Source of the DNA: an uncultured Solirubrobacterales bacterium
GTDB taxonomy: Bacteria > Actinomycetota > Thermoleophilia > Solirubrobacterales > Solirubrobacteraceae
Direction: 5' to 3'
Assembly: GCA_963849295.1 (NCBI GenBank)
Contig: CAWKGU010000009.1
Span: 40,836-104,835 of the forward strand
Length of the DNA stretch: 64,000 nucleotides
Notes under the pieces: model-generated
Told to the model about the DNA's origin: nothing
Seen by the model: the letters and a program-made list of their open reading frames with translations, nothing else
Databases searched by the model: none
Shown: positions 1 through 64,000 of the stretch, one piece after another
Position numbering within the stretch: position 1 is the first letter of the stretch
Layout of the letters: each line of letters opens with the position of its first letter
Position numbers and translations under genes: made by a program

Positions 1-1
1 A

Positions 2-106
2 CTCGAGAAGGTGGGCGGCGAGCCGGCGATGGGCTCAGCGCTGGCGCCCCTCCTGGTCGCCCATGGTTTCCAGGAGGGGCCACGCCGGTTGACGCTCAGC
101 GCGTAA
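2..106 (+). CDS. 3' end of probable Lhr-family helicase (partial)
   Basis: Frame from base 2 reads LEKVGGEPAMGSALAPLLVAHGFQEGPRRLTLSA*. It resembles an Lhr C-terminus, and lhr commonly precedes nei in actinobacteria. Confidence 0.55.
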   Translation, partial: LEKVGGEPAMGSALAPLLVAHGFQEGPRRLTLSA

Positions 107-130
107 AGCTTCCCCAGCGCCGCTCGACTC

Positions 131-895
131 GTGCCTGAAGGGGACACAATTGCTTGGACCGCCAACCGGCTTCGGCCGCTGCTCGTCGGGCGGATTCCGG
201 ATGAGGTCCTGACGCCGCAGCCGCGACACGCGATGGACCGCTGGCCGCAGCGACTCGCCGGCCGCGCCGTGTCGGGCGTCGACACGATCGGTAAGCACCT
301 GTTCATCCGGTTCGAGGGCGGGCTCGTCCTGCATTCCCACCTGGGCATGAGCGGGTCGTGGCGGGTTTTGGGTGAGGAGCGCGCCTGGCGGCGCGCTTGG
401 TTTGTGCTTCGCGCTGCCGAGAAGTGGGTCGCGGAGTTCGATGGACCGACCCTGGAGCTGATGACCGAGGGCCGGGTACGGTTCGACCAGCGCCTCGCCG
501 CGCTCGGTCCGGATGTTCTGGCCGAGGAGTTCGACTCCGAGCGTTTCCTGAAGCAACTGCGCGGCGACGATCCCACCCGACCGATTGGCGACGCGTTGCT
601 CGACCAGCGCACGATCGCCGGGATCGGCAACATTTGGAAGGCCGAGGGGTGCTGGGAAGCGGGCCTGGACCCTTGGCGGTCGGTGTCATCCGTATCTGAC
701 GCTGAGGCGAGGGCGATCATCTCCGCTGTGAGGCTCCGGATGGAGCGCTCCGCTCGCTTCGGACCGCGGGAGATCAACGCACGCGTCTATCGGCTCGTCG
801 GCAGGCCGTGTCCGCGCTGCGGCGCTCGGATCCGCTCGCGGGGGCAAGGCGACGCCAACCGCACGACATACTGGTGCCCGGGATGTCAGCGCTGA
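131..895 (+). CDS. nei: Fpg/Nei family DNA glycosylase/AP lyase
   Basis: N-terminal MPEG motif, H2TH LLDQRTIAGIGNIW, C-terminal zinc finger CPRC...CPGCQ. Confidence 0.92.
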   Translation: MPEGDTIAWTANRLRPLLVGRIPDEVLTPQPRHAMDRWPQRLAGRAVSGVDTIGKHLFIRFEGGLVLHSHLGMSGSWRVLGEERAWRRAWFVLRAAEKWVAEFDGPTLELMTEGRVRFDQRLAALGPDVLAEEFDSERFLKQLRGDDPTRPIGDALLDQRTIAGIGNIWKAEGCWEAGLDPWRSVSSVSDAEARAIISAVRLRMERSARFGPREINARVYRLVGRPCPRCGARIRSRGQGDANRTTYWCPGCQR

Positions 896-1587
896 GGCGG
901 GTAGGGCACAAAGGGGCGGATCTGATCGCGCCCGGTAACACGTTCTCAAGCTTCGACGCCGCTCTCGAGGCGGGCGTCGACATGATCGAGTTCGACGTGC
1001 TCATTTCCCGTGACGGCGAAGAGCTGTTGCTGGCGCACGACTATCGGGACGCGGCGTCGCGCACGCCGCAGACCCTGGAGGAGGGATTGGCATATCTCGC
1101 CTCGGAAGCGTTTGCGGGCATCGACATCGACGTGGACCTGAAGCTCCCGGGCTACGAACTGCGGGTGCTCGAAGCGCTGCGCTCGTTCGGGCTGCTGGGC
1201 CGCGCGCTGATCTCCAGCCAGTACCGCACGAGTCTCGACGTGCTGCGCTCCGCCGAACCCGACGTGCGCCTCGGATGGTCTGTCCCGCGGCTGCGGCGCG
1301 ACCCGTTCCGTTCCCGAGCGCTGCTGCTCCCGGCGATGGTCGCGGTCTGGGCCGCTCGGATGGCCCTGCCCATCCGCGCCCGCACAGCGATCCGAAGTCG
1401 CGCCTGCGACGCGCTCATGGTGCACTGGCGGTTGGTGACGCCGCGGCTGGTGCGTGCGGTGCGCCGCGCGGGCGGAGAGGTCTATGTCTGGACGGTCGAC
1501 GACGTCGTTCGCCTCCGCGCGCTCGAGACGCTTGGCGTGACCGGCGTGATCACCAACGACCCTCGACTGTTCGGCGCCCTCGCCTGA
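883..1587 (+). CDS. Glycerophosphodiester phosphodiesterase family protein
   Basis: GHKGA...GNT, IEFDV and VYVWTVDD...GVITNDP motifs. Start placed at ATG 883. Confidence 0.88.
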   Translation: MSALRRVGHKGADLIAPGNTFSSFDAALEAGVDMIEFDVLISRDGEELLLAHDYRDAASRTPQTLEEGLAYLASEAFAGIDIDVDLKLPGYELRVLEALRSFGLLGRALISSQYRTSLDVLRSAEPDVRLGWSVPRLRRDPFRSRALLLPAMVAVWAARMALPIRARTAIRSRACDALMVHWRLVTPRLVRAVRRAGGEVYVWTVDDVVRLRALETLGVTGVITNDPRLFGALA

Positions 1588-1721
1588 CACGGCGTGCTGG
1601 CGGATACCTTGCCGTGCGCCAAGCCGTCGGACATCGTCGAGCCCGTCTCGAAACAGTCGTTTGACGACCGGACGGTGCTTCGGAAGCTGATTTGAAGTGC
1701 GGGGTGTGGTATCTCATCCCA

Positions 1722-2417
1722 GTGGCCGCGACGAGCGAGGAGACGATTGCGCTGCTGCATCGCGTGCCTGCGTTCTCGACGCTCTCCGACGAGGACTTGG
1801 CACGCGTGGCCGAGGTGGCCGTCCCCCGTCAATTCGGTCCAGGCGAAGTCGTGTTCCGCGAGGGCGATGAGAGCGACACCTGCTACGTGGTCCGCTCCGG
1901 GCGCACCCGAGCGATCCGCGAGCACACGGATGGCCGCTCGATCACGCTCGCGAACTTCGGCCCCGGCGACATCTTCGGCGAGCTTGCGATGTTCGACAAC
2001 GAGAGCCGGTCGGCGACGATCGAGGCGCTGGAAAACACCGAGGTCATCGCGATCCTAGGGGGCGACATGCGGCGATTGATGCGCGAGCACCCCGACATCG
2101 CGGTGAAGCTCGTCTCGGCGCTTGGCCGCCGGCTGCGTGAAACGAACGAGCGTCTTGCCCGCCAGTCCTTCCAGACGGTTCAAAGCCGGGTCGCGGCCGT
2201 GCTCGCCCAGCTGGTGGAAGCGGCGCGTGCCGAGGGGGCTGACGAGCGCGACGTGCTGATCACCTACACCCAGGCCGATCTTGCCCAGCTTGCCGGCTCC
2301 TCGAGGGAATCCGCCAGTCGGTTCCTCGCCGTGCTCGAGCGCGCCGGAATCATCACTCAGGGCCGTGGAAAGCTCGTCGTCCACGAACCCCAGGCCCTGG
2401 AGCGATACGTCTATTAG
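1722..2417 (+). CDS. Crp/Fnr family transcriptional regulator
   Basis: cNMP-binding domain (GDIFGELAMFDNESRSATIEA) and C-terminal HTH (TQADLAQLAGSSRESASR). Start placed at GTG 1722. Confidence 0.92.
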   Translation: MAATSEETIALLHRVPAFSTLSDEDLARVAEVAVPRQFGPGEVVFREGDESDTCYVVRSGRTRAIREHTDGRSITLANFGPGDIFGELAMFDNESRSATIEALENTEVIAILGGDMRRLMREHPDIAVKLVSALGRRLRETNERLARQSFQTVQSRVAAVLAQLVEAARAEGADERDVLITYTQADLAQLAGSSRESASRFLAVLERAGIITQGRGKLVVHEPQALERYVY

Positions 2418-2842
2418 CCCCGCATCGGAGTTCTCAGCGGGGGGAGTGGTGGTTCGCGGGCACGACGTTGTCGTGATCGTCCCCGTCAAGCGCGATGCGC
2501 GTGGGAAGCCGCGTTCTCGGACTTCCCAAGGGGCATCCCGACGGTGACGAGAGCCCAGAGGAGGCCGCGACGCGGGAGGTAGCCGAGGAAACCGGCATCA
2601 CCGCCGACCTGGTCGAACCGCTCGGCGAAGTCGCCTACAGCTACGAACGGAGGGGCCGCCGGGTCGCCAAGACTGTCGCCTTCTTCCTGTTCGAATATCG
2701 CTCCGGCGACGTGGCAGACCACGACCACGAGATCGAGGACGCGCGCTGGATGCCGCTCGCCGAGGCCGCGCGCGCGCTGACCTACGAAGGTGAGCGTGAA
2801 ATGGTCACGCGCGCGTTGTCGCGGCTTTCGGTAGATCGGTAG
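2413..2842 (+). CDS. Nudix hydrolase (apparent +1 frameshift near 2509)
   Basis: EFSAGGVVVRG is in one frame. LPKGHPDGDESPEEAATREVAEETG (Nudix box) is in the next frame. Confidence 0.85.
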
Positions 2843-2852
2843 GCTGGCGCCG

Positions 2853-3251
2853 GTGCGAGTCCTGAACTTCTACTCGTCGGTGTTCGCCGACCAGTTGCGC
2901 CGTGGGCGAAAGACCGCCACGATCAGGCTCGGCGACAAGTCGCATAAGTACCGTAAGAACGACTGCGTGCTGGTCACGATCGGCTACCAGCACTCGCCGC
3001 GGGAGAAGATCTTCTACGCCGTGATCGACCAGGTGGAGGTCAAGCGCGTCCGAGACCTCTCCCCGCGCGACATCGAGCACGACAACCCCGAGTTCCGCAG
3101 GGTCGACGAGATGGTCCACTTCCTGGAGCAGATCTACGGGCGCAAGGTGGCGATGGAGGACACGGTCACTGTCGTGCGTTTCTCCCAGATCATCGAGAAC
3201 CCGCCCGAGCTGCGCGACCGGCTCCACGGCCTCGGCGGCGCGCAGAACTGA
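2853..3251 (+). CDS. ASCH domain-containing protein
   Basis: GRKTATIR motif typical of ASCH/PUA-like domains. Confidence 0.8.
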   Translation: MRVLNFYSSVFADQLRRGRKTATIRLGDKSHKYRKNDCVLVTIGYQHSPREKIFYAVIDQVEVKRVRDLSPRDIEHDNPEFRRVDEMVHFLEQIYGRKVAMEDTVTVVRFSQIIENPPELRDRLHGLGGAQN

Positions 3252-3265
3252 TTGGGTCCTGGAAG

Positions 3266-3994
3266 TTGACCGACCACCGAGTCGTCACGCAGGACGAATG
3301 GCAGGCGGAGCGCGACGAGCTGCTGAAAGCGGAGAAGGAGCTCACCCGGCGCTCCGACGAGCTCGCTCGCAAGCGGCGGGAGCTGCCCTGGGTCAGGGTG
3401 GAGAAGGATTACGAGTTCGAGACCGAGCACGGGACAAAAGACCTCGCCGGCCTGTTCGGTGGCCGCTCGCAGCTGGTCGTCTACCACTTCATGTTCGGGC
3501 CTCCATACGAGGCGGGTTGCCCGGTGTGCTCCTCGATCGCCGACACGCTGGCGGCACAGGTCCCCCACCTGCGAGCGAGGGACACAACGCTGCTGCTCGC
3601 CTCCCGTGCGCCGCTGCGGAAGCTCCTCGCCTACCGGGAGCGGATGGGGTGGGAGATCCCCTGGGTCTCGAGCGCCGCCAGCGACTTCAATCGCGATCTC
3701 GGCTTCGAGCACAGCGAGGAGGAGCTGAGGCCGTTCCTGGAGAGTGGGGCGATCCCTGCGACCGTCGAGCAGAACGCGCGGATGTGCGGGACGGACGCCA
3801 AGGACTACGTCACCGAGGGCCCGGGGCTGAGCGTCTACGCGCTCGACGACGGGGCCGTCTATCGCACCTACGTCACCACCGCTCGTGGGTTGGAGCTCGC
3901 GATGGCCTTCTATGGTCTGCTCGACCGGACGGCGAAGGGGCGCGATGAGGGCGCCACCGAGCCGCTCTGGCTACGCCGCCACGACGAATACTAA
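3266..3994 (+). CDS. DUF899 family thioredoxin-like protein
   Basis: RRELPWVRVEKDY, QLVVYHFMFGP, GCPVCS and RRHDEY motifs. Confidence 0.88.
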   Translation: MTDHRVVTQDEWQAERDELLKAEKELTRRSDELARKRRELPWVRVEKDYEFETEHGTKDLAGLFGGRSQLVVYHFMFGPPYEAGCPVCSSIADTLAAQVPHLRARDTTLLLASRAPLRKLLAYRERMGWEIPWVSSAASDFNRDLGFEHSEEELRPFLESGAIPATVEQNARMCGTDAKDYVTEGPGLSVYALDDGAVYRTYVTTARGLELAMAFYGLLDRTAKGRDEGATEPLWLRRHDEY

Positions 3995-4010
3995 GACGTC
4001 TTCGCGCGCG

Positions 4011-4037
4011 TTGGCACTCTTTACGCAAGAGTGCCAA
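4011..4037. promoter_or_regulatory. CIRCE element 1 (HrcA operator)
   Basis: TTGGCACTC-N9-GAGTGCCAA upstream of groES. Confidence 0.95.
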
Positions 4038-4045
4038 ATCCGTGC

Positions 4046-4073
4046 TTGCATCGGCCTATAAACAAGCTATAGT
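4046..4073 (+). promoter_or_regulatory. Housekeeping-sigma promoter of groESL
   Basis: TTGCAT-N16-TATAGT between the two CIRCE boxes. Confidence 0.75.
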
Positions 4074-4081
4074 CTCGGTTG

Positions 4082-4108
4082 TTGGCACTCTCAGTCTGAG
4101 AGTGCCAA
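4082..4108. promoter_or_regulatory. CIRCE element 2 (HrcA operator)
   Basis: TTGGCACTC-N9-GAGTGCCAA. Confidence 0.95.
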
Positions 4109-4147
4109 GCGAGAGCATCCTCATTTTCAATTCGGAGGTTTCGTCAG

Positions 4148-4438
4148 ATGAAGCTAAAGCCCCTAGGCGATCGATTGATCGTGCGGGCAATCGAGGAGGA
4201 GGAGACCACGGCTAGTGGGATCGTCCTGCCCGATACCGCCAAGGAGAAGCCCCAAAAGGGGAAGGTCCTCGCGGTAGGCGATGGCAAGGTCAACGAGGAC
4301 ACGGGCAAGCGCACGCCGCTTGACGTCGCCGAGGGCGACGAGGTCCTTTACAGCAAGTACGGCGGCACTGAGATCAAGGTGGACGGCGAAGAGCTGCTCG
4401 TCCTCCGCGAGTCAGACGTGCTGGCCAAGGTCCAGTAG
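4148..4438 (+). CDS. groES: Co-chaperonin GroES
   Basis: MKLKPLGDR...[13 protein letters not shown]...SKYGGTEIK. Confidence 0.98.
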
Positions 4439-4456
4439 ACCCGTACAGGAGAAGAA

Positions 4457-6082
<1,626 letters not shown>

Positions 6083-6098
6083 TCGCCGCTGGTGCGGA

Positions 6099-6135
6099 TG
6101 GGAGATTTCTCGGGTATAGGCCGAGAAATCTCCCA
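6099..6135. repeat. REP-like palindrome, copy 1
   Basis: TGGGAGATTTCTCGG-gtatagg-CCGAGAAATCTCCCA (15-bp perfect stem). A near-identical copy lies at 48532-48570. Confidence 0.85.
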
Positions 6136-6181
6136 GCTGGCGCCGCGGCGGCTAGCCTTGGCGCCAACAGGCGAGTGTTTT

Positions 6182-6209
6182 CGAGGGCCCGGCAGATGCC
6201 GGGCCCTCG
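6182..6209. terminator. Hairpin between convergent groEL and GT4 genes
   Basis: CGAGGGCCCGGC-agat-GCCGGGCCCTCG. Confidence 0.65.
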
Positions 6210-7409
6210 TCATTTCGTCGGCGCGGGCGTCGTTCCGGCGACGAGCGCGCGGTACAGGTTCCGCGTCCGTCTGGCCACCTCGGTCCAGTCGAAGCGAAGG
6301 ACGTGCTCGCGCGCGTCGGCCACGATCTGGGCGCGAGCGTCGTCGTCGCTGAGCACCTCCTCGACCACCGTGCCGAGCGCATCCGCGTCGCGGGATGGGA
6401 AGCGGACACCGACCGTGCCGTCACCTGGCACCACCTCGCGCAGGCCGCCGGTGTCGGCGACGACGCACAGGCATCCGGACGCCATCGCCTCCAGCGCCAC
6501 CAGTCCGAATGGCTCATAGATCGAGGGGACGATGCACAGGTCGGCGACCCGGTAGAGCGAGTGGAGCATGTCGTCGCCCACCCATCCGAGAAACGTTCCG
6601 TGCCGGCTGAGTCCGAGCCGACTCGCCTGACGCTTGAGCTCGGGCTCGGCGCTGCCTGTTCCCGCAACGACGAAGCGCACGCTCTTAAGGCGTCGGATGA
6701 CGGGCGCGAGCGCGTCGAGTGCAAGGTGAAACCCCTTCTCGTACACGAGGCGGCCGACCAACAGCACGAGGCGCTCGTCGGGTTCCGCGTACCGCGCGCG
6801 GAGCTCCTGCAGGTCCTCGACGACCGGCTCCAGATCGCGGGGATCGACCCCATTCTGGATCACCGTGATCCGTGACGGCGAGACGCCGAATACCGCCGCG
6901 ACGTGGCTGCGCATGTACCGCGAGCAGGTGACGACGTGATCGCAGCGGCGCACCATCGCACGTTCGACGGCATGAATCTTGGATTGAGGGCTGCGCTGCA
7001 CCCAGCCTTGGTGGCGGCCGAACTCCGTTGCGTGGACGGTGGTGAGCCAGGGCCGGCCGGCACTGCTCGCGACGTCGTGGGCCGCGCCCGCCACCAGCCA
7101 GTCGTGCGAGTGCACCACGTCGAATTCGAACCGCTCGCAAAGCTCCGCGCCCAGCGTCCGCATGTGGCAGTTCATGTCGCCGACCCAGCGCACGAAGGCG
7201 CCGACGTCCTTCGGGAACTGCGGCTCACGCACACGATGGACATGAACGCCGTGTCGCCGCTCGTCACTCGCCAGTCGTCCGCCCCCCCGGGTGAGGACGT
7301 GCACCTCGACGCCGTCGAGCACAAGATGCTCTGAGAGCTTGCGCACGTGGCGACCGAGCCCTCCCTCGATCACGGGCGGGTACTCCCACGAGATGATCAG
7401 GACGCGCAT
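6210..7409 (-). CDS. Glycosyltransferase family 4
   Basis: SWEYPP..GGLGRHV, HSHDWL, YEPFGLVALEAMA. Confidence 0.9.
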   Translation of the reverse strand: MRVLIISWEYPPVIEGGLGRHVRKLSEHLVLDGVEVHVLTRGGGRLASDERRHGVHVHRVREPQFPKDVGAFVRWVGDMNCHMRTLGAELCERFEFDVVHSHDWLVAGAAHDVASSAGRPWLTTVHATEFGRHQGWVQRSPQSKIHAVERAMVRRCDHVVTCSRYMRSHVAAVFGVSPSRITVIQNGVDPRDLEPVVEDLQELRARYAEPDERLVLLVGRLVYEKGFHLALDALAPVIRRLKSVRFVVAGTGSAEPELKRQASRLGLSRHGTFLGWVGDDMLHSLYRVADLCIVPSIYEPFGLVALEAMASGCLCVVADTGGLREVVPGDGTVGVRFPSRDADALGTVVEEVLSDDDARAQIVADAREHVLRFDWTEVARRTRNLYRALVAGTTPAPTK

Positions 7410-7423
7410 CTTCGCGGGGCACC

Positions 7424-8086
7424 CTACCGGCCGAGCGCGAGCCGCACTCCTCCGATCTGAAGCTCGGTCTGCGCGTCGTCGCTGGCGCGCAGCTCGATCT
7501 CGATCAGGCCCCGCTCGTCCGCATCGGCGCTGAAGCGAAGCCCCTCGGGGAGCCCGCCGAGAATGAACTGCCAGCGCTCAGCGACGCTTTCGGGATCCTT
7601 CACCGCGACGGTCGCGCCCGTCAGGCGGAGATCCTTGGTGGTACGCCGCCCCCAATCCGGACCGCCCCACCGCCACGATCCAGGGGGAGTCGGCTGGCTC
7701 AGCGAAACGATTGCGCCGCGCATGTCCGCGGGATGCAGGTGGACCTCGTCCATGTCCGGCAGGGACACGTCGAACACCTCGCGGATCCCCTCACCCCGAG
7801 CACGTGACCGCCCGCCGGCGACATCGTCAAGCTGGACCATCACCATGTACCCGCAGTCGCCGCCGCGGCGCTGGAGCATCCGCGCGGCGGGAGCGTCGTC
7901 ACGAATCGGAGAGATGACCTCCAGGAACGTGTCGCCGAGGGCGAACACCGCGTTGCGCAATCCGAAGTAGCCAACGGCCGGATCAGCGAACGGCTCAGCC
8001 AGGCCGAGCCTCGCGCGAAGGTTCTCGGCGACGCCGTCGAGATCGCGCGCGGCGATCACCGCCTGGCGGAGCCTCGGTTCGCTCAG
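7424..8086 (-). CDS. VOC/glyoxalase-like domain protein
   Basis: RLRQAVIAARDL...FGLRNAVFALGDTFLEVISP...HLHPADM. Start is CTG 8086 (coupled) or GTG 8059. Confidence 0.75.
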   Translation of the reverse strand: MSEPRLRQAVIAARDLDGVAENLRARLGLAEPFADPAVGYFGLRNAVFALGDTFLEVISPIRDDAPAARMLQRRGGDCGYMVMVQLDDVAGGRSRARGEGIREVFDVSLPDMDEVHLHPADMRGAIVSLSQPTPPGSWRWGGPDWGRRTTKDLRLTGATVAVKDPESVAERWQFILGGLPEGLRFSADADERGLIEIELRASDDAQTELQIGGVRLALGR

Positions 8087-10359
8087 TGCTTCTTGACCTT
8101 GAGCTTGGAGACTGTGAGCTCTGTCGAACGGCTTCCGTTGGTGTTCGTGGCGCTCAGGGTCAAGTTCACCGAGTCTTTGGGTTTCCCTGACAGGGCCTTC
8201 TTCGGCAGCTTCAGCAGGATCGTCAGCGTCTGGCCCGCGGTGACGCTCTTGCTGACTGACAGGCTGAAGCTCTTGGAATGCTTGCCCTTCTTCTCCTTGA
8301 GCTTCCCGATCAGGCTCAGACTCGCGGTCTGATTGCAGGTGACAGTGAGCTGCAGCACATCCTTCAGGCGCTTCTGCTTCTTGCGCGGATGCAGCAGCAC
8401 CTTGTTGTTCTTGGCCTTCAGCGTGCAGGACGGACGCGTGGGCTTCGCCAGCTGGAGCTCAAACGCCCCGATGTCGCAGCGAGCGCCGGCGGGACGCAGG
8501 AGCCCGCGCTGATCGATCGTCAGCGGGTTCCCAGCCGGGTCGGTGCAACCGGAAGGGTTGCCGGCATCGATCGCCGGGCTGCCGGGCAGGAGCGCGCGCG
8601 TCTGCGTCGGCCCGCCGTTATTCGCCAGCGGGCCGAGGCCGACTGTGCTCGAAGGAACGACCTTGTCGCCGGTCGCCGTGAAGTTGCAGGTATCGGGCGA
8701 GTCGGTGAGGTTGTAGCCGAGCGAGGTGTAGACGGGCGTGCCGCCGCCGCCGTTCGTGCAGTCGGCGTTGCTGAAGGCGGTGTTGTTCGCGATGATCGAG
8801 TTCTTGGTGTCGATAGTGGAGCCGAGGTTGTAAACGCCGCCGCCGTAGCCATTCGGCGCGGAATTGCCAGCGATCGTGACGTTCGCGAGGACGTCGGGAC
8901 TGGTCGCTGAGCTCTTGTTGACGTAGATGCCGCCGCCCCCCATCGCCACGAGCGAGCTGGCGTTGGTGCTGTTGCCCGAGAACGTCGAGTTCGTGTAGGT
9001 GTTCTCGGCACTTCCGCTCTGGTCCTCGTAAACGGCGCCGCCGCCCGAATCGGTCGGCCCGGAGCTCTCGTCGACCAGCGATTGGTTGTTGCTGAATGTG
9101 GTGCCAGCCGCCGTGATGTGCTGGAGCGAGTCGATCTGGACCGCGCCTCCGCCGTGGGAGTCGTCGCCTGCGGTGACGCTCGAGGTGTTGCCGTCGAGCG
9201 TGCTGTTCTGAAGCGTCTCGAATCCAAACGTGGAGTCCGCGCCGCCGCCGGAGCAGCAATGGAGGCCGCCGTTGTTCCCGGAGGGCCCATTGACAGTGCT
9301 CGTGTTGTTGTCCTGTGTGCTGTTCGTGACGGTCAGCCCTGTCCCTGAGCTCCCCGACACGTCCATGTAGATCGCGCCGCCGCCGTGACAGCACTGGCCG
9401 CTGGAGATCGTTGCGCTGTTGCCGTCGAGCGTGCTGTCCTGCACCGAGACGTTCGTATTGTTGTCCTGGTAGATCCCGCCGCCGCCCGAACAGCAGTTAT
9501 TCAGACTGCCGGTGATATCGGTCTGTGTGCCGTTGAGCGTGAAGCTGTTGTTGGAAACCTGGCTGCCCGCGGAGATCGTGATCGGACCATCCCCGTTGAC
9601 CGCGTCGTCGTAGATGCCGCCGCCGCCGTGATAGTGATCGCCGGAGCTGGTGACTGTCGCCGAGTTGTGAGTCACCGCGCTGCTGACCAGCGTCAGGCCG
9701 CGCTCGTCGGTGTAGATGCCGCCGCCACCGTTACAGCACGACCCCGTGCCGCCCGTCAACGTCGCGGTGTTGTTGGTGACGCTGCTGCCGGTAAGCGTTG
9801 TGGTCCCGCTGTTGTTATAGACGCCGCCGCCGCCGACGCAGCAGTTGGAGGCGCCGGTCGAGAACGTCGCGCTGTTGCCGGTCACGACCGCGTTGAGGAG
9901 GGCGAGATTGATCAACACCGAGTTTGAGACGAAGTTGACCAGGATCCCGCCGCCGCCCGTCTCGTTTGCGTTTGTGCCCGACGCATTTCCCCCGGTGATC
10001 GTCACGCCCTGGAAGGTGACCGTCTGCGAGCTCGCCGGGCTCGCCGTCACGTCGAACACCCGGCTCGATCCGCCCGTGGCGTCGATCACCGATGAGCTCG
10101 CCCCGGCGCCCTGGATCGTGAGTGGTGCGACGGTGATCGGGATCTCGCCGGACGTCACTTGGTAATGCGAAGAGCTCGCCGGCACGACGACCGTGTCGCC
10201 GGGGCTGGCGGAGAAGATTGTCGCCCGCAGGCTGCCGGGTCCCGAGTCGCTCTGATTGGTGACGGTCAATGTCGCCGCCTGCGCCGCGCCGGCGAACCCG
10301 AACAGCAGAACGCCCGCGAGTGACGCCCCGAGGGCCAGCCGTGAGAAGCCCAACCTCAC
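8083..10359 (-). CDS. Secreted beta-helix repeat protein with choice-of-anchor Q-like domain and CCxGGG motifs (paralog 1)
   Basis: Signal peptide, DSGPGSLR motif, xxNxA/GGGG repeats, LGPLANNGGPTQTRALLPGSPAIDAG...DQRG...CDIGAFE, Lys-rich C-terminal domain. Confidence 0.85.
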   Translation of the reverse strand: MRLGFSRLALGASLAGVLLFGFAGAAQAATLTVTNQSDSGPGSLRATIFSASPGDTVVVPASSSHYQVTSGEIPITVAPLTIQGAGASSSVIDATGGSSRVFDVTASPASSQTVTFQGVTITGGNASGTNANETGGGGILVNFVSNSVLINLALLNAVVTGNSATFSTGASNCCVGGGGVYNNSGTTTLTGSSVTNNTATLTGGTGSCCNGGGGIYTDERGLTLVSSAVTHNSATVTSSGDHYHGGGGIYDDAVNGDGPITISAGSQVSNNSFTLNGTQTDITGSLNNCCSGGGGIYQDNNTNVSVQDSTLDGNSATISSGQCCHGGGAIYMDVSGSSGTGLTVTNSTQDNNTSTVNGPSGNNGGLHCCSGGGADSTFGFETLQNSTLDGNTSSVTAGDDSHGGGAVQIDSLQHITAAGTTFSNNQSLVDESSGPTDSGGGAVYEDQSGSAENTYTNSTFSGNSTNASSLVAMGGGGIYVNKSSATSPDVLANVTIAGNSAPNGYGGGVYNLGSTIDTKNSIIANNTAFSNADCTNGGGGTPVYTSLGYNLTDSPDTCNFTATGDKVVPSSTVGLGPLANNGGPTQTRALLPGSPAIDAGNPSGCTDPAGNPLTIDQRGLLRPAGARCDIGAFELQLAKPTRPSCTLKAKNNKVLLHPRKKQKRLKDVLQLTVTCNQTASLSLIGKLKEKKGKHSKSFSLSVSKSVTAGQTLTILLKLPKKALSGKPKDSVNLTLSATNTNGSRSTELTVSKLKVKKH

Positions 10360-10398
10360 GGCGCCAGTCTCCCAGGAGTAGCCGGGGATTGCAACGTC

Positions 10399-11181
10399 TC
10401 AGGCCCGCGCGATCGTGACCGGAGTCCCCAGCGGCAGGCGTTGCCTGAGCCAAAGGATGTCGGGGTTTCGCAGGCGGATGCAGCCGTGGCTGACGTCCGT
10501 CCCGACGAGCCATGGCTGATCGGTGCCGTGGATCCCGATCTGCCCGTTGCCGCCGCGGCCGAAGTGCTTCAGCACGCCCGAGTAGGCGGAGAGGCCGAAT
10601 GCGTAGGGGCCGTATAGCCCTCCGGGATCGGGCTGCTTGAGTAGCTCGGTGATGAAGTAGGTGCCGGTCGGCGTGGGCGTCACCGACCGGCCGACGCCGA
10701 TCTTGAAACGGCGCACCACCTGCTCGCCGACCCTGACCACTAGGCGGTGACTGCGCAGAAGCACAGCGAGCGAGTAGGCGGTCGTCAGGAGCTTGACCTT
10801 GCGCGAGTGAATCCAGCCGCTCGAGCCGTCCGGCCTGACCGGGAGATAGATCTGGATCCATGCGCCCCGCGCTCGCCTGACCAGCACTGTCAGCGGCGCA
10901 CCGGCGGATATCTGCTTGCTGAGGCTCAGCGATGGCCTGGTGCCATGACGCGGTCGGCGGTATACGGCCAGGGTGCTGCCGCGCGCCTGGGCGACATAGC
11001 TCCATCCCTTCGGCAGCCCGGGCCGGTCAACGCGGCGGACCGGGGCAACTCTGGGCCGCAGCGGTGCGCCAGCGCTCGACAACATCCAGCCGATCGACCC
11101 AGAGACCAGGACGACGAATGCGAGGGCGACCGAGAATCGGACCCTTGCCCCCAGCACAAGTTGTAACGCGGTCGGTGCCAA
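10399..11181 (-). CDS. L,D-transpeptidase (YkuD domain); start uncertain
   Basis: N-terminal TM segment and GIHGT...VSHGCIRL catalytic motif. Confidence 0.88.
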   Translation of the reverse strand: MAPTALQLVLGARVRFSVALAFVVLVSGSIGWMLSSAGAPLRPRVAPVRRVDRPGLPKGWSYVAQARGSTLAVYRRPRHGTRPSLSLSKQISAGAPLTVLVRRARGAWIQIYLPVRPDGSSGWIHSRKVKLLTTAYSLAVLLRSHRLVVRVGEQVVRRFKIGVGRSVTPTPTGTYFITELLKQPDPGGLYGPYAFGLSAYSGVLKHFGRGGNGQIGIHGTDQPWLVGTDVSHGCIRLRNPDILWLRQRLPLGTPVTIARA

Positions 11182-11233
11182 GTGTGTTGGCGCGTCCTCG
11201 ACTAGGGGTGGGTGACGCGCCGGCCGTTAAGTG

Positions 11234-11263
11234 TGGCGCGGTCCCCGAAAAGGGACCGCGCCA
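11234..11263 (-). terminator. Hairpin after the small acidic protein gene
   Basis: TGGCGCGGTCCC-N6-GGGACCGCGCCA just after the stop at 11270. Confidence 0.65.
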
Positions 11264-11269
11264 GAAACC

Positions 11270-11548
11270 TCAACCCGTGAAGCTGGCCTCAGCCTGGGTC
11301 GCAGGAGCGGCCTCGGCCGTGCCCTCTTCGCTGGTGGCCTCGTTTTCGCTGGTGGCCTCGTTCTCGGTGGAGGTTGCCTCGTTCTCGGTGCCCGACTCAG
11401 TGGAGCTGTCATCCCCGGAGGGCTCCACCGCCGAGTGCTCCGTCCCTGAGGACTCACTCTCCTGAGCGAGCGCCCAGCCTCCACCGCTGCCTGCAGCGAG
11501 GGCCAGAATCGCTGCACCTGTTAATACGAGACGCCGGTCTAGCGTCAT
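11270..11548 (-). CDS. Small secreted acidic protein with ENEATS repeats
   Basis: GGGAGG RBS, signal peptide ending ALA, (T)ENEATS x3. Confidence 0.7.
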   Translation of the reverse strand: MTLDRRLVLTGAAILALAAGSGGGWALAQESESSGTEHSAVEPSGDDSSTESGTENEATSTENEATSENEATSEEGTAEAAPATQAEASFTG

Positions 11549-11613
11549 AGGACCTCCCGATATTTAGACAGCGGTAGATATATCCAACCTGGAACGGCCA
11601 CACGCTGTCAAGG

Positions 11614-13566
11614 TCAGCTGCCCAGCCGCTCGAATACGACAAACCCCTGCTCACCGAGCAGGCGGGCCGTCTGCTCGTCCGTGTCGAGGGAGTGCTCCTC
11701 CCCGTGCAGCACGTCGCGCCAGCGCCCCTCCAGCGACGGTAGGCGAGAACCCTCAGTCTCACGACCGACCGAAACCACGACGAGCACCGCATCCCCGCGC
11801 AGGTACGCGCACACGCCGGGACCCGCGTCCAGCGGCTGGTACGAACCGCCAAACGGCGCCGGCCGTCGCGCCCGCAGTCCGAGAAGCCGCAGCGTGAGGA
11901 ACAGCTTGAACGTGGCGTCGTCTGGAGGCGAGCCTCCCATCAAGCGGCGCAGCATCGCCTGCCTGAGGCGCCAGTCGACCGCCTGGCGGTTGTCCGGATC
12001 GACAAGTGCGCGATACGGCAGCTCGTCCCCCTGGTAGATATCGGGGACGCCAGGAGCGGTCAGCTTCAGCACCAGCTGGGCCAGCGCGGCGCGTTCGCCC
12101 GCCCGCGCCACGCGTGCGGCAAACGGCTGAAAGTCTTCAATGAAGGGCTGGTGGAGGTAGAGCGCCCGGCAGAAACTCTTCACCGCCTCCTCCCACTCGA
12201 TGTTCGGCGAGACCCAGTTCGTATTGCGCTTGGCCTCCCGTAGCGCCTTCTCCATGTACGCCTCGATCCGCTCGACGCCGATCGGCCAGGCCCCGACGAG
12301 CGTTTGAAACAGGAAGTAGCGCTCAACGCCGTCGGGGGCGCCGTCGATCAGCAACGGCTCGGTGAGGGAGAGCCAGCGCCCTACGTGCTCGCGCCACTCG
12401 CCCGCGAACAGCGTGAGCGCTCCGATCCGCGCGCGCACGTCGGCTGAGCGCTTGGCATCGTGCGTCATCGTCGTCAACAGGCCAAACGGGAAGCGCTCGG
12501 CCCGCTCGGCGTTAGCCGCGTGGAAATCATCCACCTCCAGCCCGAAGCGACCCGGGTCGCCGCCTACGTCGTTGAGTGCCAGCAGGCGCCCGTAGCGGTA
12601 GAACGCAGTGTCTTCGACCCCTTTCGCCATGACGGCGGGGGTCGTCTGCTGAAAGCGCGTTATGAATGGATCTGAGGAGACGTCATAGGTCCGGTAGACC
12701 GGCAGCGAGGCGAGGTCGAGTTCCAACGCGTCCCGGTCAACGCCGGGGCGCGCACGCATCAGCCACTCCACCTCGTGCTGGAACGTGGTGCGAACCTGTT
12801 CGAGCTTCGCCTCGAACGCGACCTCGTCGAAGGTCCGGCGATCTTCCGAGATCGCCTCCCACAACGACGTGAAGGAGTCCTCCGCGCTGCGATCGATGAA
12901 CAGCGCACAGACGCTGTTGAGGAACTCGTAGCCAACGGTTCCGCATACTGGCCAGTCCGGCAGCCGTTCGCCGCGCTGCAGGATCTTCTCCACCCACACG
13001 CGCAGAACACCGCGCTCGCGCAGTCGCACGAGATAGCCGGTCGGGTCCGCAAGCCCGTCAGGGTGATCGACCCGGAGACCGTCGACGAGCCCGTCGCGAA
13101 CAAGTGAAAGCGCGCGCGCGTGCGTCTCCTCAAAGACGCCGAGATCTTCCTGGCGCACGCCTGCCAGATGGTCGATGTCAAAGAAGCGTCGGTGACGGCC
13201 CGAGACGGGATCGAGGTCGAAGAACCGCTCCCGCAGCGAGGGATCGGCCCAGTACGGGTTGGCGTCCTCCGCGGCCAGGTGGTTGGGCACCACGTCCAGC
13301 ACGATCCCCATGCCGGCGTCGCGTGCAGCGCCTGAGAGCTGCTCGAATCCCTCCGCTCCGCCGAGCTCCCGAGACACCTGCCCTGGATCTATGACGTCGT
13401 AGCCATGGGTCGATCCGGCCCGAGACTGCAACACGGGAGACAGGTACAGGTGCGAGATTCCGAGATCGCGGAGGTAGGGAACCAGCGAGCACGCTGCATC
13501 GAACCCGAAGGACGAGTTGAGCTGAAGGCGGTACGTCGCCCGGAGTTCGCTGACGGAGCTCGTCAA
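11614..13566 (-). CDS. treY: Malto-oligosyltrehalose synthase
   Basis: RATYRLQL, GSTHGYDV, GLRVDHPDGL, PGVPDIYQG. Start TTG overlaps the glgX stop. Confidence 0.95.
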   Translation of the reverse strand: MTSSVSELRATYRLQLNSSFGFDAACSLVPYLRDLGISHLYLSPVLQSRAGSTHGYDVIDPGQVSRELGGAEGFEQLSGAARDAGMGIVLDVVPNHLAAEDANPYWADPSLRERFFDLDPVSGRHRRFFDIDHLAGVRQEDLGVFEETHARALSLVRDGLVDGLRVDHPDGLADPTGYLVRLRERGVLRVWVEKILQRGERLPDWPVCGTVGYEFLNSVCALFIDRSAEDSFTSLWEAISEDRRTFDEVAFEAKLEQVRTTFQHEVEWLMRARPGVDRDALELDLASLPVYRTYDVSSDPFITRFQQTTPAVMAKGVEDTAFYRYGRLLALNDVGGDPGRFGLEVDDFHAANAERAERFPFGLLTTMTHDAKRSADVRARIGALTLFAGEWREHVGRWLSLTEPLLIDGAPDGVERYFLFQTLVGAWPIGVERIEAYMEKALREAKRNTNWVSPNIEWEEAVKSFCRALYLHQPFIEDFQPFAARVARAGERAALAQLVLKLTAPGVPDIYQGDELPYRALVDPDNRQAVDWRLRQAMLRRLMGGSPPDDATFKLFLTLRLLGLRARRPAPFGGSYQPLDAGPGVCAYLRGDAVLVVVSVGRETEGSRLPSLEGRWRDVLHGEEHSLDTDEQTARLLGEQGFVVFERLGS

Positions 13567-15683
13567 CGGACCCGCTTGAGCACCAAGATCGAGTGCGACG
13601 GAACCGCAAGCTCCGCACGAGCGCTGTACCACGCGCTCGCCGGCTCGGCACGGGGATCCGCCGTCGAGAGCTCGAGCGCCCACTGGGCGCCGAAGCGCCG
13701 CCGCGGCAACACGAATACCCGCGCCTCACCGTGAGCGTTGAACAGGACGAGAAACGAGTCGTCATCGATGCCCTCGCCACGCGGTCCGGGATCGATGATC
13801 TCGTCCCCGTTGAGGAACATCCCCAGCACGGGCTCGCCGTCCTGCCAGTCCCGTCGGGTCATCTTTCGCCCATCGACGCGAAACCACCAGACGTCCGGCA
13901 GTCCCGACCCTCTCAGCTCCTCACCGCGCAGAAAGCTTTGACGGCGGAACACCTGATGCTCGCGGCGCGTCCGGATCAGGCGCTGGGTGAACGCATGAAG
14001 CCCGGAGACGTCCTCGTCCTCGTGCCAGTCGTACCAGGAGATCGGGTCGTCCTGGCACCAAGCGTTGTTGTTCCCCCTTTGGGTTCGTGCGCGCTCGTCC
14101 CCTCCAAGCAGCATCGGCGTTCCCTGCGACAAAAGCAGCGTCGTGAGGAAGTTTCGTCGCTGGCGCGCCCGCAGCTCGAGGATGGAGTGGTCGTCAGTCT
14201 CGCCTTCGACCCCGCAGTTCCACGACCGGTTGTCGTCGCTGCCGTCATTGTTGTCCTCGAGATTTGCCTCGTTGTGCTTCTGCTCATATGAGACGAGGTC
14301 GGCGAGCGTGAAGCCATCGTGGGCGGTGACGAAGTTGATCGAGGCAAACGGCTCGCGACCGTCCTGGGCATACAGGTCCGACGAGCCGGAGATCCGAGAG
14401 GCAAATGGCCCAGGGTTGGCGTGACCCCGCCAGAAGTCTCGAACGGTGTCGCGGTACATGCCGTTCCACTCTGACCACAGCACCGGAAAATTGCCCACCT
14501 GGTAGCCGCCCGGACCAACGTCCCACGGTTCGGCGATCAGCTTGACCTGGGAGAGCACGGGGTCCTGGTGGATCACGTCGAAGAATGCCGAGAGTCGATC
14601 GACGTCAAAGAACTCGCGGGCGAGGGCAGACGCCAGGTCGAAGCGAAAGCCGTCGACGTGGCATTCCACCACCCAGTAGCGGAGCGAGTCCATGATCAAC
14701 CGCAGGACGCTGGGATGGACCGGGTTCAGCGAGTTGCCTGTGCCGGTGAAGTCCATGTAATGCCGGGGATCGTCGGGTACCAGCCGGTAGTAGGAAGAGT
14801 TGTCGGCGCCCTTGAACGAGAGCATCGGCCCCAGATGGTTGCCCTCCGCGGTGTGGTTGTAGACGACGTCGAGGATCACCTCGATGCCAGCGCGGTGGAG
14901 CGCCTTGACCATTCCCTTGAACTCGCGCACCTGCTCTCCGCGCCACCCGGTGGCGGCGTATTCGCAGTGCGGCGCGAAGTAGCCGATCGTCGAGTACCCC
15001 CAGTAGTTGCGTAGCCCCCTGTCGACAAGGAAGGCCTCGTCGGAGATGTGATGCACCGGCAGCAACTCGACGGCGGTGACGCCGAGGTCCACCAGGTAGT
15101 CGATCGCCGCCCGGGAAGCAAGGCCCGCGTAGGTCCCGCGTAGGTCCTCGCGGACTTCCGGATGGCGCATCGTGAATCCGCGCACGTGCGTCTCGTAGAT
15201 GACCGTGTCGGCGAACGGGGTCCGCGGATGCCTGTCACCCTCCCACAGGAACGCGTCGTCGATAACCACCGACTTAGGCACCGCCGCGGAGTCATCCTCG
15301 TCGTCGGGCTCCAAATCCGCGTCCTCGGTCCCGTCCGGCACGTAGGGAAGGACATTCGCGTCGTGCGTCCAGTCGACGACGCCGTCGATCGCCTTGGCGT
15401 AGGGATCGATCAGCAGCTTGGCCGGATTGAAGCGGTATCCCTGTGCTGGGTCGTACGGGCCCCGTACGCGGAAGCCGTAACGCTGGCCGGGAGCGACGTC
15501 GGGCAGGTAGCAGTGCCAGTTGAGCGCTCGGCGCTGAGTGAGCTCGATCCGCGTCTCGTTGTCACCCTCGTCGAACAGGCACAGCTCGACGCCTTCAGCG
15601 GACTCCGAGAACAGCGAGAAGTTGGTCCCCCCGCCGTCCCAGGTCGCTCCCAGCGGGAAGGGCGCGCCCGGCCAGATTTCCAT
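13563..15683 (-). CDS. glgX: Glycogen debranching enzyme (GlgX/TreX)
   Basis: WPGAPFPLGAT, NYWGYST, DGFRFDLA, LIAEPWD, NFVTAHDGFTL. Confidence 0.96.
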   Translation of the reverse strand: MEIWPGAPFPLGATWDGGGTNFSLFSESAEGVELCLFDEGDNETRIELTQRRALNWHCYLPDVAPGQRYGFRVRGPYDPAQGYRFNPAKLLIDPYAKAIDGVVDWTHDANVLPYVPDGTEDADLEPDDEDDSAAVPKSVVIDDAFLWEGDRHPRTPFADTVIYETHVRGFTMRHPEVREDLRGTYAGLASRAAIDYLVDLGVTAVELLPVHHISDEAFLVDRGLRNYWGYSTIGYFAPHCEYAATGWRGEQVREFKGMVKALHRAGIEVILDVVYNHTAEGNHLGPMLSFKGADNSSYYRLVPDDPRHYMDFTGTGNSLNPVHPSVLRLIMDSLRYWVVECHVDGFRFDLASALAREFFDVDRLSAFFDVIHQDPVLSQVKLIAEPWDVGPGGYQVGNFPVLWSEWNGMYRDTVRDFWRGHANPGPFASRISGSSDLYAQDGREPFASINFVTAHDGFTLADLVSYEQKHNEANLEDNNDGSDDNRSWNCGVEGETDDHSILELRARQRRNFLTTLLLSQGTPMLLGGDERARTQRGNNNAWCQDDPISWYDWHEDEDVSGLHAFTQRLIRTRREHQVFRRQSFLRGEELRGSGLPDVWWFRVDGRKMTRRDWQDGEPVLGMFLNGDEIIDPGPRGEGIDDDSFLVLFNAHGEARVFVLPRRRFGAQWALELSTADPRAEPASAWYSARAELAVPSHSILVLKRVR

Positions 15684-17226
15684 CAGGTGATCAGCGCCCC
15701 GGAAAGAGGGGCGATCTGCAGGTGCGGTGGGTTTAGGGCGGTGTCGGCCGACGTTGCGAGCCGGATGCAATCGCCGCCGCATGGCAGGCGCAGCGCTTCG
15801 CTGCCGAAGTTGCACACCAGCTCAAACCGCTCACGGCGAACGCGCAGCACGCGTGCATCCTCGTCGAAATCGATTCCGGTCGGCTCCCCGCCCGGCAACT
15901 CGCGGCGAAGCCTCAGCAGCTCCTCGTACAGCGTCCCCAGCACCGGGTCGCGGACGCGCCCCAGCTTTGAGCGCTTAAACGTCTCCCTTGCCTGCGGATC
16001 AGGAACTTCATCCCCGAACTGAGCAAACGCGGCGAACTCGTGCCGGCGGCCCTCACGCGTTGCGCGGGCGATCTCGGGGTCGATGTGATCGGAGAAGAAC
16101 TGAAACGGTGCGGTCTCTCCGTACTCCTCACCCATGAACAGAAGCGGCACGAACGGCGAGAGCAGCGTGCAGAACGCGGCGAGCGGCCTGGCGGCCACGG
16201 GTAGGCGATCGCCAAGCGCACGGTTACCAACCTGGTCGTGGTTCTGCGCGTAGACCACGAAACGCTCGGGTGGAGCGTGGCGAAATGCCTCGGCGAGCTG
16301 CTCCACGCGTCCAAACGGCTTGTAGTAGCCGTCGCGCTCGCCGGTCAGCAGCACGTGCAGCGCGTGATGAAAGTCGTCGACCCAGATTGCATCGCAGGCG
16401 GGTGCGCCGTGTTCGCTCGGAGCCTCCATCCCGACCTCGCCGATCACCAGCGCCCGAGGGTTCACCTCGTGCACGTCGCGCGCAATTGCCGCGACGATGT
16501 GATGGGGGCTCGGATCGAAGATCGCGTGAATCGCGTCGAGCCGAAGCCCGTCGATCCCGAAATCACGAATCCAACCCACGGCGCTCTCGACAACCCAATT
16601 CCGAACCGCCTCGCACCCGAAGTTGATCGCTCGTCCCCAGAACGTCTCGTACTCGTCGGTGAAGTACGGCCCGAAGGCCTCAAGCGCCCTCACGCCAGAC
16701 GCGCCGACGTGGTTGTAGACGACGTCGAGAATCACCGCCAGGCCCGCCGCGTGGGCCGCATCGACGAATGCCCGCAGAGCAAACGGCCCGCCGTACGACG
16801 ACTGTGCTGCGGAGATGTAGACGCCGTCGTAGCCCCAGCCTCGCGAGCCGGGGAACTCCGCCACCGGCATCAACTCGACGGCTGTCACGCCGAGCGCCGC
16901 CAGATCGTCGAGCCGAGCCGCGGCCTCGTCAAACGTCCCTGCTGGGGTGAACGTCCCGACGTGGAGCTCGTAGATGACGAGCTCGGCCAGAGAAGGTCCA
17001 TCGAACTCTGCCGGCGCCTGGTCGAACTCGAGCACACGCGATGGACCCCGCAGCCCGCGCGGCTGCCATTGGGAGCCCGGATCGGGCAGCGGCTCACCGT
17101 CAACGACCAACCAGTAATCCTCGTCTGGCGGCGGCGCCGGTGTTTCGTAGTACTCCTCGCCGTCGAGCGGAATGTCGCGGCCGCCGAGTCGCAGCGCCAG
17201 CGATCGCGCCGCGGGCGCCCAGACCT

Positions 17227-17230
<4 letters not shown>
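15683..17230 (-). CDS. treZ: Malto-oligosyltrehalose trehalohydrolase
   Basis: VWAP start, [35 protein letters not shown]. Confidence 0.94.
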
Positions 17231-19187
<1,957 letters not shown>

Positions 19188-19191
<4 letters not shown>

Positions 19192-20501
19192 GCCTCCTCC
19201 AGCAACCGCCTGATTCCGGCAACGGGAATCAAGACCCAATCGGGCCGGTTGTCCAGCTCGTACCGGAGCTCGTAGATCGCCTTCTCGAGCTCGAAGATCG
19301 AGAGCACATTTCCGATCGCAGCCTCGCCCGTCGGCAGCAGCGTGCTGTCGACCTCGGCGAAGTAGTGATCGAGGAACTCGGTCCTCGCCCGCTGTTCAAA
19401 ATCGGCCGGCGCCGCGCGACCACGCAGGATCAGAGCAGCCGAGGTCACATACGCGAACGAACGAAGCATGCTTGCCACATCGCGCAGCGGGGAGCGCTTC
19501 TGCCTGCGCTCGGGCAAGGGCCGCGCCGGCTCGCCTTCGAAGTCGATGATGACCCAATCGCCGTGCGCATAGAGCGTTTGGCCCAAGTGGTAGTCGCCAT
19601 GGGTGCGGATCACGCGGCCACCCGTGCCGATCTGAGCACGGGACGCGAGCCGCTCGCGGACGTCCTGGCCGCGCCCAGCGATCGGCGCGACGCGCTCATC
19701 GTCGGGAAGCCGAACGAAGATCCGCTCGATGTCCTCGTCGATCGATGCGGTCAGCAGCGACAGCGCCTCCTGGCTCGGTTCCTCGGGCGAGAACGCGGGG
19801 TCGCCGGCGTCCGACGCGAGCGCGGTGTGCATCCGGGCGGTCACCGAACCGAGGCTTCCCAGCAGGGCGAGAAACGCATCCGGTCTGTGCTCGATCTGAT
19901 CGAGGGCGAGTTCCCAGCCGCCAACGGCGTCCGGCAGGAACGATTGCGCGACGCCGAGCGTCGCCGCCAGCGCCTGGCCGTCGTACTGGTAGTAGCCGTG
20001 TAGCGGCGCGATGTTCGAAAAACCGTGTGCGGTCAGGAAGCGAAGCAGCTCGAGCTCCGGATTGATTCCAGGCTCAAGCTTGCGAAAGACCTTCAGCACC
20101 AGCCGGTCGTCGAACACAACCGAGGTGTTCGACTGCTCGACTCCGACCAGCCGGGCGCGTCCGCCACCGGAGCGCAACGGCAGCGCGCCGTCGACGCGCT
20201 GAAACGAGAACACTCCCTCCGCAGCCGCCACCTCGGAGCTGTCGTCGATCCGCCGCAGCAGCTCGAGTGCGTTCTCGGGCTGGGCGAGCGCGTCGAACTG
20301 GCTGTCGCCAAACACCAGCTGGTAGAGCTCATGGGTACCTGTGGCGAACCGCGTTTGGACGAGCGCCAGCTCGAGTCCGTCGCGTAGGGGAAGACGCTCG
20401 ACAAGCTCAATCGCCGCGACCGAGCGTGATTTGGACGCGTACCAGCGCTGCTGCTCGATCCACTCGCGGAGCTCGTCCGCGCTGCCCACGGCGTTAGGCA
20501 T
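19188..20501 (-). CDS. mak: Maltokinase (Mak/Pep2)
   Basis: [46 protein letters not shown]. Confidence 0.93.
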
Positions 20502-22245
20502 CGGCTTCGTCCGCGATGAGCTCAAACCAGAAGAAGCCTCGTGGAGCCAGCGTCAGCAGATAGGGCAGCTCGCCGATCCGCGGGAAGCGCGAGCGGCCGA
20601 AGAGCTCCACGGGATACCGCCCCTCGGACGCACGAAGATCGAGCTCCACCGCCTGCGCCGAGCGGGCAACGTTGTGAACGCACAACACCAGATCATCCTC
20701 GAAACGACGCAGATGGGCGAAGATGCGGGGGTTTGAGGTCTCGATCGGCTCGTAGGTGCCGAAGCCGAACACGGGGTGTTCCTTGCGCAGCGAGATGAAG
20801 CGGTGGATCCAGCGCAGCAAGGAGGTCGCGGTGCGGAGCTGAGCCTCGATATTGACGGCCTGAAAGCCGTACACCGGGTCCATCAGCGGCGGTGCGTACA
20901 GCTGCGCGAAGTCCGCCCGCGAGAAGCCTCCATTGCGATCGCCGGTCCACTGCATCGGGGTGCGGACGCCGTCGCGATCGCCGAGGAAGACGTTGTCCCC
21001 CATCGCGATCTCGTCTCCGTAATACAGGACAGGCGACCCCGGCAGAGAGAAGAGGATCGCGGTCATCAGCTCGATCTCGTCGCGGCCGTTGTCGAGCAGC
21101 GGCGCCAGCCGCCGCCGGATGCCGAGGTTGAGCTTCATCCGCGGATCCTTGGCGTACTCCTTGTACATGTAGTCGCGCTCATCGTCGGTGACCATCTCCA
21201 GCGTCAACTCGTCGTGGTTGCGCAGGAACAACCCCCACTGACAGCTGTCAGGGACGGATGGGGTGCGCTCGAGGATCTCGTAGATCGGGACGGCCTCCTC
21301 ACGGCGGACCGCCATGAACATGCGCGGCATCACCGGGAAGTGGAACGCCATGTGGCACTCATCGCCGCGGCCGAAGTACTGCACGACGTCCGCGGGCCAC
21401 TGATTGGCTTCAGCCAGCAGCACGCGGTCGGGATAGTGCGCGTCGACCTCGCGGCGCACGCGCTGCAGGTACTCGTGCGTCTCGGGGAGGTTCTCGCAAT
21501 TGGTGCCCTCGCGCTCAAACAGGTAGGGCACGGCGTCGAGCCGGAAGCCGTCGAGGCCAAGCTCGAGCCAGAAGCGCAGCACGTCGAGCATCGCTTCCTG
21601 CACCTCGGGGTTGTCGTAGTTGAGGTCGGGCTGGTGCGAGAAGAAGCGGTGCCAGTAATAGGCACCCGCCCCCGGGTCCCAGGTCCAGTTCGAGGGCTCG
21701 GAGTCGATGAAGATGATCCGGGCGTCGGCATAGCGCTCGTCGGTGTCCGACCACACATACCAATCCCGTTTTGAAGACGTGGGGCCTGAGCGGGACTCCT
21801 GGAACCACGGGTGGTCGCTCGAGGTGTGGTTCATCACCAGGTCGGCGATCACTCTGATCCGCCGGGCGTGGGCGGCGTCGATCAGCTCGCGCACGTCCTC
21901 GACCGTCCCATAGTCAGGATGCACGTCGGTGAAGTCGGATATGTCGTAGCCCCCGTCGCGCAGCGGCGAGCGGTAGAAGGGCAACAGCCAGATGCAGTCG
22001 ATCCCAAGCCACTGGAGATAGTCGAGCTTCTCGGTCAGCCCGCGGAAGTCGCCCGATCCGTCGCCGTTTGAGTCGTAGAAGCCGCGGATGTGGATCTCGT
22101 AGAAGACCGCCCGCTTGAACCACAGCGGCTCGGCCTCAAACCACTGCCTGCTCTGTGCCTGAGCGGAGGGGGTTTGCTCGGGCGCGTCCGCCAGATTGCG
22201 CTCGGACGCCAGCAGGTGGGTGAGCGTCGGCGGGCCTACGCTCAT
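20494..22245 (-). CDS. treS: Trehalose synthase (maltose alpha-D-glucosyltransferase)
   Basis: [40 protein letters not shown]. Confidence 0.97.
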
Positions 22246-24164
22246 GATGCCTCCACGCCCAGCACGTGCGCTTGGCGCACGCCGGGCTCCAGCCGCACGT
22301 AGTTGGGGCCGATCCGCCATTGAAAGCGCTCGTCGCCGAGGAGGTCGTGCACCGTGAAGCTCGGCGCCAGTCCCAGCTCTGCCGGGACGATCGCGAGGCC
22401 CTCCTGCGTCTGGTGGGGGTCGATGTTGACCACCGTGATCACTGTGTTGCCCGCGGATTGCTTGGCGTATGCGATCAGCGCCTCGTTCGCCGTCTCGAGG
22501 AATCGCACATTGGAGAACGCCTGGAGTGCCGGATTCTCGCGGCGCACCTGGTTGAGCCGAGCGACCAGCGGCAGCAGCGGGCCGTCGAGCTTGCGGCGCC
22601 GAAGCTCGTACTTCTCCGAGTGCAGGTACTCCTCGGAGCCCTCCCTCACTGCAACGTTCTCGACGTTTTCATACCCGGAATAGATCCCGTACGAGGGACT
22701 GAGGGTCGCGGCGAGGACGAGCCGGGCCTCGAACGCCGGCCGGCCGCCGTGCTGGAGGTAGGCGTGGAGGATGTCCGGGGTATTTGCGAAGAAGTTCGAG
22801 CGGAAATACTCCTGTTCGCCGGAGTAGGCGAGCTCCAGCACGTACTCGCTCAGCTCGTACCGCGAGTTCTTCCAGGTGAAGTAGGTGTAGGACTGACTGA
22901 AGCCAAGCTTTGCAAGGTGACGCATCACCGCCCGCCGCGTGAACGCCTCTGACAGGAACACCACGTCTCGGTTGCGCGAATGCACCTCGCCGATCAGCCA
23001 GGTCCAGAATGCAAAAGGCTTCGTGTGCGGGTTGTCGACACGGAACACCTCGATTCCGCACTCGACCCAGTGCAGCACGACCTCCAGCAGTGCTTGCCAC
23101 AGCGCCCGCCAGTCCTCGGACTCCCAGTTGACGTTGTAGATGTCCTGGTAGCGCTTCGGCGGATTCTCCGCGTACTTCAGCGTTCCATCTGGACGCCGGT
23201 GAAACCACTCGGGGTGCTCGCGCAGCCACGGATGATCCGCCGAGCACTGGATCGCGAAGTCAAGCGCGATATCCATCCCCAGATCCCGCGCGGCCGCGGT
23301 GAGGGTGCGGAGGTCATCCACGGTCCCGAGCGCCGGATCGACTGCGTCGTGTCCCCCTTCCGAGGAGCCGATCGCCCACGGCGAGCCGGGGTCGCCGGGG
23401 CCCGCGACCAGCGCATTGTCGCGGCCCTTGCGATTCGTTACTCCGATCGGGTGAATCGGCGGCAGATAGACAACGTCGAACCCAAGCTCGGCGAGCCTCG
23501 GAAGCTGCCGCTCGACTCCCTTCAGGCCTCCCCACGAGCGTGGGAACAGCTCATACCAAGCACCGAACCGCGCTCGCACGCGGTCCACGTCGATCGGCAG
23601 TGCCGCTTCGAGCGAGACGGCGCCGTGGCGTTCCTGCGAGCGCTCCACGGCGGCGAACAGCTCGGGACCGAGGGCGGCGTCGTGCTTGGCGGTCTCGGGG
23701 ACCGCGTCGTCGGCAAGCGTCGCCAGCGCGTGCTCGATCAGCTTGCGGTCAGCGGCCGCCGAGGCACGGCCGAGCGCGGCTTGCAGCAGGACGACGCCCT
23801 CGGACATCTCGCCCGCGAGATCTGTCTGGCCCGCGGCGAGCTTGCGCTCCAGCTCGTTGCGCCAGGTCCCGAATACGTCGGTCCATGCCTCGATCGTGTA
23901 TTCCCATCGACCGATCCGATCGACGGCGAAAGATCCCATCCAGCGCACCCCATCGATGTCCGCGTCGAGCTGTCGCATCTCCGCCTCCTTCCACGTGCGG
24001 CCGCGGGGCGCCCGGTAGCGAACGACGGCGCGCAGGAACTCGTGCCCATCGCGGAAGATGTCTGCGGTGACGACGACCCGGTCCCCGATGCAACGCTTGG
24101 CTGGAAAACGCCCGTTGTCGACGACGGGAGCGGGGTATTGGATGACGATCCGTTGCTCGGTCAC
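22242..24164 (-). CDS. glgE: Alpha-1,4-glucan:maltose-1-phosphate maltosyltransferase
   Basis: [44 protein letters not shown]. Confidence 0.96.
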
Positions 24165-24167
24165 GGT

Positions 24168-25431
24168 ATGTCGAACATAACGATCGACTCCCTTACCCGC
24201 GCGAGCGGCGTGCAACTCCACATCACCTCACTTCCCGGTGGGCGTCTGGATGCTGATGCGTACCGCTTCGTCGACTGGCTCGCCGCCGCGGGTCAGTCGT
24301 GGTGGCAGGTGCTGCCACTCGGACCACCCGATCGACACCGCTCCCCATACAAGTCGAGTTCGGCGTTCGCGGCATGGCCAGGGCTGCTCGGCCAGCAGGC
24401 GCGTAGGCGCCCCGTGCGCCGCGAAGAGCTGATCGAGTTCCGCGAACGCGAGGCATTCTGGGCCATCGACTGGGAACACTTCAGCCGCCGGGGGGCGCTC
24501 GCCGACCAGGTCCGCTTTGACCGCGAGTGGCGCGCGCTGCGCCGCTACGCCGGGCAAAGCGGCGTCAGCATCATCGGCGACGTTCCGATCTACGTCGCGC
24601 CGAGCAGCGTCGACCATCGGGCGCATTCCGAGCTGTTTCAGCCTGGCTTCGTGGCGGGCGCCCCGCCCGACGACTACGCCCGCACCGGACAGCTGTGGGG
24701 CAATCCGCTGTACGACTGGCCCGCGATGCGTCGCCGGAGGATATCGCTGGTGGGTGGAGCGCTTCAGGCGGACGCTGTCGCTATTCGATTTCGCGCGGCT
24801 CGATCACTTCCGCGGCTTCGTCGCGTATTGGGCCGTGCCCGACGGCGCACGCAGCGCGATCGGCGGGCGCTGGCGGCGCGGACCGGGTCGCGCCGTGTTC
24901 GACGCGGCAACTCGTGCGCTCGACCAGGAGCTCCCGCTCCTCGCCGAGGATCTCGGTGTGATCACCCGTCCGGTCGAGCGTCTGCGTGACGCACTCGGAT
25001 TCCCGGGGATGCTCGTGCTCCAGTTTGCGTTCGACCCTCGCGACGCGCACAGCCCCCACCGGCTGGAACGTCACCAAGTTGACCGGTTCGTCTACACCGG
25101 TACGCACGACCACGACACAGCGCGTGGGTGGTACGAGTCGCTCGACGAGCCGCGCCGCCAGCTCGTCCGGGAGGAGCTCACTCAGTCCGGGATCACCGAG
25201 CGCGAGCCGTGGTGGGGCCTGATCCGCCTGGCTCTGAGCTCTCCCGCACGCGTGGCGATGATGCAGGCCCAGGATGTCCTCGGCCTCGGCAGCGAGGCGC
25301 GGATGAACGTGCCGTCCCGTGCGTCGGGGAACTGGCGCTGGCAGCTGCAACCCGGCGCTCTAACTCCGGCGCTCGCCAGGCGTCTGCGGGCTGCGACCGA
25401 GGATGCTAGGCGCCTGCCAGCAGCGCCTTGA
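24168..25431 (+). CDS. malQ: 4-alpha-glucanotransferase (apparent +1 frameshift near 24739)
   Basis: SGVQLHITSLPG, WWQVLPLGP, GDVPIYVA and QLWGNPLYDW are in one frame. RLDHFRGF, AEDLG and YTGTHDHDT are in the next. Confidence 0.92.
24193..24216 (-). promoter_or_regulatory. Putative SigB/SigF-type stress promoter for the glgE operon
   Basis: Minus strand GTTG-N14-GGGTAA about 30 nt upstream of the glgE start. Confidence 0.5.
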
Positions 25432-26121
25432 ACAAGACCTTCAACCGTCGATAGACGTAGCTGCAATCGCCTCGCAGGCGCCCGATCCATGTCGTCTCGT
25501 AAACGATCAGCGACGACGGGCGCACCGCGATCCGCATGCCGTCACGCTCGAGCAGATCGAGCGCCCGCTCGGCGATGAAGATCTGCCCGAAGGCCGTGGG
25601 GTGCACCTGGTCGGCCATCACGAGGTTGCGCGCGCCAAAGCCGTGAGATCGAGGACAACGCTCCCTAGCTCCGAGGCCGCCCGCTCGATCGCCTCGTTCA
25701 CGCTCGCTACCTTCGCACCCGCTCTCGGCCGGCCAAGGTCGAGCGGCACGGTCGCGGTCAGCACCCGGTCGCAGCGAGCGGCCAGAAACGAGAGCGCTTC
25801 CCGAAAGCGGGGCGCGAACGCGCCCGCGTCGAAGTCGAGCGCTCGCACGTCGTTGACGCCGATGTAGAGACAGCCGAGGTCATACCGGGCATCTGGATTC
25901 GCGGTCGCGCCCAGGAAAGCCGGGATCTGGCGGTCGACAACTTCGTTGACGGTCGCCCCGTCAGCAGCCCAGCCGGTGTACGCCATGCCCAGTCCCCTCG
26001 CCACCCACAACGCCCAGGACTGGAGCGCCACCCCCCACTGCAGCTCGCCACCGCCGTTGGTGATCGAGTCGCCGAAGGCGAGCACGCCGAGTTCGCATCG
26101 ACCGTCCGGCAACGCGGGCAA
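25406..26121 (-). CDS. SGNH/GDSL hydrolase (apparent frameshift near 25645)
   Basis: AFGDS block I and GVND block III, with DQVHP block V in the shifted frame. Confidence 0.85.
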
Positions 26122-28397
26122 CTAGAGGGTACGCGGCTTGAGCTTTGAGATCTTCAGGTTGCTGGTGTTGATGCCGTTGCCGTTGCTCACCGCCAGCGTC
26201 AGGGCGGCGGACTCCTTCTTGTGCTTCGCCAGCGCTTTGACCGCGCCACCCGGCAGCTTGAGGGTGATCGTGAGTGTTTTACCGCCGGTGATCATGTAGG
26301 TATGCGTGCCGAAGTTGAAGTGCTTCGTGTGATGCTTGTTGCGCTGCTCGGTGAGCTTGCCTGACAGCGTCAGCGTGGCCGACTGGTTGCAGGCGGCGGT
26401 GAGCGTCAGCACCCCGATCTTCGCTTGCTTGTGCTTCTTACCCTTGGGCTTCTTGACGAGCACCTTGTTGCTCGCGGCCTGCAGGCTGCACGACGGAGGG
26501 CTTGGCTTCGAGGGCTGGAACTCGAATGCGCCGATGTCGCAATGCGCACCGGCTGGCCGCGGCTCCCCGCGCTGATCGGTCGTCAATGGCGCACCGGATG
26601 GATCGGTGCAGCCACCCGGATTGCCGCCATCGATCGCCGGACTACCAGCGAGCAGCGCGCGGGTCTCCGTCGGGCCCCCGTTGTTGGCGAGCGGCCCGAG
26701 CCCGACCGAGCTCGGCGGCACGATTTTGTCGCCCGTCGCCGTAAAGCTGCAGGTATCGGGCGAATCGGTCAGGTTGTACCCAAGCGAGGTAAGGGCGGGG
26801 GCGTTGAACATCGGATCTTTGAACATGAAGCAGTTGCTGTCAGCAGAGGCCGTGTTCAGCGCGACGATCGAGTCCTTGAAGTCGACCACTGCGCTCTCGG
26901 CGAGAATTCCCCCGGCATCTCCCGAGCTGGCCGTGTTTCCGCTCAGCGTCACATTCGCCAGCACATCCGGTGCAGTTGAGTTGACGGCGCCGGCGTAGAT
27001 CCCCCCGCCGCCCTGCGGGACGCTCGCGCTCGACGCGTTCGTGCTGTTTCCGGACAGGGTCGAGTTCGTGTACGTGCTTGGGCGGCGGTGTCCTCGTACA
27101 CACCTCCTCCTCCCGAATCGCCCGTTGACCCGGAGACCGGGGCGACGTCGGAGGTGTTCTGGCTAATGTTGCTGTCGAGCACCGTCACCCCATCTTTGGC
27201 ATCGATGTTCACTCCGCCGCCGCCGTGGCAGCAGTCCCCGGCGTTGACCGAAGAGGTGTTTTGCTCAACGGTGCTGTTGGTGAGGCTCTCGGGACCGAAA
27301 ACGGCGTCGGCTCCCCCACCGGAGCAGCAGTGCGTGTTGGAGTTCGCGCCTGACGGCCCGTTGACGGTGGCGGTGTTGTTGCTCTGGGAGCTTCCGTTGA
27401 TGATCAGCGGGATATGGTCCGAGCTGGTCACGTCCATATAGATCGCCCCGCCGCCGTGGCAGCATTCGCCGTCGTTGATCGTGGCGCTGTTGCCGTCCAG
27501 TGTGCTGTTGAGGATCGAGGTGGTGCTGTTGGTGTCCTGGTAGAGGCCGCCGCCCCCCGAGCAACATCCGCTGGCGGCGTCGGTCGAGCCTCCGTTCAGC
27601 GTGAAGCTGTTGTCCGACACCTGGCTCCCGGTGATCATCATCGGAGAGATGCCGTTCGCTCCATCGCCGTAGACGCCGCCCCCGCCGTTGCAGCATTTCG
27701 AGCTGGTCACCGTCGCGGAGTTCTGCGTTACCGCGCTGCCTGAGAGCGTGACCGCGCTGTAGTCGTCGTAGATGCCCCCGCCGCCCTCACAGCAGCTGCC
27801 GTTGCTCATGATCGTGAGGGTGTTGTGGCTCACGGTGCTACCGGTGAGCGTGACGCTCCCGCCGTTGTTGTAGATGCCGCCGCCGCCCGTATCGCCGGAC
27901 GTGGATGAGATCGTCGCGCTGTTCCCGGTCACCGTGGTGTTGGTGAGCGACAGGTTCACGGCAACCGAGCTCGACACGAAGTCCACCATGATCGCCCCGC
28001 CGCCCGCACAGCAACCGCTGCTGACGGTCGCGTTGCCCCCCGTGATTGTGACCCCCTGGAACGAGATCGTCTGGCTCGACGCCGGCGACGCCATCACGTG
28101 GAACACGCGGCTCGAGCCGCCTGAGGCATCGATCACCGACGAACTCGCGCTCGCGCCCTGAATCGTGAGCGGCGCGACCGAGATCGGGATTTCGCCGGAG
28201 GTGACCTGATAGTGCGAGTTGTTCGCCGGCAACATCACCGTGTCACCGGCGCTCGCCGAGGCGATCGTCGCCCGGAGGCTGCCGGGTCCAGAGTCCGCGG
28301 TCGAGGTGACGGTCAGCGTCGCCGCATGCGCGCTTGCTGCAGCCCAACCGACCACGAGCAAAACGACCGAAACCAGCCCCAAAAGCCGGAGTCTCAT
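26122..28397 (-). CDS. Secreted beta-helix repeat protein with CCxGGG motifs (paralog 2; apparent frameshift near 27080)
   Basis: ORFs 26949-28415 and 26122-26964 join into a protein colinear with 8083-10359. Confidence 0.85.
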
Positions 28398-28498
28398 TGA
28401 CCCCACACAACCCACGCAGCCACCCTCTCATAATCCCCCAGCCGGTGCAACCGGGAAGATTTCGCCCTACCGCGACGTCGTTAAGCTCAAGGAAAGCC

Positions 28499-29173
28499 AT
28501 GCGCAGAGAGAACGAACCCCTTACAGAGCGCGAGCGCCAGATCGTCGAGCGCATCCACGAGACACACGCGAGCGTGCGAGCGCCCGAAGCCCTGCGTGCG
28601 CGAATCGAGGCGATGCGTCCGAGCCCCGCGCGAGCGGGCCGGCAGCGGGTCCGTTACGGCGGCGCGCTAGCTGGCGCGCTGGCGGCGGCCGCGCTCGCGT
28701 TGGCGCTGGTGCTGCCGGGCGGCAGCCCCGGCTCGCCGTCGGTCAGCCAGGCCGCGGCACTCGCCCTGAACGGGCCCTCGTCGCCCGCGCCGGCCGCCGA
28801 CTCGTCCGCGCCGAACGTCAAGCTCGGCCGCGACGTCGAGGACGTCTACTTTCCCAACTGGGCGACGCAGTTCCACTGGCGCGCGGTAGGTCAGCGGAGT
28901 GACCGGATCGACGGGCGCGAGGCCGCAACCGTGTACTACGCCTGGCACGGCGCGCAGATCGCCTACACGATCGTCGCCGCCCCGGCGCTGAAGGAGCCCG
29001 CCGCAAGCACGAAGATGCTCAACGGAACGGAGCTGCGCACGCTGGATCTGGCCGGCCGCGTCGTCGTCACCTGGCGACGCGCGGGGCACACCTGTGTGCT
29101 ATCGGGCAGCGGCGTCAATCCTGCCGTGCTGCAGGAGCTGGCGGCGTGGAAGGTCCCGGGGGAGATTCGCTGA
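28499..29173 (+). CDS. Single-pass membrane protein, putative anti-sigma factor
   Basis: Short N-terminal cytoplasmic helix, TM segment GALAGALAAAALALALVL, extracytoplasmic C-terminal domain, adjacent to an ECF sigma. Confidence 0.6.
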   Translation: MRRENEPLTERERQIVERIHETHASVRAPEALRARIEAMRPSPARAGRQRVRYGGALAGALAAAALALALVLPGGSPGSPSVSQAAALALNGPSSPAPAADSSAPNVKLGRDVEDVYFPNWATQFHWRAVGQRSDRIDGREAATVYYAWHGAQIAYTIVAAPALKEPAASTKMLNGTELRTLDLAGRVVVTWRRAGHTCVLSGSGVNPAVLQELAAWKVPGEIR

Positions 29174-29654
29174 TCAGCGAGCTTGCAACGCGCTGGCGGG
29201 CGCGATGCAGCCGTGTAGTGATCGTCGCCTCCCGCACTCGCAGCATCCGCGCGGCCTCGCGGTAGGAGAGCCCGACCACATCGATCGCAACCAGCGCGTC
29301 GCGGAAATCGTCGGGGAGCGCCGCGATCGCCGTGAACAGCTCAGCGTTCTCGATCCGCGATTCGGGGGAGACAGCGCTGCGGTCCTCGATCAGGTCGAGG
29401 TCGTCGGGCAACGGCGCCGTCTGCGGGCGCCGCGCCGCCGCCCGCCGTGCGGAGAAGAAGGTGTTGCGCAGGACCCGCAGCAGGTAGCCGAGGTCATCCT
29501 CCGAATGCAGCAGCCGCGGCTTTTGCAGCACCCGGGCGAAGGTCTCCTGGACCAGGTCCTCGGCCTCCTGGCGCGAGCCACAGAGGCCCCACGCGGCTCG
29601 ATACAGCCGGTCGATGTGGTCGCCTAGCGCCTCCGGGTCAAGCTGCCGAGTCAG
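29115..29654 (-). CDS. ECF RNA polymerase sigma factor; start uncertain
   Basis: Region 2 AEDLVQETF and region 4 LSYREAARMLRVREATITTRLHRAR. Confidence 0.9.
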   Translation of the reverse strand: MTRQLDPEALGDHIDRLYRAAWGLCGSRQEAEDLVQETFARVLQKPRLLHSEDDLGYLLRVLRNTFFSARRAAARRPQTAPLPDDLDLIEDRSAVSPESRIENAELFTAIAALPDDFRDALVAIDVVGLSYREAARMLRVREATITTRLHRARQRVASSLISESPPGPSTPPAPAARQD

Positions 29655-30742
29655 GCCTGCAATTCTGACAGCGACCGCGGTCCCGGTCCGACGTATTTCG
29701 CCGTCGGGCGGATCAGGCGTCCCTCGCGCTTCTGCTCGAGGATGTGGGCCGACCACCCCGCCGTGCGCGCGCACGTGAACATCGAAGTGAACAGCTCGGG
29801 CGGGACCCTGGCGAAGTCGAGCACCACCGCCGACCAGAACTCAACGTTCGTCGCCAGCACGCGGTCGGGATAGCGGACCTGGAGCTCGGCCAGCGCCGCT
29901 TCCTCGAGCGCCTCGGCCACTTCAACCCGGGGTGAGCCGAGCTTGCGCGAGGTCTCGCGTAGCACCCGAGCGCGCGGATCCTCGGCGCGATAGATCCGGT
30001 GCCCGAAGCCCATCAGCCGTTCGCCGCGGTCCAGCAGGTCCTTGACATAGCGCTCGGCATCGCCGGTGGCAGCGACGTCGTCGAGCATCTTCAGCACGCG
30101 CGACGGTGCACCGCCGTGGAGTGGGCCGGACAGGGCGCCGACCGCCGCGGAGAGCGCGGCGGCGACGTCGGCGCCCGTCGACGCGACCACTCTTGCTGTG
30201 AACGTCGAGGCATTCATTCCGTGCTCCGCGGCGGAGATCCAATAGGCGTTGATCGCCTCCACATGCTTGGGGTCGGCTTCGCCGCGCCAGCGGATCAGGA
30301 ATCGTTCGGCAATCGACGTTGCCTTATCGACCTCCTTCTGCGGGATCGGCGGCTTGCCGATTCCCCGCGCGGACTGCGCGACGAACGACAGCGCCATCAC
30401 CGACGCGCGGGCGAGGTTATCGCGGGCCTCCTCGTCGGAGATGTCGATCAGCTGGCCGAACCCCCACTGAGGCCCGAGCATCGCCAGCGCCGCCTGCACG
30501 TCCACCCGCGGATCGCCCGAGCGGACGGACAGCGGATGCGGCTCGGCGGGCAGCATCCCGGGGAGCAGCGTCCCATCGACGAGCAGGCCCCATACCTGCC
30601 CGAAAGGCACGTTTCCGACCAGCTCCTCGATGTCGACCCCGCGATAGCGAAGCGCTCCTCCCGCCCGATCAGGTTCGGCGATCTCGGTGGCAAAGGCGAC
30701 TACGCCCTCGAGGCCCGATTGAACTTCGGCAGTGGCGCTCAT
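29651..30742 (-). CDS. Citrate synthase (short actinobacterial citrate synthase 2 type)
   Basis: GLEGVVAF, AEHGMNASTF, GPLHGGA, GFGHRIY, NVEF. Confidence 0.93.
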   Translation of the reverse strand: MSATAEVQSGLEGVVAFATEIAEPDRAGGALRYRGVDIEELVGNVPFGQVWGLLVDGTLLPGMLPAEPHPLSVRSGDPRVDVQAALAMLGPQWGFGQLIDISDEEARDNLARASVMALSFVAQSARGIGKPPIPQKEVDKATSIAERFLIRWRGEADPKHVEAINAYWISAAEHGMNASTFTARVVASTGADVAAALSAAVGALSGPLHGGAPSRVLKMLDDVAATGDAERYVKDLLDRGERLMGFGHRIYRAEDPRARVLRETSRKLGSPRVEVAEALEEAALAELQVRYPDRVLATNVEFWSAVVLDFARVPPELFTSMFTCARTAGWSAHILEQKREGRLIRPTAKYVGPGPRSLSELQA

Positions 30743-30765
30743 GCACGCAAGGGTACTGTTCGCCA

Positions 30766-32210
30766 ATCGCTGACCTTCTCCACAGACCGGCGGTCGAGCT
30801 CGCGGGGCTGATCCGCGCCGGCGAGCTCAGCGGGGTCGAGCTCGTGTCGGCGTCGCTTCAACGCATCGACGAGCTCAGCCGCACGTCAACGCCTTCACCC
30901 ACGTCGCACACGAGTCTGCGCTCAAGGCCGCGTCCGCGATCAAGCCCGGCGATCCGCGTCCGTTCGCCGGCGTCCCGATCGCGATCAAGGACAACAAGCC
31001 CGTCGCGGACATGCCCCTCACGATGTGCAGCGACCTGTTCGGAAACCTGGTCCCGCCATACGACTCATTCGCGGTCAGGCGGCTGCGCGATGCGGGCTTC
31101 GTGATCGTCGGCAAGACCGCGCTGCCAGAGATGGCGATCCTCCCCACGACCGAGTCGCGCCGAAACGGGCCGACCCGCAACCCCTGGTCGCTCGATCGCA
31201 CGCCCGGCGGCTCGAGCGGCGGATCGGCGGCGGCGGTGGCAGCCGGCATGGTCCCGATCGCCCATGGCAGCGACGGCGGCGGCTCGATCAGGATCCCCGC
31301 GGCCTGCTGCGGGCTGGTGGGGCTCAAACCCGCGCGTGGGAGGATTTCGCAAGGGCCCGAGCTCGGCCAGAGCTTTCTGTCAACCGACGGGGTGCTGACC
31401 CGCACTACCGCCGACACCGCCGCCGCGCTCGACGTGCTCGCGGGCTACGAGCAAGGTGACGCGAACTGGGCACCGCCGCCGACCACGCCCTACGCCGAGC
31501 TAGCGACTCCCGACCGCCTGAAGATCGGCGTAACGCTGGAGCCGGGGCTGGCAGGCGTCGCCGTGGACCCGGTCTGTGCCCAGGCGGTGCGCGACGCCGC
31601 CGAGCTCCTCAGCTCGCTGGGGCACGAGCTTCACGAGGTTTCCGCTCCGTGGACGGGGATGGACCTGCTTCCCGACTTCACCCGCGCGTTCGGACCGATG
31701 GTCTCGATGGCAACGTTTGCGGGAGGCCGTATCGCCGGGCGCGAGCCGACCGAGACGGACGTCGAGCCGCTGACCTGGACGCTTTGGCGGCACGCGCTCG
31801 AGGTCAGCTCGGTTGACTTCCAGGCGTCGCTCACCCGGCTCGAGCGGGCGGCCCGCACGATCGTCGGCTGGATCGAGCCGCTCGACGCGGTGCTGATGCC
31901 GGCGCTCGCCCAGCGACCAGTTCCGATCGGCCAGATCAACGGCACGGGCGACGATCCCTGGGCCCACTACCGTCGCTCGAGCGAGTTCACTCCGTTCACC
32001 GCGATCTTCAACGCCAGCGGGCTGCCAGCGATCTCAGTGCCGCTCTACCATGGCGACGACAGCCTCCCCACGGCGGTTCAGCTCGCTGCCGGCCCCGCCT
32101 CCGAGCACGTGCTGCTCGGGCTCGCTGGGCAGCTCGAACAGGCGCTTCCCTGGTCGGACCGACTACCCGACCCCGAGCACGGCGCGCATCGAGCGGGGCA
32201 CGACGCCTAG
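30766..32210 (+). CDS. Amidase signature family protein (apparent frameshift near 30876)
   Basis: GVPIAIKD, GGSSGGSAAAVAAG, GSDGGGSIRIPA. The N-terminal ADLLHRPAVEL segment is in another frame. Confidence 0.9.
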
Positions 32211-33038
32211 CCGCTCGGCGTCGGCCGTGCCGTGGCGCGTGGTCATCGGCACCTCGAGCAGTTCCGCCTCGTCCCAGGTGGCGAATGCCGTGGGGCCCAT
32301 CAACAGCTCGATTGAGCGCAGCATCCGGCGGACAAGTCGCGTGGGCACATGCGCCACCCGCCGATGTCGGTGAAACGAACGCAGCGCGATCTCGACGATG
32401 TCCTCGTGTGTGAGCGTCTCCGGTCCCGCGAGCTCGTAGCGGGCGTCCTCGGCCGAATTCTCGAGCGCACGCATCACACAGTCGGCTACGTCCTCGGCCC
32501 AGATCGGCTGAAACGGCGCGCGGCCGGAGCCGGGGATCGGCATCACCGGCAGCAGCGACATCCGCTCCAGCAGCCGCAGATAGGGATCGCTCGGCGAATA
32601 GACGATCGATGGCGCGAACACCGTGTGCGCGAGAGAGGACTCCACCACGGCCCGCTCTGCGACGGCCTTGGCGCGCATCAGGCGCGCTGGGCTTCGGGTC
32701 GAGGCGCCGAGCGCTGAGAAGAACACGAAGTGCTTCACCCCCGCCCGTTCGGCGGCGCGGACGAGCCTCCAGGTGGCGACCCCCGCGAGCTCCTCGATCG
32801 AGCCCTGCGGCTGGTCGCGGATCACCGATGCAAGGTGGACGACGGTGTCGACCCCGCGCAGCGCGTGGCGGAAGCTGAGGTGATCCGATAAATCGCCGAG
32901 CGCGATCTGCACCCGGACACGCTCGGCGCCCAGGCGCCGGGGATCGCGGACGAGACACCGGACAGGGGTGCGGTTGGCCGTCAGGCGCCGCAGCAGCGGC
33001 AGGCCAATCGTGCCGGTGGCGCCGGTGAGCAGGAGCAT
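32163..33038 (-). CDS. NAD(P)-binding epimerase/atypical SDR (NDUFA9-like)
   Basis: TGATGTIG Rossmann motif, FVFFSALGA, QPIWAEDVA. Confidence 0.88.
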   Translation of the reverse strand: MLLLTGATGTIGLPLLRRLTANRTPVRCLVRDPRRLGAERVRVQIALGDLSDHLSFRHALRGVDTVVHLASVIRDQPQGSIEELAGVATWRLVRAAERAGVKHFVFFSALGASTRSPARLMRAKAVAERAVVESSLAHTVFAPSIVYSPSDPYLRLLERMSLLPVMPIPGSGRAPFQPIWAEDVADCVMRALENSAEDARYELAGPETLTHEDIVEIALRSFHRHRRVAHVPTRLVRRMLRSIELLMGPTAFATWDEAELLEVPMTTRHGTADAERLGVVPRSMRAVLGVG

Positions 33039-33070
33039 CAAGGCTGAGCGTACGTAAAATGGCCCGACCT

Positions 33071-33334
33071 ATGGCCTACGTCATTGCTGAACCCTGCATC
33101 GGGACCAAGGACAACTCGTGCGTCGAGGTGTGTCCGGTGGATTGCATCCATCCCACCCCCGACGAGCCCGACTACGACAACGTCGAGATGCTCTACATCG
33201 ACCCGGAGGAGTGCATCGACTGCGACGCCTGCGTCGAGGCCTGCCCGGTGGATGCATGCTTCGCCGAGGACCAGCTCCCGGACGAGTGGACGAAGTACAC
33301 CCAGGTCAACGCGGACTACTACGTAAAGAAGTAG
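33071..33334 (+). CDS. Ferredoxin (7Fe/8Fe dicluster type)
   Basis: MAYVIAEPC...CVEVCPVDCIH...CIDCDACVEACPV. Confidence 0.95.
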   Translation: MAYVIAEPCIGTKDNSCVEVCPVDCIHPTPDEPDYDNVEMLYIDPEECIDCDACVEACPVDACFAEDQLPDEWTKYTQVNADYYVKK

Positions 33335-33430
33335 GCCTGGCCGCATGCGGCCAGGCCCCGGCCGGTGCATGCACCGGCCGGTGGGATCGGCGCATGCGCC
33401 GATCCCCGGGGTGGCGCATGCGCCACCCCG
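33334..33430. repeat. Array of four abutting perfect 24-bp palindromes with GCATGC centres
   Basis: GGCCTGGCCGCATGCGGCCAGGCC / CCGGCCGGTGCATGCACCGGCCGG / t / GGGATCGGCGCATGCGCCGATCCC / CGGGGTGGCGCATGCGCCACCCCG. Confidence 0.95.
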
Positions 33431-33450
33431 AACAGCTAGATTAGGGTGCG

Positions 33451-36400
33451 TTGCGGAGGTTGAGGCTTAGACGCGCGCTGGCACTGGCGGCAGGACTGAT
33501 GATCTGCGCGTCCCCGGCGGTCGCGCAGCCGGAGCTGCCCTACCCCGGGGGCGTCAATCAGCCGGCGTCGTCGAGCTACAAGCTCGCGCCCGGCACGACC
33601 CCGTCGAACTTCTCGGACTCGGGCGATTGGGAGCTCACCGGCACTCCTGACACGAGCACGGGCGAGACGCTGAACAACCAGCAGTCCGACCAGCTCTGCG
33701 GGATCCGCGGGATCAGCCTCGTCGACGCGGACGCGACCCAACCGGCTGGCTCGTGCGCCTCGGGCCCGGTACAGACGGCTTTCGAGGTGTCGACCGGCAA
33801 CCCCGACGTTCACATCGCCGTGCTCGACAGCGGCATCAAGTGGAACGACCCCGGTGTCATGGCCAACGAGGCCGACAAGGTCTGGCTGAACACAGGTGAG
33901 CTCCCCGCTCCGCGACACGATCTCTCGACCCCGCTCGCGCCGCTGCCGGGTGGCAAGACCTGCGCGACCTTGGCCAATCCCACCGGAGGGGACTACAACC
34001 GGCTTGGCAACTACTACCCGGACGGCCACGGGAATGAGGTCGGCGGCGACTACGACATCATTGGCGACGGGGTCGTGAACGTGCTCGACTGGGCGTGCGA
34101 CTCGCGCGTCGCGGGCGCGATGTCGAGTCCACGTCGGCACGGGCCTTCCGGTGTGCTCACCCCCGAGGACCTGATCCTCGCGTTCTCCGACGGCGTCGAC
34201 CACGACCACAACGGCTACGTCAACGACATCGCCGGCTGGAACTACGTCGACAACAACAACGATCCCTACGACGACGTCCAGTACGGCCACGGCTCGGGCG
34301 AGGCGCGCGACTCGACCGCGGAGGCCGACACCGGCAGCACCGTCGGCACCTGCCCCAACTGCATGATCATGCCGCTGCGGGTCGGCGAATCGTTCGTCGC
34401 CGACGCCAACCGCTTCGCCCAGGCGGTGCTGTATGCGACCGACCAAAACGCGGACGTGATCCAGGAGGCGCTCGGCACCTACAACGCCCCCTACTTCGCG
34501 CGCCAGGCGATCGAGTACGCCTACCAGCACGGCACCACGGTGATCGCCTCCGCCGCTGACGAGGAGGCCGAGCACCACAACCAGCCAGGCTCATTGCCGG
34601 ACACGATCGTCGTCAACTCGGTCAACTCCCCCGAGGAGAGCATCGGCCCGGTCAACGCGACGGGGTCCTCCTATCTCCAGCTCAATGGCTGTACAAATTT
34701 TGGCTCCCGCATCGATCTCGCGGTCGAGGGGTCGTCGTGCTCTTCGGAATCGACCGGGAAGAGCTCGGGCGTCACCGGGCTTGTCTACAGCGCCGCAGAG
34801 AACGCCCTCCACGACGGGCTGATCACGCCCGCTTCCGGGTGCACGCGGCCTGACGGCACGCCGTGCATCGTCACCCCGAACGAGGTTCGCCAGCTGCTGG
34901 CGTCGGGCAACATCGCCGGCGACACGACCGCAGGCCAGGGCAGTGCCAGCACCGGAACTGCCCCGGGGGATCAGGGCCTCGGGCAGGCCGACGACGTCAA
35001 CTTCGCCTCGCAGCCCGAGACCTCGTGCGCCTCCGCGCCGACGCCGACGTGCACCGACCCGAACTCGAACACGACGTTCAACCCGCTCGACCCCACGCAG
35101 CCGGGCGGACTGATCGGGCCCGACACCTACCAATATCCGGCGCGCAAGGGGTGGGACGAGTTCTACGGCTATGGCCGTCTGAACGCCTACAAGCCGGTCG
35201 CAGCGGCCGCCGCAGGGCACATCCCGCCGCAGGCCGACATCACCTCGCCGGACTGGTTCACCCAGATCGACCCATCGCAGTCGAGCTTCGATCTGAACGG
35301 GGCGGTGTCCTCCCGCGGGTCGTATAAGTGCCAGGTCGATATCGCGCCCGGCGTGCAGCCCAACAACGCCGGCGACTTTCACCAGATCCCGTCGTCTTAC
35401 TGCGACGGCTCGACGGTGCACTCGGCCGCCTACTCGGGGCTGCTGGCGTCGGTCAGCATCTCGAACCTGAAGTCGCTGTTCCCGCCGGGCAACCCCGGGT
35501 CATTTACCGGTAACGAGAACGGTGGGATCCCCCAGGACCAGTTCGGGCGGCCCAACACCAGCCCCTACGGGTTCACGGTGCGGATCGTCGTCTCGACCGC
35601 CTCCGGCGCGCCTGTCGCGATGACGGGCGAGGACCGCCGGCAGCTCTTCCTGCACCGCGACTCGGAGATGCTCGCGGGCTGGCCGAAGCAGCTGTACTCC
35701 GACGGCGACTCGAGCCCGATCCTTGTTGATTTGGAGCACTCCGATCGCAACGACCTGATCGTCGCCAACTCCGACGGCTGGATCCACGCCTACCGCCCCG
35801 ACGGCAGCGAGGCGCCCGGCTGGCCGGTGCACACACTGGCGCTGCCATCGCACGCAGGTGAGCAGGCTTACAACGAGGTTGGCACCGGCCACTACAACGC
35901 GATCCTCGGCGGGCTCGCGGCGGGCGACCTGTTCGGCGATGGTTCGATGGACGTCGTCGCCGACGACATGGGCGGCGACGTATACGCGTGGAACGGACAG
36001 GGCCAGCTCGTCTTCTATGCGCACTCGAACCCGAAGTTCTCAGGCGCGCCGCTCGACTACCCGAGCAATCCAACCGGTGCTCTGGACAACGTCCGTCACG
36101 GTCCCCGCGATCGCGTCGAGGCCGGGTTCGTCACAGGCCCTGTGCTGGCGAGGCTGTCGGGGCCGACGGGTCCGCTCGACATCATCGTCGCCGGCGAGGA
36201 TCGCCACCTCTACGCGTGGGAGCCGAGCGGTCACCCAGTATCGGGCTTCCCGGTGCTGATCGCCGATCCCGACAAGCTGACGGGCATCGATCCGACAACC
36301 GACCATCTGGCGTTCTCGACTTCGAAGGCGATCGCTAACCCGGGCATCTCGGAGGACCAGGGCAAGCTGATCGACACCCCCGCTGTCGCATACACCGATG

Positions 36401-38367
36401 GCCCGAACAAGCCGCCGGTGATCTACGTGGGCTCGAACGAGGAATACACGGTTAATGCCGGCGATGAGGGCGCGATCAATGCCTCGGATACCTCCTTGGG
36501 CGCGATCGGCGCCACCGGGATCCTGTCGTTCGCTAACGGGCGCATGTACGCGATCAAGGCCTCCGGGGGGACCATGACCTGCACCGGCGGTTCGTGTAAA
36601 TCGTCGGCGATCGCGTCGGGCTGGCCGGTCAAGATCGGGATCATCGACGAGGGGCTGCTCCCCGACGTCGGCGAGGGGATCAATGGCTCGCCTGTCGTCG
36701 CGCCGGTGAGCTGCTCGAGTGGTGGCGCTGGGATGAAAGTCGGCGTCTCACCGGACGCCGGCCCCGCATACGTGCTGAACCCCAACGGCAGCTCGTGCTA
36801 CGGCAGCTCGGGCGGCAAATACAACACGCTCGCGATCGACGACGGCAGCGGCGTCGATCATCCCGCGTTCGCGGCGGTTGGCTATCCGGCGTTCGGGACG
36901 CTCGACGGCAGCACGATCTCGCTGTTCGACCAGGGCGCGGGCGCCGTGCGCGCACTCGACGTCGCTGTCAACGGGGAGCAGCGCGGCGGACAGGACTTCA
37001 TCCTCGGCTGGAACCCTGGCTCTGGTCAGTTCGCGACGGGCTACCCGGCCGTCGTCAACGACCTCGGCTTCCTGACGGGCGAGACGGTGGGTGACATCAC
37101 CGGCGGCGCACCGGCGCAGGAGGTGCTCGGCGGGACGGCGTCGCTCGATGTCGAGGCATTCGGATCCTCGGGCCAGCCCGCGAGCTCGGCGTGGCCGAAG
37201 CTCTCCGGCGACTGGCTCGTCGCGACGCCGACGCTCGGCTCGTTCGGGACGCTCGACTACCAGGGGTCGGCCAAGAAGGACGTGGTCACCGTCACTCGCT
37301 CCGGGACCCTGTCGGTGTATTCGACCCCGGCATCGGCATGCTCGCCTTCGTCATGGCCGAACTGGCACCACGACATCGCGAACTCCGGCGACTACACGCG
37401 TGACGCGGTGCCGCCGGGGGCGCCGCTGTCGGTTTCCGTCTCTGGCGGCAAGCTGTCGTTCGTCTCCCCGGGCAACGACCTGATGTGCGGAAAGCCGGTG
37501 CGGTATGAGGTGGTGTCGGCGCCGGGCGCGTTCACCGCCGCTGAGGTTCCTTCGCTGACGCCCCTGAGTGGGGTCCCGGCAGCGGTCGCCGGCGGCAAGA
37601 CCGTGACGATGAAGCTGCCGACGGGAGTGGGTGTGTGCCTTGGGGTCCGAGCGGTTGACGGCGCCGGCAACGTTGGGCCGACGGCGGTGCTCGGAAGAGA
37701 TGGCGCCAAGTGCGGGCCGCCGATCGCGGTGCCCGGCTCGGGGAAGCCGCGCGTGCGGCTGATCATGTACGCGTGGGCCAGCACACAGAGCACGAGCAAG
37801 GTGATTCGCCTCGCGTGGCGGGCGAAGCCCGGCGCGGCGCCGATCTCGCATTACGTCGTGATGTACCGCAAGGCGGGGACGCGGAAGTGGCGGACGCTGC
37901 GCCGGAAGTTCAGGCGGACGGCTACGACTCTTCGAGGGCGGGCTGGGGACACGTACACGGTCAAGGTGACGGTCGTTGACGCGGCCGGCCAGACAAGTGT
38001 TGCCCAGGGCGTCGCGGGAATCCCGGTCGATGACCGCAGCCACGCGGTTCATCGCTCAGGCGGCTGGCACGAGCGTTCCGCGCGCAGTGACTACCTCGGG
38101 AGCCTCGCGCAGGGGTCGGCGGGTGCGACGATGCGGTGGCGGGGCTACGGGATGGTGTTTGCCGTGATCGGGCCGCGGTTGCGCCACGGTGGAGTGCTGC
38201 TCGTGCGGATCGACGGGCACCGCTGGCGGGTCCGGGTCCACGGCCACGGTCAGGCGCGGCAGGTCCTCTTCTCCCACCGCTTCCGGCGGAACGGGCGGCA
38301 CACGATGGTTGTCAGCGTGGCGTCCGGGACCGTCGACGTCGACGCGCTCGGCGCGCGGCGGGCCTAA
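33451..38367 (+). CDS. Large secreted S8 (subtilisin-like) peptidase with FG-GAP-like propeller, Fn3-like and basic C-terminal domains
   Basis: Signal peptide, IAVLDSG (Asp), YGHGS (His), SAADE oxyanion region, SSESTG (Ser region), GWP-containing repeats. Confidence 0.82.
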   Translation: MRRLRLRRALALAAGLMICASPAVAQPELPYPGGVNQPASSSYKLAPGTTPSNFSDSGDWELTGTPDTSTGETLNNQQSDQLCGIRGISLVDADATQPAGSCASGPVQTAFEVSTGNPDVHIAVLDSGIKWNDPGVMANEADKVWLNTGELPAPRHDLSTPLAPLPGGKTCATLANPTGGDYNRLGNYYPDGHGNEVGGDYDIIGDGVVNVLDWACDSRVAGAMSSPRRHGPSGVLTPEDLILAFSDGVDHDHNGYVNDIAGWNYVDNNNDPYDDVQYGHGSGEARDSTAEADTGSTVGTCPNCMIMPLRVGESFVADANRFAQAVLYATDQNADVIQEALGTYNAPYFARQAIEYAYQHGTTVIASAADEEAEHHNQPGSLPDTIVVNSVNSPEESIGPVNATGSSYLQLNGCTNFGSRIDLAVEGSSCSSESTGKSSGVTGLVYSAAENALHDGLITPASGCTRPDGTPCIVTPNEVRQLLASGNIAGDTTAGQGSASTGTAPGDQGLGQADDVNFASQPETSCASAPTPTCTDPNSNTTFNPLDPTQPGGLIGPDTYQYPARKGWDEFYGYGRLNAYKPVAAAAAGHIPPQADITSPDWFTQIDPSQSSFDLNGAVSSRGSYKCQVDIAPGVQPNNAGDFHQIPSSYCDGSTVHSAAYSGLLASVSISNLKSLFPPGNPGSFTGNENGGIPQDQFGRPNTSPYGFTVRIVVSTASGAPVAMTGEDRRQLFLHRDSEMLAGWPKQLYSDGDSSPILVDLEHSDRNDLIVANSDGWIHAYRPDGSEAPGWPVHTLALPSHAGEQAYNEVGTGHYNAILGGLAAGDLFGDGSMDVVADDMGGDVYAWNGQGQLVFYAHSNPKFSGAPLDYPSNPTGALDNVRHGPRDRVEAGFVTGPVLARLSGPTGPLDIIVAGEDRHLYAWEPSGHPVSGFPVLIADPDKLTGIDPTTDHLAFSTSKAIANPGISEDQGKLIDTPAVAYTDGPNKPPVIYVGSNEEYTVNAGDEGAINASDTSLGAIGATGILSFANGRMYAIKASGGTMTCTGGSCKSSAIASGWPVKIGIIDEGLLPDVGEGINGSPVVAPVSCSSGGAGMKVGVSPDAGPAYVLNPNGSSCYGSSGGKYNTLAIDDGSGVDHPAFAAVGYPAFGTLDGSTISLFDQGAGAVRALDVAVNGEQRGGQDFILGWNPGSGQFATGYPAVVNDLGFLTGETVGDITGGAPAQEVLGGTASLDVEAFGSSGQPASSAWPKLSGDWLVATPTLGSFGTLDYQGSAKKDVVTVTRSGTLSVYSTPASACSPSSWPNWHHDIANSGDYTRDAVPPGAPLSVSVSGGKLSFVSPGNDLMCGKPVRYEVVSAPGAFTAAEVPSLTPLSGVPAAVAGGKTVTMKLPTGVGVCLGVRAVDGAGNVGPTAVLGRDGAKCGPPIAVPGSGKPRVRLIMYAWASTQSTSKVIRLAWRAKPGAAPISHYVVMYRKAGTRKWRTLRRKFRRTATTLRGRAGDTYTVKVTVVDAAGQTSVAQGVAGIPVDDRSHAVHRSGGWHERSARSDYLGSLAQGSAGATMRWRGYGMVFAVIGPRLRHGGVLLVRIDGHRWRVRVHGHGQARQVLFSHRFRRNGRHTMVVSVASGTVDVDALGARRA

Positions 38368-38386
38368 GGTCGCCAGGAAGTTGGGC

Positions 38387-38411
38387 GTTAACCCCAATAA
38401 TTCGGGTTAAC
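38387..38411. terminator. AT-rich inverted repeat between convergent genes
   Basis: GTTAACCC-N9-GGGTTAAC. Confidence 0.45.
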
Positions 38412-38419
38412 TTCCATAC

Positions 38420-39533
38420 CTAGGCCATCGGCAGCGACATGCCCGCCGGCTTGGGGCTCGCGGCGGGCGCCGGCGCCTGCATCACGGGCAGCTCCACCGG
38501 CGAGAGCGCGATCAACCCGTGCGCCGCGTAACGGAGTGCCTGGGCCGCAGGATCATCGGGATCGTTGAGGACGAGCGGCAAGCCGGCGTCCGACTGCTCG
38601 CGCAGGGCCACCGACAGGGGGATGCTGGCGAGCAGCGGCACGTCGAGCTCCTCGGCCAGCAGCGCTCCACCGCCTTCGCCGAAGATCGGGCCCGACATGT
38701 TCTCGATCACCCCCGCGATCTCGAGCTTTAGCTTGCTCGCCATCTCGGCCGAGCGGCGCGCCACCTTCTGCGCCACCGCCTGCGGAGTGGTCACGATCAG
38801 GAACTTGGCCTGCGGCAGCAACTGGGCGAGCGTCATGGAGACGTCGCCGGTTCCAGGGGGCAGGTCGATCAGCAGGTAGTCGAGCTGGCCCCACTCGACA
38901 TCCTCGAGGAACTGCTGGAGCGCCTTGTGGAGCATCGGGCCCCGCCATACGACGGCGGCGTCCTGCTCAACGAAGAATCCGATCGACATCACGCTGATGC
39001 CGTCATGCGCGGTGAGCGGGATCAGCTTGCGCTCGGCGCTGACCTTCGGCCGCTCGGCGCCGAGGCCGAGCATCCGCGGCTGCGAATAGCCCCAGACATC
39101 CGCGTCGAGCACGCCGACGCGCTTGCCCTCCGCCGCGAGTGCGGCCGCCACGTTGGCCGTGACGCTCGACTTGCCCACGCCCCCCTTGCCCGAGCCGATG
39201 CAGACCACATTGCTCACCTGGGCGAGGGCGCCCTCGGGCAGTGAGCCGCGGCCGAGCTTCCGGCCGAGCGCTTGTTTTTCGTCGTCGGACAGGACGTCGA
39301 AGGAGACGTTGACGTGGCTCACGCCCTCGTAGCTCGGCGACCGCGCTTGCGACCCCGGCTTGGAAATGGGAGCGGATCGGACAACCAGGCGTTGTCAGCG
39401 AGACCATCACGTCGATGACGCCATTGGGGTTGATGTCGATCGAGCGCACCATCTCGAGTTCGACGATGTCGCGCCGTAGCTCGGGGTCGATCACGTTGCG
39501 TAGCGCGGTAAGTACCTGGTCTCTGGTGGGCAT
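38420..39533 (-). CDS. mrp: Mrp/NBP35 (ApbC) Fe-S cluster carrier ATPase (apparent +1 frameshift near 39330)
   Basis: N-terminal DUF59 (VIDPELRRDIVEL, TTPGCP), then GSGKGGVGKSSV, WRGPMLHKAL, DLPPGTGD, ENMS in a shifted frame. Confidence 0.92.
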
Positions 39534-39568
39534 GTTTTTGATTCTGGCAGACGGCGTTTAAAGACCGA

Positions 39569-39594
39569 CGGGGTGCCACTTCCGTGGCACCCCG
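39569..39594 (-). terminator. Probable intrinsic terminator
   Basis: CGGGGTGCCAC-N4-GTGGCACCCCG, with a GGAA loop and a TCTTT tail on the minus strand. Confidence 0.6.
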
Positions 39595-39699
39595 GCGGTT
39601 GAGGGAGGAGAGGGTGCTGCATTCGCCGGCGAGGTTATGAGGCCGGCGAACCCTTCCCACTGCTGAGCGTCTCCTCGGCGCCAGCGCGGGTGAAGTCGG

Positions 39700-40230
39700 T
39701 CAGGAAGCCGAGTTCAGGCGTCCCTGGGTCTCGTTCACGAGGCGCTCGAAGCGCGTCGTGACGACGTTCGACTGGCGCTGGAGGTCCTTGCGCACTGCGC
39801 GAACCTCACGCTCCAGACGGCGACGGTTCTGCCGGACGCCCCGCTCGACACGGGTGCGACGCTGACGCAGCTGCCGCTCAAAACGATTCCGGGCGCGCCT
39901 GACCTGGCGCTCGAAGCGATTCCGGGCGCTGGCGCCGCGGCGCTCGTAGCGCTTCAGCTCGCGCTCGAGGTTCGCCCGCGTGCTGTATTTGGTCGCAAGG
40001 CCCTTGACGCTCGAGACGAGGTTGTCCCGGACGAGGAGGCTCGCGCCAACCGGCACAAGCACAACGCGCTCGGCGATGACCTGCGCCTGCTCCACAGGTG
40101 TTCTCGGTTGGGTCGAGGTGGTCGTCTGCGTGGTGCGCCGGCGCGCCGCCGTGCTGCGCCGGGTCGCGCTGGTCTTGCGCGTGGCGCCCGTCTTGCGCGC
40201 GCCGCTGGTTCTGCTGGTGCTAGTAGCCAT
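39700..40230 (-). CDS. Arg/Thr-rich hypothetical protein with C-terminal coiled coil
   Basis: 176-aa ORF with a basic low-complexity N-terminal tail and R-rich heptad-like repeats. Confidence 0.75.
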   Translation of the reverse strand: MATSTSRTSGARKTGATRKTSATRRSTAARRRTTQTTTSTQPRTPVEQAQVIAERVVLVPVGASLLVRDNLVSSVKGLATKYSTRANLERELKRYERRGASARNRFERQVRRARNRFERQLRQRRTRVERGVRQNRRRLEREVRAVRKDLQRQSNVVTTRFERLVNETQGRLNSAS

Positions 40231-40301
40231 GCTCTAGGTCTTCTCCGCTGCCGTAGGACTAAGGATGTTAGTTCTAAGCTCGTTCGGTGAGAGAATAACC
40301 A

Positions 40302-40317
40302 CCGAACATGTGTTTGT
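40302..40317. promoter_or_regulatory. Putative LexA (SOS) box
   Basis: CCGAAC-ATGT-GTTTGT against the actinobacterial consensus TCGAAC-N4-GTTCGA. Confidence 0.6.
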
Positions 40318-40359
40318 AAACCGGCTATCTCGGTTGGTTACATTCCGTGTTGAGGCGCC

Positions 40360-41664
40360 GTGATCCCTCCGCCCACGCATTACGCCCACAGCGGCGACGC
40401 GAGCATCGCCTATCAGGTGCTGGGCGAGGGTCCGCTGGACCTTGTCGTGATCGCCGGACCGTCATCGCACCTGGAGCTGATGTGGGATGAGCCTGGAACC
40501 GCGCGCAGCTACGAGCGCCTCGCCTCATTCTCCCGGCTGGTGCTATTCGACCGCCGCGGCACCGGGCTATCCGATCCCGTTTCGAGCCCGCCGACGCTGG
40601 AGCAGCAGATGGACGACCTCAGCGCGGTGCTCGGTGCTGCGGGGATTTCGCGTACGGCGCTATGGGGGGCCAGCGACCTCGGGCTCTCTGCGCTTTTCGC
40701 CGCCACCTACCCGGACCGGATCACCGCGCTCGTGCTCTCCGGGGTGGCTCCGCGCGGCCCCGCAACGCTGACGTCGGACCTTCGCGAGCAGTTCCTAGAC
40801 GCAATCGAGCATCACTGGGGCGATGGGTCGCTGATGGAGCTCTACGCGCCAAGCCAGGCCGGCAACCGTGCGTTTGAACGGTGGTGGGCGCGGATGCAGC
40901 GCTCCGCGGTCAGCCCGGGAATGGCCCGGCAGCTGCTCGACATGATCCTTCAGACAGATCTGTCATCGGTGCTGCCCACGATCCAGGCGCCGACGCTCGT
41001 GACGCACGCCCGCGGCGACCGCCTGGTGCCAATCGCGCTCGGCCGTGAGGTGGCTTCGCTGATCCCCGGTGCGAAGTTCATTGAGCACGAGGGCGAGGAT
41101 GCCTACGGCTGGACCGATCCGAGCCGGCTCGACGACATCGAGGAATTCCTCAGTGGGCGCCGGCCCTCACACCAGGACGTCGACCGTGTGCTCGCGACGG
41201 TGCTGTTCACCGACATCGTCGGCTCGACCGACCACGCTGCGCGGCTTGGAGACGAGCGGTGGCGCGAGCTCCTGGACCAGCACAACACGATCGTGCGCGA
41301 TGAGATCGAGCGCTGGCGGGGCAACGAGATCAAGTCGATTGGTGACGGGTTTCTGGCTACGTTCGATGGCCCCGCTCGGGCAGTCCAGTGCGCCGCCGGG
41401 ATCGTCGATTCGCTTGATCCGCTCGGCCTGGACGTTCGCGCCGGGCTGCACACCGGCGAATGCGAGCTCGTGGGCAGCGACGTGGCCGGAATCGCGGTGC
41501 ATATCGGAGCTCGCGTGATGGAGCAGGCCGAGGCGGGCGAGGTGCTTGCCTCGAGCACGGTCAAGGACCTCGTCGTCGGCTCGGGTCTGCGGTTCTCCGA
41601 TCGCGGCTCGCATCGCTTGAGAGGCGTGCCCGATGAGTGGCACGTCTACGCGCTCGACCGCTGA
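40360..41664 (+). CDS. Alpha/beta-hydrolase plus class III adenylate/guanylate cyclase (LipJ-like)
   Basis: IAYQVLG, FDRRGTGLSD, then LATVLFTDIVGST, KSIGDGFLATFDGP, GLHTGECE. Confidence 0.93.
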   Translation: MIPPPTHYAHSGDASIAYQVLGEGPLDLVVIAGPSSHLELMWDEPGTARSYERLASFSRLVLFDRRGTGLSDPVSSPPTLEQQMDDLSAVLGAAGISRTALWGASDLGLSALFAATYPDRITALVLSGVAPRGPATLTSDLREQFLDAIEHHWGDGSLMELYAPSQAGNRAFERWWARMQRSAVSPGMARQLLDMILQTDLSSVLPTIQAPTLVTHARGDRLVPIALGREVASLIPGAKFIEHEGEDAYGWTDPSRLDDIEEFLSGRRPSHQDVDRVLATVLFTDIVGSTDHAARLGDERWRELLDQHNTIVRDEIERWRGNEIKSIGDGFLATFDGPARAVQCAAGIVDSLDPLGLDVRAGLHTGECELVGSDVAGIAVHIGARVMEQAEAGEVLASSTVKDLVVGSGLRFSDRGSHRLRGVPDEWHVYALDR

Positions 41665-42693
41665 AAGCTGCGCCTGATCCAGGCCGTCGGGTTTTCGAGC
41701 TCCTCGAGCGTCGGGAGTGCCGCAGGGGCTGGAAAACACGTGGCGCAGCGCGTCCCGGCCTTCACGGCGTACAACCTCATCGCAGAAGTACTTACCGCGC
41801 TCGTATTGACGAAGCTTGAGGTCGAGTCCGAGCAATTTCGCGAGGAGTCGGCTGAGGCCGGATTGCGATCTGCGTCGCCGGTCGAGCGCCTCACGGAGCT
41901 TGGGAAGCGACGGCAGCAGGTCGGGCGCGACGGCGTCCATCACGTGTTCGGCGTGGCCTTCGATCACCGCCATCACCGCCTGCACGCGGTCGAGCGTCTC
42001 GCGCTCTGAGGTGGTGGTGACGATCGAGATCAGGTCACCCTCGCGGAGCGCGCGGCCGATCCGGCGAACCTCGTCGGCGCTTGGCATCCGCGGCTTGCGG
42101 GGCGTGTCGATCCTGACCTCGGCCTTTTGCAGCAGATCCCTCACCAGTCCGGCGACGTGCGGATGCAGCCACGGAACGCCGGCGAACTGCACCGCGTGGG
42201 TGACCTCGTGAAGCGTCACCCACGTCATGAACTCCTGCTCCTCGGCGCTGAAGGCCTCGACCGCCTGACCAAGGTTCGGAAGCACGAACAGCAGCCGCGG
42301 CGACCGATCCTCGATCGCCTCGTCCAGCAGCACGAGCTCGTACTGGCCGAGGACGCGCTGCGCCAGATATCCGAGCACCAGACCGACCTCGGTCGAGAGA
42401 AGCAGGCCGACTCCAATCTGCATCGCGGGCTTCAGTGGCCCCAGGCCGTCCCCGGCGCGCTGGAGCACCGGGTCGAGCAGCAGCCGCATCGAGTCGATGT
42501 TGGAGGAGATCCACTCACGCCGGCCGATCCCCTCCGGCGGCGGCAACGGCCGCGAGGGCTCGAGCCCGGTGTATGCGGTGACGCGAGCCTCCGACTCTCG
42601 TGCGAGTTTGTCGAGGTCAGCGTTGGGGGGACGGGCGTCGCCCTTTCCAGCCACGTACGTCGCGATGCGCTCGGCGAGGATCCAATCGATCAC
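41646..42693 (-). CDS. Zinc-dependent metalloprotease DUF2342 family (apparent frameshift near 41726)
   Basis: LHEVTHAVQF, IEGHAEHVMD, KLRQYERG. The C-terminal ALPTLEELENP is in a shifted frame. Confidence 0.88.
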
Positions 42694-43535
42694 GCTGGAA
42701 TCCCCTCCAGCAGTCTCAACGTCTCGGCGGTCCGAGCCGCGATGACGGGTGAGCTCGGCTCGGCGTCGAGCGGGGCACCGAGCGGCGAGTCGAAGCGGGG
42801 GAAGCTGACGATCCCGCCGGCCTCGCGCACGATCAGCTGGCCGGCCGCCGCGTCAACGCCACGCGAGTCGCGCAGGGTGACCATCGCGTCCATCCGAGCG
42901 GCTGCGACCTGGCACAGCGAGGAGGCGATCGTCCCCAGAGCACGGAGCCGATAGGCGGCCTGCTCGAGCCCGTCGATCGACGCCTTCACCCAGCGCGGAT
43001 CCGCCGATTCGATCCCCACGATCTCGAGCCTACCGTCGTTGCCGCGGCGCTCGGTGAGGGTCGCATCGAGGAGCTCGCCGTCGAGCCAAGCCCCCTGACC
43101 GCGTCGCGCCCACCACTCCTCGTTTGGGCCGAAGTCGTGGACAAACGCAAACGCGACATCGGCCATCGTCCTACCATCGGCGACGGCCACCGACAGCGCA
43201 TGGTGGGGAAGTCCGCGCTTGGCGTTGAGCGAACCGTCGATCGGATCGATGATCACGCGCACACCCGGATCTCCGTAGTCGATCTCCCCCTGCTCCTCCG
43301 AGTAGGCGGTGAAGCGATGGCCTTCCGCGCTCAGTGCGTCGAGCTCGGCGAGCACCGCCCGTTCGGCCGACTGGTCGATCACCAGCGTGCGATCGCCGCC
43401 ACTCCCGCGAGAGCCCGTCTCTCTGGCGCGTTCCTCGGTGCTTGGGGAGCGTGCGAGCATCCGCTCGAGCCTCGCCGCCGCCCGCCGGCAGGCGCCAAGC
43501 CAGTCAGCGTCGATCGCCGAGCGGGTTGAGCTCAT
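42690..43535 (-). CDS. Inositol monophosphatase family protein
   Basis: SEEQG and IIDPIDGSLNA motifs. Confidence 0.9.
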   Translation of the reverse strand: MSSTRSAIDADWLGACRRAAARLERMLARSPSTEERARETGSRGSGGDRTLVIDQSAERAVLAELDALSAEGHRFTAYSEEQGEIDYGDPGVRVIIDPIDGSLNAKRGLPHHALSVAVADGRTMADVAFAFVHDFGPNEEWWARRGQGAWLDGELLDATLTERRGNDGRLEIVGIESADPRWVKASIDGLEQAAYRLRALGTIASSLCQVAAARMDAMVTLRDSRGVDAAAGQLIVREAGGIVSFPRFDSPLGAPLDAEPSSPVIAARTAETLRLLEGIPA

Positions 43536-43556
43536 TGCCAACCTATGCTGTCAGAC

Positions 43557-46500
43557 GTGGGATACCGCGTTGAGGGCGTCCTCCTCGATTGGCATGAGGC
43601 CATCACCTTTACCGGCGGACCACTGCTGGTTGCCGGTGGCGCGGGCACCGGAAAGACGAGCCTTCTGGAGGCTCGTTTTTGTTGGTTGGTCTCGGAAGGG
43701 GGGCTGACTCCCGAGCGCGTAGCGGTCGTGCTGCCGTCTGTCTCTCGCGCCCGCGCGATGCGGCGGCGTCTGGAGGAGCGGCTGGATCAGGGGTATGAGC
43801 AGCTGTTCGTGCTGACCCCTGTGGACCTCGCCGCCGTGATTTTGGCTCAGGGCGGATTGGACGATGCGCTCGACGGCGGGCTCGCTGCCGGTGATCGGCT
43901 GGCGCTTCTGTTAGAGCGGATCGACGAGCTACCGCTGAGCCACCACGACTTCGGCGGGAGCGCGACCTCGCTCCTCGGCAGCTTCGTGCGGCGGATCGAT
44001 CGGCTGAAGTCCGAGATGGTCTCGGCCGAGGAATACCGATCCTGGGCTGATCGGAACGGCGGCGGGCCGGAACGCGAGTTTGCGGAGATCTATTTGACTC
44101 ACGAGCGGCTGCTGGCAGACCTGGGGGTTCGTGATGCGGGCAACCTGCTGCTCGACGCACTGCGGATGGCGCAGATTCGTCAGTCACCGTTCGCGCACGT
44201 GATCATCGATGACGCCCAGGAACTCGACCTGGCAGCGTTCCGGCTGGTCCGCGCCGTCGCAGGCTCTTCCTGGACCGCCGCCGGAGATGCTCGCACTGCC
44301 CTGTCTCGATTCAGGGGGGCCGGCGCGGAGCGGCTCGGGGATTTCGATGGACCCGAGGTCAGGGTGGTGCGGCTCGAGCGATCGCTGCGCTCCCCGGAGC
44401 GTGTGGCGCTGGCTGCTCGTGCCGTGCTCGGTTCTTCTGGGGATCAGCCTGGGGTGACCTCTGGGGTCGCTTCGGAGGTCGCACCGTCGGCTGCGGGCGA
44501 GATCGCCTTCTGGCGTTGCGCGAACGAACGCGCACAGGCGCAGGCTGTCGCTGTCGAGATCGAGCGGCTGATCGCCCGCGACGGGGTGTCCCCCGAGGAG
44601 ATCCTAGTGATCGTTCCCGCTGCCGCGGTCGAGGGGCGGACGGTTGCGGTCGCGCTCGAGGAGCGTGCCGTGCCGCACCGGCTGGTCGGCGAGGCGGCCT
44701 TCCTGCAGCGGGCAGAAATCCGCGACGTGCTCGCCTGGCTACGGCTTCTGGCCGACCCATCGGACGCGGGAGCGGTGGTGCGGGCACTGGCCCGACCACC
44801 GATCGATCTGCGCTCGGTTGATATCGCCCGCTGCACGCAGATCGCGCGCCGGCGAAAGCTCGACATGGTGGGTGCACTCGCGGCTGCGCTCGAGTCGCCC
44901 CAGGTCCCGCCGGAGGCCCGCGAGCGGATTCGCGGCTTCCTGAAGCTCTATCGGGCCGGAGTCACGGCGATCGACACGACGCGTCCCGATCTCTACGTCC
45001 ACAGGCTGATCGAGCGGCTGGGGCTGCGCCGCCAGCAGCTGTTCGCCGCTCAGGCCGACGTCGTGGAGCGTCTGCGGGCGCTGGCGCGGTTCGGCGAGCT
45101 GGCGGCGGCATACGTGCGCAGAGCGCCGCAGGCGACCCCGCGCGAGTTCGCGCGCTCGATCAGCGCGGTCGCCGAGTTCGGCCTCTCAGAACAGGAGGAG
45201 CCGGCAGTTGTAGGCGCTACCGGAGTCCAGGTGGTTGGGATGGAAGCGGTGGGGGGGCTCTCCGCAGAGCACGTCTACGTGCTGGGGCTTCACGCCGGCG
45301 TCAGCTTCGACGGGGGCGCCATCGACGTGATCCCGGACGCGCTGCTTCACGAGGAGCTCCCGGCCGACGACGAGCAGCTGCGGCGAGCGCGCCTGCGGCA
45401 GTTCCTCTATGCAGCCGTGACCCGCTCGGCCGGCCATCTCGTGTTGTCATACCCGATCGTGGGAGGGGTGGATGCCGTTCGCGTCGGCGGCGGGCTCTCG
45501 CAAGGACCGTCCAGCGTCGTCGAGGAAGCGCGGATCGCGCTGGGATCGGAGTGGGAGGACAGGGAGGAGGAGCTGTTCGGCCCGGCGGAAACCCTCCACT
45601 CGACATACAGGCTGCTCCGTGATGAGCTGCTCGAGAGCACCATGCGCGCCGGGGGCAGGCTCGGTGAGCTGCGCTTCGACACCGACCTGGACATCTCGCA
45701 CGCGGTCGTTCGCTACCTGGAGCTGCTCAAGCTCGCCGCGCTGATCGCCCGTCCCGAGGGTCAGGGCCTGGCTGAAGCGCTGCGGGACGTCAACGCGCGG
45801 ATCCTGCAGGCGGTGAGCGCCGAGCAGCGGGAGATCTTCGGCTCCTCGGCGCTCGACGACTACCTGCTCGACGCCGAGCGCGACGCGCGCCGGCGCACTG
45901 CGGCGGTCGCGGCCCGCGACGAGCCCTCGCTCGAGGCTTTCCTGCCGCTGCGGGGCGAGGGGGTGGTGCTGTCTGCATCGGACATCGACACGTACCGCAC
46001 GTGTCCGTTGAAGTACAAGTTCGCGCGGATCTTTCGGATCCCGCAGGAGCCGACGGTTCACCAGCGGTTCGGGATCCTCGTGCATCAGGTCCTGGAGCGC
46101 TTCCATGCGCGGGTGCCCTCCGAGGAGGGCGCGACCGGATCGCTGGCCGAGCTGCTGGGGTTGCTCGATGCACGCTGGCGCCGCGGGGGGTTTGGCGACT
46201 CCGAGGAGGAGCGCCAACTGCGCGCCAAGGCGGCGGCGTCATTGTCGCGCTATTGGGAGCGCTTTCAGTCGGAGGAGTCCGAGCCCGTGTGGTTCGAGCG
46301 CCAGTTCACTTTCAAGCTCGGTCCGCATTTGTTGCGCGGCCGAGTCGATCGGGTGGATCGCCTGCCCGACGGCGACTACGAGCTGATCGACTACAAGACC
46401 GGTCGGCCGAAGACGGCCACGCAACTGGCGGACGACGTCCAGCTCTCTCTGTACGCGGTTGGCGCACGTGAGGCCTGGAGCCTCGATTCTTCACAGCAGG

Positions 46501-46694
46501 CGTACTACTACCTGCTCGATGACCAGAAGGTCACGGTCCCCGTGGGCTCCGGCGGCGATCGTGGGGACTGGATTCGCGAGGTTGCGGTCGAGGTGGCGGA
46601 GGGAATCCTGTCCCAGGGCTTCGAGCCAACTCCGTCGTTCGCCGCCTGCTCGGTCTGTGACTACCGGCTCGTCTGCCCGGCGGCGGAGCGGTAG
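43557..46694 (+). CDS. UvrD-like helicase with C-terminal RecB-type PD-(D/E)XK nuclease (AdnA/AddB-like)
   Basis: GGAGTGKT, IIDDAQE, YAAVTRS, C-terminal RVDRVD...IDYKTG with a C...CxxC...C staple. Confidence 0.87.
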   Translation: MGYRVEGVLLDWHEAITFTGGPLLVAGGAGTGKTSLLEARFCWLVSEGGLTPERVAVVLPSVSRARAMRRRLEERLDQGYEQLFVLTPVDLAAVILAQGGLDDALDGGLAAGDRLALLLERIDELPLSHHDFGGSATSLLGSFVRRIDRLKSEMVSAEEYRSWADRNGGGPEREFAEIYLTHERLLADLGVRDAGNLLLDALRMAQIRQSPFAHVIIDDAQELDLAAFRLVRAVAGSSWTAAGDARTALSRFRGAGAERLGDFDGPEVRVVRLERSLRSPERVALAARAVLGSSGDQPGVTSGVASEVAPSAAGEIAFWRCANERAQAQAVAVEIERLIARDGVSPEEILVIVPAAAVEGRTVAVALEERAVPHRLVGEAAFLQRAEIRDVLAWLRLLADPSDAGAVVRALARPPIDLRSVDIARCTQIARRRKLDMVGALAAALESPQVPPEARERIRGFLKLYRAGVTAIDTTRPDLYVHRLIERLGLRRQQLFAAQADVVERLRALARFGELAAAYVRRAPQATPREFARSISAVAEFGLSEQEEPAVVGATGVQVVGMEAVGGLSAEHVYVLGLHAGVSFDGGAIDVIPDALLHEELPADDEQLRRARLRQFLYAAVTRSAGHLVLSYPIVGGVDAVRVGGGLSQGPSSVVEEARIALGSEWEDREEELFGPAETLHSTYRLLRDELLESTMRAGGRLGELRFDTDLDISHAVVRYLELLKLAALIARPEGQGLAEALRDVNARILQAVSAEQREIFGSSALDDYLLDAERDARRRTAAVAARDEPSLEAFLPLRGEGVVLSASDIDTYRTCPLKYKFARIFRIPQEPTVHQRFGILVHQVLERFHARVPSEEGATGSLAELLGLLDARWRRGGFGDSEEERQLRAKAAASLSRYWERFQSEESEPVWFERQFTFKLGPHLLRGRVDRVDRLPDGDYELIDYKTGRPKTATQLADDVQLSLYAVGAREAWSLDSSQQAYYYLLDDQKVTVPVGSGGDRGDWIREVAVEVAEGILSQGFEPTPSFAACSVCDYRLVCPAAER

Positions 46695-46702
46695 GGATCT
46701 GG

Positions 46703-47587
46703 TCAGCCCGCAGGTCCCTCTGCCTCGCCTCCACGCTGGCGCAGGAAGCGCTGCAGATCGCGGGCGATCGTCTCGCCTGAGGGCAACGGTCCCGTCTCCT
46801 CGCTCGGCTCCGACCCGGCGGCCTGCTCGAGTCGCTCGACGAATGCCTGCACGTCTGGGTCGCTTTGAACGGCGAGGTTGACCTGGCGCTCGTAGTCGGC
46901 GGCCGCGCTCTCCAGTTCGGACGCATCGACGGCGACTCCGACCAGGCCTTCGAGCTTGCGGACAAGCGCCAGCGCTGCCTTGGGGTTCGGTGCGGCAGCG
47001 ATGTAATGCGGGACCGCAGCCCAAAGGCTGGCCGAGGGCACTCCGGCCTGCTGGCAGGCTGAGTGCAGGATGCCCACGATCCCAGTCGGGCCCTCGTAGG
47101 AGGAGGTGGACAGGCCGAGGCGGGCGACGAGCGTCGGGTCCGAGGCCAGGCCGGTGACGGCAACCGGGCGCGTGTGCGGAACGTCGGCGAGCAGCGCGCC
47201 TAGGGAGACGGTGAGCTGCACGCCGATCGCCTCTGCCACATCGACGATCACCTTGCTGAACGTGCGCCAGCGAAACGATGGTTCGCTCCCGGCGAGCAGC
47301 ACCAGGTCACGTGGTGCACGCGGGACGCGGGCCTCGTAGAGCTCGACCTCGGGCCAGACGACCTCACGCGTCTGACCTTCGGTGAGCTTGATCTTCGGGC
47401 GCGTGGCCTGGAAGTCGTAGAACTCCTCCGGGTCGACCGTCGCGAACCGCTTGGCGCCGAGCGCGCTGCCCACGAACGTGAGCGCGGTCGACGCGGCGTC
47501 GGCGGCGTCGTTCCATCCCTTGAAGGCGCAGATCAGCGCAGGAGCACGCAGTCCATCGGGACGGTATTCCCAGCGCAGGGGCTGCAT
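46703..47587 (-). CDS. PAC2 family (proteasome assembly chaperone-like) protein
   Basis: AFKGWNDAADAAS, EFYDFQATRP, EPSFRW, VPHTRP, WAAVPHY. Confidence 0.9.
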   Translation of the reverse strand: MQPLRWEYRPDGLRAPALICAFKGWNDAADAASTALTFVGSALGAKRFATVDPEEFYDFQATRPKIKLTEGQTREVVWPEVELYEARVPRAPRDLVLLAGSEPSFRWRTFSKVIVDVAEAIGVQLTVSLGALLADVPHTRPVAVTGLASDPTLVARLGLSTSSYEGPTGIVGILHSACQQAGVPSASLWAAVPHYIAAAPNPKAALALVRKLEGLVGVAVDASELESAAADYERQVNLAVQSDPDVQAFVERLEQAAGSEPSEETGPLPSGETIARDLQRFLRQRGGEAEGPAG

Positions 47588-47612
47588 CCGACCCACCGTA
47601 CATCATGGGCAC

Positions 47613-48491
47613 ATGGGCCCGGACCCGACTGTCAGCGCGTTACGACCCGGCGAGGAAGTCCGTGCCGTCTTCGCCTGCACGCGCAAGGATCGTCTGATGA
47701 CACGCAACGGATCCGCGTATCTGGCACTCGAGCTGCGCGACCGCACCGGGACGATCGCGGCGAGGGCATTTCGGGAGGCTGACGCGCTCGCCAGCCGCTT
47801 CGAGCGCGGCGAGCTCGTGCGCGTCGCCGGCCGCGTCGATCGGTTTCGCGACGAGCTGGTGCTGGAGGTCGTGGACATCGCGCGGACGAACGGCGATTCG
47901 GAAACCGACCCCGCGCTGTTCCTGCCGACGGCATACCGCGACCTGGACGAACTGGAGGGATTCCTTGAGCACCTGGCGGGCGAGGTTCACGACCGCTCCT
48001 TTAGTGGCCTGCTCGACTCGATTTTGGGTGACGGGAGGCTGCGTGCCGAGTTGCGTCGGTCACCGTGCACCCGGGCGGCCCACCACGCCTACCTGGGCGG
48101 GCTGCTCGAGCACACCGTTGCGGTCGCGACGCTTGCATTTGACCTGTGCCAACTTCACGCCCGCCTCAATTCGGATCTTCTGCTGACGGCGGCGCTCGTC
48201 CACGATCTGGGGAAGACGCGCGAGTTCACATACGGCGCAGATTTCGGGCTGACCGACGAGGGTCGCCTGCTTGGGCATCTCGTGATCGGCGAGCGTCTGA
48301 TCAGCGAGCGGTGTGGGGGAATTGGCTTGAGCGACGACCGACGCCTTGCGCTACTTCACTGCGTGCTCACCCACCACGGTCCGAACTCCGCCCCCGGCGG
48401 GCGCTTCGGGTCGGTCGAGGCGCTGTCGCTGTACCGCCTGAACGCGCTGGACGCCGGGGTGAAGGGAGCGTTCGAGCGCGGGCTGGATTAG
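47613..48491 (+). CDS. OB-fold plus HD domain protein (YhaM-like 3'-5' exoribonuclease)
   Basis: LELRDRTG OB fold, HHAYLGGLLEHT, LVHDLGK, GHL, THHG. Confidence 0.88.
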   Translation: MGPDPTVSALRPGEEVRAVFACTRKDRLMTRNGSAYLALELRDRTGTIAARAFREADALASRFERGELVRVAGRVDRFRDELVLEVVDIARTNGDSETDPALFLPTAYRDLDELEGFLEHLAGEVHDRSFSGLLDSILGDGRLRAELRRSPCTRAAHHAYLGGLLEHTVAVATLAFDLCQLHARLNSDLLLTAALVHDLGKTREFTYGADFGLTDEGRLLGHLVIGERLISERCGGIGLSDDRRLALLHCVLTHHGPNSAPGGRFGSVEALSLYRLNALDAGVKGAFERGLD

Positions 48492-48531
48492 GGGCGGCAG
48501 CCGCGGGGGGTGCGGTTCGGTCTGGCGGCTA

Positions 48532-48570
48532 CTGGGAGATTTCTCGCCCTATAGGCGAGAAATCTCCCAG
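48532..48570. repeat. REP-like palindrome, copy 2
   Basis: CTGGGAGATTTCTCGCC-ctata-GGCGAGAAATCTCCCAG (17-bp perfect stem). Confidence 0.85.
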
Positions 48571-48607
48571 CGCCGCGCGCCACTGGGCCGCGCGTACCAT
48601 CACACCC

Positions 48608-48700
48608 GGCGCGGCAGGGGCCTGGTGGCCCATCCAGTCTTCAAAACTGGCAGGGCGGGGCAGCCCCCCGCTTGGAAGGTTCGATTCCTTCGCCGCGTCG
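48608..48700 (+). tRNA. selC: tRNA-Sec (anticodon UCA)
   Basis: 8-bp acceptor GGCGCGGC/GCCGCGTC, D arm GGGCC-TGGT-GGCCC, anticodon arm CCAGT-CTTCAAA-ACTGG, long variable arm, GAAGG-TTCGATT-CCTTC. CCA is not encoded. Confidence 0.95.
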
Positions 48701-48793
48701 TGGCTGGAAATGGCAAGGTTTCAGGCAAGGGTCGGTTCGGTAATTCGTGCCGAAATCGAAACTTTGTCCCCGGCGAGCGGCTCGAACTCGGGC

Positions 48794-49168
48794 TCAGCCG
48801 ACGAGCTGGTCGGCAGCGGTTCCGTTCGCGAGCGCTTCCTGCCCAGCGGCCGTCGCCAGGAGGCGATTGCTCTGTCCGCGGTGCTGGACAAGACCTGCCA
48901 CCTCAAGCGCCTGCACAGCCGCACGGATAGGTCGCTCTAGATCTCGCAAATATCGCGCCGATCGCCGCTGCGATCTCATCAACCAAGTTCCCAATTGCAG
49001 GAGATTGAGTTCCGGGGGATTCCCGCGTCCCGGTCCCTCGGAGCCGAAGGCAGGCATGATCTCCACCGCGAGCTCAAGGGCGGGCAGCGATACCAAACGC
49101 TCCGCCTCCGCTTTGGCCGCCGCTTCATCAGCAGCCTTCTCCGCCTTGTTGCCGAACAGCGGTGACAT
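48794..49168 (-). CDS. Hypothetical protein
   Basis: 124-aa ORF with coding-like composition (MSPLFGNKAEKAADEAAAKAEAERL). Confidence 0.7.
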   Translation of the reverse strand: MSPLFGNKAEKAADEAAAKAEAERLVSLPALELAVEIMPAFGSEGPGRGNPPELNLLQLGTWLMRSQRRSARYLRDLERPIRAAVQALEVAGLVQHRGQSNRLLATAAGQEALANGTAADQLVG

Positions 49169-49629
49169 CGCTTCGATTGTCGTCAAAGCGCATGAGACCT
49201 GTCAAACAGCTCTCAGATCGTGGGCGCGATTGCAACCGACGATACGAACGCGCTCTCAGGTCAGCAGGCCGCGGACCTGACGTTCGTGGTTGCGCAGAAA
49301 CAAGGAGCCGTACGGCTAGTCGTCGATCCACCCCCGGCACTGACCGAACGTGCTCGTCTCCACGGGTCACGAGGACCAGGGCGACGACCTGATCATTTGT
49401 CGTCCATCTCGATCACCTGGGCGAGCTGGCCGCCGGGTTCCGCTCGCGCAGGGAAAGCAGCGCCCACTGAGTTACCGCCGATCGTCGCCAGCGACCGACG
49501 AGCGGACGTCACGCTGGGCCCGCAGGTGGCGATTTGGGGGACCACCTCGACCACTGGGACCCTGCCCTGCTTTGCCTTGGCGACGGGCGTGTCGGGACTT
49601 CCGCTCGTGAGGGGGGCAATGCCCCATTG

Positions 49630-50622
49630 CTAGCGCCGGCGTCCTGAGCGCTTCCTCTTCTTGTGTGGCGGAGGCGGCGGCCGCGTCTCGCGCCGTGTGC
49701 GCGTGCTCGGGCCAACGGCCGCGGGCTGCTTTTCCTCGGGCTTGGGCTTTCCGCGCAGTAGCCCGGAGAGTCCACCACCCCCGCCGGGACCGTCCCCGTT
49801 GGCGCCTATGGCGGCGGGCAGGGCGCCGCGGCCGCCAGACGATGTGGCCGGAGCTGCCGGCGTCACCGGAACGACGGGCCCGATCCTGCGGCGGATCACC
49901 CACTGCTGGGCCATCGTCCACGTGTTGGTGGTGATCCAGTAGAGGACCAACCCGGCAGGGAAGCTGATGATGAAGATCACGAAGAACATCGGGAGCAGCA
50001 GCATCATCCGCCGCTGGGTCTGATCCGTCGTCGGCGCCTGCATCATCAGGCTTGAAGCCAGCTGCGTCCCGACGTAGAGCACGATCAGCGCGACCAGCGT
50101 CAGGCCGGTAGCGGTGTTGGCCAGGTCGTGGATGAACAGCCAGCTCGATCCGTTGAGCCCGTGACACGCGGTTGTGTGTCCGACCGCTTCCTTGAGCGGG
50201 ATGTTGTGATGCAGCGCAAAGGCGTGCCGGTATGCCGCCTGGAGGACCGGACAGATGTCCTCGCGCAGCCGCGTGCGCAGCGTGTAGAAGAGGGCGATGA
50301 AGACCGGAATCTGCGCCACTAGGGGGAGAAACGACGCAAACGGGTTGATCTCGTTCTCCTTGTAGAACTTCATGATCTCCTGCTGCTGGCGCTGTTTGTG
50401 GTCCTTGTACTTCGCCTGGATCGCCTTCATCTGCGGCGCGGCCTGCTGAAGCTTCTGCATCGAGTGCATCTGCCTGAGGGCGAGTGGCAGCAGCAGCGCT
50501 CGTACCACGACCGTCAGCGCGATGATCGACCATCCCCACGAGCCGCCGATGATGCTGTGGAAGAAGACGAGGACCGGATCGAAGATGTCGATCAGCGGCT
50601 GAAAGATGTTGGCGAGGACCAT
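49630..50622 (-). CDS. yidC: YidC/Oxa1 membrane protein insertase
   Basis: WGWSIIALTVVVRALLLPL, KFYKENEINP, LVAQIPVFIALF, PAGLVLYWITTN, basic C-terminal tail. Confidence 0.94.
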   Translation of the reverse strand: MVLANIFQPLIDIFDPVLVFFHSIIGGSWGWSIIALTVVVRALLLPLALRQMHSMQKLQQAAPQMKAIQAKYKDHKQRQQQEIMKFYKENEINPFASFLPLVAQIPVFIALFYTLRTRLREDICPVLQAAYRHAFALHHNIPLKEAVGHTTACHGLNGSSWLFIHDLANTATGLTLVALIVLYVGTQLASSLMMQAPTTDQTQRRMMLLLPMFFVIFIISFPAGLVLYWITTNTWTMAQQWVIRRRIGPVVPVTPAAPATSSGGRGALPAAIGANGDGPGGGGGLSGLLRGKPKPEEKQPAAVGPSTRTRRETRPPPPPHKKRKRSGRRR

Positions 50623-50666
50623 GGTCAGGTGTGTGAGGCTGTGGCGCTCGGGGTGGGCGGAGGTCC

Positions 50667-51185
50667 TTACGTCCGGGCAGAGTCGAGCACGCTTTGCAGC
50701 GCGGTGCGGATGAGCTCGTGCTGGGCGCTCCACGAGGCCCACACTGCTGCTGCCCATTCCCGGGCTCGGCGCTCGTAGTCGTCGAGATCGTCTGCTCCGA
50801 CCATGTTCAGCACCGTGCGCGAACCCGGCCCGTTGGTGCGCAGCAGGATGGGGAAGTCTCCGTGGCGGCGGCGAATCACCTCACCAAGCAGCCTCGTCGC
50901 GGAGGGATGCGGAAGGGCGTGTTCGAGCACCGCGCAGAGGCCGACGAGGTGGACGAACACCGATTGGCGGTCGCGCCGGTCGCTGCCGTCGCCGGGGTGC
51001 TGGGCCATGTAGGAGTCGACCACAACGCGGTGGGCGGGCGGGTAGCGAAATCGCTGCGCCTCATCCGCTTGCACCTCGCCGAATGTCTTCCAGCAACCTG
51101 GCGAACTTGGGACGTATTTGTGCACCGGACCGTCGATGTCCGGCACAAGCGCACCGCAGCCCTGACATGCTTCCGTATCGGTCAT
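50667..51185 (-). CDS. DUF5946-like protein
   Basis: CQGCG...SPGCW...VDSYMAQHP...SVFVHLVGLC pattern. Confidence 0.7.
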   Translation of the reverse strand: MTDTEACQGCGALVPDIDGPVHKYVPSSPGCWKTFGEVQADEAQRFRYPPAHRVVVDSYMAQHPGDGSDRRDRQSVFVHLVGLCAVLEHALPHPSATRLLGEVIRRRHGDFPILLRTNGPGSRTVLNMVGADDLDDYERRAREWAAAVWASWSAQHELIRTALQSVLDSART

Positions 51186-51919
51186 TGGTGCAGCTCGCTC
51201 ATCGAGCGGACGTCGGCGAACTCACCATTCAGGCTTGCTTCTGTAGCGATGATGGGTTGCGGTTGGGGCGAGCGTCGATTAATCAGCAGCGTCACGGCGA
51301 CGGTGATCAGCCAGAGGTTCTCGAGCGCCAAGACGGCGGGGTTGACGTCCGCGAACGCGACCTCGCTGAACAGGCCGAGCAACCCAAGGGCCTGGCTGGC
51401 GGCGCCGAAGGCGAGCGCGATCCACCCGTAGCTGCGGGGCAGCAGTCGTGTCTGGAGGATCACGAACCCGAGCGGGAGCATGATCGCGGGGGCGATCAGG
51501 AACGAGCGCCCGATCGCGTCGTTGCCAGGGCCGACCATCAGATCGAAGCTGATCCGCAGAGTCTCGTTATGACCGTGCGCGGCCGACTGGACCACCGAGA
51601 TGATCATCGCCGAATCGACCAGCGTCAGTCCCACGACGATCGCCGCAGCGAGGGCGACGATCCGTCCCGCGAACCGCTGTCCAGCGCCGGCGAGGTGGAC
51701 GATCGCGAGGATGAAGACGACGTACAGGATCGCGCCGGTGACCTGAAGCCACGCGGAGACCAGAATCACGTCCCGGTGCTCGCGCACGAACGTGGCAATC
51801 CGTGCCAGGCTTGCGCTGTCGGGCGGGATGTTGCCGGGGATCAGGAAGTGGGCGCTCAACATGAGAACGCCCGTGATACCGCAGATCGCGGCCGCCGCTC
51901 GTGTGGCTCGCTCAGTCAT
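51182..51919 (-). CDS. Multi-pass membrane protein (DUF4386-like)
   Basis: About six hydrophobic segments, with AGGA RBS before ATG 51919. Confidence 0.7.
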   Translation of the reverse strand: MTERATRAAAAICGITGVLMLSAHFLIPGNIPPDSASLARIATFVREHRDVILVSAWLQVTGAILYVVFILAIVHLAGAGQRFAGRIVALAAAIVVGLTLVDSAMIISVVQSAAHGHNETLRISFDLMVGPGNDAIGRSFLIAPAIMLPLGFVILQTRLLPRSYGWIALAFGAASQALGLLGLFSEVAFADVNPAVLALENLWLITVAVTLLINRRSPQPQPIIATEASLNGEFADVRSMSELHQ

Positions 51920-52040
51920 GTCCTTTCTCCTTTTGGTCTGCCTGGCTGCGCGTACGGCACAGCGGGCGCGCTGTAGGAATTCGTAAACCACGGTCAGCTG
52001 GGTCTCCGAGCTGGGAGGCGGCGCGCCGGCTCCTCTCACG

Positions 52041-52802
52041 TCAGCTGGCGCTGCCCAGCGCCTCGAGTGCGCGGCCGACGTACTGCATGAGCTCGCTGTC
52101 GACCATTCCGTGCGACGTGGCCTCTGGGCCCCGCTCGCGGTACATCGTGGCGAGCGATTGACGGAGGCCCTCGTCCCCGCCTGTGAACTGCTCGATCAGC
52201 CCACGCCACTGCCGCGCGAGCTCAAGCATCCGTGGATCGGTCGGATCGGTGCCGGCGGACTGCTCGGTCTTGACCGCGTCGATGAGGTCGGCCCACTCGC
52301 GTTCCGCCTCGCGAATGCGCTCTTCGCCGAGCTCGTCGCGTCGCCGCGCGAGCTGATCCTGCTGCTCGGGTGTGTAGTACTTCTCGATGATGGTGGTCTC
52401 CTCGATGGCCTGAATGAACTGGTCGAGGGTCGGCTCACGTCCCTGCTCGAGAAGCGCGAGCATCCGGTTGAGCGTGCGCCTGAGACGCCGCTGGAGCGAG
52501 AGGCTCTCCTCGACTCGCGCCAGGTGCTGGCGGATCGCGTCCGCGAGATCGGAGTTCTGGTCAAGAACCGAGGCGATCTCCTCGAGCGACAACCCCAGCT
52601 GCCTTAGCGCGACAATTCGGTAGAGCCGTCTGACGTTTTGTTCGGAATACAGCCGCCGCCCCGAGTACGAGCGCTCATCGGGCACCAACAACCCGATCTC
52701 GTCGTAATGGTGCAACGTGCGCACCGTCAGCCCGGTCGCCCGAGCCAGAGCGCCGATCTGAACGTGCTCTGCTGTGTACTCCTCGTCAGTCATGACGGTC
52801 AC
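52041..52802 (-). CDS. MerR family regulator with TipAS-like effector domain
   Basis: GLTVRTLHHYDEIGLL, LGLSLEEI, C-terminal DPTDP...LARQWRGLIEQFTGGD. Confidence 0.92.
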   Translation of the reverse strand: MTVMTDEEYTAEHVQIGALARATGLTVRTLHHYDEIGLLVPDERSYSGRRLYSEQNVRRLYRIVALRQLGLSLEEIASVLDQNSDLADAIRQHLARVEESLSLQRRLRRTLNRMLALLEQGREPTLDQFIQAIEETTIIEKYYTPEQQDQLARRRDELGEERIREAEREWADLIDAVKTEQSAGTDPTDPRMLELARQWRGLIEQFTGGDEGLRQSLATMYRERGPEATSHGMVDSELMQYVGRALEALGSAS

Positions 52803-52810
52803 CGGACGCC

Positions 52811-52841
52811 ACCGTAGGCCCTCACGCTACGTGAGGTTCAA
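52811..52841 (-). promoter_or_regulatory. MerR/TipA-type autoregulated promoter and operator
   Basis: TTGAAC-N19-TACGGT with the dyad CCTCACG-N3-CGTGAGG in the spacer. Confidence 0.88.
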
Positions 52842-53331
52842 GGGGAGGTACAAAAAATTTATGCCCCGCGGCCTCCCGGCCCTCTTCGTCGCGCGTTGCG
52901 GGTTCCGTCGCTGCTCCGCCGGGATTCATGCGCCGTGAGGAAGGCAGGTCTCGTGCGGGCGGGGTCTCGGCCCGCCCTCCCGCCTCTCCGATCACACGGC
53001 CGCGCCCGGTGATCAGTCAGACGTGCGATTCTGCTGCCGCACCTTGAGAGCGTCGAACAGAAGGAGCGGCAAATGCGACGCCAGATCGCGTTCGAAAAAC
53101 TGGCGCCACGTCTGCCGCGCGATTGACTGTCTGCCCGAGGAGCAATCCAGCGCCTGTTCGCCTGTGGAGGCCCATACGTTGCGCAGCTGCGTTGAACGCA
53201 AAACGAGCGCTGGTGACTCACGCTGGGCCACGCGCGAAACAGTTTCCGGTGCCGGCTCTCAGCATGCTCGCGGGTCGAGCCTCTTTCAGCCCATGGGTCC
53301 TCGGACCCAAAGCCCTCAGCTGTGTGAGCGC

Positions 53332-54783
53332 CTATTTCGGCACGAAAGCGCGAAGTCGGCCATCCCAAGCCCCTACGTACACGGCTCCGTTGATCACTGA
53401 AGGGGCGCCGAAAATCGTGTGCCCCACCGAGCGAACCCAGAGACGCTTTCCAGTTCGTGCGTCGAGGGCCACGAGCGTGCCATAGGCGCCGGTGCCGTAG
53501 AAAACGACGCCCCCGGCGATCGTCGGGCTCGAAGTCGTGCCGCCGGGACCACGAGCCTGCCAGCGCAGCGAAAGGTGACAGCTGCGCGTGACACGGAACG
53601 CGAGGATCCCAGCCTTATACCCGCCCGCAGCGTGGGGATTGGAGACGTACACGGTTCGCTCGGAGGGCAGGTAAGCGTCAACCCCGATCAGGGCGTTGCT
53701 GCCAAAGGAGGATCCGCCGAGCGCGATGCGCTGAACCGGCCCGTTGCCGATGCCGTTGCGGTCGTACACAAAGAATGCGCCGGACTTGTTGCCCACAGCA
53801 AGCTGCGGGGGGCAACCGGGCGCGCGGTAGAGCATCGGCGTCGCGCCGAAGTCGGCATCACCGACTGTGGGCAGCCCGGGGTAATTGCTCGCGGTCACCC
53901 GTAGATGCGTTGTCAGGCGTACGACGCGCTCGGAGTATCCCTCGTGATCGGTGCTGGCGACCGAGTTACCCGTCGCTGCATAGAGCGCGCCCGCGCGCGG
54001 GTCGGCTGAGATACCTCCAAATCCCCAGATGCCGCCGCCGTTGGTAGGAGTGATGAACCAATGCTTGACGTGGCCAGTGCGAGTGTTGATCGCCGCGATC
54101 TCCCCCCGATAGGGCGGCCTGTCGCAGTAGCCCGCCAGCTCGGCGTACACAACTCCGCCCACGAACGTCAGAGCGCTGTAGTTGTGCCCATTCTCAGGGT
54201 TGTGAGTAATTCTCCAGCGATGTTTGATACGACCGGTGGAAAGGTCGAGCCGATCGACCCTGCCCTTGCCATCCCCGACGAACACGCTGTTCGTCGCGCG
54301 GTCGATCGTCGGAGTGCCAGTGACGCCGTAGTACGGCAGATCGCCGCAGCTGTCGTACCGATATCCAACCCTCCGCTCCCAGACGGTCCTTCCCGTAGCC
54401 GCATTGACCGCGGCAACCCGCCCCTTGTCCGTTCCAACAACGACCAAGTCCTTCACCACTCCGCCCGGAACGCCGGGCTTCGGAACAAGGACTGAAGCTG
54501 CGTACAGCGGCTGAGTGTTGATCACCCCGCCGACCTTCACCGTCCACGCCAGGCGGAGGCGATGCACGTTGTCGGGCGTCAGTTGCGTCTCACTCGGGTT
54601 GAAACCTTCGCGGGCGAGACCAAAGCCGTAGGTATCCCAGTCGATTGGGCGGGGCGGCGGAGGTTGGGCGCTGGCCACCGGCGACGAGGTGATTGTGGCA
54701 CCCATTCCGAGCAGAACAGTCAGCAGCACGCCCCAACGGAGCAGAGGTCTGATCGAGCGGCACCAAGGACTGCGGACCATCAT
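53332..54783 (-). CDS. Secreted PQQ-binding-like beta-propeller protein
   Basis: Signal-like segment, LRLAWTVKVGG, repeated AVNAATGRTVW / ALDARTGKRLW blades. Confidence 0.85.
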   Translation of the reverse strand: MMVRSPWCRSIRPLLRWGVLLTVLLGMGATITSSPVASAQPPPPRPIDWDTYGFGLAREGFNPSETQLTPDNVHRLRLAWTVKVGGVINTQPLYAASVLVPKPGVPGGVVKDLVVVGTDKGRVAAVNAATGRTVWERRVGYRYDSCGDLPYYGVTGTPTIDRATNSVFVGDGKGRVDRLDLSTGRIKHRWRITHNPENGHNYSALTFVGGVVYAELAGYCDRPPYRGEIAAINTRTGHVKHWFITPTNGGGIWGFGGISADPRAGALYAATGNSVASTDHEGYSERVVRLTTHLRVTASNYPGLPTVGDADFGATPMLYRAPGCPPQLAVGNKSGAFFVYDRNGIGNGPVQRIALGGSSFGSNALIGVDAYLPSERTVYVSNPHAAGGYKAGILAFRVTRSCHLSLRWQARGPGGTTSSPTIAGGVVFYGTGAYGTLVALDARTGKRLWVRSVGHTIFGAPSVINGAVYVGAWDGRLRAFVPK

Positions 54784-55127
54784 CGTCCCGCCGACACGTG
54801 CGGGTGCTTTGCCGCTGCAGTGTCCGATCCTGCCTCGGTGGCACTTGTGGGCCGCGCTCGCGCGCATGGCGTCCTTCCCCTGGGTACTCACAACTCTGGC
54901 TTTCTATCAACCCGTCATGGAGGTCGGCGCGGGCGCGCGGGGGAGCATGCGCGCGGGGTTGGTACATCGCAGTTCCCGCAGCCCGGCTTCTGTCGCGATG
55001 CACGACCTCCGAGCAACCCGGCACACGCCAGTACCGCTGCGCTTACTCAGTGCCCGGGCGCTCAGGGACCGTGACAGCTGAGCCTCCAAGATGGAGGCAG
55101 ATCTGCCAGCCTCAGCTCACCTCAGGT

Positions 55128-56486
55128 TCAGAACGCGACTCTGCCGCCTGCGATTGCGCCCTGCGGCGTTGCGGCGTTGGTAACCGGCCGCGCATGAAGG
55201 CCAACGAAGGTGCTGCCGCGGGGACCGGTGTGCACCACCCTGTGCAGCGCGCTGCCGTGCATCCACTGCTTCCAGGACAGGAACCACATCGTCCAGCCGT
55301 TATCCCAGGTGCCGGCTCGCGGGCTGCCGGTGATCGTCACCGGGTCACCCGGAACCGCCAGGTTGTAGTAGATCGCAGCGTCGGTCGGCGACATGTTCAC
55401 GCAGCCGTGGCTGACGTTCGTGAATCCCTGCTCGCCGACTGACCAGTACGCATCGTGCAGGTAGTCGCCGCTCCAGGTGAAGCGCACCGAGAAGGGCACC
55501 TCGATGTTGTAACCCGGACCCACCATGTCGACCGGGTTCGACTTCTCGATCGTCAGGTAGTTGCCGTTGGGGGTGTCGTCGCCGGGCCGGCCGCTCGAGA
55601 TCGGCCAGTGAGCGAACAGCTTTCCGTCTCGGTAGACGCTCATGTCATGCCCGGCTGTGCTCGCCACGACGATCAGTGAGGAGCCGATCGTGAACGACTG
55701 GGCGAGCGTGTGGCTCCCGTAGACCCCCGGGGCGACCTCGACCCCGTTCAAGTGGCCGACGAAGCTGACATGGGTGTGTGTCGGCCAATAGTGCCTCGGC
55801 CGGAAGTACGCGCAGATCGGCGCGGTGCCGCACTGGTTGTCCCAGTACCACGCCCCGACGACGCGTTTGGAGGTTCTGATCTGTAGTGCCCCCTCCACCG
55901 CGGCCGTGTCGACGATCGGCCGGCTGAAGTAGAGAATGATCGGCATCCCCACGCCGTAGGTCTGTCCAGATCCCTCCAAGATCTCAGTCGTCAACGTCTG
56001 CGCAGGCGTGAACGTGCGAAACGAACTGGTCTGCGTGACCCTCTTGCCGGATGGCCCGGTCGCGGTGGCAACAACCGTGTAGTGCTGCGACACGTCGAGC
56101 GCCCATGTGCTGTGCCACACCGTCCGTGCGGCGGTCAGTTTTCCGACGACCCGATCGCCCCCGGTATGGACGACCACGCTGCTGAGCCTGCCTCCGGCAG
56201 CGGTGACCGTGATCCCGCGGTTGGGCGCCTTGTCGCTCGTGCCGTTGGTCGGCGTGATCGACACCCGCACCTCCCCTGCCCCGGAGGGGGCGCCGCCGTG
56301 TTGGCCGCCGTGACCGCTGCCGCCCGAACAGCCGACCGCCACGACGCCAATCGTGGCGCATAGTGTCGCCGCGCCGAGTCTGGACAGCCTCGACGGCCGG
56401 GACGAAAGACATGGGATCGAGTCTGGGACAGCCGCTGGGCGCAACTCCGACCTCGGCACTTCAGTCTGAAGAAAGCCTACGCCCAC
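55128..56486 (-). CDS. Lipoprotein L,D-transpeptidase with Ig-like domains; start uncertain
   Basis: Lipobox VAVGC, YGVGMPIILYF, YLHDAYW...VSHGCVNM. Confidence 0.9.
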   Translation of the reverse strand: MGVGFLQTEVPRSELRPAAVPDSIPCLSSRPSRLSRLGAATLCATIGVVAVGCSGGSGHGGQHGGAPSGAGEVRVSITPTNGTSDKAPNRGITVTAAGGRLSSVVVHTGGDRVVGKLTAARTVWHSTWALDVSQHYTVVATATGPSGKRVTQTSSFRTFTPAQTLTTEILEGSGQTYGVGMPIILYFSRPIVDTAAVEGALQIRTSKRVVGAWYWDNQCGTAPICAYFRPRHYWPTHTHVSFVGHLNGVEVAPGVYGSHTLAQSFTIGSSLIVVASTAGHDMSVYRDGKLFAHWPISSGRPGDDTPNGNYLTIEKSNPVDMVGPGYNIEVPFSVRFTWSGDYLHDAYWSVGEQGFTNVSHGCVNMSPTDAAIYYNLAVPGDPVTITGSPRAGTWDNGWTMWFLSWKQWMHGSALHRVVHTGPRGSTFVGLHARPVTNAATPQGAIAGGRVAF

Positions 56487-56636
56487 CGAGTACCCCGCTC
56501 GCCATCAGCTCACCGCCAAGCGCATCAGCCGGGCGCGGTAGAGGCTTGACGTTCGCGCTTGCAGAGGGACCAGCCCGCTTAGGGCGCAACGCCAGGCGAT
56601 CCGCTCCGGCCCTGCCCTCGGTTTCACAAAATTCAC

Positions 56637-56661
56637 GTTTGCCTGACTCCTTATCGGGTAA
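56637..56661 (+). promoter_or_regulatory. Putative SigB/SigF-type stress promoter
   Basis: GTTT-N15-GGGTAA upstream of the small ORF and pyruvate oxidase. Confidence 0.55.
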
Positions 56662-56697
56662 CGATATCGTGACACGACATAGTTGAGGAGGATTGTC

Positions 56698-56892
56698 ATG
56701 TGGCAAGACGTGGTTCCCGATGTGATGGCTGGAGAGCGTGCGCGGCGGATTCGTGAGCGACCCGAGATGCCCCGCCGGATTTTCGATCCGACCGACCCAC
56801 GGTGCGGAGAGCTCGCGCTGCGGTCATCCGACGAGCGCCGGCGGCGTGAGCGCGGGCAGTCGACGCCGACGACAGATCGGGCCGCGCACTGA
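56698..56892 (+). CDS. Small hypothetical protein (64 aa)
   Basis: Strong GAGGAGG RBS before ATG 56698. Confidence 0.55.
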   Translation: MWQDVVPDVMAGERARRIRERPEMPRRIFDPTDPRCGELALRSSDERRRRERGQSTPTTDRAAH

Positions 56893-56934
56893 GCACGAAC
56901 CACGCGATGTGAAATCCGAACGGAGGGAGTAACG

Positions 56935-58785
56935 ATGGCTGACAAGACGGCGTCGGATCAGTTGGTGGAGCGTCTGATCGAATGGGGGATCGACGTTGTC
57001 TTCGGGCTGCCCGGCGACGGGATCAATGGCGTGATGGAGGCGCTCCGCGTCCATCAGGAAAAGATCCGGTTCGTCCACGTGCGCCATGAGGAGACCGCGG
57101 CGCTGGCGGCCTGCGCTTACGGGAAGTTCACCGGCCGGCCCGCTGCGTGCCTTGCGACGGCGGCGCCGGGGGCTGTGCATCTGATGAACGGTCTGTACGA
57201 CGCGCGGATCGACCAGTCCCCGGTGCTCGCGATCACAGGCATGACCTACCACGACGTGATCGGCACCCACTACCTGCAGGACATCAACCACGACTTCGCG
57301 CTGAACGATCCATGCGTGTACAGCCAGCGGATCATGGGCGAGGCGCACGTGATCCCGGTCATCGATATGGCGGTGCGCTCGGCGATCGCGCAGCGCGGCC
57401 CCGCGCACGTGGCGTTCCCGATTGACATCCAGTCCGGCGATGCTGTCACTGGCGATCGCTCGATCAAAAACCTCGAGGGCCACTCCGCGGTGACGGCGAT
57501 TGATGGCAGACGCCTCCCACCACGGGAGCGACTCGAGCACGCCGCGCGGGTGCTCTCTGATGCTTCCCGGCCGTTGATCTTCATCGGTGCGGGCGCCCGC
57601 GGCGCGGGCGATGAGCTCGAGCAAATCGCGGAGCGACTGGGGGCGCCGATCGTCAAGGCGATGCTTGGGAAGGACGCGGTGGCTGACGACAGCCCCTACT
57701 GTCTGGGCGGGTACGCGCTGGTGGGCACGCGTCCGGCGCAGGATGCGCTCAAGACCTGCGACGCGATCTTGGTCGTTGGCAGCTCGAGTCCCTACATCGA
57801 GTTTCTGCCTGAGCCCGGCTCGGCGGTCGGTGTTCAGATCGATGACCGCCCGGAGCGGATCGGGCTTCGCTATCCAGTCGAGGTCGGACTCTGTGGCGAC
57901 GCCAAGCTCACCTTGCGAGAGCTCGCGCCGCTGCTGGAGGAACGGCAAGACCGCTCGTTCCTTCAGGAGGCGCAGGCGGCGATGGACGATTGGCGGCAGC
58001 TACAGGCCGAGCGCGCAAAGCCCGTCGATGGCCAGCCGATCAAGCCGGATGCGATTCCCTTTCATCTCGGTCGCGCGCTGGCGGACAGGGCGATTTTGTG
58101 CGGCGACTCGGGGACGGTGACGACGTGGGCGGCTCGGACCGAGCTGCGCCGAGGCCAGCTGTTCTCTTTCAGCGGGACGATGTGCTCGATGATGGCGGCG
58201 CTGCCGTACGCGATCGGCGCGCAGGTCGCCTTTCCCGACCGCCAGGTCGTTGCGCTCACCGGCGATGGTTCGCTGACGATGATGATGGGGGAGCTGGCAA
58301 CGCTCGCCCAGCACGCGCTGCCGGTGAAGGTGGTCGTGATGCGAAACGACGTGCTCGGGCTGATCAAGTGGGAGCAGATGGCGTTCCTCGGAAACCCGCA
58401 GTACGGCGTTGAGCTCGCGCCGGTCGACTTCACCAAGGTCGCCGAGGCGTGCGGGATCAAGGGGGTCAGGGTCGAGGATCCGGAGACGGTCGGCGACCAA
58501 CTGACCCAGGCGTTGAGCCTCGACGGCCCGGCCCTCATCGAGGCGGTCGTGGACCCGCACGACATGCCGATGACGCCGACGATCAACCCCGAGCACGCCA
58601 AGGGCTTCGCCTGGGGACTGGCACGCGGCGAGCCCAACCGCGAGCAGATCGCGCTGACGATGTCGCGCGTGCTTGCACGGGAGATGCAGTACGCGAGCAG
58701 CCCGGCGGGGGTTCTGGCACGCGCCAAGGATCGCGTTGCCGAGCGGCTCCCCGGGGCCGAGGGACCGTCAACGAATGGCAACTGA
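56935..58785 (+). CDS. TPP-dependent pyruvate oxidase/dehydrogenase (PoxB-like)
   Basis: FGLPGDGING, VRHEE, GDSG, GDGSLTM...VVMRN TPP motif. Confidence 0.9.
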   Translation: MADKTASDQLVERLIEWGIDVVFGLPGDGINGVMEALRVHQEKIRFVHVRHEETAALAACAYGKFTGRPAACLATAAPGAVHLMNGLYDARIDQSPVLAITGMTYHDVIGTHYLQDINHDFALNDPCVYSQRIMGEAHVIPVIDMAVRSAIAQRGPAHVAFPIDIQSGDAVTGDRSIKNLEGHSAVTAIDGRRLPPRERLEHAARVLSDASRPLIFIGAGARGAGDELEQIAERLGAPIVKAMLGKDAVADDSPYCLGGYALVGTRPAQDALKTCDAILVVGSSSPYIEFLPEPGSAVGVQIDDRPERIGLRYPVEVGLCGDAKLTLRELAPLLEERQDRSFLQEAQAAMDDWRQLQAERAKPVDGQPIKPDAIPFHLGRALADRAILCGDSGTVTTWAARTELRRGQLFSFSGTMCSMMAALPYAIGAQVAFPDRQVVALTGDGSLTMMMGELATLAQHALPVKVVVMRNDVLGLIKWEQMAFLGNPQYGVELAPVDFTKVAEACGIKGVRVEDPETVGDQLTQALSLDGPALIEAVVDPHDMPMTPTINPEHAKGFAWGLARGEPNREQIALTMSRVLAREMQYASSPAGVLARAKDRVAERLPGAEGPSTNGN

Positions 58786-58811
58786 CAGTCACACAGCAAA
58801 GGAGGTAAGCC

Positions 58812-59486
58812 ATGGCTACCTACACCGAAGCCGCACCAGCCCCGAGGCGAGAGGTCTCGGATCGGCGCGGCCTCAAGACGGCGGAGGTGGGACCGGCCAG
58901 GTTCGTCTCTGAGCCGGCCGCGCTCGGTCTCGCCGCGTTCGGCTTGACAACGATGGCGCTCAGCTTCATCAACGCCGGGATCCTGTCGAGCAGGATCTTG
59001 CCGATGGTGGGAGCGCTGGCGCTCGCCTACGGCGGGCTTGTGCAGTTGCTTGCGGGAATGTGGGCGTTCATCAAGAACGACACGTTCGCAGCGGTCGCGC
59101 TCAGCTCGTACGGCGGCTTCTGGATCTCGTTCTACTTGCTCCAGAACACGTTCCTCAAGCAGATACCAGTCGCCGACCAGCGGGGGGCGCTTGCGCTCTA
59201 CCTGTTCGCGTGGGGCGTGTTCACGTTCTATATGTGGATCGCCTCGACCCGAGTGAGTCTCGGCATCCAGTCGGTGTTCGCCACGCTGGTGCCGACGTAC
59301 GTCCTGCTCGGGCTCGGGAAGGCACTCCCGTCGACGCTGCTGTTTCACATCGGCGGCGCGTTCGGGATCGCCACCGCGGCGTGTGCGTGGTACGTCTCAG
59401 CGGCAATCGTGTTCAAGCGCACGTTCCGCCGCGACGTCCTGCCCATGTTCGAGACCCGATCGGTCCAGCAGGATGTCGGCCCGTGA
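58812..59486 (+). CDS. satP: Acetate uptake transporter (SatP/GPR1/FUN34/YaaH)
   Basis: EPAALGLAAFGLTT, YGGLVQLLAGMW, SYGGFW. Confidence 0.9.
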   Translation: MATYTEAAPAPRREVSDRRGLKTAEVGPARFVSEPAALGLAAFGLTTMALSFINAGILSSRILPMVGALALAYGGLVQLLAGMWAFIKNDTFAAVALSSYGGFWISFYLLQNTFLKQIPVADQRGALALYLFAWGVFTFYMWIASTRVSLGIQSVFATLVPTYVLLGLGKALPSTLLFHIGGAFGIATAACAWYVSAAIVFKRTFRRDVLPMFETRSVQQDVGP

Positions 59487-59498
59487 CGAACTGGTCTT

Positions 59499-62486
59499 GT
59501 GGCCGTAGGAACTGAAGTCCTCCGGCCTCCCGCAGAGGGCGCGAGCCGAGAAATCGACGCTCGCGCCCTGGCGCGGGAGCTCTCCCTCGAGCTCCGCGGC
59601 GAGGTTCGCTTCTCGCCCGGCAGCAGGGCCCTGTACGCCAACGATGGCTCTGTGTACCGGCAGCTGCCGATCGGGGTCGTGATCCCGCGCGACGCGCACG
59701 ATGTCATCGCAGCGGTTGGGATTTGCCGGCGCCACGGGGCGCCGATCGGGGCGCGGGGCTGTGGGACCGGTCTGGCCGGTCAAACGGTGAACGAAGCGGT
59801 CCTGTTCGACTTCTCCAAGTACATGAACAAGATCATCGAGCTGGATCCCGGCCAGCGGTACGCGCGCGTTCAGCCGGGGTTGGTGCTCGATTGGCTGCGC
59901 GACAAGGCCGAAGAGCACGAGCTCACGTTTGGCCCGGATCCGGCGACGCACAGCCGATGCACGCTGGGAGGGATGATCGGCAACAACAGCTGCGGAACGC
60001 ACTCGATCATTGCCGGCGTCACCGCCGACAACATCGAGTCCCTCGACGTGCTCCTTTACGACGGCACCCGGCTGACGCTCCCGTGCGCGGTGAGGGAGGA
60101 GGAGTTCGCGCGAGCGATCGCCGCGGGCGGGCGTGAGGGCGAGATCTACTCGCGTCTGCGCGACCTTCGCGACCGCTACGCCGATCTGATCCGTGAGCGC
60201 TACCCGGAAATCCCGCGGCGGATCTCCGGTTACAACCTCGATCGGCTGCTCCCGGAACATGGTTTCAACTTGGCCGCCGCGATCGTCGGCACCGAGGCGA
60301 CGTGCGCACTGGTGCTCGAGGCTCGGTGCAAGCTGATTGACAGCCCACAGCACCGCTCGCTCGTCCTCGTCGGGTACGAGGACTGTCCAGCGGCGGCGGA
60401 TCAGGTGCCCTGGGTCAGCGAGTTTGGCCCGATCGGCTTGGAGACGTTCGACCGGCGGTTGGTCCGCAACGAGCTCGCGTTGGGACGCAAGCGAAGGACG
60501 GATCTGCTGCCCGGAGGCGACGGCTGGTTGCTGGTCGAATTCGGCGGCGACTCGAAGGAGGACGCAGATCAGCAGGCCGAGCGGTTCTGCGAGTCCGTTC
60601 GAAAGGCGGGAGGTCACTGCGGCGAGAAGCTGTACGTGAATCCCGACGAAATCGCCCAGGTGTGGGAGATCAGAGAGGGCGGTGTCGGTCACAGCAAAGT
60701 CCCGGGAGAGCATCCGGGGTGGCCCTCGTGGGAGGACGCGGCCGTCGCGCCCGAGCGGATCGGCGACTACCTACGCGACCTGGAGAAGCTCTGCACGAAA
60801 CACGGTCGCCGGATTTCGTGCCTGTTCGGGCATGTCGGACATGGCTGCGTGCACTCCAGGATCGACTGGGACTTCCTCACGGCCGAAGGCGTCCGCAACT
60901 ATCGGGCGTTTATGGAAGACGCCGGCGACCTGATCGCTTCCTACGGCGGGTCGCTGTCCGGCGAGCACGGCGACGGGCACGCGCGCGCGGAGCTGCTGCC
61001 GAAGATGTTCGGGCCGGAGCTCGTCGGGGCGTTCCGCGAGTTCAAGGCGATCTGGGACCCGGACTGGAAGATGAATCCGGGGAAGGTCGTCGACCCCTAC
61101 CCACTCGACACGCATCTGCGGATGGACCCCAGCTACAGCACGCGGCCCGTCAGCACGGAATTTCGGTATCCCGCCGACGACGGTGCGTTCGCCGCGGCGG
61201 CAGAACGATGCTTCGGAGTCGGAGCGTGTCGGGATCAGAACGCCGTGATGTGCCCCAGCTACCAGGTGACTCTCGAGGAGAAGCACTCGACGCGTGGACG
61301 CGCCCGCCTGCTGTTCGAGATGATGCGAAACGACTCGACACTCGAAGACGCGTGGCGCAACGAGGAGGTCAAGGAGGCACTCGACCTGTGCCTGGCGTGC
61401 AAGGGCTGCCTGCACGAGTGTCCGGTGCGAGTCGACATGGCGACATACAAGGCGGAATTTCTCTCCCATTACTACGCCCGCCGCATCCGCCCCCGCCAGG
61501 CCTATGCGCTTGGGCTGATTCGTTGGGAGGCGGAACTCGCGTCACACGCTCCCCGCCTCGCGAACCTGATCACCCATGTCCAACCGTTCGCGGGGCTCGG
61601 CAAGCGTCTGGCCGGCATCGCGCCTGAGCGAGACGTCCCCTCGTTCGCCGAGGAGACCTTCAAGCGGTGGTTCCGCAACCGAGCGGAGCAGAACCATTCG
61701 GGCCGCCCGCGCGTGCTCCTGTGGCCGGACACGTTCAACGATCACTTCCATCCCGAGGTGGCGATCGCAGCGACCGAGGTGCTCGAAGCCGCAGGCTTTC
61801 AGGTCAGCGTTCCTGAGCGGTCGCTGTGCTGCGGTCGTCCTTTGTACGACTACGGAATGCTCAAGCTCGCCCGCCGGCTGCTTCACCGAACCCTCGACAC
61901 GCTGCGCGAGGACATCCGTGCCGGTACCCCGATCGTCGCACTCGAACCGAGCTGTGGCGCCGTGTTTCGCAACGAGCTCACGAACATGCTTCCTCACAAC
62001 GAGGAGGCGAAGCGGCTTGCGCGCCAGACACAGTCGTTTGGGGAATTCATGGCGCATCACGCAGATGACTGGGAGATGCCGCGCCTGGAGCGCAAAGCCG
62101 TCGTTCACCTTCACTGCCACCAGCGCGCGACCACCGACACGGACTGCGATCGTGCGGTCCTCCAGCGGATGGGGCTCGACTTTCAGATCCTCGATACGGG
62201 CTGCTGCGGCATGGCGGGGTCGTTCGGCTATGAGCGCGGCGAGCGCTACGAGCTGTCGATAAGGGCCGGAGAGCAGAAGCTTTTACCGGCGGTGCGGGCA
62301 GCGTCCCCGCATGCGTTGCTGGTGACGGATGGATTCAGCTGTCGCTCGCAGATCGAGCACGGGTCAGACCGAGGTGCGCTGCACCTGGCTCAGGTGCTGC
62401 AGATGGCGCTGCGCGACGGACCCAACGGTCCTTCCACCCCCAAGCCAGAAGAGCGCTACGCCTCGCGGGCATCAGCGCTCGTTTAG
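59499..62486 (+). CDS. FAD-linked oxidase with 4Fe-4S and CCG domains (YdiJ/lactate dehydrogenase-like)
   Basis: RGCGTGLAGQ, GEHGDG, CFGVGAC...MCPS, CLACKGCLHECP, CCGMAGSFG. Confidence 0.9.
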   Translation: MAVGTEVLRPPAEGASREIDARALARELSLELRGEVRFSPGSRALYANDGSVYRQLPIGVVIPRDAHDVIAAVGICRRHGAPIGARGCGTGLAGQTVNEAVLFDFSKYMNKIIELDPGQRYARVQPGLVLDWLRDKAEEHELTFGPDPATHSRCTLGGMIGNNSCGTHSIIAGVTADNIESLDVLLYDGTRLTLPCAVREEEFARAIAAGGREGEIYSRLRDLRDRYADLIRERYPEIPRRISGYNLDRLLPEHGFNLAAAIVGTEATCALVLEARCKLIDSPQHRSLVLVGYEDCPAAADQVPWVSEFGPIGLETFDRRLVRNELALGRKRRTDLLPGGDGWLLVEFGGDSKEDADQQAERFCESVRKAGGHCGEKLYVNPDEIAQVWEIREGGVGHSKVPGEHPGWPSWEDAAVAPERIGDYLRDLEKLCTKHGRRISCLFGHVGHGCVHSRIDWDFLTAEGVRNYRAFMEDAGDLIASYGGSLSGEHGDGHARAELLPKMFGPELVGAFREFKAIWDPDWKMNPGKVVDPYPLDTHLRMDPSYSTRPVSTEFRYPADDGAFAAAAERCFGVGACRDQNAVMCPSYQVTLEEKHSTRGRARLLFEMMRNDSTLEDAWRNEEVKEALDLCLACKGCLHECPVRVDMATYKAEFLSHYYARRIRPRQAYALGLIRWEAELASHAPRLANLITHVQPFAGLGKRLAGIAPERDVPSFAEETFKRWFRNRAEQNHSGRPRVLLWPDTFNDHFHPEVAIAATEVLEAAGFQVSVPERSLCCGRPLYDYGMLKLARRLLHRTLDTLREDIRAGTPIVALEPSCGAVFRNELTNMLPHNEEAKRLARQTQSFGEFMAHHADDWEMPRLERKAVVHLHCHQRATTDTDCDRAVLQRMGLDFQILDTGCCGMAGSFGYERGERYELSIRAGEQKLLPAVRAASPHALLVTDGFSCRSQIEHGSDRGALHLAQVLQMALRDGPNGPSTPKPEERYASRASALV

Positions 62487-63817
62487 GCGCCCGCCCTGTG
62501 CGCCTCGGCGCGCAGCTCCTGCCTGTCCGCTTCGTTGCGGCGCAGCGCCCGAAGGAACGGAATGCTCAGCAATACCGCCCCGCCACAGACTCCCCACATC
62601 GCTGCATATCCATGGGTCGCCGATAGCGACGGGCGCAGCAATTCGACCGCCCCGCCGGCGAGGAGCGGCCCAAGGGTGATCCCGATCCCACGGCTCAGCG
62701 AGTAGAAGCCGGTCAATACGCCGTGCGAGCGAGCCGGCATCAGCGGCATCAGCAGCGCATACGGCAGCGTCATGATCACCGCGCCGCCGAACGCCAGCAG
62801 CGGCAGCAGCGGCAGCAGGATCGCCGGCGACTGCGTGAACAGCGGGGCGAGCAGCCCGATTCCATAAATCCACAACGCGACTGCAAGCACGGGCAGACGT
62901 CCGAACCGGTCAGCGAGCGCGCCACTGATTGGGGAGGCGATCAGGATGAACACCGCAGCCGCGCCCACGATCAACGCGGCGGTCGAGACGCTGTTGCCGA
63001 GCCCCTTCGTCAGGAACAGGATCACGAACGTCTTCAGGGCCCCCAGCGAGAGCTCCCACAGCGCGTTTGCCGCCATGTATGCCCGGAGCGCCGGATGCGC
63101 GGCGAGCAAGCCGCGCAGCTCCCGCACGGCGTGTCTCACGCCGACCGCGGCATGACGATCCTGCTCGGGCACGCCCCTGCGGCGAAGCATCGTCCGCGTG
63201 AACACCACGACCGCGGCCACGTACAGCGCAGCCGCTGCTGCGAAGGGTGCCCAGCGAGTCAGCCCCAGCAGCAGGCCACCACCGACCAGCGCGAACCCGG
63301 TACCAAGGCCTCTCCACAACGCCTGCACCGCCTGCGAGCGTCCGGCCGCTTCCTTGGTGATCAGGTCGGGGTAGAGCGCGCGATACGGCTCGTAGGCGAT
63401 GAAGTAGCCGGCAAAGAACACGACCACCAAAAACACGATGATGGGCAGCGAGCGGGCGAAACCGAGCAGCACCAAGCTCGTCGCCAGCGGGGCCGTTCCC
63501 ACGAGCACGAACGGAAGCCGACCGCCCAGGCGGGACTCAAGCTGGTCCGACCATGCGCCGGCTACCAGCGGCAACCACAGGGCGATCAGTCCTTCGGAGC
63601 CGATGATCAGCCCCACCACCGCTGTGGAGCTCGTGAACGACTGCGCGATCAGCGGCAAGTAGGTCGTTACGACTGTGGTCGAAAGCGCCAGCCCGAATGT
63701 CGGCACGCCCAGGAGGGCGATCAGCACCCAGTCCGACGCACTCAGCGAACGTGAGGATTTGTCCTCACGTCCGGGTGCGGATGCCCCGGCCGGTTTGGTT
63801 TTTGGCTGAGCGCTCAC
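62483..63817 (-). CDS. MFS transporter (GPH/maltose-sucrose type)
   Basis: About 12 TM segments, GAWSDQ...LGGRLPF, PYRALYPD, GALADRFGR. Confidence 0.88.
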   Translation of the reverse strand: MSAQPKTKPAGASAPGREDKSSRSLSASDWVLIALLGVPTFGLALSTTVVTTYLPLIAQSFTSSTAVVGLIIGSEGLIALWLPLVAGAWSDQLESRLGGRLPFVLVGTAPLATSLVLLGFARSLPIIVFLVVVFFAGYFIAYEPYRALYPDLITKEAAGRSQAVQALWRGLGTGFALVGGGLLLGLTRWAPFAAAAALYVAAVVVFTRTMLRRRGVPEQDRHAAVGVRHAVRELRGLLAAHPALRAYMAANALWELSLGALKTFVILFLTKGLGNSVSTAALIVGAAAVFILIASPISGALADRFGRLPVLAVALWIYGIGLLAPLFTQSPAILLPLLPLLAFGGAVIMTLPYALLMPLMPARSHGVLTGFYSLSRGIGITLGPLLAGGAVELLRPSLSATHGYAAMWGVCGGAVLLSIPFLRALRRNEADRQELRAEAHRAGA

Positions 63818-63886
63818 TGTCGGGTGTCACAGAACGCGCCCGGCGGAGAGAGACGACCGGGCGCGATCTGTCGGGGGAAGACGCAA

Positions 63887-64000
63887 TCAGCGAGCGCCGT
63901 GCACTGTCCTCGTCGCGGACCGGCCTACATCGAATACGGACATGGCCGGCTGGCGAGAACCGATCGCCAGCAGCTCGTCCACCAACGTGAATACCGCCCG
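63887..64000 (-). CDS. Possible 3' end of a gene running off the window
   Basis: Open frame RAVFTLVDELLAIGSRQPAMSVFDVGRSATRTVHGAR*. Confidence 0.3.
   Translation of the reverse strand, partial: RAVFTLVDELLAIGSRQPAMSVFDVGRSATRTVHGAR

Follow-up and report, generated by a model that had tools for sequence, protein, structure and literature searches.

Adjacent cysteine pairs recur in successive repeats of a beta-helix protein encoded at 8083..10359 of the window (the whole 64,000-nucleotide stretch of DNA that was analysed), and the locus raises the question of how these pairs are arranged, how they are bonded and what they might do for the protein.

A beta-helix gene with repeated Cys-Cys loops

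The gene and the domains of its product are as follows.

8083..10359, (-) strand: whole gene of the 758-aa CC-ladder beta-helix protein, GTG start at 10359, stop codon at 8083-8085 (ORF list and translation)
10276..10359, (-) strand: Sec-type signal peptide, aa 1-28 (MRLGFSRLALGASLAGVLLFGFAGAAQA followed by ATLTV), read from the sequence, with the putative cleavage site between the two
8680..10275, (-) strand: right-handed parallel beta-helix, aa ~29-560 (AF2 secondary structure, Foldseek and PDB profile)
8452..8640, (-) strand: choice-of-anchor Q domain, aa 574-636 (NCBIfam NF041518, E 5.9e-24, 84.1 bits)
8086..8427, (-) strand: C-terminal Lys-rich Ig-like beta-sandwich, aa 645-758 (AF2 strands 645-751, pLDDT 52-85)

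The beta-helix begins with an N-terminal CSLREA-like cap (GSLRATI), which is followed by ~12 rungs of 32-47 aa each, and every rung has the GGG[GA]-[IV]-[YF] strand and the N-x-[AT] Asn ladder. The protein has 16 Cys, 10 of them within CC pairs. Outside the pairs, Cys605 and Cys628 lie inside the choice-of-anchor Q domain and Cys534 and Cys558 just upstream of it, and all four are invariant. Judged from its sequence, the protein is Sec-exported and either cell-surface or extracellular, and its host is a Solirubrobacterales-like actinobacterium. The Lys-rich tail, for which Foldseek gave local Ig/FN3-like matches and Pfam no match, is possibly a cell-envelope attachment module.

The CC pairs themselves are located as listed below.

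9154..9843, (-) strand: ladder, aa 173-402, of seven consecutive rungs NCCV, SCCN, DHYH, NCCS, QCCH, HCCS and DDSH, each directly before GGG[GA]
9838..9843, (-) strand: Cys173-Cys174 codons (TGC TGC), NCCVGGGG
9733..9738, (-) strand: Cys208-Cys209 codons, SCCNGGGG; CC in 23/41 homologs
9490..9495, (-) strand: Cys289-Cys290 codons, NCCSGGGG; CC in 30/41 homologs
9388..9393, (-) strand: Cys323-Cys324 codons, then the conserved His325, QCCHGGGA; CC in 30/41 and His at -1 in 24/41 homologs
9253..9258, (-) strand: Cys368-Cys369 codons, with the conserved His367 before, HCCSGGGA; CC in 33/41 and His at -4 in 18/41 homologs

All five CC motifs of the original prediction, as well as the DHYHGGGG and DDSHGGGA that it placed at the same position, were found in the translation of 8083-10359 (-). 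The CC-less rungs (aa 241-248 and aa 399-406, respectively) keep the register, and the CC pairs are always at -3/-2 relative to GGG. A DNA tandem repeat was sought in the gene and none was found, and rung-to-rung identity within the gene is only ~25%, which rules out an origin of the ladder by recent internal duplication.

A paralog lies in the same window.

26949..28415, (-) strand: paralog 5' part with the signal peptide and the beta-helix with all seven CC rungs, 488 aa, out of frame after ~aa 454
26122..26964, (-) strand: paralog 3' part in another frame, with the last rungs, the choice-of-anchor Q domain and the Lys-rich tail, 280 aa (NF041518 E 4.9e-24, 84.3 bits)
27075..27085, (-) strand: approximate position of a 1-nt frameshift, within ...gacaccgccgcccaagc..., by which the paralog is split (frame analysis)

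The paralog had been described as one protein at 26122-28397 with seven CC motifs. The seven motifs are all present, but there is no single intact ORF, as the earlier reading had passed through the 1-nt frameshift and joined two ORFs. The AF2 model of the 5' part has a pLDDT of 86.5, and its tail after aa 454 falls to <50. Public reads spanning the frameshift were not found, and the exact paralog protein is absent from the contig index. The window has a further candidate frameshift in malQ, around 24725-24745. The two paralogs are ~60% identical and differ in their CC state at four individual rungs.

Predicted fold and family membership

The AF2 model of the 758-aa protein (pLDDT 88.7, pTM 0.84) is a right-handed beta-helix that is capped by a choice-of-anchor Q domain and followed by a Lys-rich Ig-like tail, with aa 6-21 of the signal peptide as a lone low-confidence helix. 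The best Foldseek matches were RbtA (9cdu/9cdv), PL6 alginate lyases, tailspikes and AlgE epimerases; that is, after RbtA the nearest folds are those of polysaccharide lyases, epimerases and tailspikes. The regular strands over ~12 repeats and the matches to solved beta-helices place the protein among the right-handed parallel beta-helices. Together with the NF041518 match, they agree with the secreted parallel beta-helix of Pmp-like or choice-of-anchor Q type that was originally proposed. It had also been proposed that the cysteines stack on one face, and in two independent AF2 models, of the gene and of the paralog, DSSP finds bridge ladders at the CCxG segment. These models suggest that one edge of the helix is formed by the CC loops, stacked in register directly ahead of the GGG[GA]-[IV]-[YF] strand.

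The choice-of-anchor Q model (NF041518, 58 positions, cutoff 25 bits) gave 84.1 bits for the target, and 41/41 aligned members matched it. TIGR04214 (CSLREA N-terminal) gave no match to the target at E<=1, where Gly replaces the Cys of the motif (GSLRATI); it is matched by 13/41 clade members, and the target region aligns to the CSLREA segment of RbtA. For TIGR04212 (Rhombotarget A, GlyGly-CTERM) the target had no match and 6/41 relatives matched weakly; the C-terminus of the target ends in ...KLKVKKH, with no Gly-Gly and TM segment. The Chlamydia Pmp repeat PF02415 stayed below threshold (12.8 bits vs 20.6, E 0.15). When Pfam and NCBIfam were run on both paralogs and 41 homologs, the models found were choice_anch_Q, CSLREA_Nterm, weak Pmp/NosD/RbtA and DUF11 tails, and no model lay over a CC rung. 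In the PDB, the full-length profile retrieved only RbtA, the profile of the CC region retrieved nothing, and Foldseek retrieved generic beta-helices. In the literature searched on CSLREA/choice-of-anchor Q proteins, vicinal disulfides in beta-helices, beta-solenoid Cys ladders and secreted Solirubrobacter beta-helix proteins the motif did not turn up, and a search for experimental work on any member of the CC clade found none. The suspicion that no described family explains the motif thus agrees with Pfam, NCBIfam, the PDB and the literature: the CC-ladder proteins are best placed in the CSLREA/choice-of-anchor Q beta-helix class, and the CC motif itself is, in these sources, undescribed.

Conservation and independence of the pairs

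At E<=1e-5 we found 3069 homologs. Of the closest, with 36-62% identity, 44/44 have CC loops (1-7 each) in homologous rungs, as against 0/76 of the next, more distant relatives. Depending on the rung, CC occurs at homologous positions in 8-33 of 41 aligned homologs, and at the four central rungs in 29-33 of 41, so that the pairs are conserved in homologs as the original prediction required. In a survey of 1.84 billion representative proteins, ~30 carriers of the CC motif were among the best 150 matches listed. On the sequences compared, the motif appears restricted to a small clade, whose members are secreted beta-helix proteins of uncultured Solirubrobacterales, actinobacteria of the soil. 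At the place of the CC loop, distant relatives have G-D-[N/D/S] as against Cys-Cys-[S/H/N/Q/D] in the CC clade. Outside the ladder, the most frequent number of Cys is 6, in the CC clade and in CC-less relatives alike. Such helices had been said to be normally poor in Cys, and the 76 non-CC relatives bear this out with a modal Cys count of 6, none in rungs.

The 44 CC-bearing proteins have 181 CC rungs and 0 single-Cys rungs. With the fixed position of the pairs, the missing tandem repeat, the low identity between rungs and the conservation, this places the CC pattern far beyond chance. Consecutive CC rungs occur in runs of one (28), two (15), three (4), four (9), five (8) or six (8). Individual CC rungs are gained or lost between close relatives, and three proteins have one CC rung only. 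Because rungs come and go singly, 28 stand alone and some proteins have a lone pair, each CC pair is a self-contained, autonomous unit. Family members differ in how many CC rungs they have, from 1 to 7, so no individual pair is essential, which counts against the vicinal-disulfide reading given below.

These counts bear on a reading in which disulfides between stacked Cys of neighbouring rungs would staple the coils, as an inter-rung disulfide zipper. Loops in register would bring equivalent Cys to about one rung rise from each other, CC rungs often follow one another in runs of 4-6, and disulfide-braced beta-solenoids are established in insect, spider and algal ice-binding proteins. Against this, the rise between rungs in register, 4.8 A, is on the long side for a disulfide, and column-wise bonding would permit rungs with one Cys, of which there are 0 among about 450 rungs. 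The 28 CC rungs without a CC neighbour, the three proteins with a single CC, the odd runs (40) that are as frequent as even ones (32), and the single-rung differences between close relatives and between the two window paralogs all argue in the same direction, as does the self-contained nature of the pairs. The zipper, one of the arrangements first put forward, is hence disfavoured as an obligatory one, and we consider it quite unlikely.

Residues beside the pairs

His is found at -1 in 42/186 CC rungs (22%) vs 18/304 other rungs, and at -4 in 23/186 (12%) vs 2/304, all as raw counts with kinship ignored; in distant relatives His at -1/-4 amounts to ~1%. Conservation extends to the core pattern xCCH / HCCS / DCC[H/Q], whose His remains even in rungs that have lost their CC. 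Where a rung inside a ladder has no CC, Phe/Tyr occupies the CC columns in 14/34 cases and the -1 His is kept in 10/34. The link between the pairs and His/Asp that had been noticed at first sight is thus confirmed by the rung statistics, both residues being enriched beside the pairs. It may be noted that the strong His enrichment suits metal ligation at least as well as it suits a vicinal disulfide.

In a metal-binding strip, the Cys pairs would be reduced and, with the flanking His/Asp, would chelate soft or borderline metals, e.g. Cu(I), Zn, Hg or Cd, on the edge of the helix, which would make the protein a sponge, buffer or chaperone for metals outside the cell. The His at -1 and -4, and its persistence after CC loss, speak for this strip. 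So does the Asp/Asn row (G-D-[NDS]) of distant relatives, which lies at the same place and could be a hard-cation site, and adjacent Cys pairs do bind Hg(II) in MerA and MerT. Weak matches to the NosD family (TIGR04247) in 9/41 relatives, best E 2e-8, have been counted in its favour, but they reflect generic beta-helix similarity; the target had no match to TIGR04247, and no nos genes are in the window. Conservation at the candidate ligand positions is only moderate, with His in 14-24 of 41, and S, N, Q and D readily take its place there, which looks like hydrogen-bonding residues and not like metal ligands, and the CC number ranges from 1 to 7. Moreover, the protein is exported, the relatives of its host are aerobes and its other disulfide-type Cys are conserved, so exposed vicinal thiols should oxidise. 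No metal-homeostasis genes lie beside the window genes or those at L001 and L004, and only L002/L003 adjoin moaA/modABC. On balance we regard the metal strip as rather unlikely.

H325, H367, D399 and H402 form a His/His/Asp/His set on three adjacent rungs that is conserved in both paralogs and most close orthologs, and beta-helix lyases, epimerases and hydrolases have catalytic Asp/His on consecutive rungs. The vicinal disulfides could then cycle between dithiol and disulfide as an extracellular thiol-disulfide relay, or the Cys/His/Asp cluster at rungs 326-403 could be the active site of a carbohydrate-active enzyme with the central His/Asp as catalysts. Richardson et al. in 2017 reportedly knew of only one catalytic redox case of a vicinal disulfide, which speaks against such a relay. 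This redox or catalytic array we hold to be very doubtful: the conserved positions accept many substitutions, no significant match to CAZy-type Pfam families was obtained, no partner oxidoreductase is encoded nearby, and the roles of vicinal disulfides found by survey are ligand binding, stabilisation and conformational switching (PMC12102755).

A broader idea, unlikely in our estimate, is that the stacked CC/His loops act as a linear vicinal dithiol/disulfide array, either an extracellular multi-site soft-metal binder or a disulfide relay or redox wire. In the soft-metal version Cu, Hg or Cd would be held as in a metallothionein unrolled along the solenoid, and as metal binder or redox wire the array would be chemistry without structural precedent.

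A proposed ladder of vicinal disulfides

Of the three chemistries that the original prediction offered with none preferred, vicinal disulfides fit best: the loops are most likely a stack of them, with His, Asp, Ser and Asn alongside. The signal peptide and the invariant Cys534, Cys558, Cys605 and Cys628 outside the ladder indicate, at the level of sequence, that the protein folds in an oxidising compartment. Export and these conserved Cys pairs of conventional disulfide type make it most probable that the neighbouring Cys of each pair would bond to each other. The CC residues are mostly non-extended in both AF2 models, which fits a vicinal disulfide, since it requires such a backbone. Vicinal disulfides are rare and strained. 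They serve in ligand binding, usually through the undecorated ring face (e.g. arabinofuranose in 1wd4), in stabilisation or in switching (PMC12102755).

In the proposed mechanism, the rung-closing loop before the GGG[GA]-[IV]-[YF] strand would have changed from G-D-[N/D/S] to CC in one small clade. Stacking of the loops in register would then give a ladder of up to seven S-S rings, which would be rigid, flat and hydrophobic (Phe/Tyr being a frequent substitute where CC is missing), bordered by a conserved row of His/Asp/Ser/Asn. Such a ladder would most likely stiffen otherwise Gly-rich loops and serve as one wall of a ligand-contact face. What vicinal disulfides and beta-helix grooves do in other proteins suggests, by analogy, a glycan as the probable ligand. 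A conserved gene neighbourhood was sought at the window and at L001, L002/L003 and L004, where the neighbours are unrelated, and the gene context holds no hint of a glycan substrate. As a precedent for stacked vicinal disulfides, a PDB profile and the literature gave no structure. The reading as a whole, a vicinal-disulfide ladder that stiffens an exported beta-helix and offers it a ligand-contact wall, with its putative oxidation state, connectivity and ligand, is one that we favour tentatively, at somewhat less than an even chance.

To our knowledge, few covalent features of proteins are as rare as vicinal Cys-Cys disulfides, and every known example is a single pair. If up to seven of them are indeed conserved and stacked in register, this would be a new structural motif and a test bed for strained eight-membered S-S rings packed together, and it could help in the design of beta-solenoid materials that are stiff or bind ligands. 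Should the pairs instead be reduced and carry metal, the protein would be an extracellular metal-binding scaffold of a new type, from abundant and almost unstudied soil actinobacteria. Either way, the ladder would give a first functional handle on the large CSLREA/choice-of-anchor Q class of surface proteins, for which one crystal structure (RbtA) is available.

Comparison with known systems

The CC rungs resemble the adjacent Cys-Cys of MerA (C-terminal CC) and MerT, which is a bidentate soft-metal ligand. The MerA/MerT pairs, however, are cytoplasmic or membrane thiols kept reduced, with no fold or sequence similarity to the window protein, and no mer genes are in the window. The arabinofuranosidase 1wd4 has, like the window protein, an extracytoplasmic adjacent Cys-Cys with polar hydrogen-bonding neighbours, and methanol dehydrogenase is another protein with a single vicinal disulfide. 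The known cases are single pairs, and in the PDB and the literature we found none that was stacked or set in the rung repeat of a beta-helix.

Antifreeze and ice-binding beta-solenoids (Tenebrio-type, spider and Chloromonas IBPs) have Cys in every coil and covalent bonds that line the solenoid, as proposed here. The Cys of those solenoids lie apart from each other, in one coil or in different coils, and their bonds cross the core. In the window protein the Cys are neighbours in sequence, each pair standing on its own, and they occupy a loop of a helix that is large and three-sided. With its adjacent Cys, its rungs of 32-47 aa and no AFP match by sequence or fold, it does not belong to the antifreeze beta-solenoids. 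The chlamydial Pmp repeats (GGA(I/L/V), FxxN; PF02415) have the rung signature in common with it, GG[GA]-[IV] and then an x-x-N turn. The likeness, a predicted parallel beta-helix as an adhesin-like passenger, is at the level of motifs only, and the window protein, unlike chlamydial Pmp, has no autotransporter barrel. Giant Pmp-like proteins in the survey of 1.84 billion proteins have no CC ladder.

The closest system is RbtA of Acinetobacter baumannii (9cdu/9cdv), a protein of unknown function (PMC12643943) and the only solved member of the CSLREA/choice-of-anchor Q class. It is the best match both by sequence (profile E 1e-12) and by fold (Foldseek E 2e-4). RbtA has no CC loops, and the alignment has a gap exactly at the CCxGGG loop of the window protein. 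Also, the C-terminus of RbtA is a GlyGly-CTERM rhombosortase signal; the window protein has none and finishes with its Lys-rich Ig-like domain. The two proteins share a (C/G)SLR(E/A)A-like cap, the Pmp-like GG[GA]-[IV]-Y / N-x-A beta-helix, the C-terminal DQRG...R...CD(I/L)GA(F/I)E motif and, by prediction for the window protein, a location at the cell surface.

The gene and its paralog

The features compared are as follows, where a rung is one turn of the beta-helix, a CC rung carries an adjacent Cys pair before GGG, and successive CC rungs form the ladder.

8083-10359, minus strand: target ORF, GTG start, 758 aa
26949-28415, minus strand: 5′ ORF of the paralog, 488 aa, holding all seven CC rungs
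near 27075-27085, minus strand: 1-nt frameshift of the paralog, in the GC-rich stretch gacaccgccgcccaagc
26122-26964, minus strand: 3′ ORF of the paralog, 280 aa, with the last rungs, choice-of-anchor Q domain and tail
24168-25431, plus strand: malQ (GH77 4-alpha-glucanotransferase), with a frame switch at about 24730-24740

At its N-terminus the target bears what looks like a Sec signal peptide (MRLGFSRLALGASLAGVLLFGFAGAAQA|ATLTV). All motifs quoted for it in the original prediction are present in the translation, namely NCCVGGGG (Cys173/174), SCCNGGGG (208/209), NCCSGGGG (289/290), QCCHGGGA (323/324) and HCCSGGGA (368/369), together with the Cys-less rungs DHYHGGGG and DDSHGGGA in the same register. 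Thus 10 of 16 Cys lie within CC pairs and the remaining six (534, 558, 605, 628, 645 and 675) in the C-terminal third. The seven motifs listed for the paralog were also recovered, but not its single intact ORF, and pLDDT falls below 50 over the out-of-frame tail of the 488-aa product. Since the housekeeping gene malQ is frameshifted too, its halves (N-terminal ...YDWPAMRRR, C-terminal GYRWWVERF...) lying in successive frames, assembly indel errors, which this second broken gene suggests, are as plausible for the paralog as true pseudogenisation.

Predicted structure

A rung spans 32-47 residues of the pattern GGG[GA]-[IV]-[YF]..G.LTL..S.V..N-[ST]-A-T-V......C-C-x, and the CC pair sits in the rung-closing loop at residues -3/-2 to GGG. 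The AlphaFold2 model of the target (75-sequence alignment; pLDDT 88.7, pTM 0.84) has three parts:

aa about 29-560: right-handed beta-helix of about 12 rungs (AlphaFold2 model)
aa 574-636: choice-of-anchor Q cap (AlphaFold2 model and NCBIfam, E 6e-24)
8086-8427, minus strand, aa 645-758: very Lys-rich Ig-like sandwich (aa 645-755 in the AlphaFold2 model)

Pfam gave only a sub-threshold Pmp-repeat match on the target and no match to the Lys-rich domain, whose equivalent in the paralog lies at 26125-26470. This domain, a possible anchor to the cell envelope, is found in some clade members only; others stop after choice-of-anchor Q or bear DUF11/FN3 tails. In the models of both the target and the paralog fragment (made independently, pLDDT 86.5), DSSP assigns isolated beta-bridges in every rung, at the first Gly together with either the post-CC residue or the first Cys, and the CC residues are mostly non-extended. 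The loops are accordingly predicted by the models to stack in register with the Cys in two columns, in line with the stacking first proposed.

Conservation and spread of the ladder

The target gene lacks DNA tandem repeats and its rungs share only ~25% identity with one another; a recent duplication is therefore ruled out as the origin of the ladder. Among 5.8 billion proteins searched, 3069 homologs were found; of the best 120, CC-x-GG loops (1-7 each) were present in all of the top 44 (E<=4e-79, 36-62% identity) and in 0 of the remaining 76. The rungs of these 44 proteins comprise 181 with CC, 269 without Cys and 0 with a single Cys, so that ladder Cys occur only as adjacent pairs (181:0); the sole rung flagged as "single" by our script holds the invariant Cys534 of the C-terminal cap and is hence no ladder rung. 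On aligning 41 full-length members, the pairs proved conserved, CC being present at homologous rungs in 8, 23, 30, 30, 33 and 29 sequences. All 41 match choice-of-anchor Q, 13 match CSLREA_Nterm and a few weakly match RbtA (Rhombotarget A) or NosD.

To survey the spread of the repeat, 1.84 billion representative proteins were compared with a CC-region profile, and 14,631 relatives reached E<=1e-3. Of the best 150, no more than ~30 carry the ladder, nearly all of them in the same top-ranked clade, and the giant Pmp-like repeat proteins ranking next among these 150 are without it; the ladder is confined to a small clade. Four loci confirmed in the species-representative genome set all belong to uncultured Solirubrobacterales MAGs, and the named database members are MAG proteins of Solirubrobacterales or Actinomycetota.

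Gene neighbourhoods

11614-24989, between the paralogs: complete-looking alpha-glucan/trehalose cluster (GlgE, MalQ, maltokinase and branching-enzyme signatures, four further GH13 amylase-family ORFs)
33451-38367, plus strand: 1638-aa ORF with only sub-threshold FN3 matches near the C-terminus
L002 4558-7680 and L003 5581-7884, homologous loci in related Solirubrobacterales MAGs: CC-ladder gene directly upstream of moaA
L004 (a further homologous locus) 7801-9531, minus strand: 576-aa ORF adjoining the CC-ladder homolog, no Pfam match

Genes for an L,D-transpeptidase, a glyoxalase-like protein and a GT4 glycosyltransferase flank the target. On either side of the paralog lie those for an SGNH hydrolase and an ECF sigma factor; the adjacent ORF 28334-29173, without a Pfam match, is taken to be the anti-sigma partner. 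The four further GH13 ORFs are probably TreS, TreY/TreZ and GlgX, and no functional link of this block to the beta-helix genes was found. The 1638-aa ORF represents a large, so far uncharacterised surface protein or else an artefact of high GC content. Near the L002 and L003 genes lie a YHYH protein, modCBA and a MerR/TOBE regulator, with the tyrosine-catabolism genes hppD, hmgA and phhA on the other side, an arrangement absent from the window, L001 and L004. At L001, another homologous locus, the neighbouring ORFs look by eye like ilvC and a dienelactone hydrolase. As neighbours are unrelated across the homologous loci, the context gives no functional clue. By eye, the 576-aa ORF of L004 has a signal-peptide-like N-terminus followed by '...TQITVN', resembling the start of the CSLREA / choice-of-anchor Q class.

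Chemistry of the Cys pairs

Consecutive CC rungs occur in runs of 1 (28 times), 2 (15), 3 (4), 4 (9), 5 (8) and 6 (8), and three proteins have a single CC only. Odd (40) and even (32) runs are thus about equally common, which disfavours the disulfide zipper between rungs offered in the original prediction, and we consider it quite improbable. Close relatives differ in CC at single rungs, and the window paralogs do so at four individual rungs. Strict pairing and this autonomy of single rungs imply that each ladder Cys is tied to its partner in the pair, independently of the rungs next to it. The target is exported, with four invariant Cys outside the ladder, and the modal non-ladder count is six, the same in CC-less relatives, as expected for a disulfide-bonded extracytoplasmic protein. 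A putative vicinal disulfide per rung is the simplest chemistry fitting every architecture, one-CC proteins included.

CC is followed by S (55), H (39), N (27), Q (18) or D (17) and preceded by G, S, N, D or H in near-equal shares. His is enriched beside CC, at position -1 from GGG (42 of 186 CC rungs vs 18 of 304 CC-less rungs, Fisher p ~1e-7, kinship ignored) and at -4 (23 of 186 vs 2 of 304, Fisher p ~1e-8, kinship ignored), which would suit a strip of reduced Cys and His binding metal; yet this is unlikely, as the protein is exported, the would-be ligands are loosely conserved and no metal genes lie nearby. In CC-less relatives His is nearly absent from that position (6 of ~700), with G-D-[N/D/S] in its place. 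The equivalent loop of the non-CC relatives P0045-P0120 reads G-D-[N/D/S]-GGG, with GD 104 times; judged from sequence, their stacked Asp/Asn row might offer a site to a hard cation (Ca2+, for instance), and it appears to be replaced in the CC clade.

Across the central rungs the sequence is conserved as a block (xCCS / [SDQ]CCH / HCCS / DCC[HDNQ]) whose His are kept despite CC loss (DGFH, DRFH, DSEH, DFGH). In our estimation it is quite unlikely that H325, H367, D399 and H402 make up the centre of a redox or catalytic site. Phe or Tyr takes the CC columns in 14 of the 34 CC-less rungs inside ladders. This frequent replacement, the row of polar His/Asp/Ser/Asn along the pairs and the fact that structural neighbours act on polysaccharides all point to a hydrophobic stripe with hydrogen-bonding partners. 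We tentatively favour, at somewhat less than even confidence, a vicinal disulfide in each rung, which would form a rigid hydrophobic stripe flanked by hydrogen-bonding residues, make the Gly-rich loops stiffer and probably engage a glycan. Known roles of vicinal disulfides are stabilisation, conformational switching and ligand binding, the ligand usually being a sugar or ring bound by its undecorated face (PMC12102755).

Comparison with known systems

No family model (Pfam, NCBIfam), solved structure or paper covering the adjacent-Cys-pair ladder was found, which agrees with the original prediction, where no described family was recognised. If the vicinal-disulfide stack is real, it would be a structural motif without precedent, in hosts that are uncultured. 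The scaffold itself is already known, being a CSLREA / choice-of-anchor Q beta-helix surface protein. Its top PDB matches, by sequence and by fold, are to RbtA of A. baumannii (9cdu/9cdv), followed by PL6 alginate lyases, AlgE epimerases and phage tailspikes. A cell-surface protein without known function, RbtA was the first of its class to have its structure solved (PMC12643943); on alignment with the target, the gap in RbtA falls exactly on the CC loop.

Follow-up and report, generated by a model that had tools for sequence, protein, structure and literature searches.

The closest described counterparts of the element reported here are the REP, BIME and REPIN sequences of Proteobacteria, for which stabilization of mRNA 3' ends, help in termination and gyrase binding have been proposed as roles (PMC2817692, PMC3733652), and the BIME-2 elements of E. 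coli do bind gyrase (PMC2817692). All are short extragenic palindromes, rich in GC, that fold into stem-loops when single-stranded and occur in regularly spaced clusters, chiefly at the 3' ends of genes and in convergent intergenic regions, and BIMEs in addition are mosaics of unit types in a defined order, all of which are features that they share with the arrays that we describe. REPs are, however, imperfect palindromes of conserved sequence that carry GT(A/G)G or CGTC at their head; within BIMEs their orientation alternates, and they are tied to RAYT transposases of the IS200/IS605 tyrosine type, whose genes they often flank. Our array units, in contrast, are exact palindromes with diverse arms that have only YRCATGYR in common, they have no orientation, so that polarity comes from the order of unit types and from an end motif, and no transposase was seen near them. 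In place of the REP head tags (GTAG is found in 0/309 units, and CGTC precedes 4/309), AAC(A)GC stands at one end of the whole array. A survey of GTAG repeats covers Proteobacteria, Cyanobacteria, Chloroflexi and the PVC phyla and makes no mention of Actinobacteria (PMC3733652).

The arrays also resemble the I-, V-, U- and X-shaped terminators and the HS-U-lack 3' ends of Streptomyces, which have a stem of 7–14 bp, a 4-nt loop and no U tract (PMC3013805, PMC8269248). The Streptomyces GC stem-loops mark transcript 3' ends and guard them against 3'-to-5' exonuclease (PMC8269248). Such non-canonical GC hairpins likewise lie within ∼50 nt of a stop codon, in tandem or common to convergent genes, with 3' ends that may be trimmed by exonuclease, but they are heterogeneous, with arbitrary loops and imperfect stems and with no fixed module length, shared core or end motif. 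With at most 3 U in the trail and a stop codon no more than ∼50 nt away, the arrays fall under the descriptive WebGeSTer I, V, U and X types, a computational class rather than proof of termination, and one that does not capture their fixed core, length and symmetry. A third parallel is quasipalindrome correction by template switching, which can create and repair perfect stems by copying one arm onto the other, with multi-base compensation in a single event (PMC8794818); this is a mutational process and not an element, and it leaves the fixed 24-nt length, the CATG center and the avoidance of stem extension unexplained. CRISPR arrays, finally, are also non-coding arrays of short palindromic units with regular spacing, but they consist of identical repeats with spacers, whereas our arrays have abutting, differing units with a 24-nt period, 2–8 units in length, scattered after housekeeping genes.

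The array was found in a 64,000-nt stretch of DNA (the window) from an uncultured Solirubrobacterales bacterium. Four perfect 24-bp palindromes, each identical to its own reverse complement and hence without a strand, lie at positions 33334–33430 with their GCATGC cores 24, 25 and 24 nt apart from center to center, exactly as stated in the original prediction. The opening base of unit 1 (33334–33357; GGCCTGGCCGCATGCGGCCAGGCC = GGCCTGGCC-GCATGC-GGCCAGGCC) is the G of the ferredoxin TAG, so that the array indeed starts at the ferredoxin stop, and unit 2 (33358–33381; CCGGCCGGTGCATGCACCGGCCGG = CCGGCCGGT-GCATGC-ACCGGCCGG) abuts it. A single T at 33382, the source of the 25-nt step, separates unit 2 from unit 3 (33383–33406; GGGATCGGCGCATGCGCCGATCCC = GGGATCGGC-GCATGC-GCCGATCCC), which is followed by unit 4 (33407–33430; CGGGGTGGCGCATGCGCCACCCCG = CGGGGTGGC-GCATGC-GCCACCCCG). 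The terminal motif of the family, AACAGC, stands at 33431–33436 on the plus strand, and a 14-nt spacer (TAGATTAGGGTGCG; 33437–33450, plus strand) leads from it to the next start codon. There is no T run after unit 4, where the tail is AACAGCTAGATT, and the array thus lacks the hairpin followed by a U tract of a canonical L-shaped terminator; Tandem Repeats Finder reported nothing for it, and a direct-repeat view was also without a repeat. The units abut (0–2 nt) and differ from each other, and the array is, as had been argued, neither a simple tandem duplication nor a CRISPR nor a U-tailed terminator.

The upstream gene (33071–33334, plus strand, with its TAG stop at 33332–33334) encodes an FdxA-type (7Fe-like) ferredoxin of 87 aa that matches Pfam Fer4/Fer4_7 and has FdxA_Actino as its top NCBIfam match (89 bits, under the equivalog cut-off); orthologs in relatives are 88–95% identical. 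The downstream neighbor, which is outside the element and begins 20 nt past the array end, is an ORF of 1638 aa (33451–38367, plus strand) with a TTG start and a signal-peptide-like N terminus. It has a weak fn3 match, and the protease label that it was first given has as its only basis a sub-threshold subtilisin-like match (28 bits vs. a cut-off of 165). No sigma-70-like promoter was detected in the 14-nt spacer region upstream of it, and hence the 1638-aa gene is probably reached by transcription running through the array. A tie of the array to this gene is rejected, as 21 metagenome loci with relatives of the protein (up to 74% identity) have neither the ferredoxin nor an array upstream. 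The coverage of public runs at the window locus is confined to the conserved ferredoxin coding sequence.

The GC content of the window is 66.9%, and its 64 kb hold no perfect palindrome longer than 16 bp besides these four, with at most 7/10 flanking pairs at the remaining CATG sites. From its composition, a window like this should contain 0.014 perfect 24-bp palindromes, and 1 of 60 first-order Markov simulations held a (single) 24-bp palindrome, so four abutting palindromes with the same core are far beyond chance. Folded as a single strand, the array gives four 10-bp stems with CAUG/CATG loops (RNA, −90.7 kcal/mol, z −7.1; DNA, −55.1 kcal/mol, z −7.5), and a single unit, with its 10-bp stem and 4-nt loop, is at ∼−22 kcal/mol. 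An intrinsic-terminator scan flags unit 1 alone, on the minus strand, with a T-rich tail that belongs to the coding sequence of the ferredoxin. No Rfam family reaches its gathering threshold on the window array, the sub-threshold matches to RsmW (37.5 bits vs. 52) and HgcF (24.2 vs. 70) being multi-hairpin look-alikes on the minus strand, nor does any on the arrays of 18 further loci, and no tRNA adjoins the arrays. Ordinary single hairpins, with arbitrary loops and lengths, follow genes in the same window and genome.

The window array belongs to a clade-specific family of extragenic palindromic-module arrays in uncultured, small-genome Solirubrobacterales. A scan for merely three phased GCATGC cores, in which no arm complementarity was demanded, gave at least 118 loci, and among the matches listed are ∼80 arrays of 2–8 abutting perfect palindromes, all of them in uncultured Solirubrobacterales MAGs from at least 67 assemblies and several projects. 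For the listed loci with Solirubrobacterales or Actinomycetota in the title, the arms of the 264 matched cores are complementary at 9/9 positions in 216 cases and at 8/9 in a further 37, compared to 0/149 cores that reach even 7/9 in all other taxa among the same matches. Recurrent arrays with covarying arms, as sought by the original prediction, are therefore present in relatives, and its guess of Thermoleophilia was also right, the closest relatives of the window being Solirubrobacteraceae MAGs. The architecture is seen in long-read and short-read projects as well as in Logan contigs from unrelated soil runs. The same core pattern gave 55 loci in the viral contigs of IMG/VR, none of which is a palindromic array (they are direct repeats or chance matches), and a phage origin is thus rejected. 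Full-text searching of the literature gave no description of such palindrome arrays.

The rules of the module were taken from the 309 units of the arrays listed, of which 237 (77%) are 24 bp and 43 are 22 bp in length. They comprise 240 distinct half-units and have the core alone in common (RCATGY, within YRCATGYR); the palindromic cores include GCATGC, ACATGT and GTATAC, and ACATGT is associated with xCGC arms (OR 5.6, P = 1.6e-4). The 5' arm is G-rich and the 3' arm C-rich. Unit centers are 24 nt apart in 173 steps, 23 in 24 and 25 in 30, and although spacers of 0–2 nt occur, with 1–2 nt being common across the family, the phase stays at 23–25 nt. Extension is avoided: complementarity of the next pair outward, which would take a unit past 24 bp, is seen in 22 of 259 units vs. 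74.7 ± 6.5 expected. Over 614 kb of array loci, 320 perfect palindromes of at least 18 bp are centered on CATG and 35 on anything else, and of the ∼358 hairpins in which a perfect stem of 9 bp or more encloses a 4-nt loop, 313 have CATG as that loop. There is no G:T pair in ∼3000 stem pairs, nor any wobble enrichment at the stem ends (10/50). Outer loop changes are rare and sometimes compensated (CATG to TATA, twice), while with the asymmetric mutated loops CAAG, CGTG and CACG the stems are still perfect. Unit types recur at unrelated loci, GGCAGGGCC for example seven times, lone units are nearly absent, and single-linkage clustering of the arms, which had no control, returned one large cloud. 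The array ends begin with AAC in 36 of 154 cases (∼1.4 expected), with AACNGC in 23 and with AACAGC in 14, and the tails of the family read AAC… or TTCC…. In about half of the arrays AAC(A)GC is present, at one end only, which gives them polarity.

A stop codon is found no more than 70 nt from at least 58 of the 82 arrays, usually at a distance of −1 to 20 nt, and some arrays fall in the gap that separates a stop codon from the following ribosome-binding site. Their junctions are convergent in 16 cases, tandem in 16 and divergent in 1, against a background of 47, 145 and 51 (P = 2.7e-4), which is an excess of convergent junctions with hardly any divergent ones. A fixed polarity relative to transcription is rejected because stop codons abut either array end, and so is a tie to a particular gene class, as the 61 flanking proteins represent 85 different and unrelated housekeeping Pfam families. 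The 25 most frequent of these families include no transposase family, and no nuclease, transposase or RT gene was seen adjoining the arrays.

Homologous arrays are found at orthologous ferredoxin loci, where unit number and arms differ, a comparison that had been suggested at the outset. At loci L195, L196 and L197/L198 an array lies directly 3' of the orthologous ferredoxin with a different downstream neighbor; these are 3-unit versions with arms that are different yet fully compensated, and although the ferredoxin orthologs have diverged at 44–54% of 4-fold sites, all array units are perfect. The last unit of L196, which is homologous to unit 4, is CGGGGTCGC and contains a compensated transversion. 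The presence or absence of an array varies at the same ferredoxin/Mrp junction. Compensated differences are also seen among L024, L039 and L086 and between L054 and L118, and in near-identical strains every stem difference is paired (L097, 2274/2289; L055, 3102/3121 and 3131/3140). About half of the compensated changes are transversions, and template switching would account for paired double changes of this kind in near-identical strains, transversions among them. Orthologous sites differ in their number of units (3 vs. 5, 3 vs. 6 and 4 vs. 3), with one clean one-unit indel (L091, where an apparent half-unit remnant is ambiguous in the alignment), and between L047 and L080 the whole array is inverted in place with the end motif carried along. 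Arrays of one genome diverge from each other as much as they do between genomes. That length, symmetry and the central hexamer are constrained, as was originally proposed, is borne out by the recurrence of arrays with covarying arms, by the bounded 24-bp length and by the compensated arms at the ferredoxin locus.

To account for the observed recurrence, anatomy, placement and evolutionary behavior of the arrays, we propose that they are REP/BIME-like hairpin stacks of 3' UTRs and intercistronic regions that act in either strand as a barrier to exonuclease or read-through, a reading to which we assign a probability of about 0.5. Each module of 24 nt (sometimes 22) would form, from either strand, a G/C-rich stem of ∼10 bp capped by CAUG/CATG, and the array would be part of the transcript of the gene ending just upstream, as its 3' UTR or as an intercistronic spacer. 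A stack of such very stable hairpins would block 3'-to-5' exonucleases and impede read-through, thereby fixing and stabilizing the 3' end of the upstream mRNA, much as REP/BIME elements and U-less GC hairpins act in other bacteria. Because an exact Watson-Crick palindrome with a self-complementary loop gives the same RNA whichever strand is transcribed, a single array can work for the two genes that converge on it. For the window this would mean that the short ferredoxin message is shielded by the array and that transcription still reaches the 1638-aa gene, at a reduced level. Since there is no U tract, canonical intrinsic termination at the arrays is unlikely. RNA hairpins at the ferredoxin 3' end that gate read-through were among the roles first suggested, and they fit the placement best, as a proposal rather than a demonstrated function; pairing between transcripts is without support, and DNA cruciforms with unit addition or phased sites for a protein are less likely options. 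Whole-unit gain and loss and one inversion do occur, and no nuclease, transposase or RT gene was seen next to the arrays. Six metatranscriptome runs gave no RNA contig crossing the L097 array, which DNA-type contigs do cross, but at a depth too low for this to carry weight, and hairpins also hinder cDNA synthesis. We infer a function at the RNA level, and exact palindromy would be kept by strong selection in large populations or by hairpin-templated (template-switch) copying of the arms. RNA stems normally tolerate G:U, and the complete lack of G:T pairs, together with the transversions that make up about half of the compensated changes, fits a rule at the DNA level at least as well as one at the RNA level. 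The compensated outer-loop changes (CATG to TATA) are not required of an RNA tetraloop and argue against the RNA reading. Ordinary single hairpins also follow genes in the same genome, and that about one gene in 60 would need the special array form likewise weighs against it.

The same observations lead to an alternative that we consider doubtful, in which the arrays work as DNA, either as cruciforms or hairpins nucleated at the sole A/T step of each unit, within the alternating pyrimidine-purine core YRYATRYR, or as phased topoisomerase, gyrase or nucleoid-protein sites at gene ends. The strict Watson-Crick symmetry with zero G:T pairs, which at times reaches into the 'loop' (GCATGC, ACATGT, GTATAC), the sharply bounded unit length and the regular 24-nt phase are all in line with this, as is the parallel with the gyrase-binding BIME-2 elements. 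Positive supercoils accumulate between convergent genes, and the enrichment of the arrays there also fits this reading. Against it, the extrusion of cruciforms depends on negative supercoiling, a state to be expected upstream of genes rather than downstream, and a protein that reads the duplex needs no complementarity at arm positions that it does not contact. Furthermore, arms that are G-rich on the 5' side and C-rich on the 3' side are typical of transcribed hairpins, the asymmetric loops (CAAG, CGTG, CACG) coexist with perfect stems, and a candidate binding protein was not identified.

The polar end motif, the whole-unit indels and the in-place inversion look like mobile or recombining DNA, and we therefore also considered a selfish, non-autonomous repeat of the REPIN/MITE type, which we think unlikely. 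A putative enzyme would spread modules or arrays that are tolerated only in 3' intergenic DNA, template switching would keep them perfect, and they would have no host function. Such a repeat could account for the AAC(A)GC motif at the end of about half of the arrays, for unit types that recur at unrelated loci (GGCAGGGCC again) and the ACATGT-xCGC linkage, for the differences in unit number at orthologous sites, for the one-unit indel and an inversion that carries the flank motif, for the variable presence of an array at the ferredoxin/Mrp junction, and for the depletion in promoter regions that is usual for MITEs and REPs. However, no transposase or HUH gene was seen among the 25 most frequent families of the 61 array-flanking genes, and there is no GTAG tag in 309 units, no sign of recent bursts, as the divergence within genomes equals that between genomes, and no array in the viral contigs of IMG/VR. 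Perfect arrays that outlast ∼50% synonymous divergence at one locus need selection or very efficient correction, and the avoidance of extension is not produced by a copying mechanism alone.

It is quite improbable that the arrays are ordinary non-canonical terminators, GC hairpins of the 'I-shaped' type in tandem (WebGeSTer classes V, U and X) which arose independently behind genes of a high-GC genome and share their core incidentally. A 10-bp stem with a 4-nt loop, ∼−22 kcal/mol per unit and a distance of at most 50 nt from the stop is in the typical predicted range, and abutting and convergent hairpins are recognized classes (PMC3013805). Independent origin, however, cannot explain a near-invariant CATG loop, and it leaves the exact 24-nt module and phase, the common end motif, the restriction to one order and the scarcity of single units unaccounted for; the ordinary hairpins of the same window, moreover, vary in loop and length. 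As a complete explanation it is contradicted by the 0/149 cores of other taxa, the 320 vs. 35 palindromes centered on CATG and the 313 of ∼358 loops. An assembly or fold-back artefact is refuted for practical purposes, if indirectly, by recurrence, since, although palindromes can break short-read assemblies (the L195 contig stops inside a unit), the architecture recurs across long-read and short-read projects (at least 67 assemblies), reappears with strain-level variants in independent Logan contigs and is matched by homologous arrays at orthologous ferredoxin loci.

Going beyond the proposed 3'-end hairpin stacks, we tentatively raise the possibility, which we would not yet favor, that the arrays form a new bacterial repeat class of their own, different from REP, MITE and CRISPR, in one lineage of soil Actinomycetota. 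It would consist of 24-nt 'self-symmetrizing' modules that are added, lost and inverted whole, that are kept as exact Watson-Crick palindromes by hairpin-templated copying, and whose YRYATRYR core would be read on single-stranded RNA or DNA of either strand by a dedicated putative factor. Candidate readers of this core are an RNA- or ssDNA-binding protein, a nuclease, a CATG-specific methyltransferase or an HUH-type enzyme, and a dedicated enzyme or binding protein of this kind would amount to a new system of nucleic-acid recognition. Solirubrobacterales are among the most abundant uncultured Actinomycetota of soil, and to our knowledge almost nothing is known about how their transcripts are ended and stabilized. 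If the stacks do act in either strand, they would be compact bidirectional 3'-end modules that could suit high-GC synthetic biology. The hundreds of exact palindromes, with arms that drift and yet with no mismatch, not even a G:T, in the units examined, could also serve as a natural experiment on the upkeep of base pairs by selection vs. template switching. Since the arrays can break short-read assemblies, as the L195 contig end within a unit illustrates, they may be under-represented in MAGs.

The four perfect 24-bp palindromes with GCATGC cores that the original prediction described agree exactly with the sequence, as each unit (33334-57, 33358-81, 33383-406 and 33407-30) equals its own reverse complement around that centre. 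The ferredoxin ORF (33071-33334; Fer4 and FdxA-type matches) ends in TAG, unit 1 begins with the G of this codon, and a lone T at 33382 sets the unit centres 24, 25 and 24 nt apart. The longest other perfect palindrome in the 64-kb window (66.9% GC) is 16 bp, flanking pairs at all other CATG sites in the window reach at most 7 of 10, the number of perfect 24-mers expected from composition is 0.014 per window, and Markov simulations gave a single 24-bp palindrome in 1 of 60. As RNA or single-stranded DNA the array folds into four hairpins, each with a 10-bp stem and a 4-nt loop (z ∼−7). In agreement with the original prediction, it is neither a simple tandem duplication nor a normal U-tailed terminator, since TRF detects no tandem repeat in it and there is no U tract 3′ of unit 4. 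The TTG start of the downstream 1638-aa ORF lies just 20 nt beyond the array and nothing resembling a promoter was detected ahead of it, hence transcription of this gene must probably cross the array.

We looked for trios of GCATGC cores, 18-19 nt from one to the next, in a single representative genome of each GTDB species; the pattern places no condition on the arms and matched at least 118 loci. Among the matches listed, loci titled as Solirubrobacterales, Solirubrobacteraceae or 'Actinomycetota' MAGs contain 264 matched cores, with arms paired at 9/9 positions in 216, at 8/9 in 37 and at 7/9 or more in 257, while 0 of 149 matched cores from other phyla reach 7/9 and their mode of 2-3 is the chance prediction. 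Beyond the clade, the matches are either coincidental or ordinary direct repeats. At least 67 assemblies contribute array-bearing loci; their record titles name five projects (Microflora Danica, SMAG, SPRUCE peat, Stordalen fen MAG and binchicken), a few further array-bearing MAGs are under other labels, and this breadth disposes of an assembly artefact. Arrays with paired arms recur in the clade, the outcome that the original prediction had named as support for a new element. The same pattern found no such arrays in IMG/VR, and no Rfam family matches them.

The anatomy of the arrays was determined from 82 arrays with 309 units. There are 2-8 units per array, most commonly 3, and lone units are nearly absent. 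Units are exactly 24 bp in 237/309 cases and 22 bp in 43/309, the latter carrying 1-2 nt of padding that keeps the 23-25 nt phase. GCATGC forms the core of 285 units and ACATGT that of 24, with GTATAC in two units adjoining arrays, and a pyrimidine at −4 with a purine at −3 gives the unit centre YRYATRYR. The arms are G-rich 5′ and C-rich 3′, and with 240 distinct half-units they are diverse yet non-random, as GGCAGGGCC, CCGGACGGY, CCAGNCGGC and CGGGGNCGC recur at unrelated loci and xCGC arms are associated with the ACATGT core (OR 5.6, P = 1.6e-4). Unit length is actively bounded: the bases whose pairing would lengthen a unit to 26 bp are complementary in 22 of 259 units (74.7 ± 6.5 expected) and in 6 of 64 internal abutting units (20 ± 3 expected). 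About half of the arrays have one polar end. AAC starts 36 of 154 array ends (∼1.4 expected), usually as AAC(A)GC (33431-36 in the window), and the opposite end is often preceded by GGAA. By first letter, arrays most often run G-unit, C-unit, C-unit, AAC. In 614 kb of array loci, CATG is the centre of 320 perfect palindromes of 18 bp or more, and 35 such palindromes have any other centre. Variant or decayed units, all with perfect stems, adjoin arrays at eight comparison loci from other genomes or contigs (L003 131-154, L089 ∼5124, L010 ∼6702, L040 ∼5825, L054 ∼1269, L118 ∼5402, L065 ∼5051 and L055 ∼3054); they have still-palindromic GTATAC cores, asymmetric loops (CGTG, CACG, CAAG/CAAA) or a 2-nt core deletion.

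Orthologous ferredoxin loci were fetched via homologues of the divergently transcribed NmrA/SDR gene. Three-unit arrays with different perfect arms directly follow the ferredoxin stop in L196 (GATCGGGCC, CCCGGCGC of 22 bp and CGGGGTCGC) and in the identical L197 and L198 (GGCCGCGGC with an ACATGT core, CCGGCGGC of 22 bp and CGGCGGGCC), and there is none at this position in L084, L199, L200/L201 and L202. The downstream neighbour in L196-L198 is a convergent Mrp/ParA-type gene rather than the 1638-aa gene, showing that the array is inherited together with the ferredoxin 3′ end; in L200 these two genes also adjoin, and their 41-nt spacer holds no array. Divergence at four-fold sites is 44-54% between the window and L196 or L197, and every unit in all ferredoxin-locus lineages is nevertheless a perfect palindrome, which cannot be neutral. 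In L084 (871-942, 4717-4974) the ferredoxin is 94% identical and is followed by an unrelated 1244-aa gene, which has a three-unit array at its 3′ side in common with a convergent gene. The contig of the closest relative (L195, 1-24), from a short-read metagenome, terminates within the first unit GGCCGGCGCACATG after the ferredoxin stop; assemblies may break at arrays, with a possible under-count in MAGs.

Arrays change by whole units and by paired substitutions. Unit numbers in orthologous pairs are 3 vs. 5, 5 vs. 3, 3 vs. 6 and 4 vs. 3, with one indel being a single unit. Between L047 (6417-6539) and L080 (4217-4313) the array is inverted relative to flanks that are ∼82% identical and the AACAGC motif / AACAGCACACA flank relocates with it, reflecting either in-place inversion or independent insertion. 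The many arm differences between orthologues are all compensated, as in GACATAGCC / GACATCGCC / GACATTGCC of L024, L039 and L086. In public runs, near-identical strains differ in stems solely by pairs (2274 T>G with 2289 A>C in L097; 3102 G>A with 3121 C>T and 3131 C>G with 3140 G>C in L055), together with one loop change and one additional unit in some strains. Transversions are about as frequent as transitions, no G:T pair was found in ∼3000 stem pairs, and stem ends have no wobble enrichment. Palindromy might be kept by strong selection, with changes rapidly compensated in populations of very large size, or by hairpin-templated template switching, in which a single event copies one arm onto its partner (PMC8794818). 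Given the paired transversions in near-identical strains and the lack of wobble intermediates, we lean towards template switching.

The placement of the arrays is that expected for a transcribed 3′-end element: they lie directly 3′ of stops, are shared by convergent genes, are sometimes intercistronic, are nearly absent from promoter regions and are passed down together with the upstream gene. A stop codon within 70 nt was found for at least 58 of 82 arrays; most lie −1 to 20 nt from it, and it may abut either array end. The 33 arrays with confident gene calls on both sides lie at 16 convergent, 16 tandem and 1 divergent junctions, which differs from the background of junctions in the same loci (47, 145 and 51; P = 2.7e-4). 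In the tandem setting an array may occupy the entire gap from stop codon to RBS (the window, L026, L109). Arrays occur here at roughly one per 60 genes, and their neighbours are ordinary housekeeping genes of 85 Pfam families, such as topoisomerase I, aminoacyl-tRNA synthetases and acyl-CoA dehydrogenases. The window also has ordinary hairpins that stand singly and have arbitrary loops, for example 3′ of groEL, and hence the arrays are a special class. Two such hairpins (6100-6134 and 6182-6209; 12-14-bp stems, non-palindromic loops), between the convergent groEL and glycosyltransferase genes, illustrate normal 3′ hairpins.

We propose that the arrays are most likely 3′-end hairpin stacks acting against decay and read-through, based on their placement and on their two nearest functional analogues, the REP/BIME elements (PMC2817692, PMC3733652) and the U-less GC stem-loops that mark Streptomyces transcript 3′ ends, where they serve as I-shaped terminators or make the ends of Rho-terminated transcripts exonuclease-resistant (PMC8269248, PMC3013805). 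By this analogy, a stack of very stable hairpins would block 3′→5′ decay and impede read-through. Exact palindromy, including the loop, gives an identical transcript from either strand, so that a single array could serve both directions. The window array may thus stabilise the ferredoxin message and throttle the large downstream gene. The only RNA data on the arrays come from six shallow metatranscriptomes. A role at the DNA level, as a cruciform, a Z-prone alternating core or a gyrase or nucleoid-protein site, would fit the strict Watson-Crick rule and the symmetry that at times reaches into the loop, but leaves the pairing of uncontacted arm positions and the G/C arm asymmetry unexplained. 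The polar end motif, the recurring unit types and the whole-unit turnover and inversion suggest a selfish mobile origin, against which stand the lack of a transposase among the 25 most frequent of the 85 neighbour Pfam families, of a REP-type tag and of any trace of recent bursts, as well as a long-term perfection that requires more than neutrality. Ordinary terminators that arose independently cannot account for the restriction to one clade or for the invariant core, length and phase.

REP elements have a conserved imperfect sequence and a GTAG/CGTC head, and the arrays have neither; we file them as a variant of the extragenic-palindrome kind. A full-text literature search found no description of such arrays, and specifically none of exact palindromy, of variable arms around a fixed self-complementary core, of a fixed 24-nt module in which extension is avoided, or of abutting arrays with one polar end. 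A more radical reading, in which the repeat is modular and self-symmetrising and has its own dedicated reader, seems to us less likely than not.

Other repeats were encountered. L043 (7455-7540) has a second kind of tandem hairpin array, with three stems (GACGCCGG / GTCGCCGG / GACGCCGG), a non-palindromic CGAG loop and 30-nt spacing, and a similar CGAG-looped hairpin lies at ∼7040 in L093. An unrelated family of viral repeats is present in the IMG/VR contigs L121, L123 and L125 (∼40% GC), in which the palindromes GAGACAACGCATGCGTTGTCTC and AGACAAGGCATGCCTTGTCT and a GCATGC-cored direct repeat of 24 nt recur. Ordinary GCATGC-bearing direct tandem repeats of 24-25 nt are found in L056 (3185-3400), L164 (10136-10424) and L157 (4150-4330), from a Thermoguttaceae MAG, a viral contig and a giant-virus MAG, the last with many separate scan-pattern matches. 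In the window, the 1638-aa ORF (33451-38367) has a signal-peptide-like N terminus (LRRLRLRRALALAAGLMICASPAVAQ), D-S-G and HDHNGY motifs and sub-threshold matches only to subtilisin-like and fn3 domains; its product is probably a large secreted S8-like protein, and its metagenomic relatives lie in other gene neighbourhoods. An inverted repeat at 4082-4108 (TTGGCACTC-N9-GAGTGCCAA), ∼40 nt upstream of groES (4148-4438, Cpn10) and groEL (4457-6082, Cpn60), is of the CIRCE type (HrcA operator).
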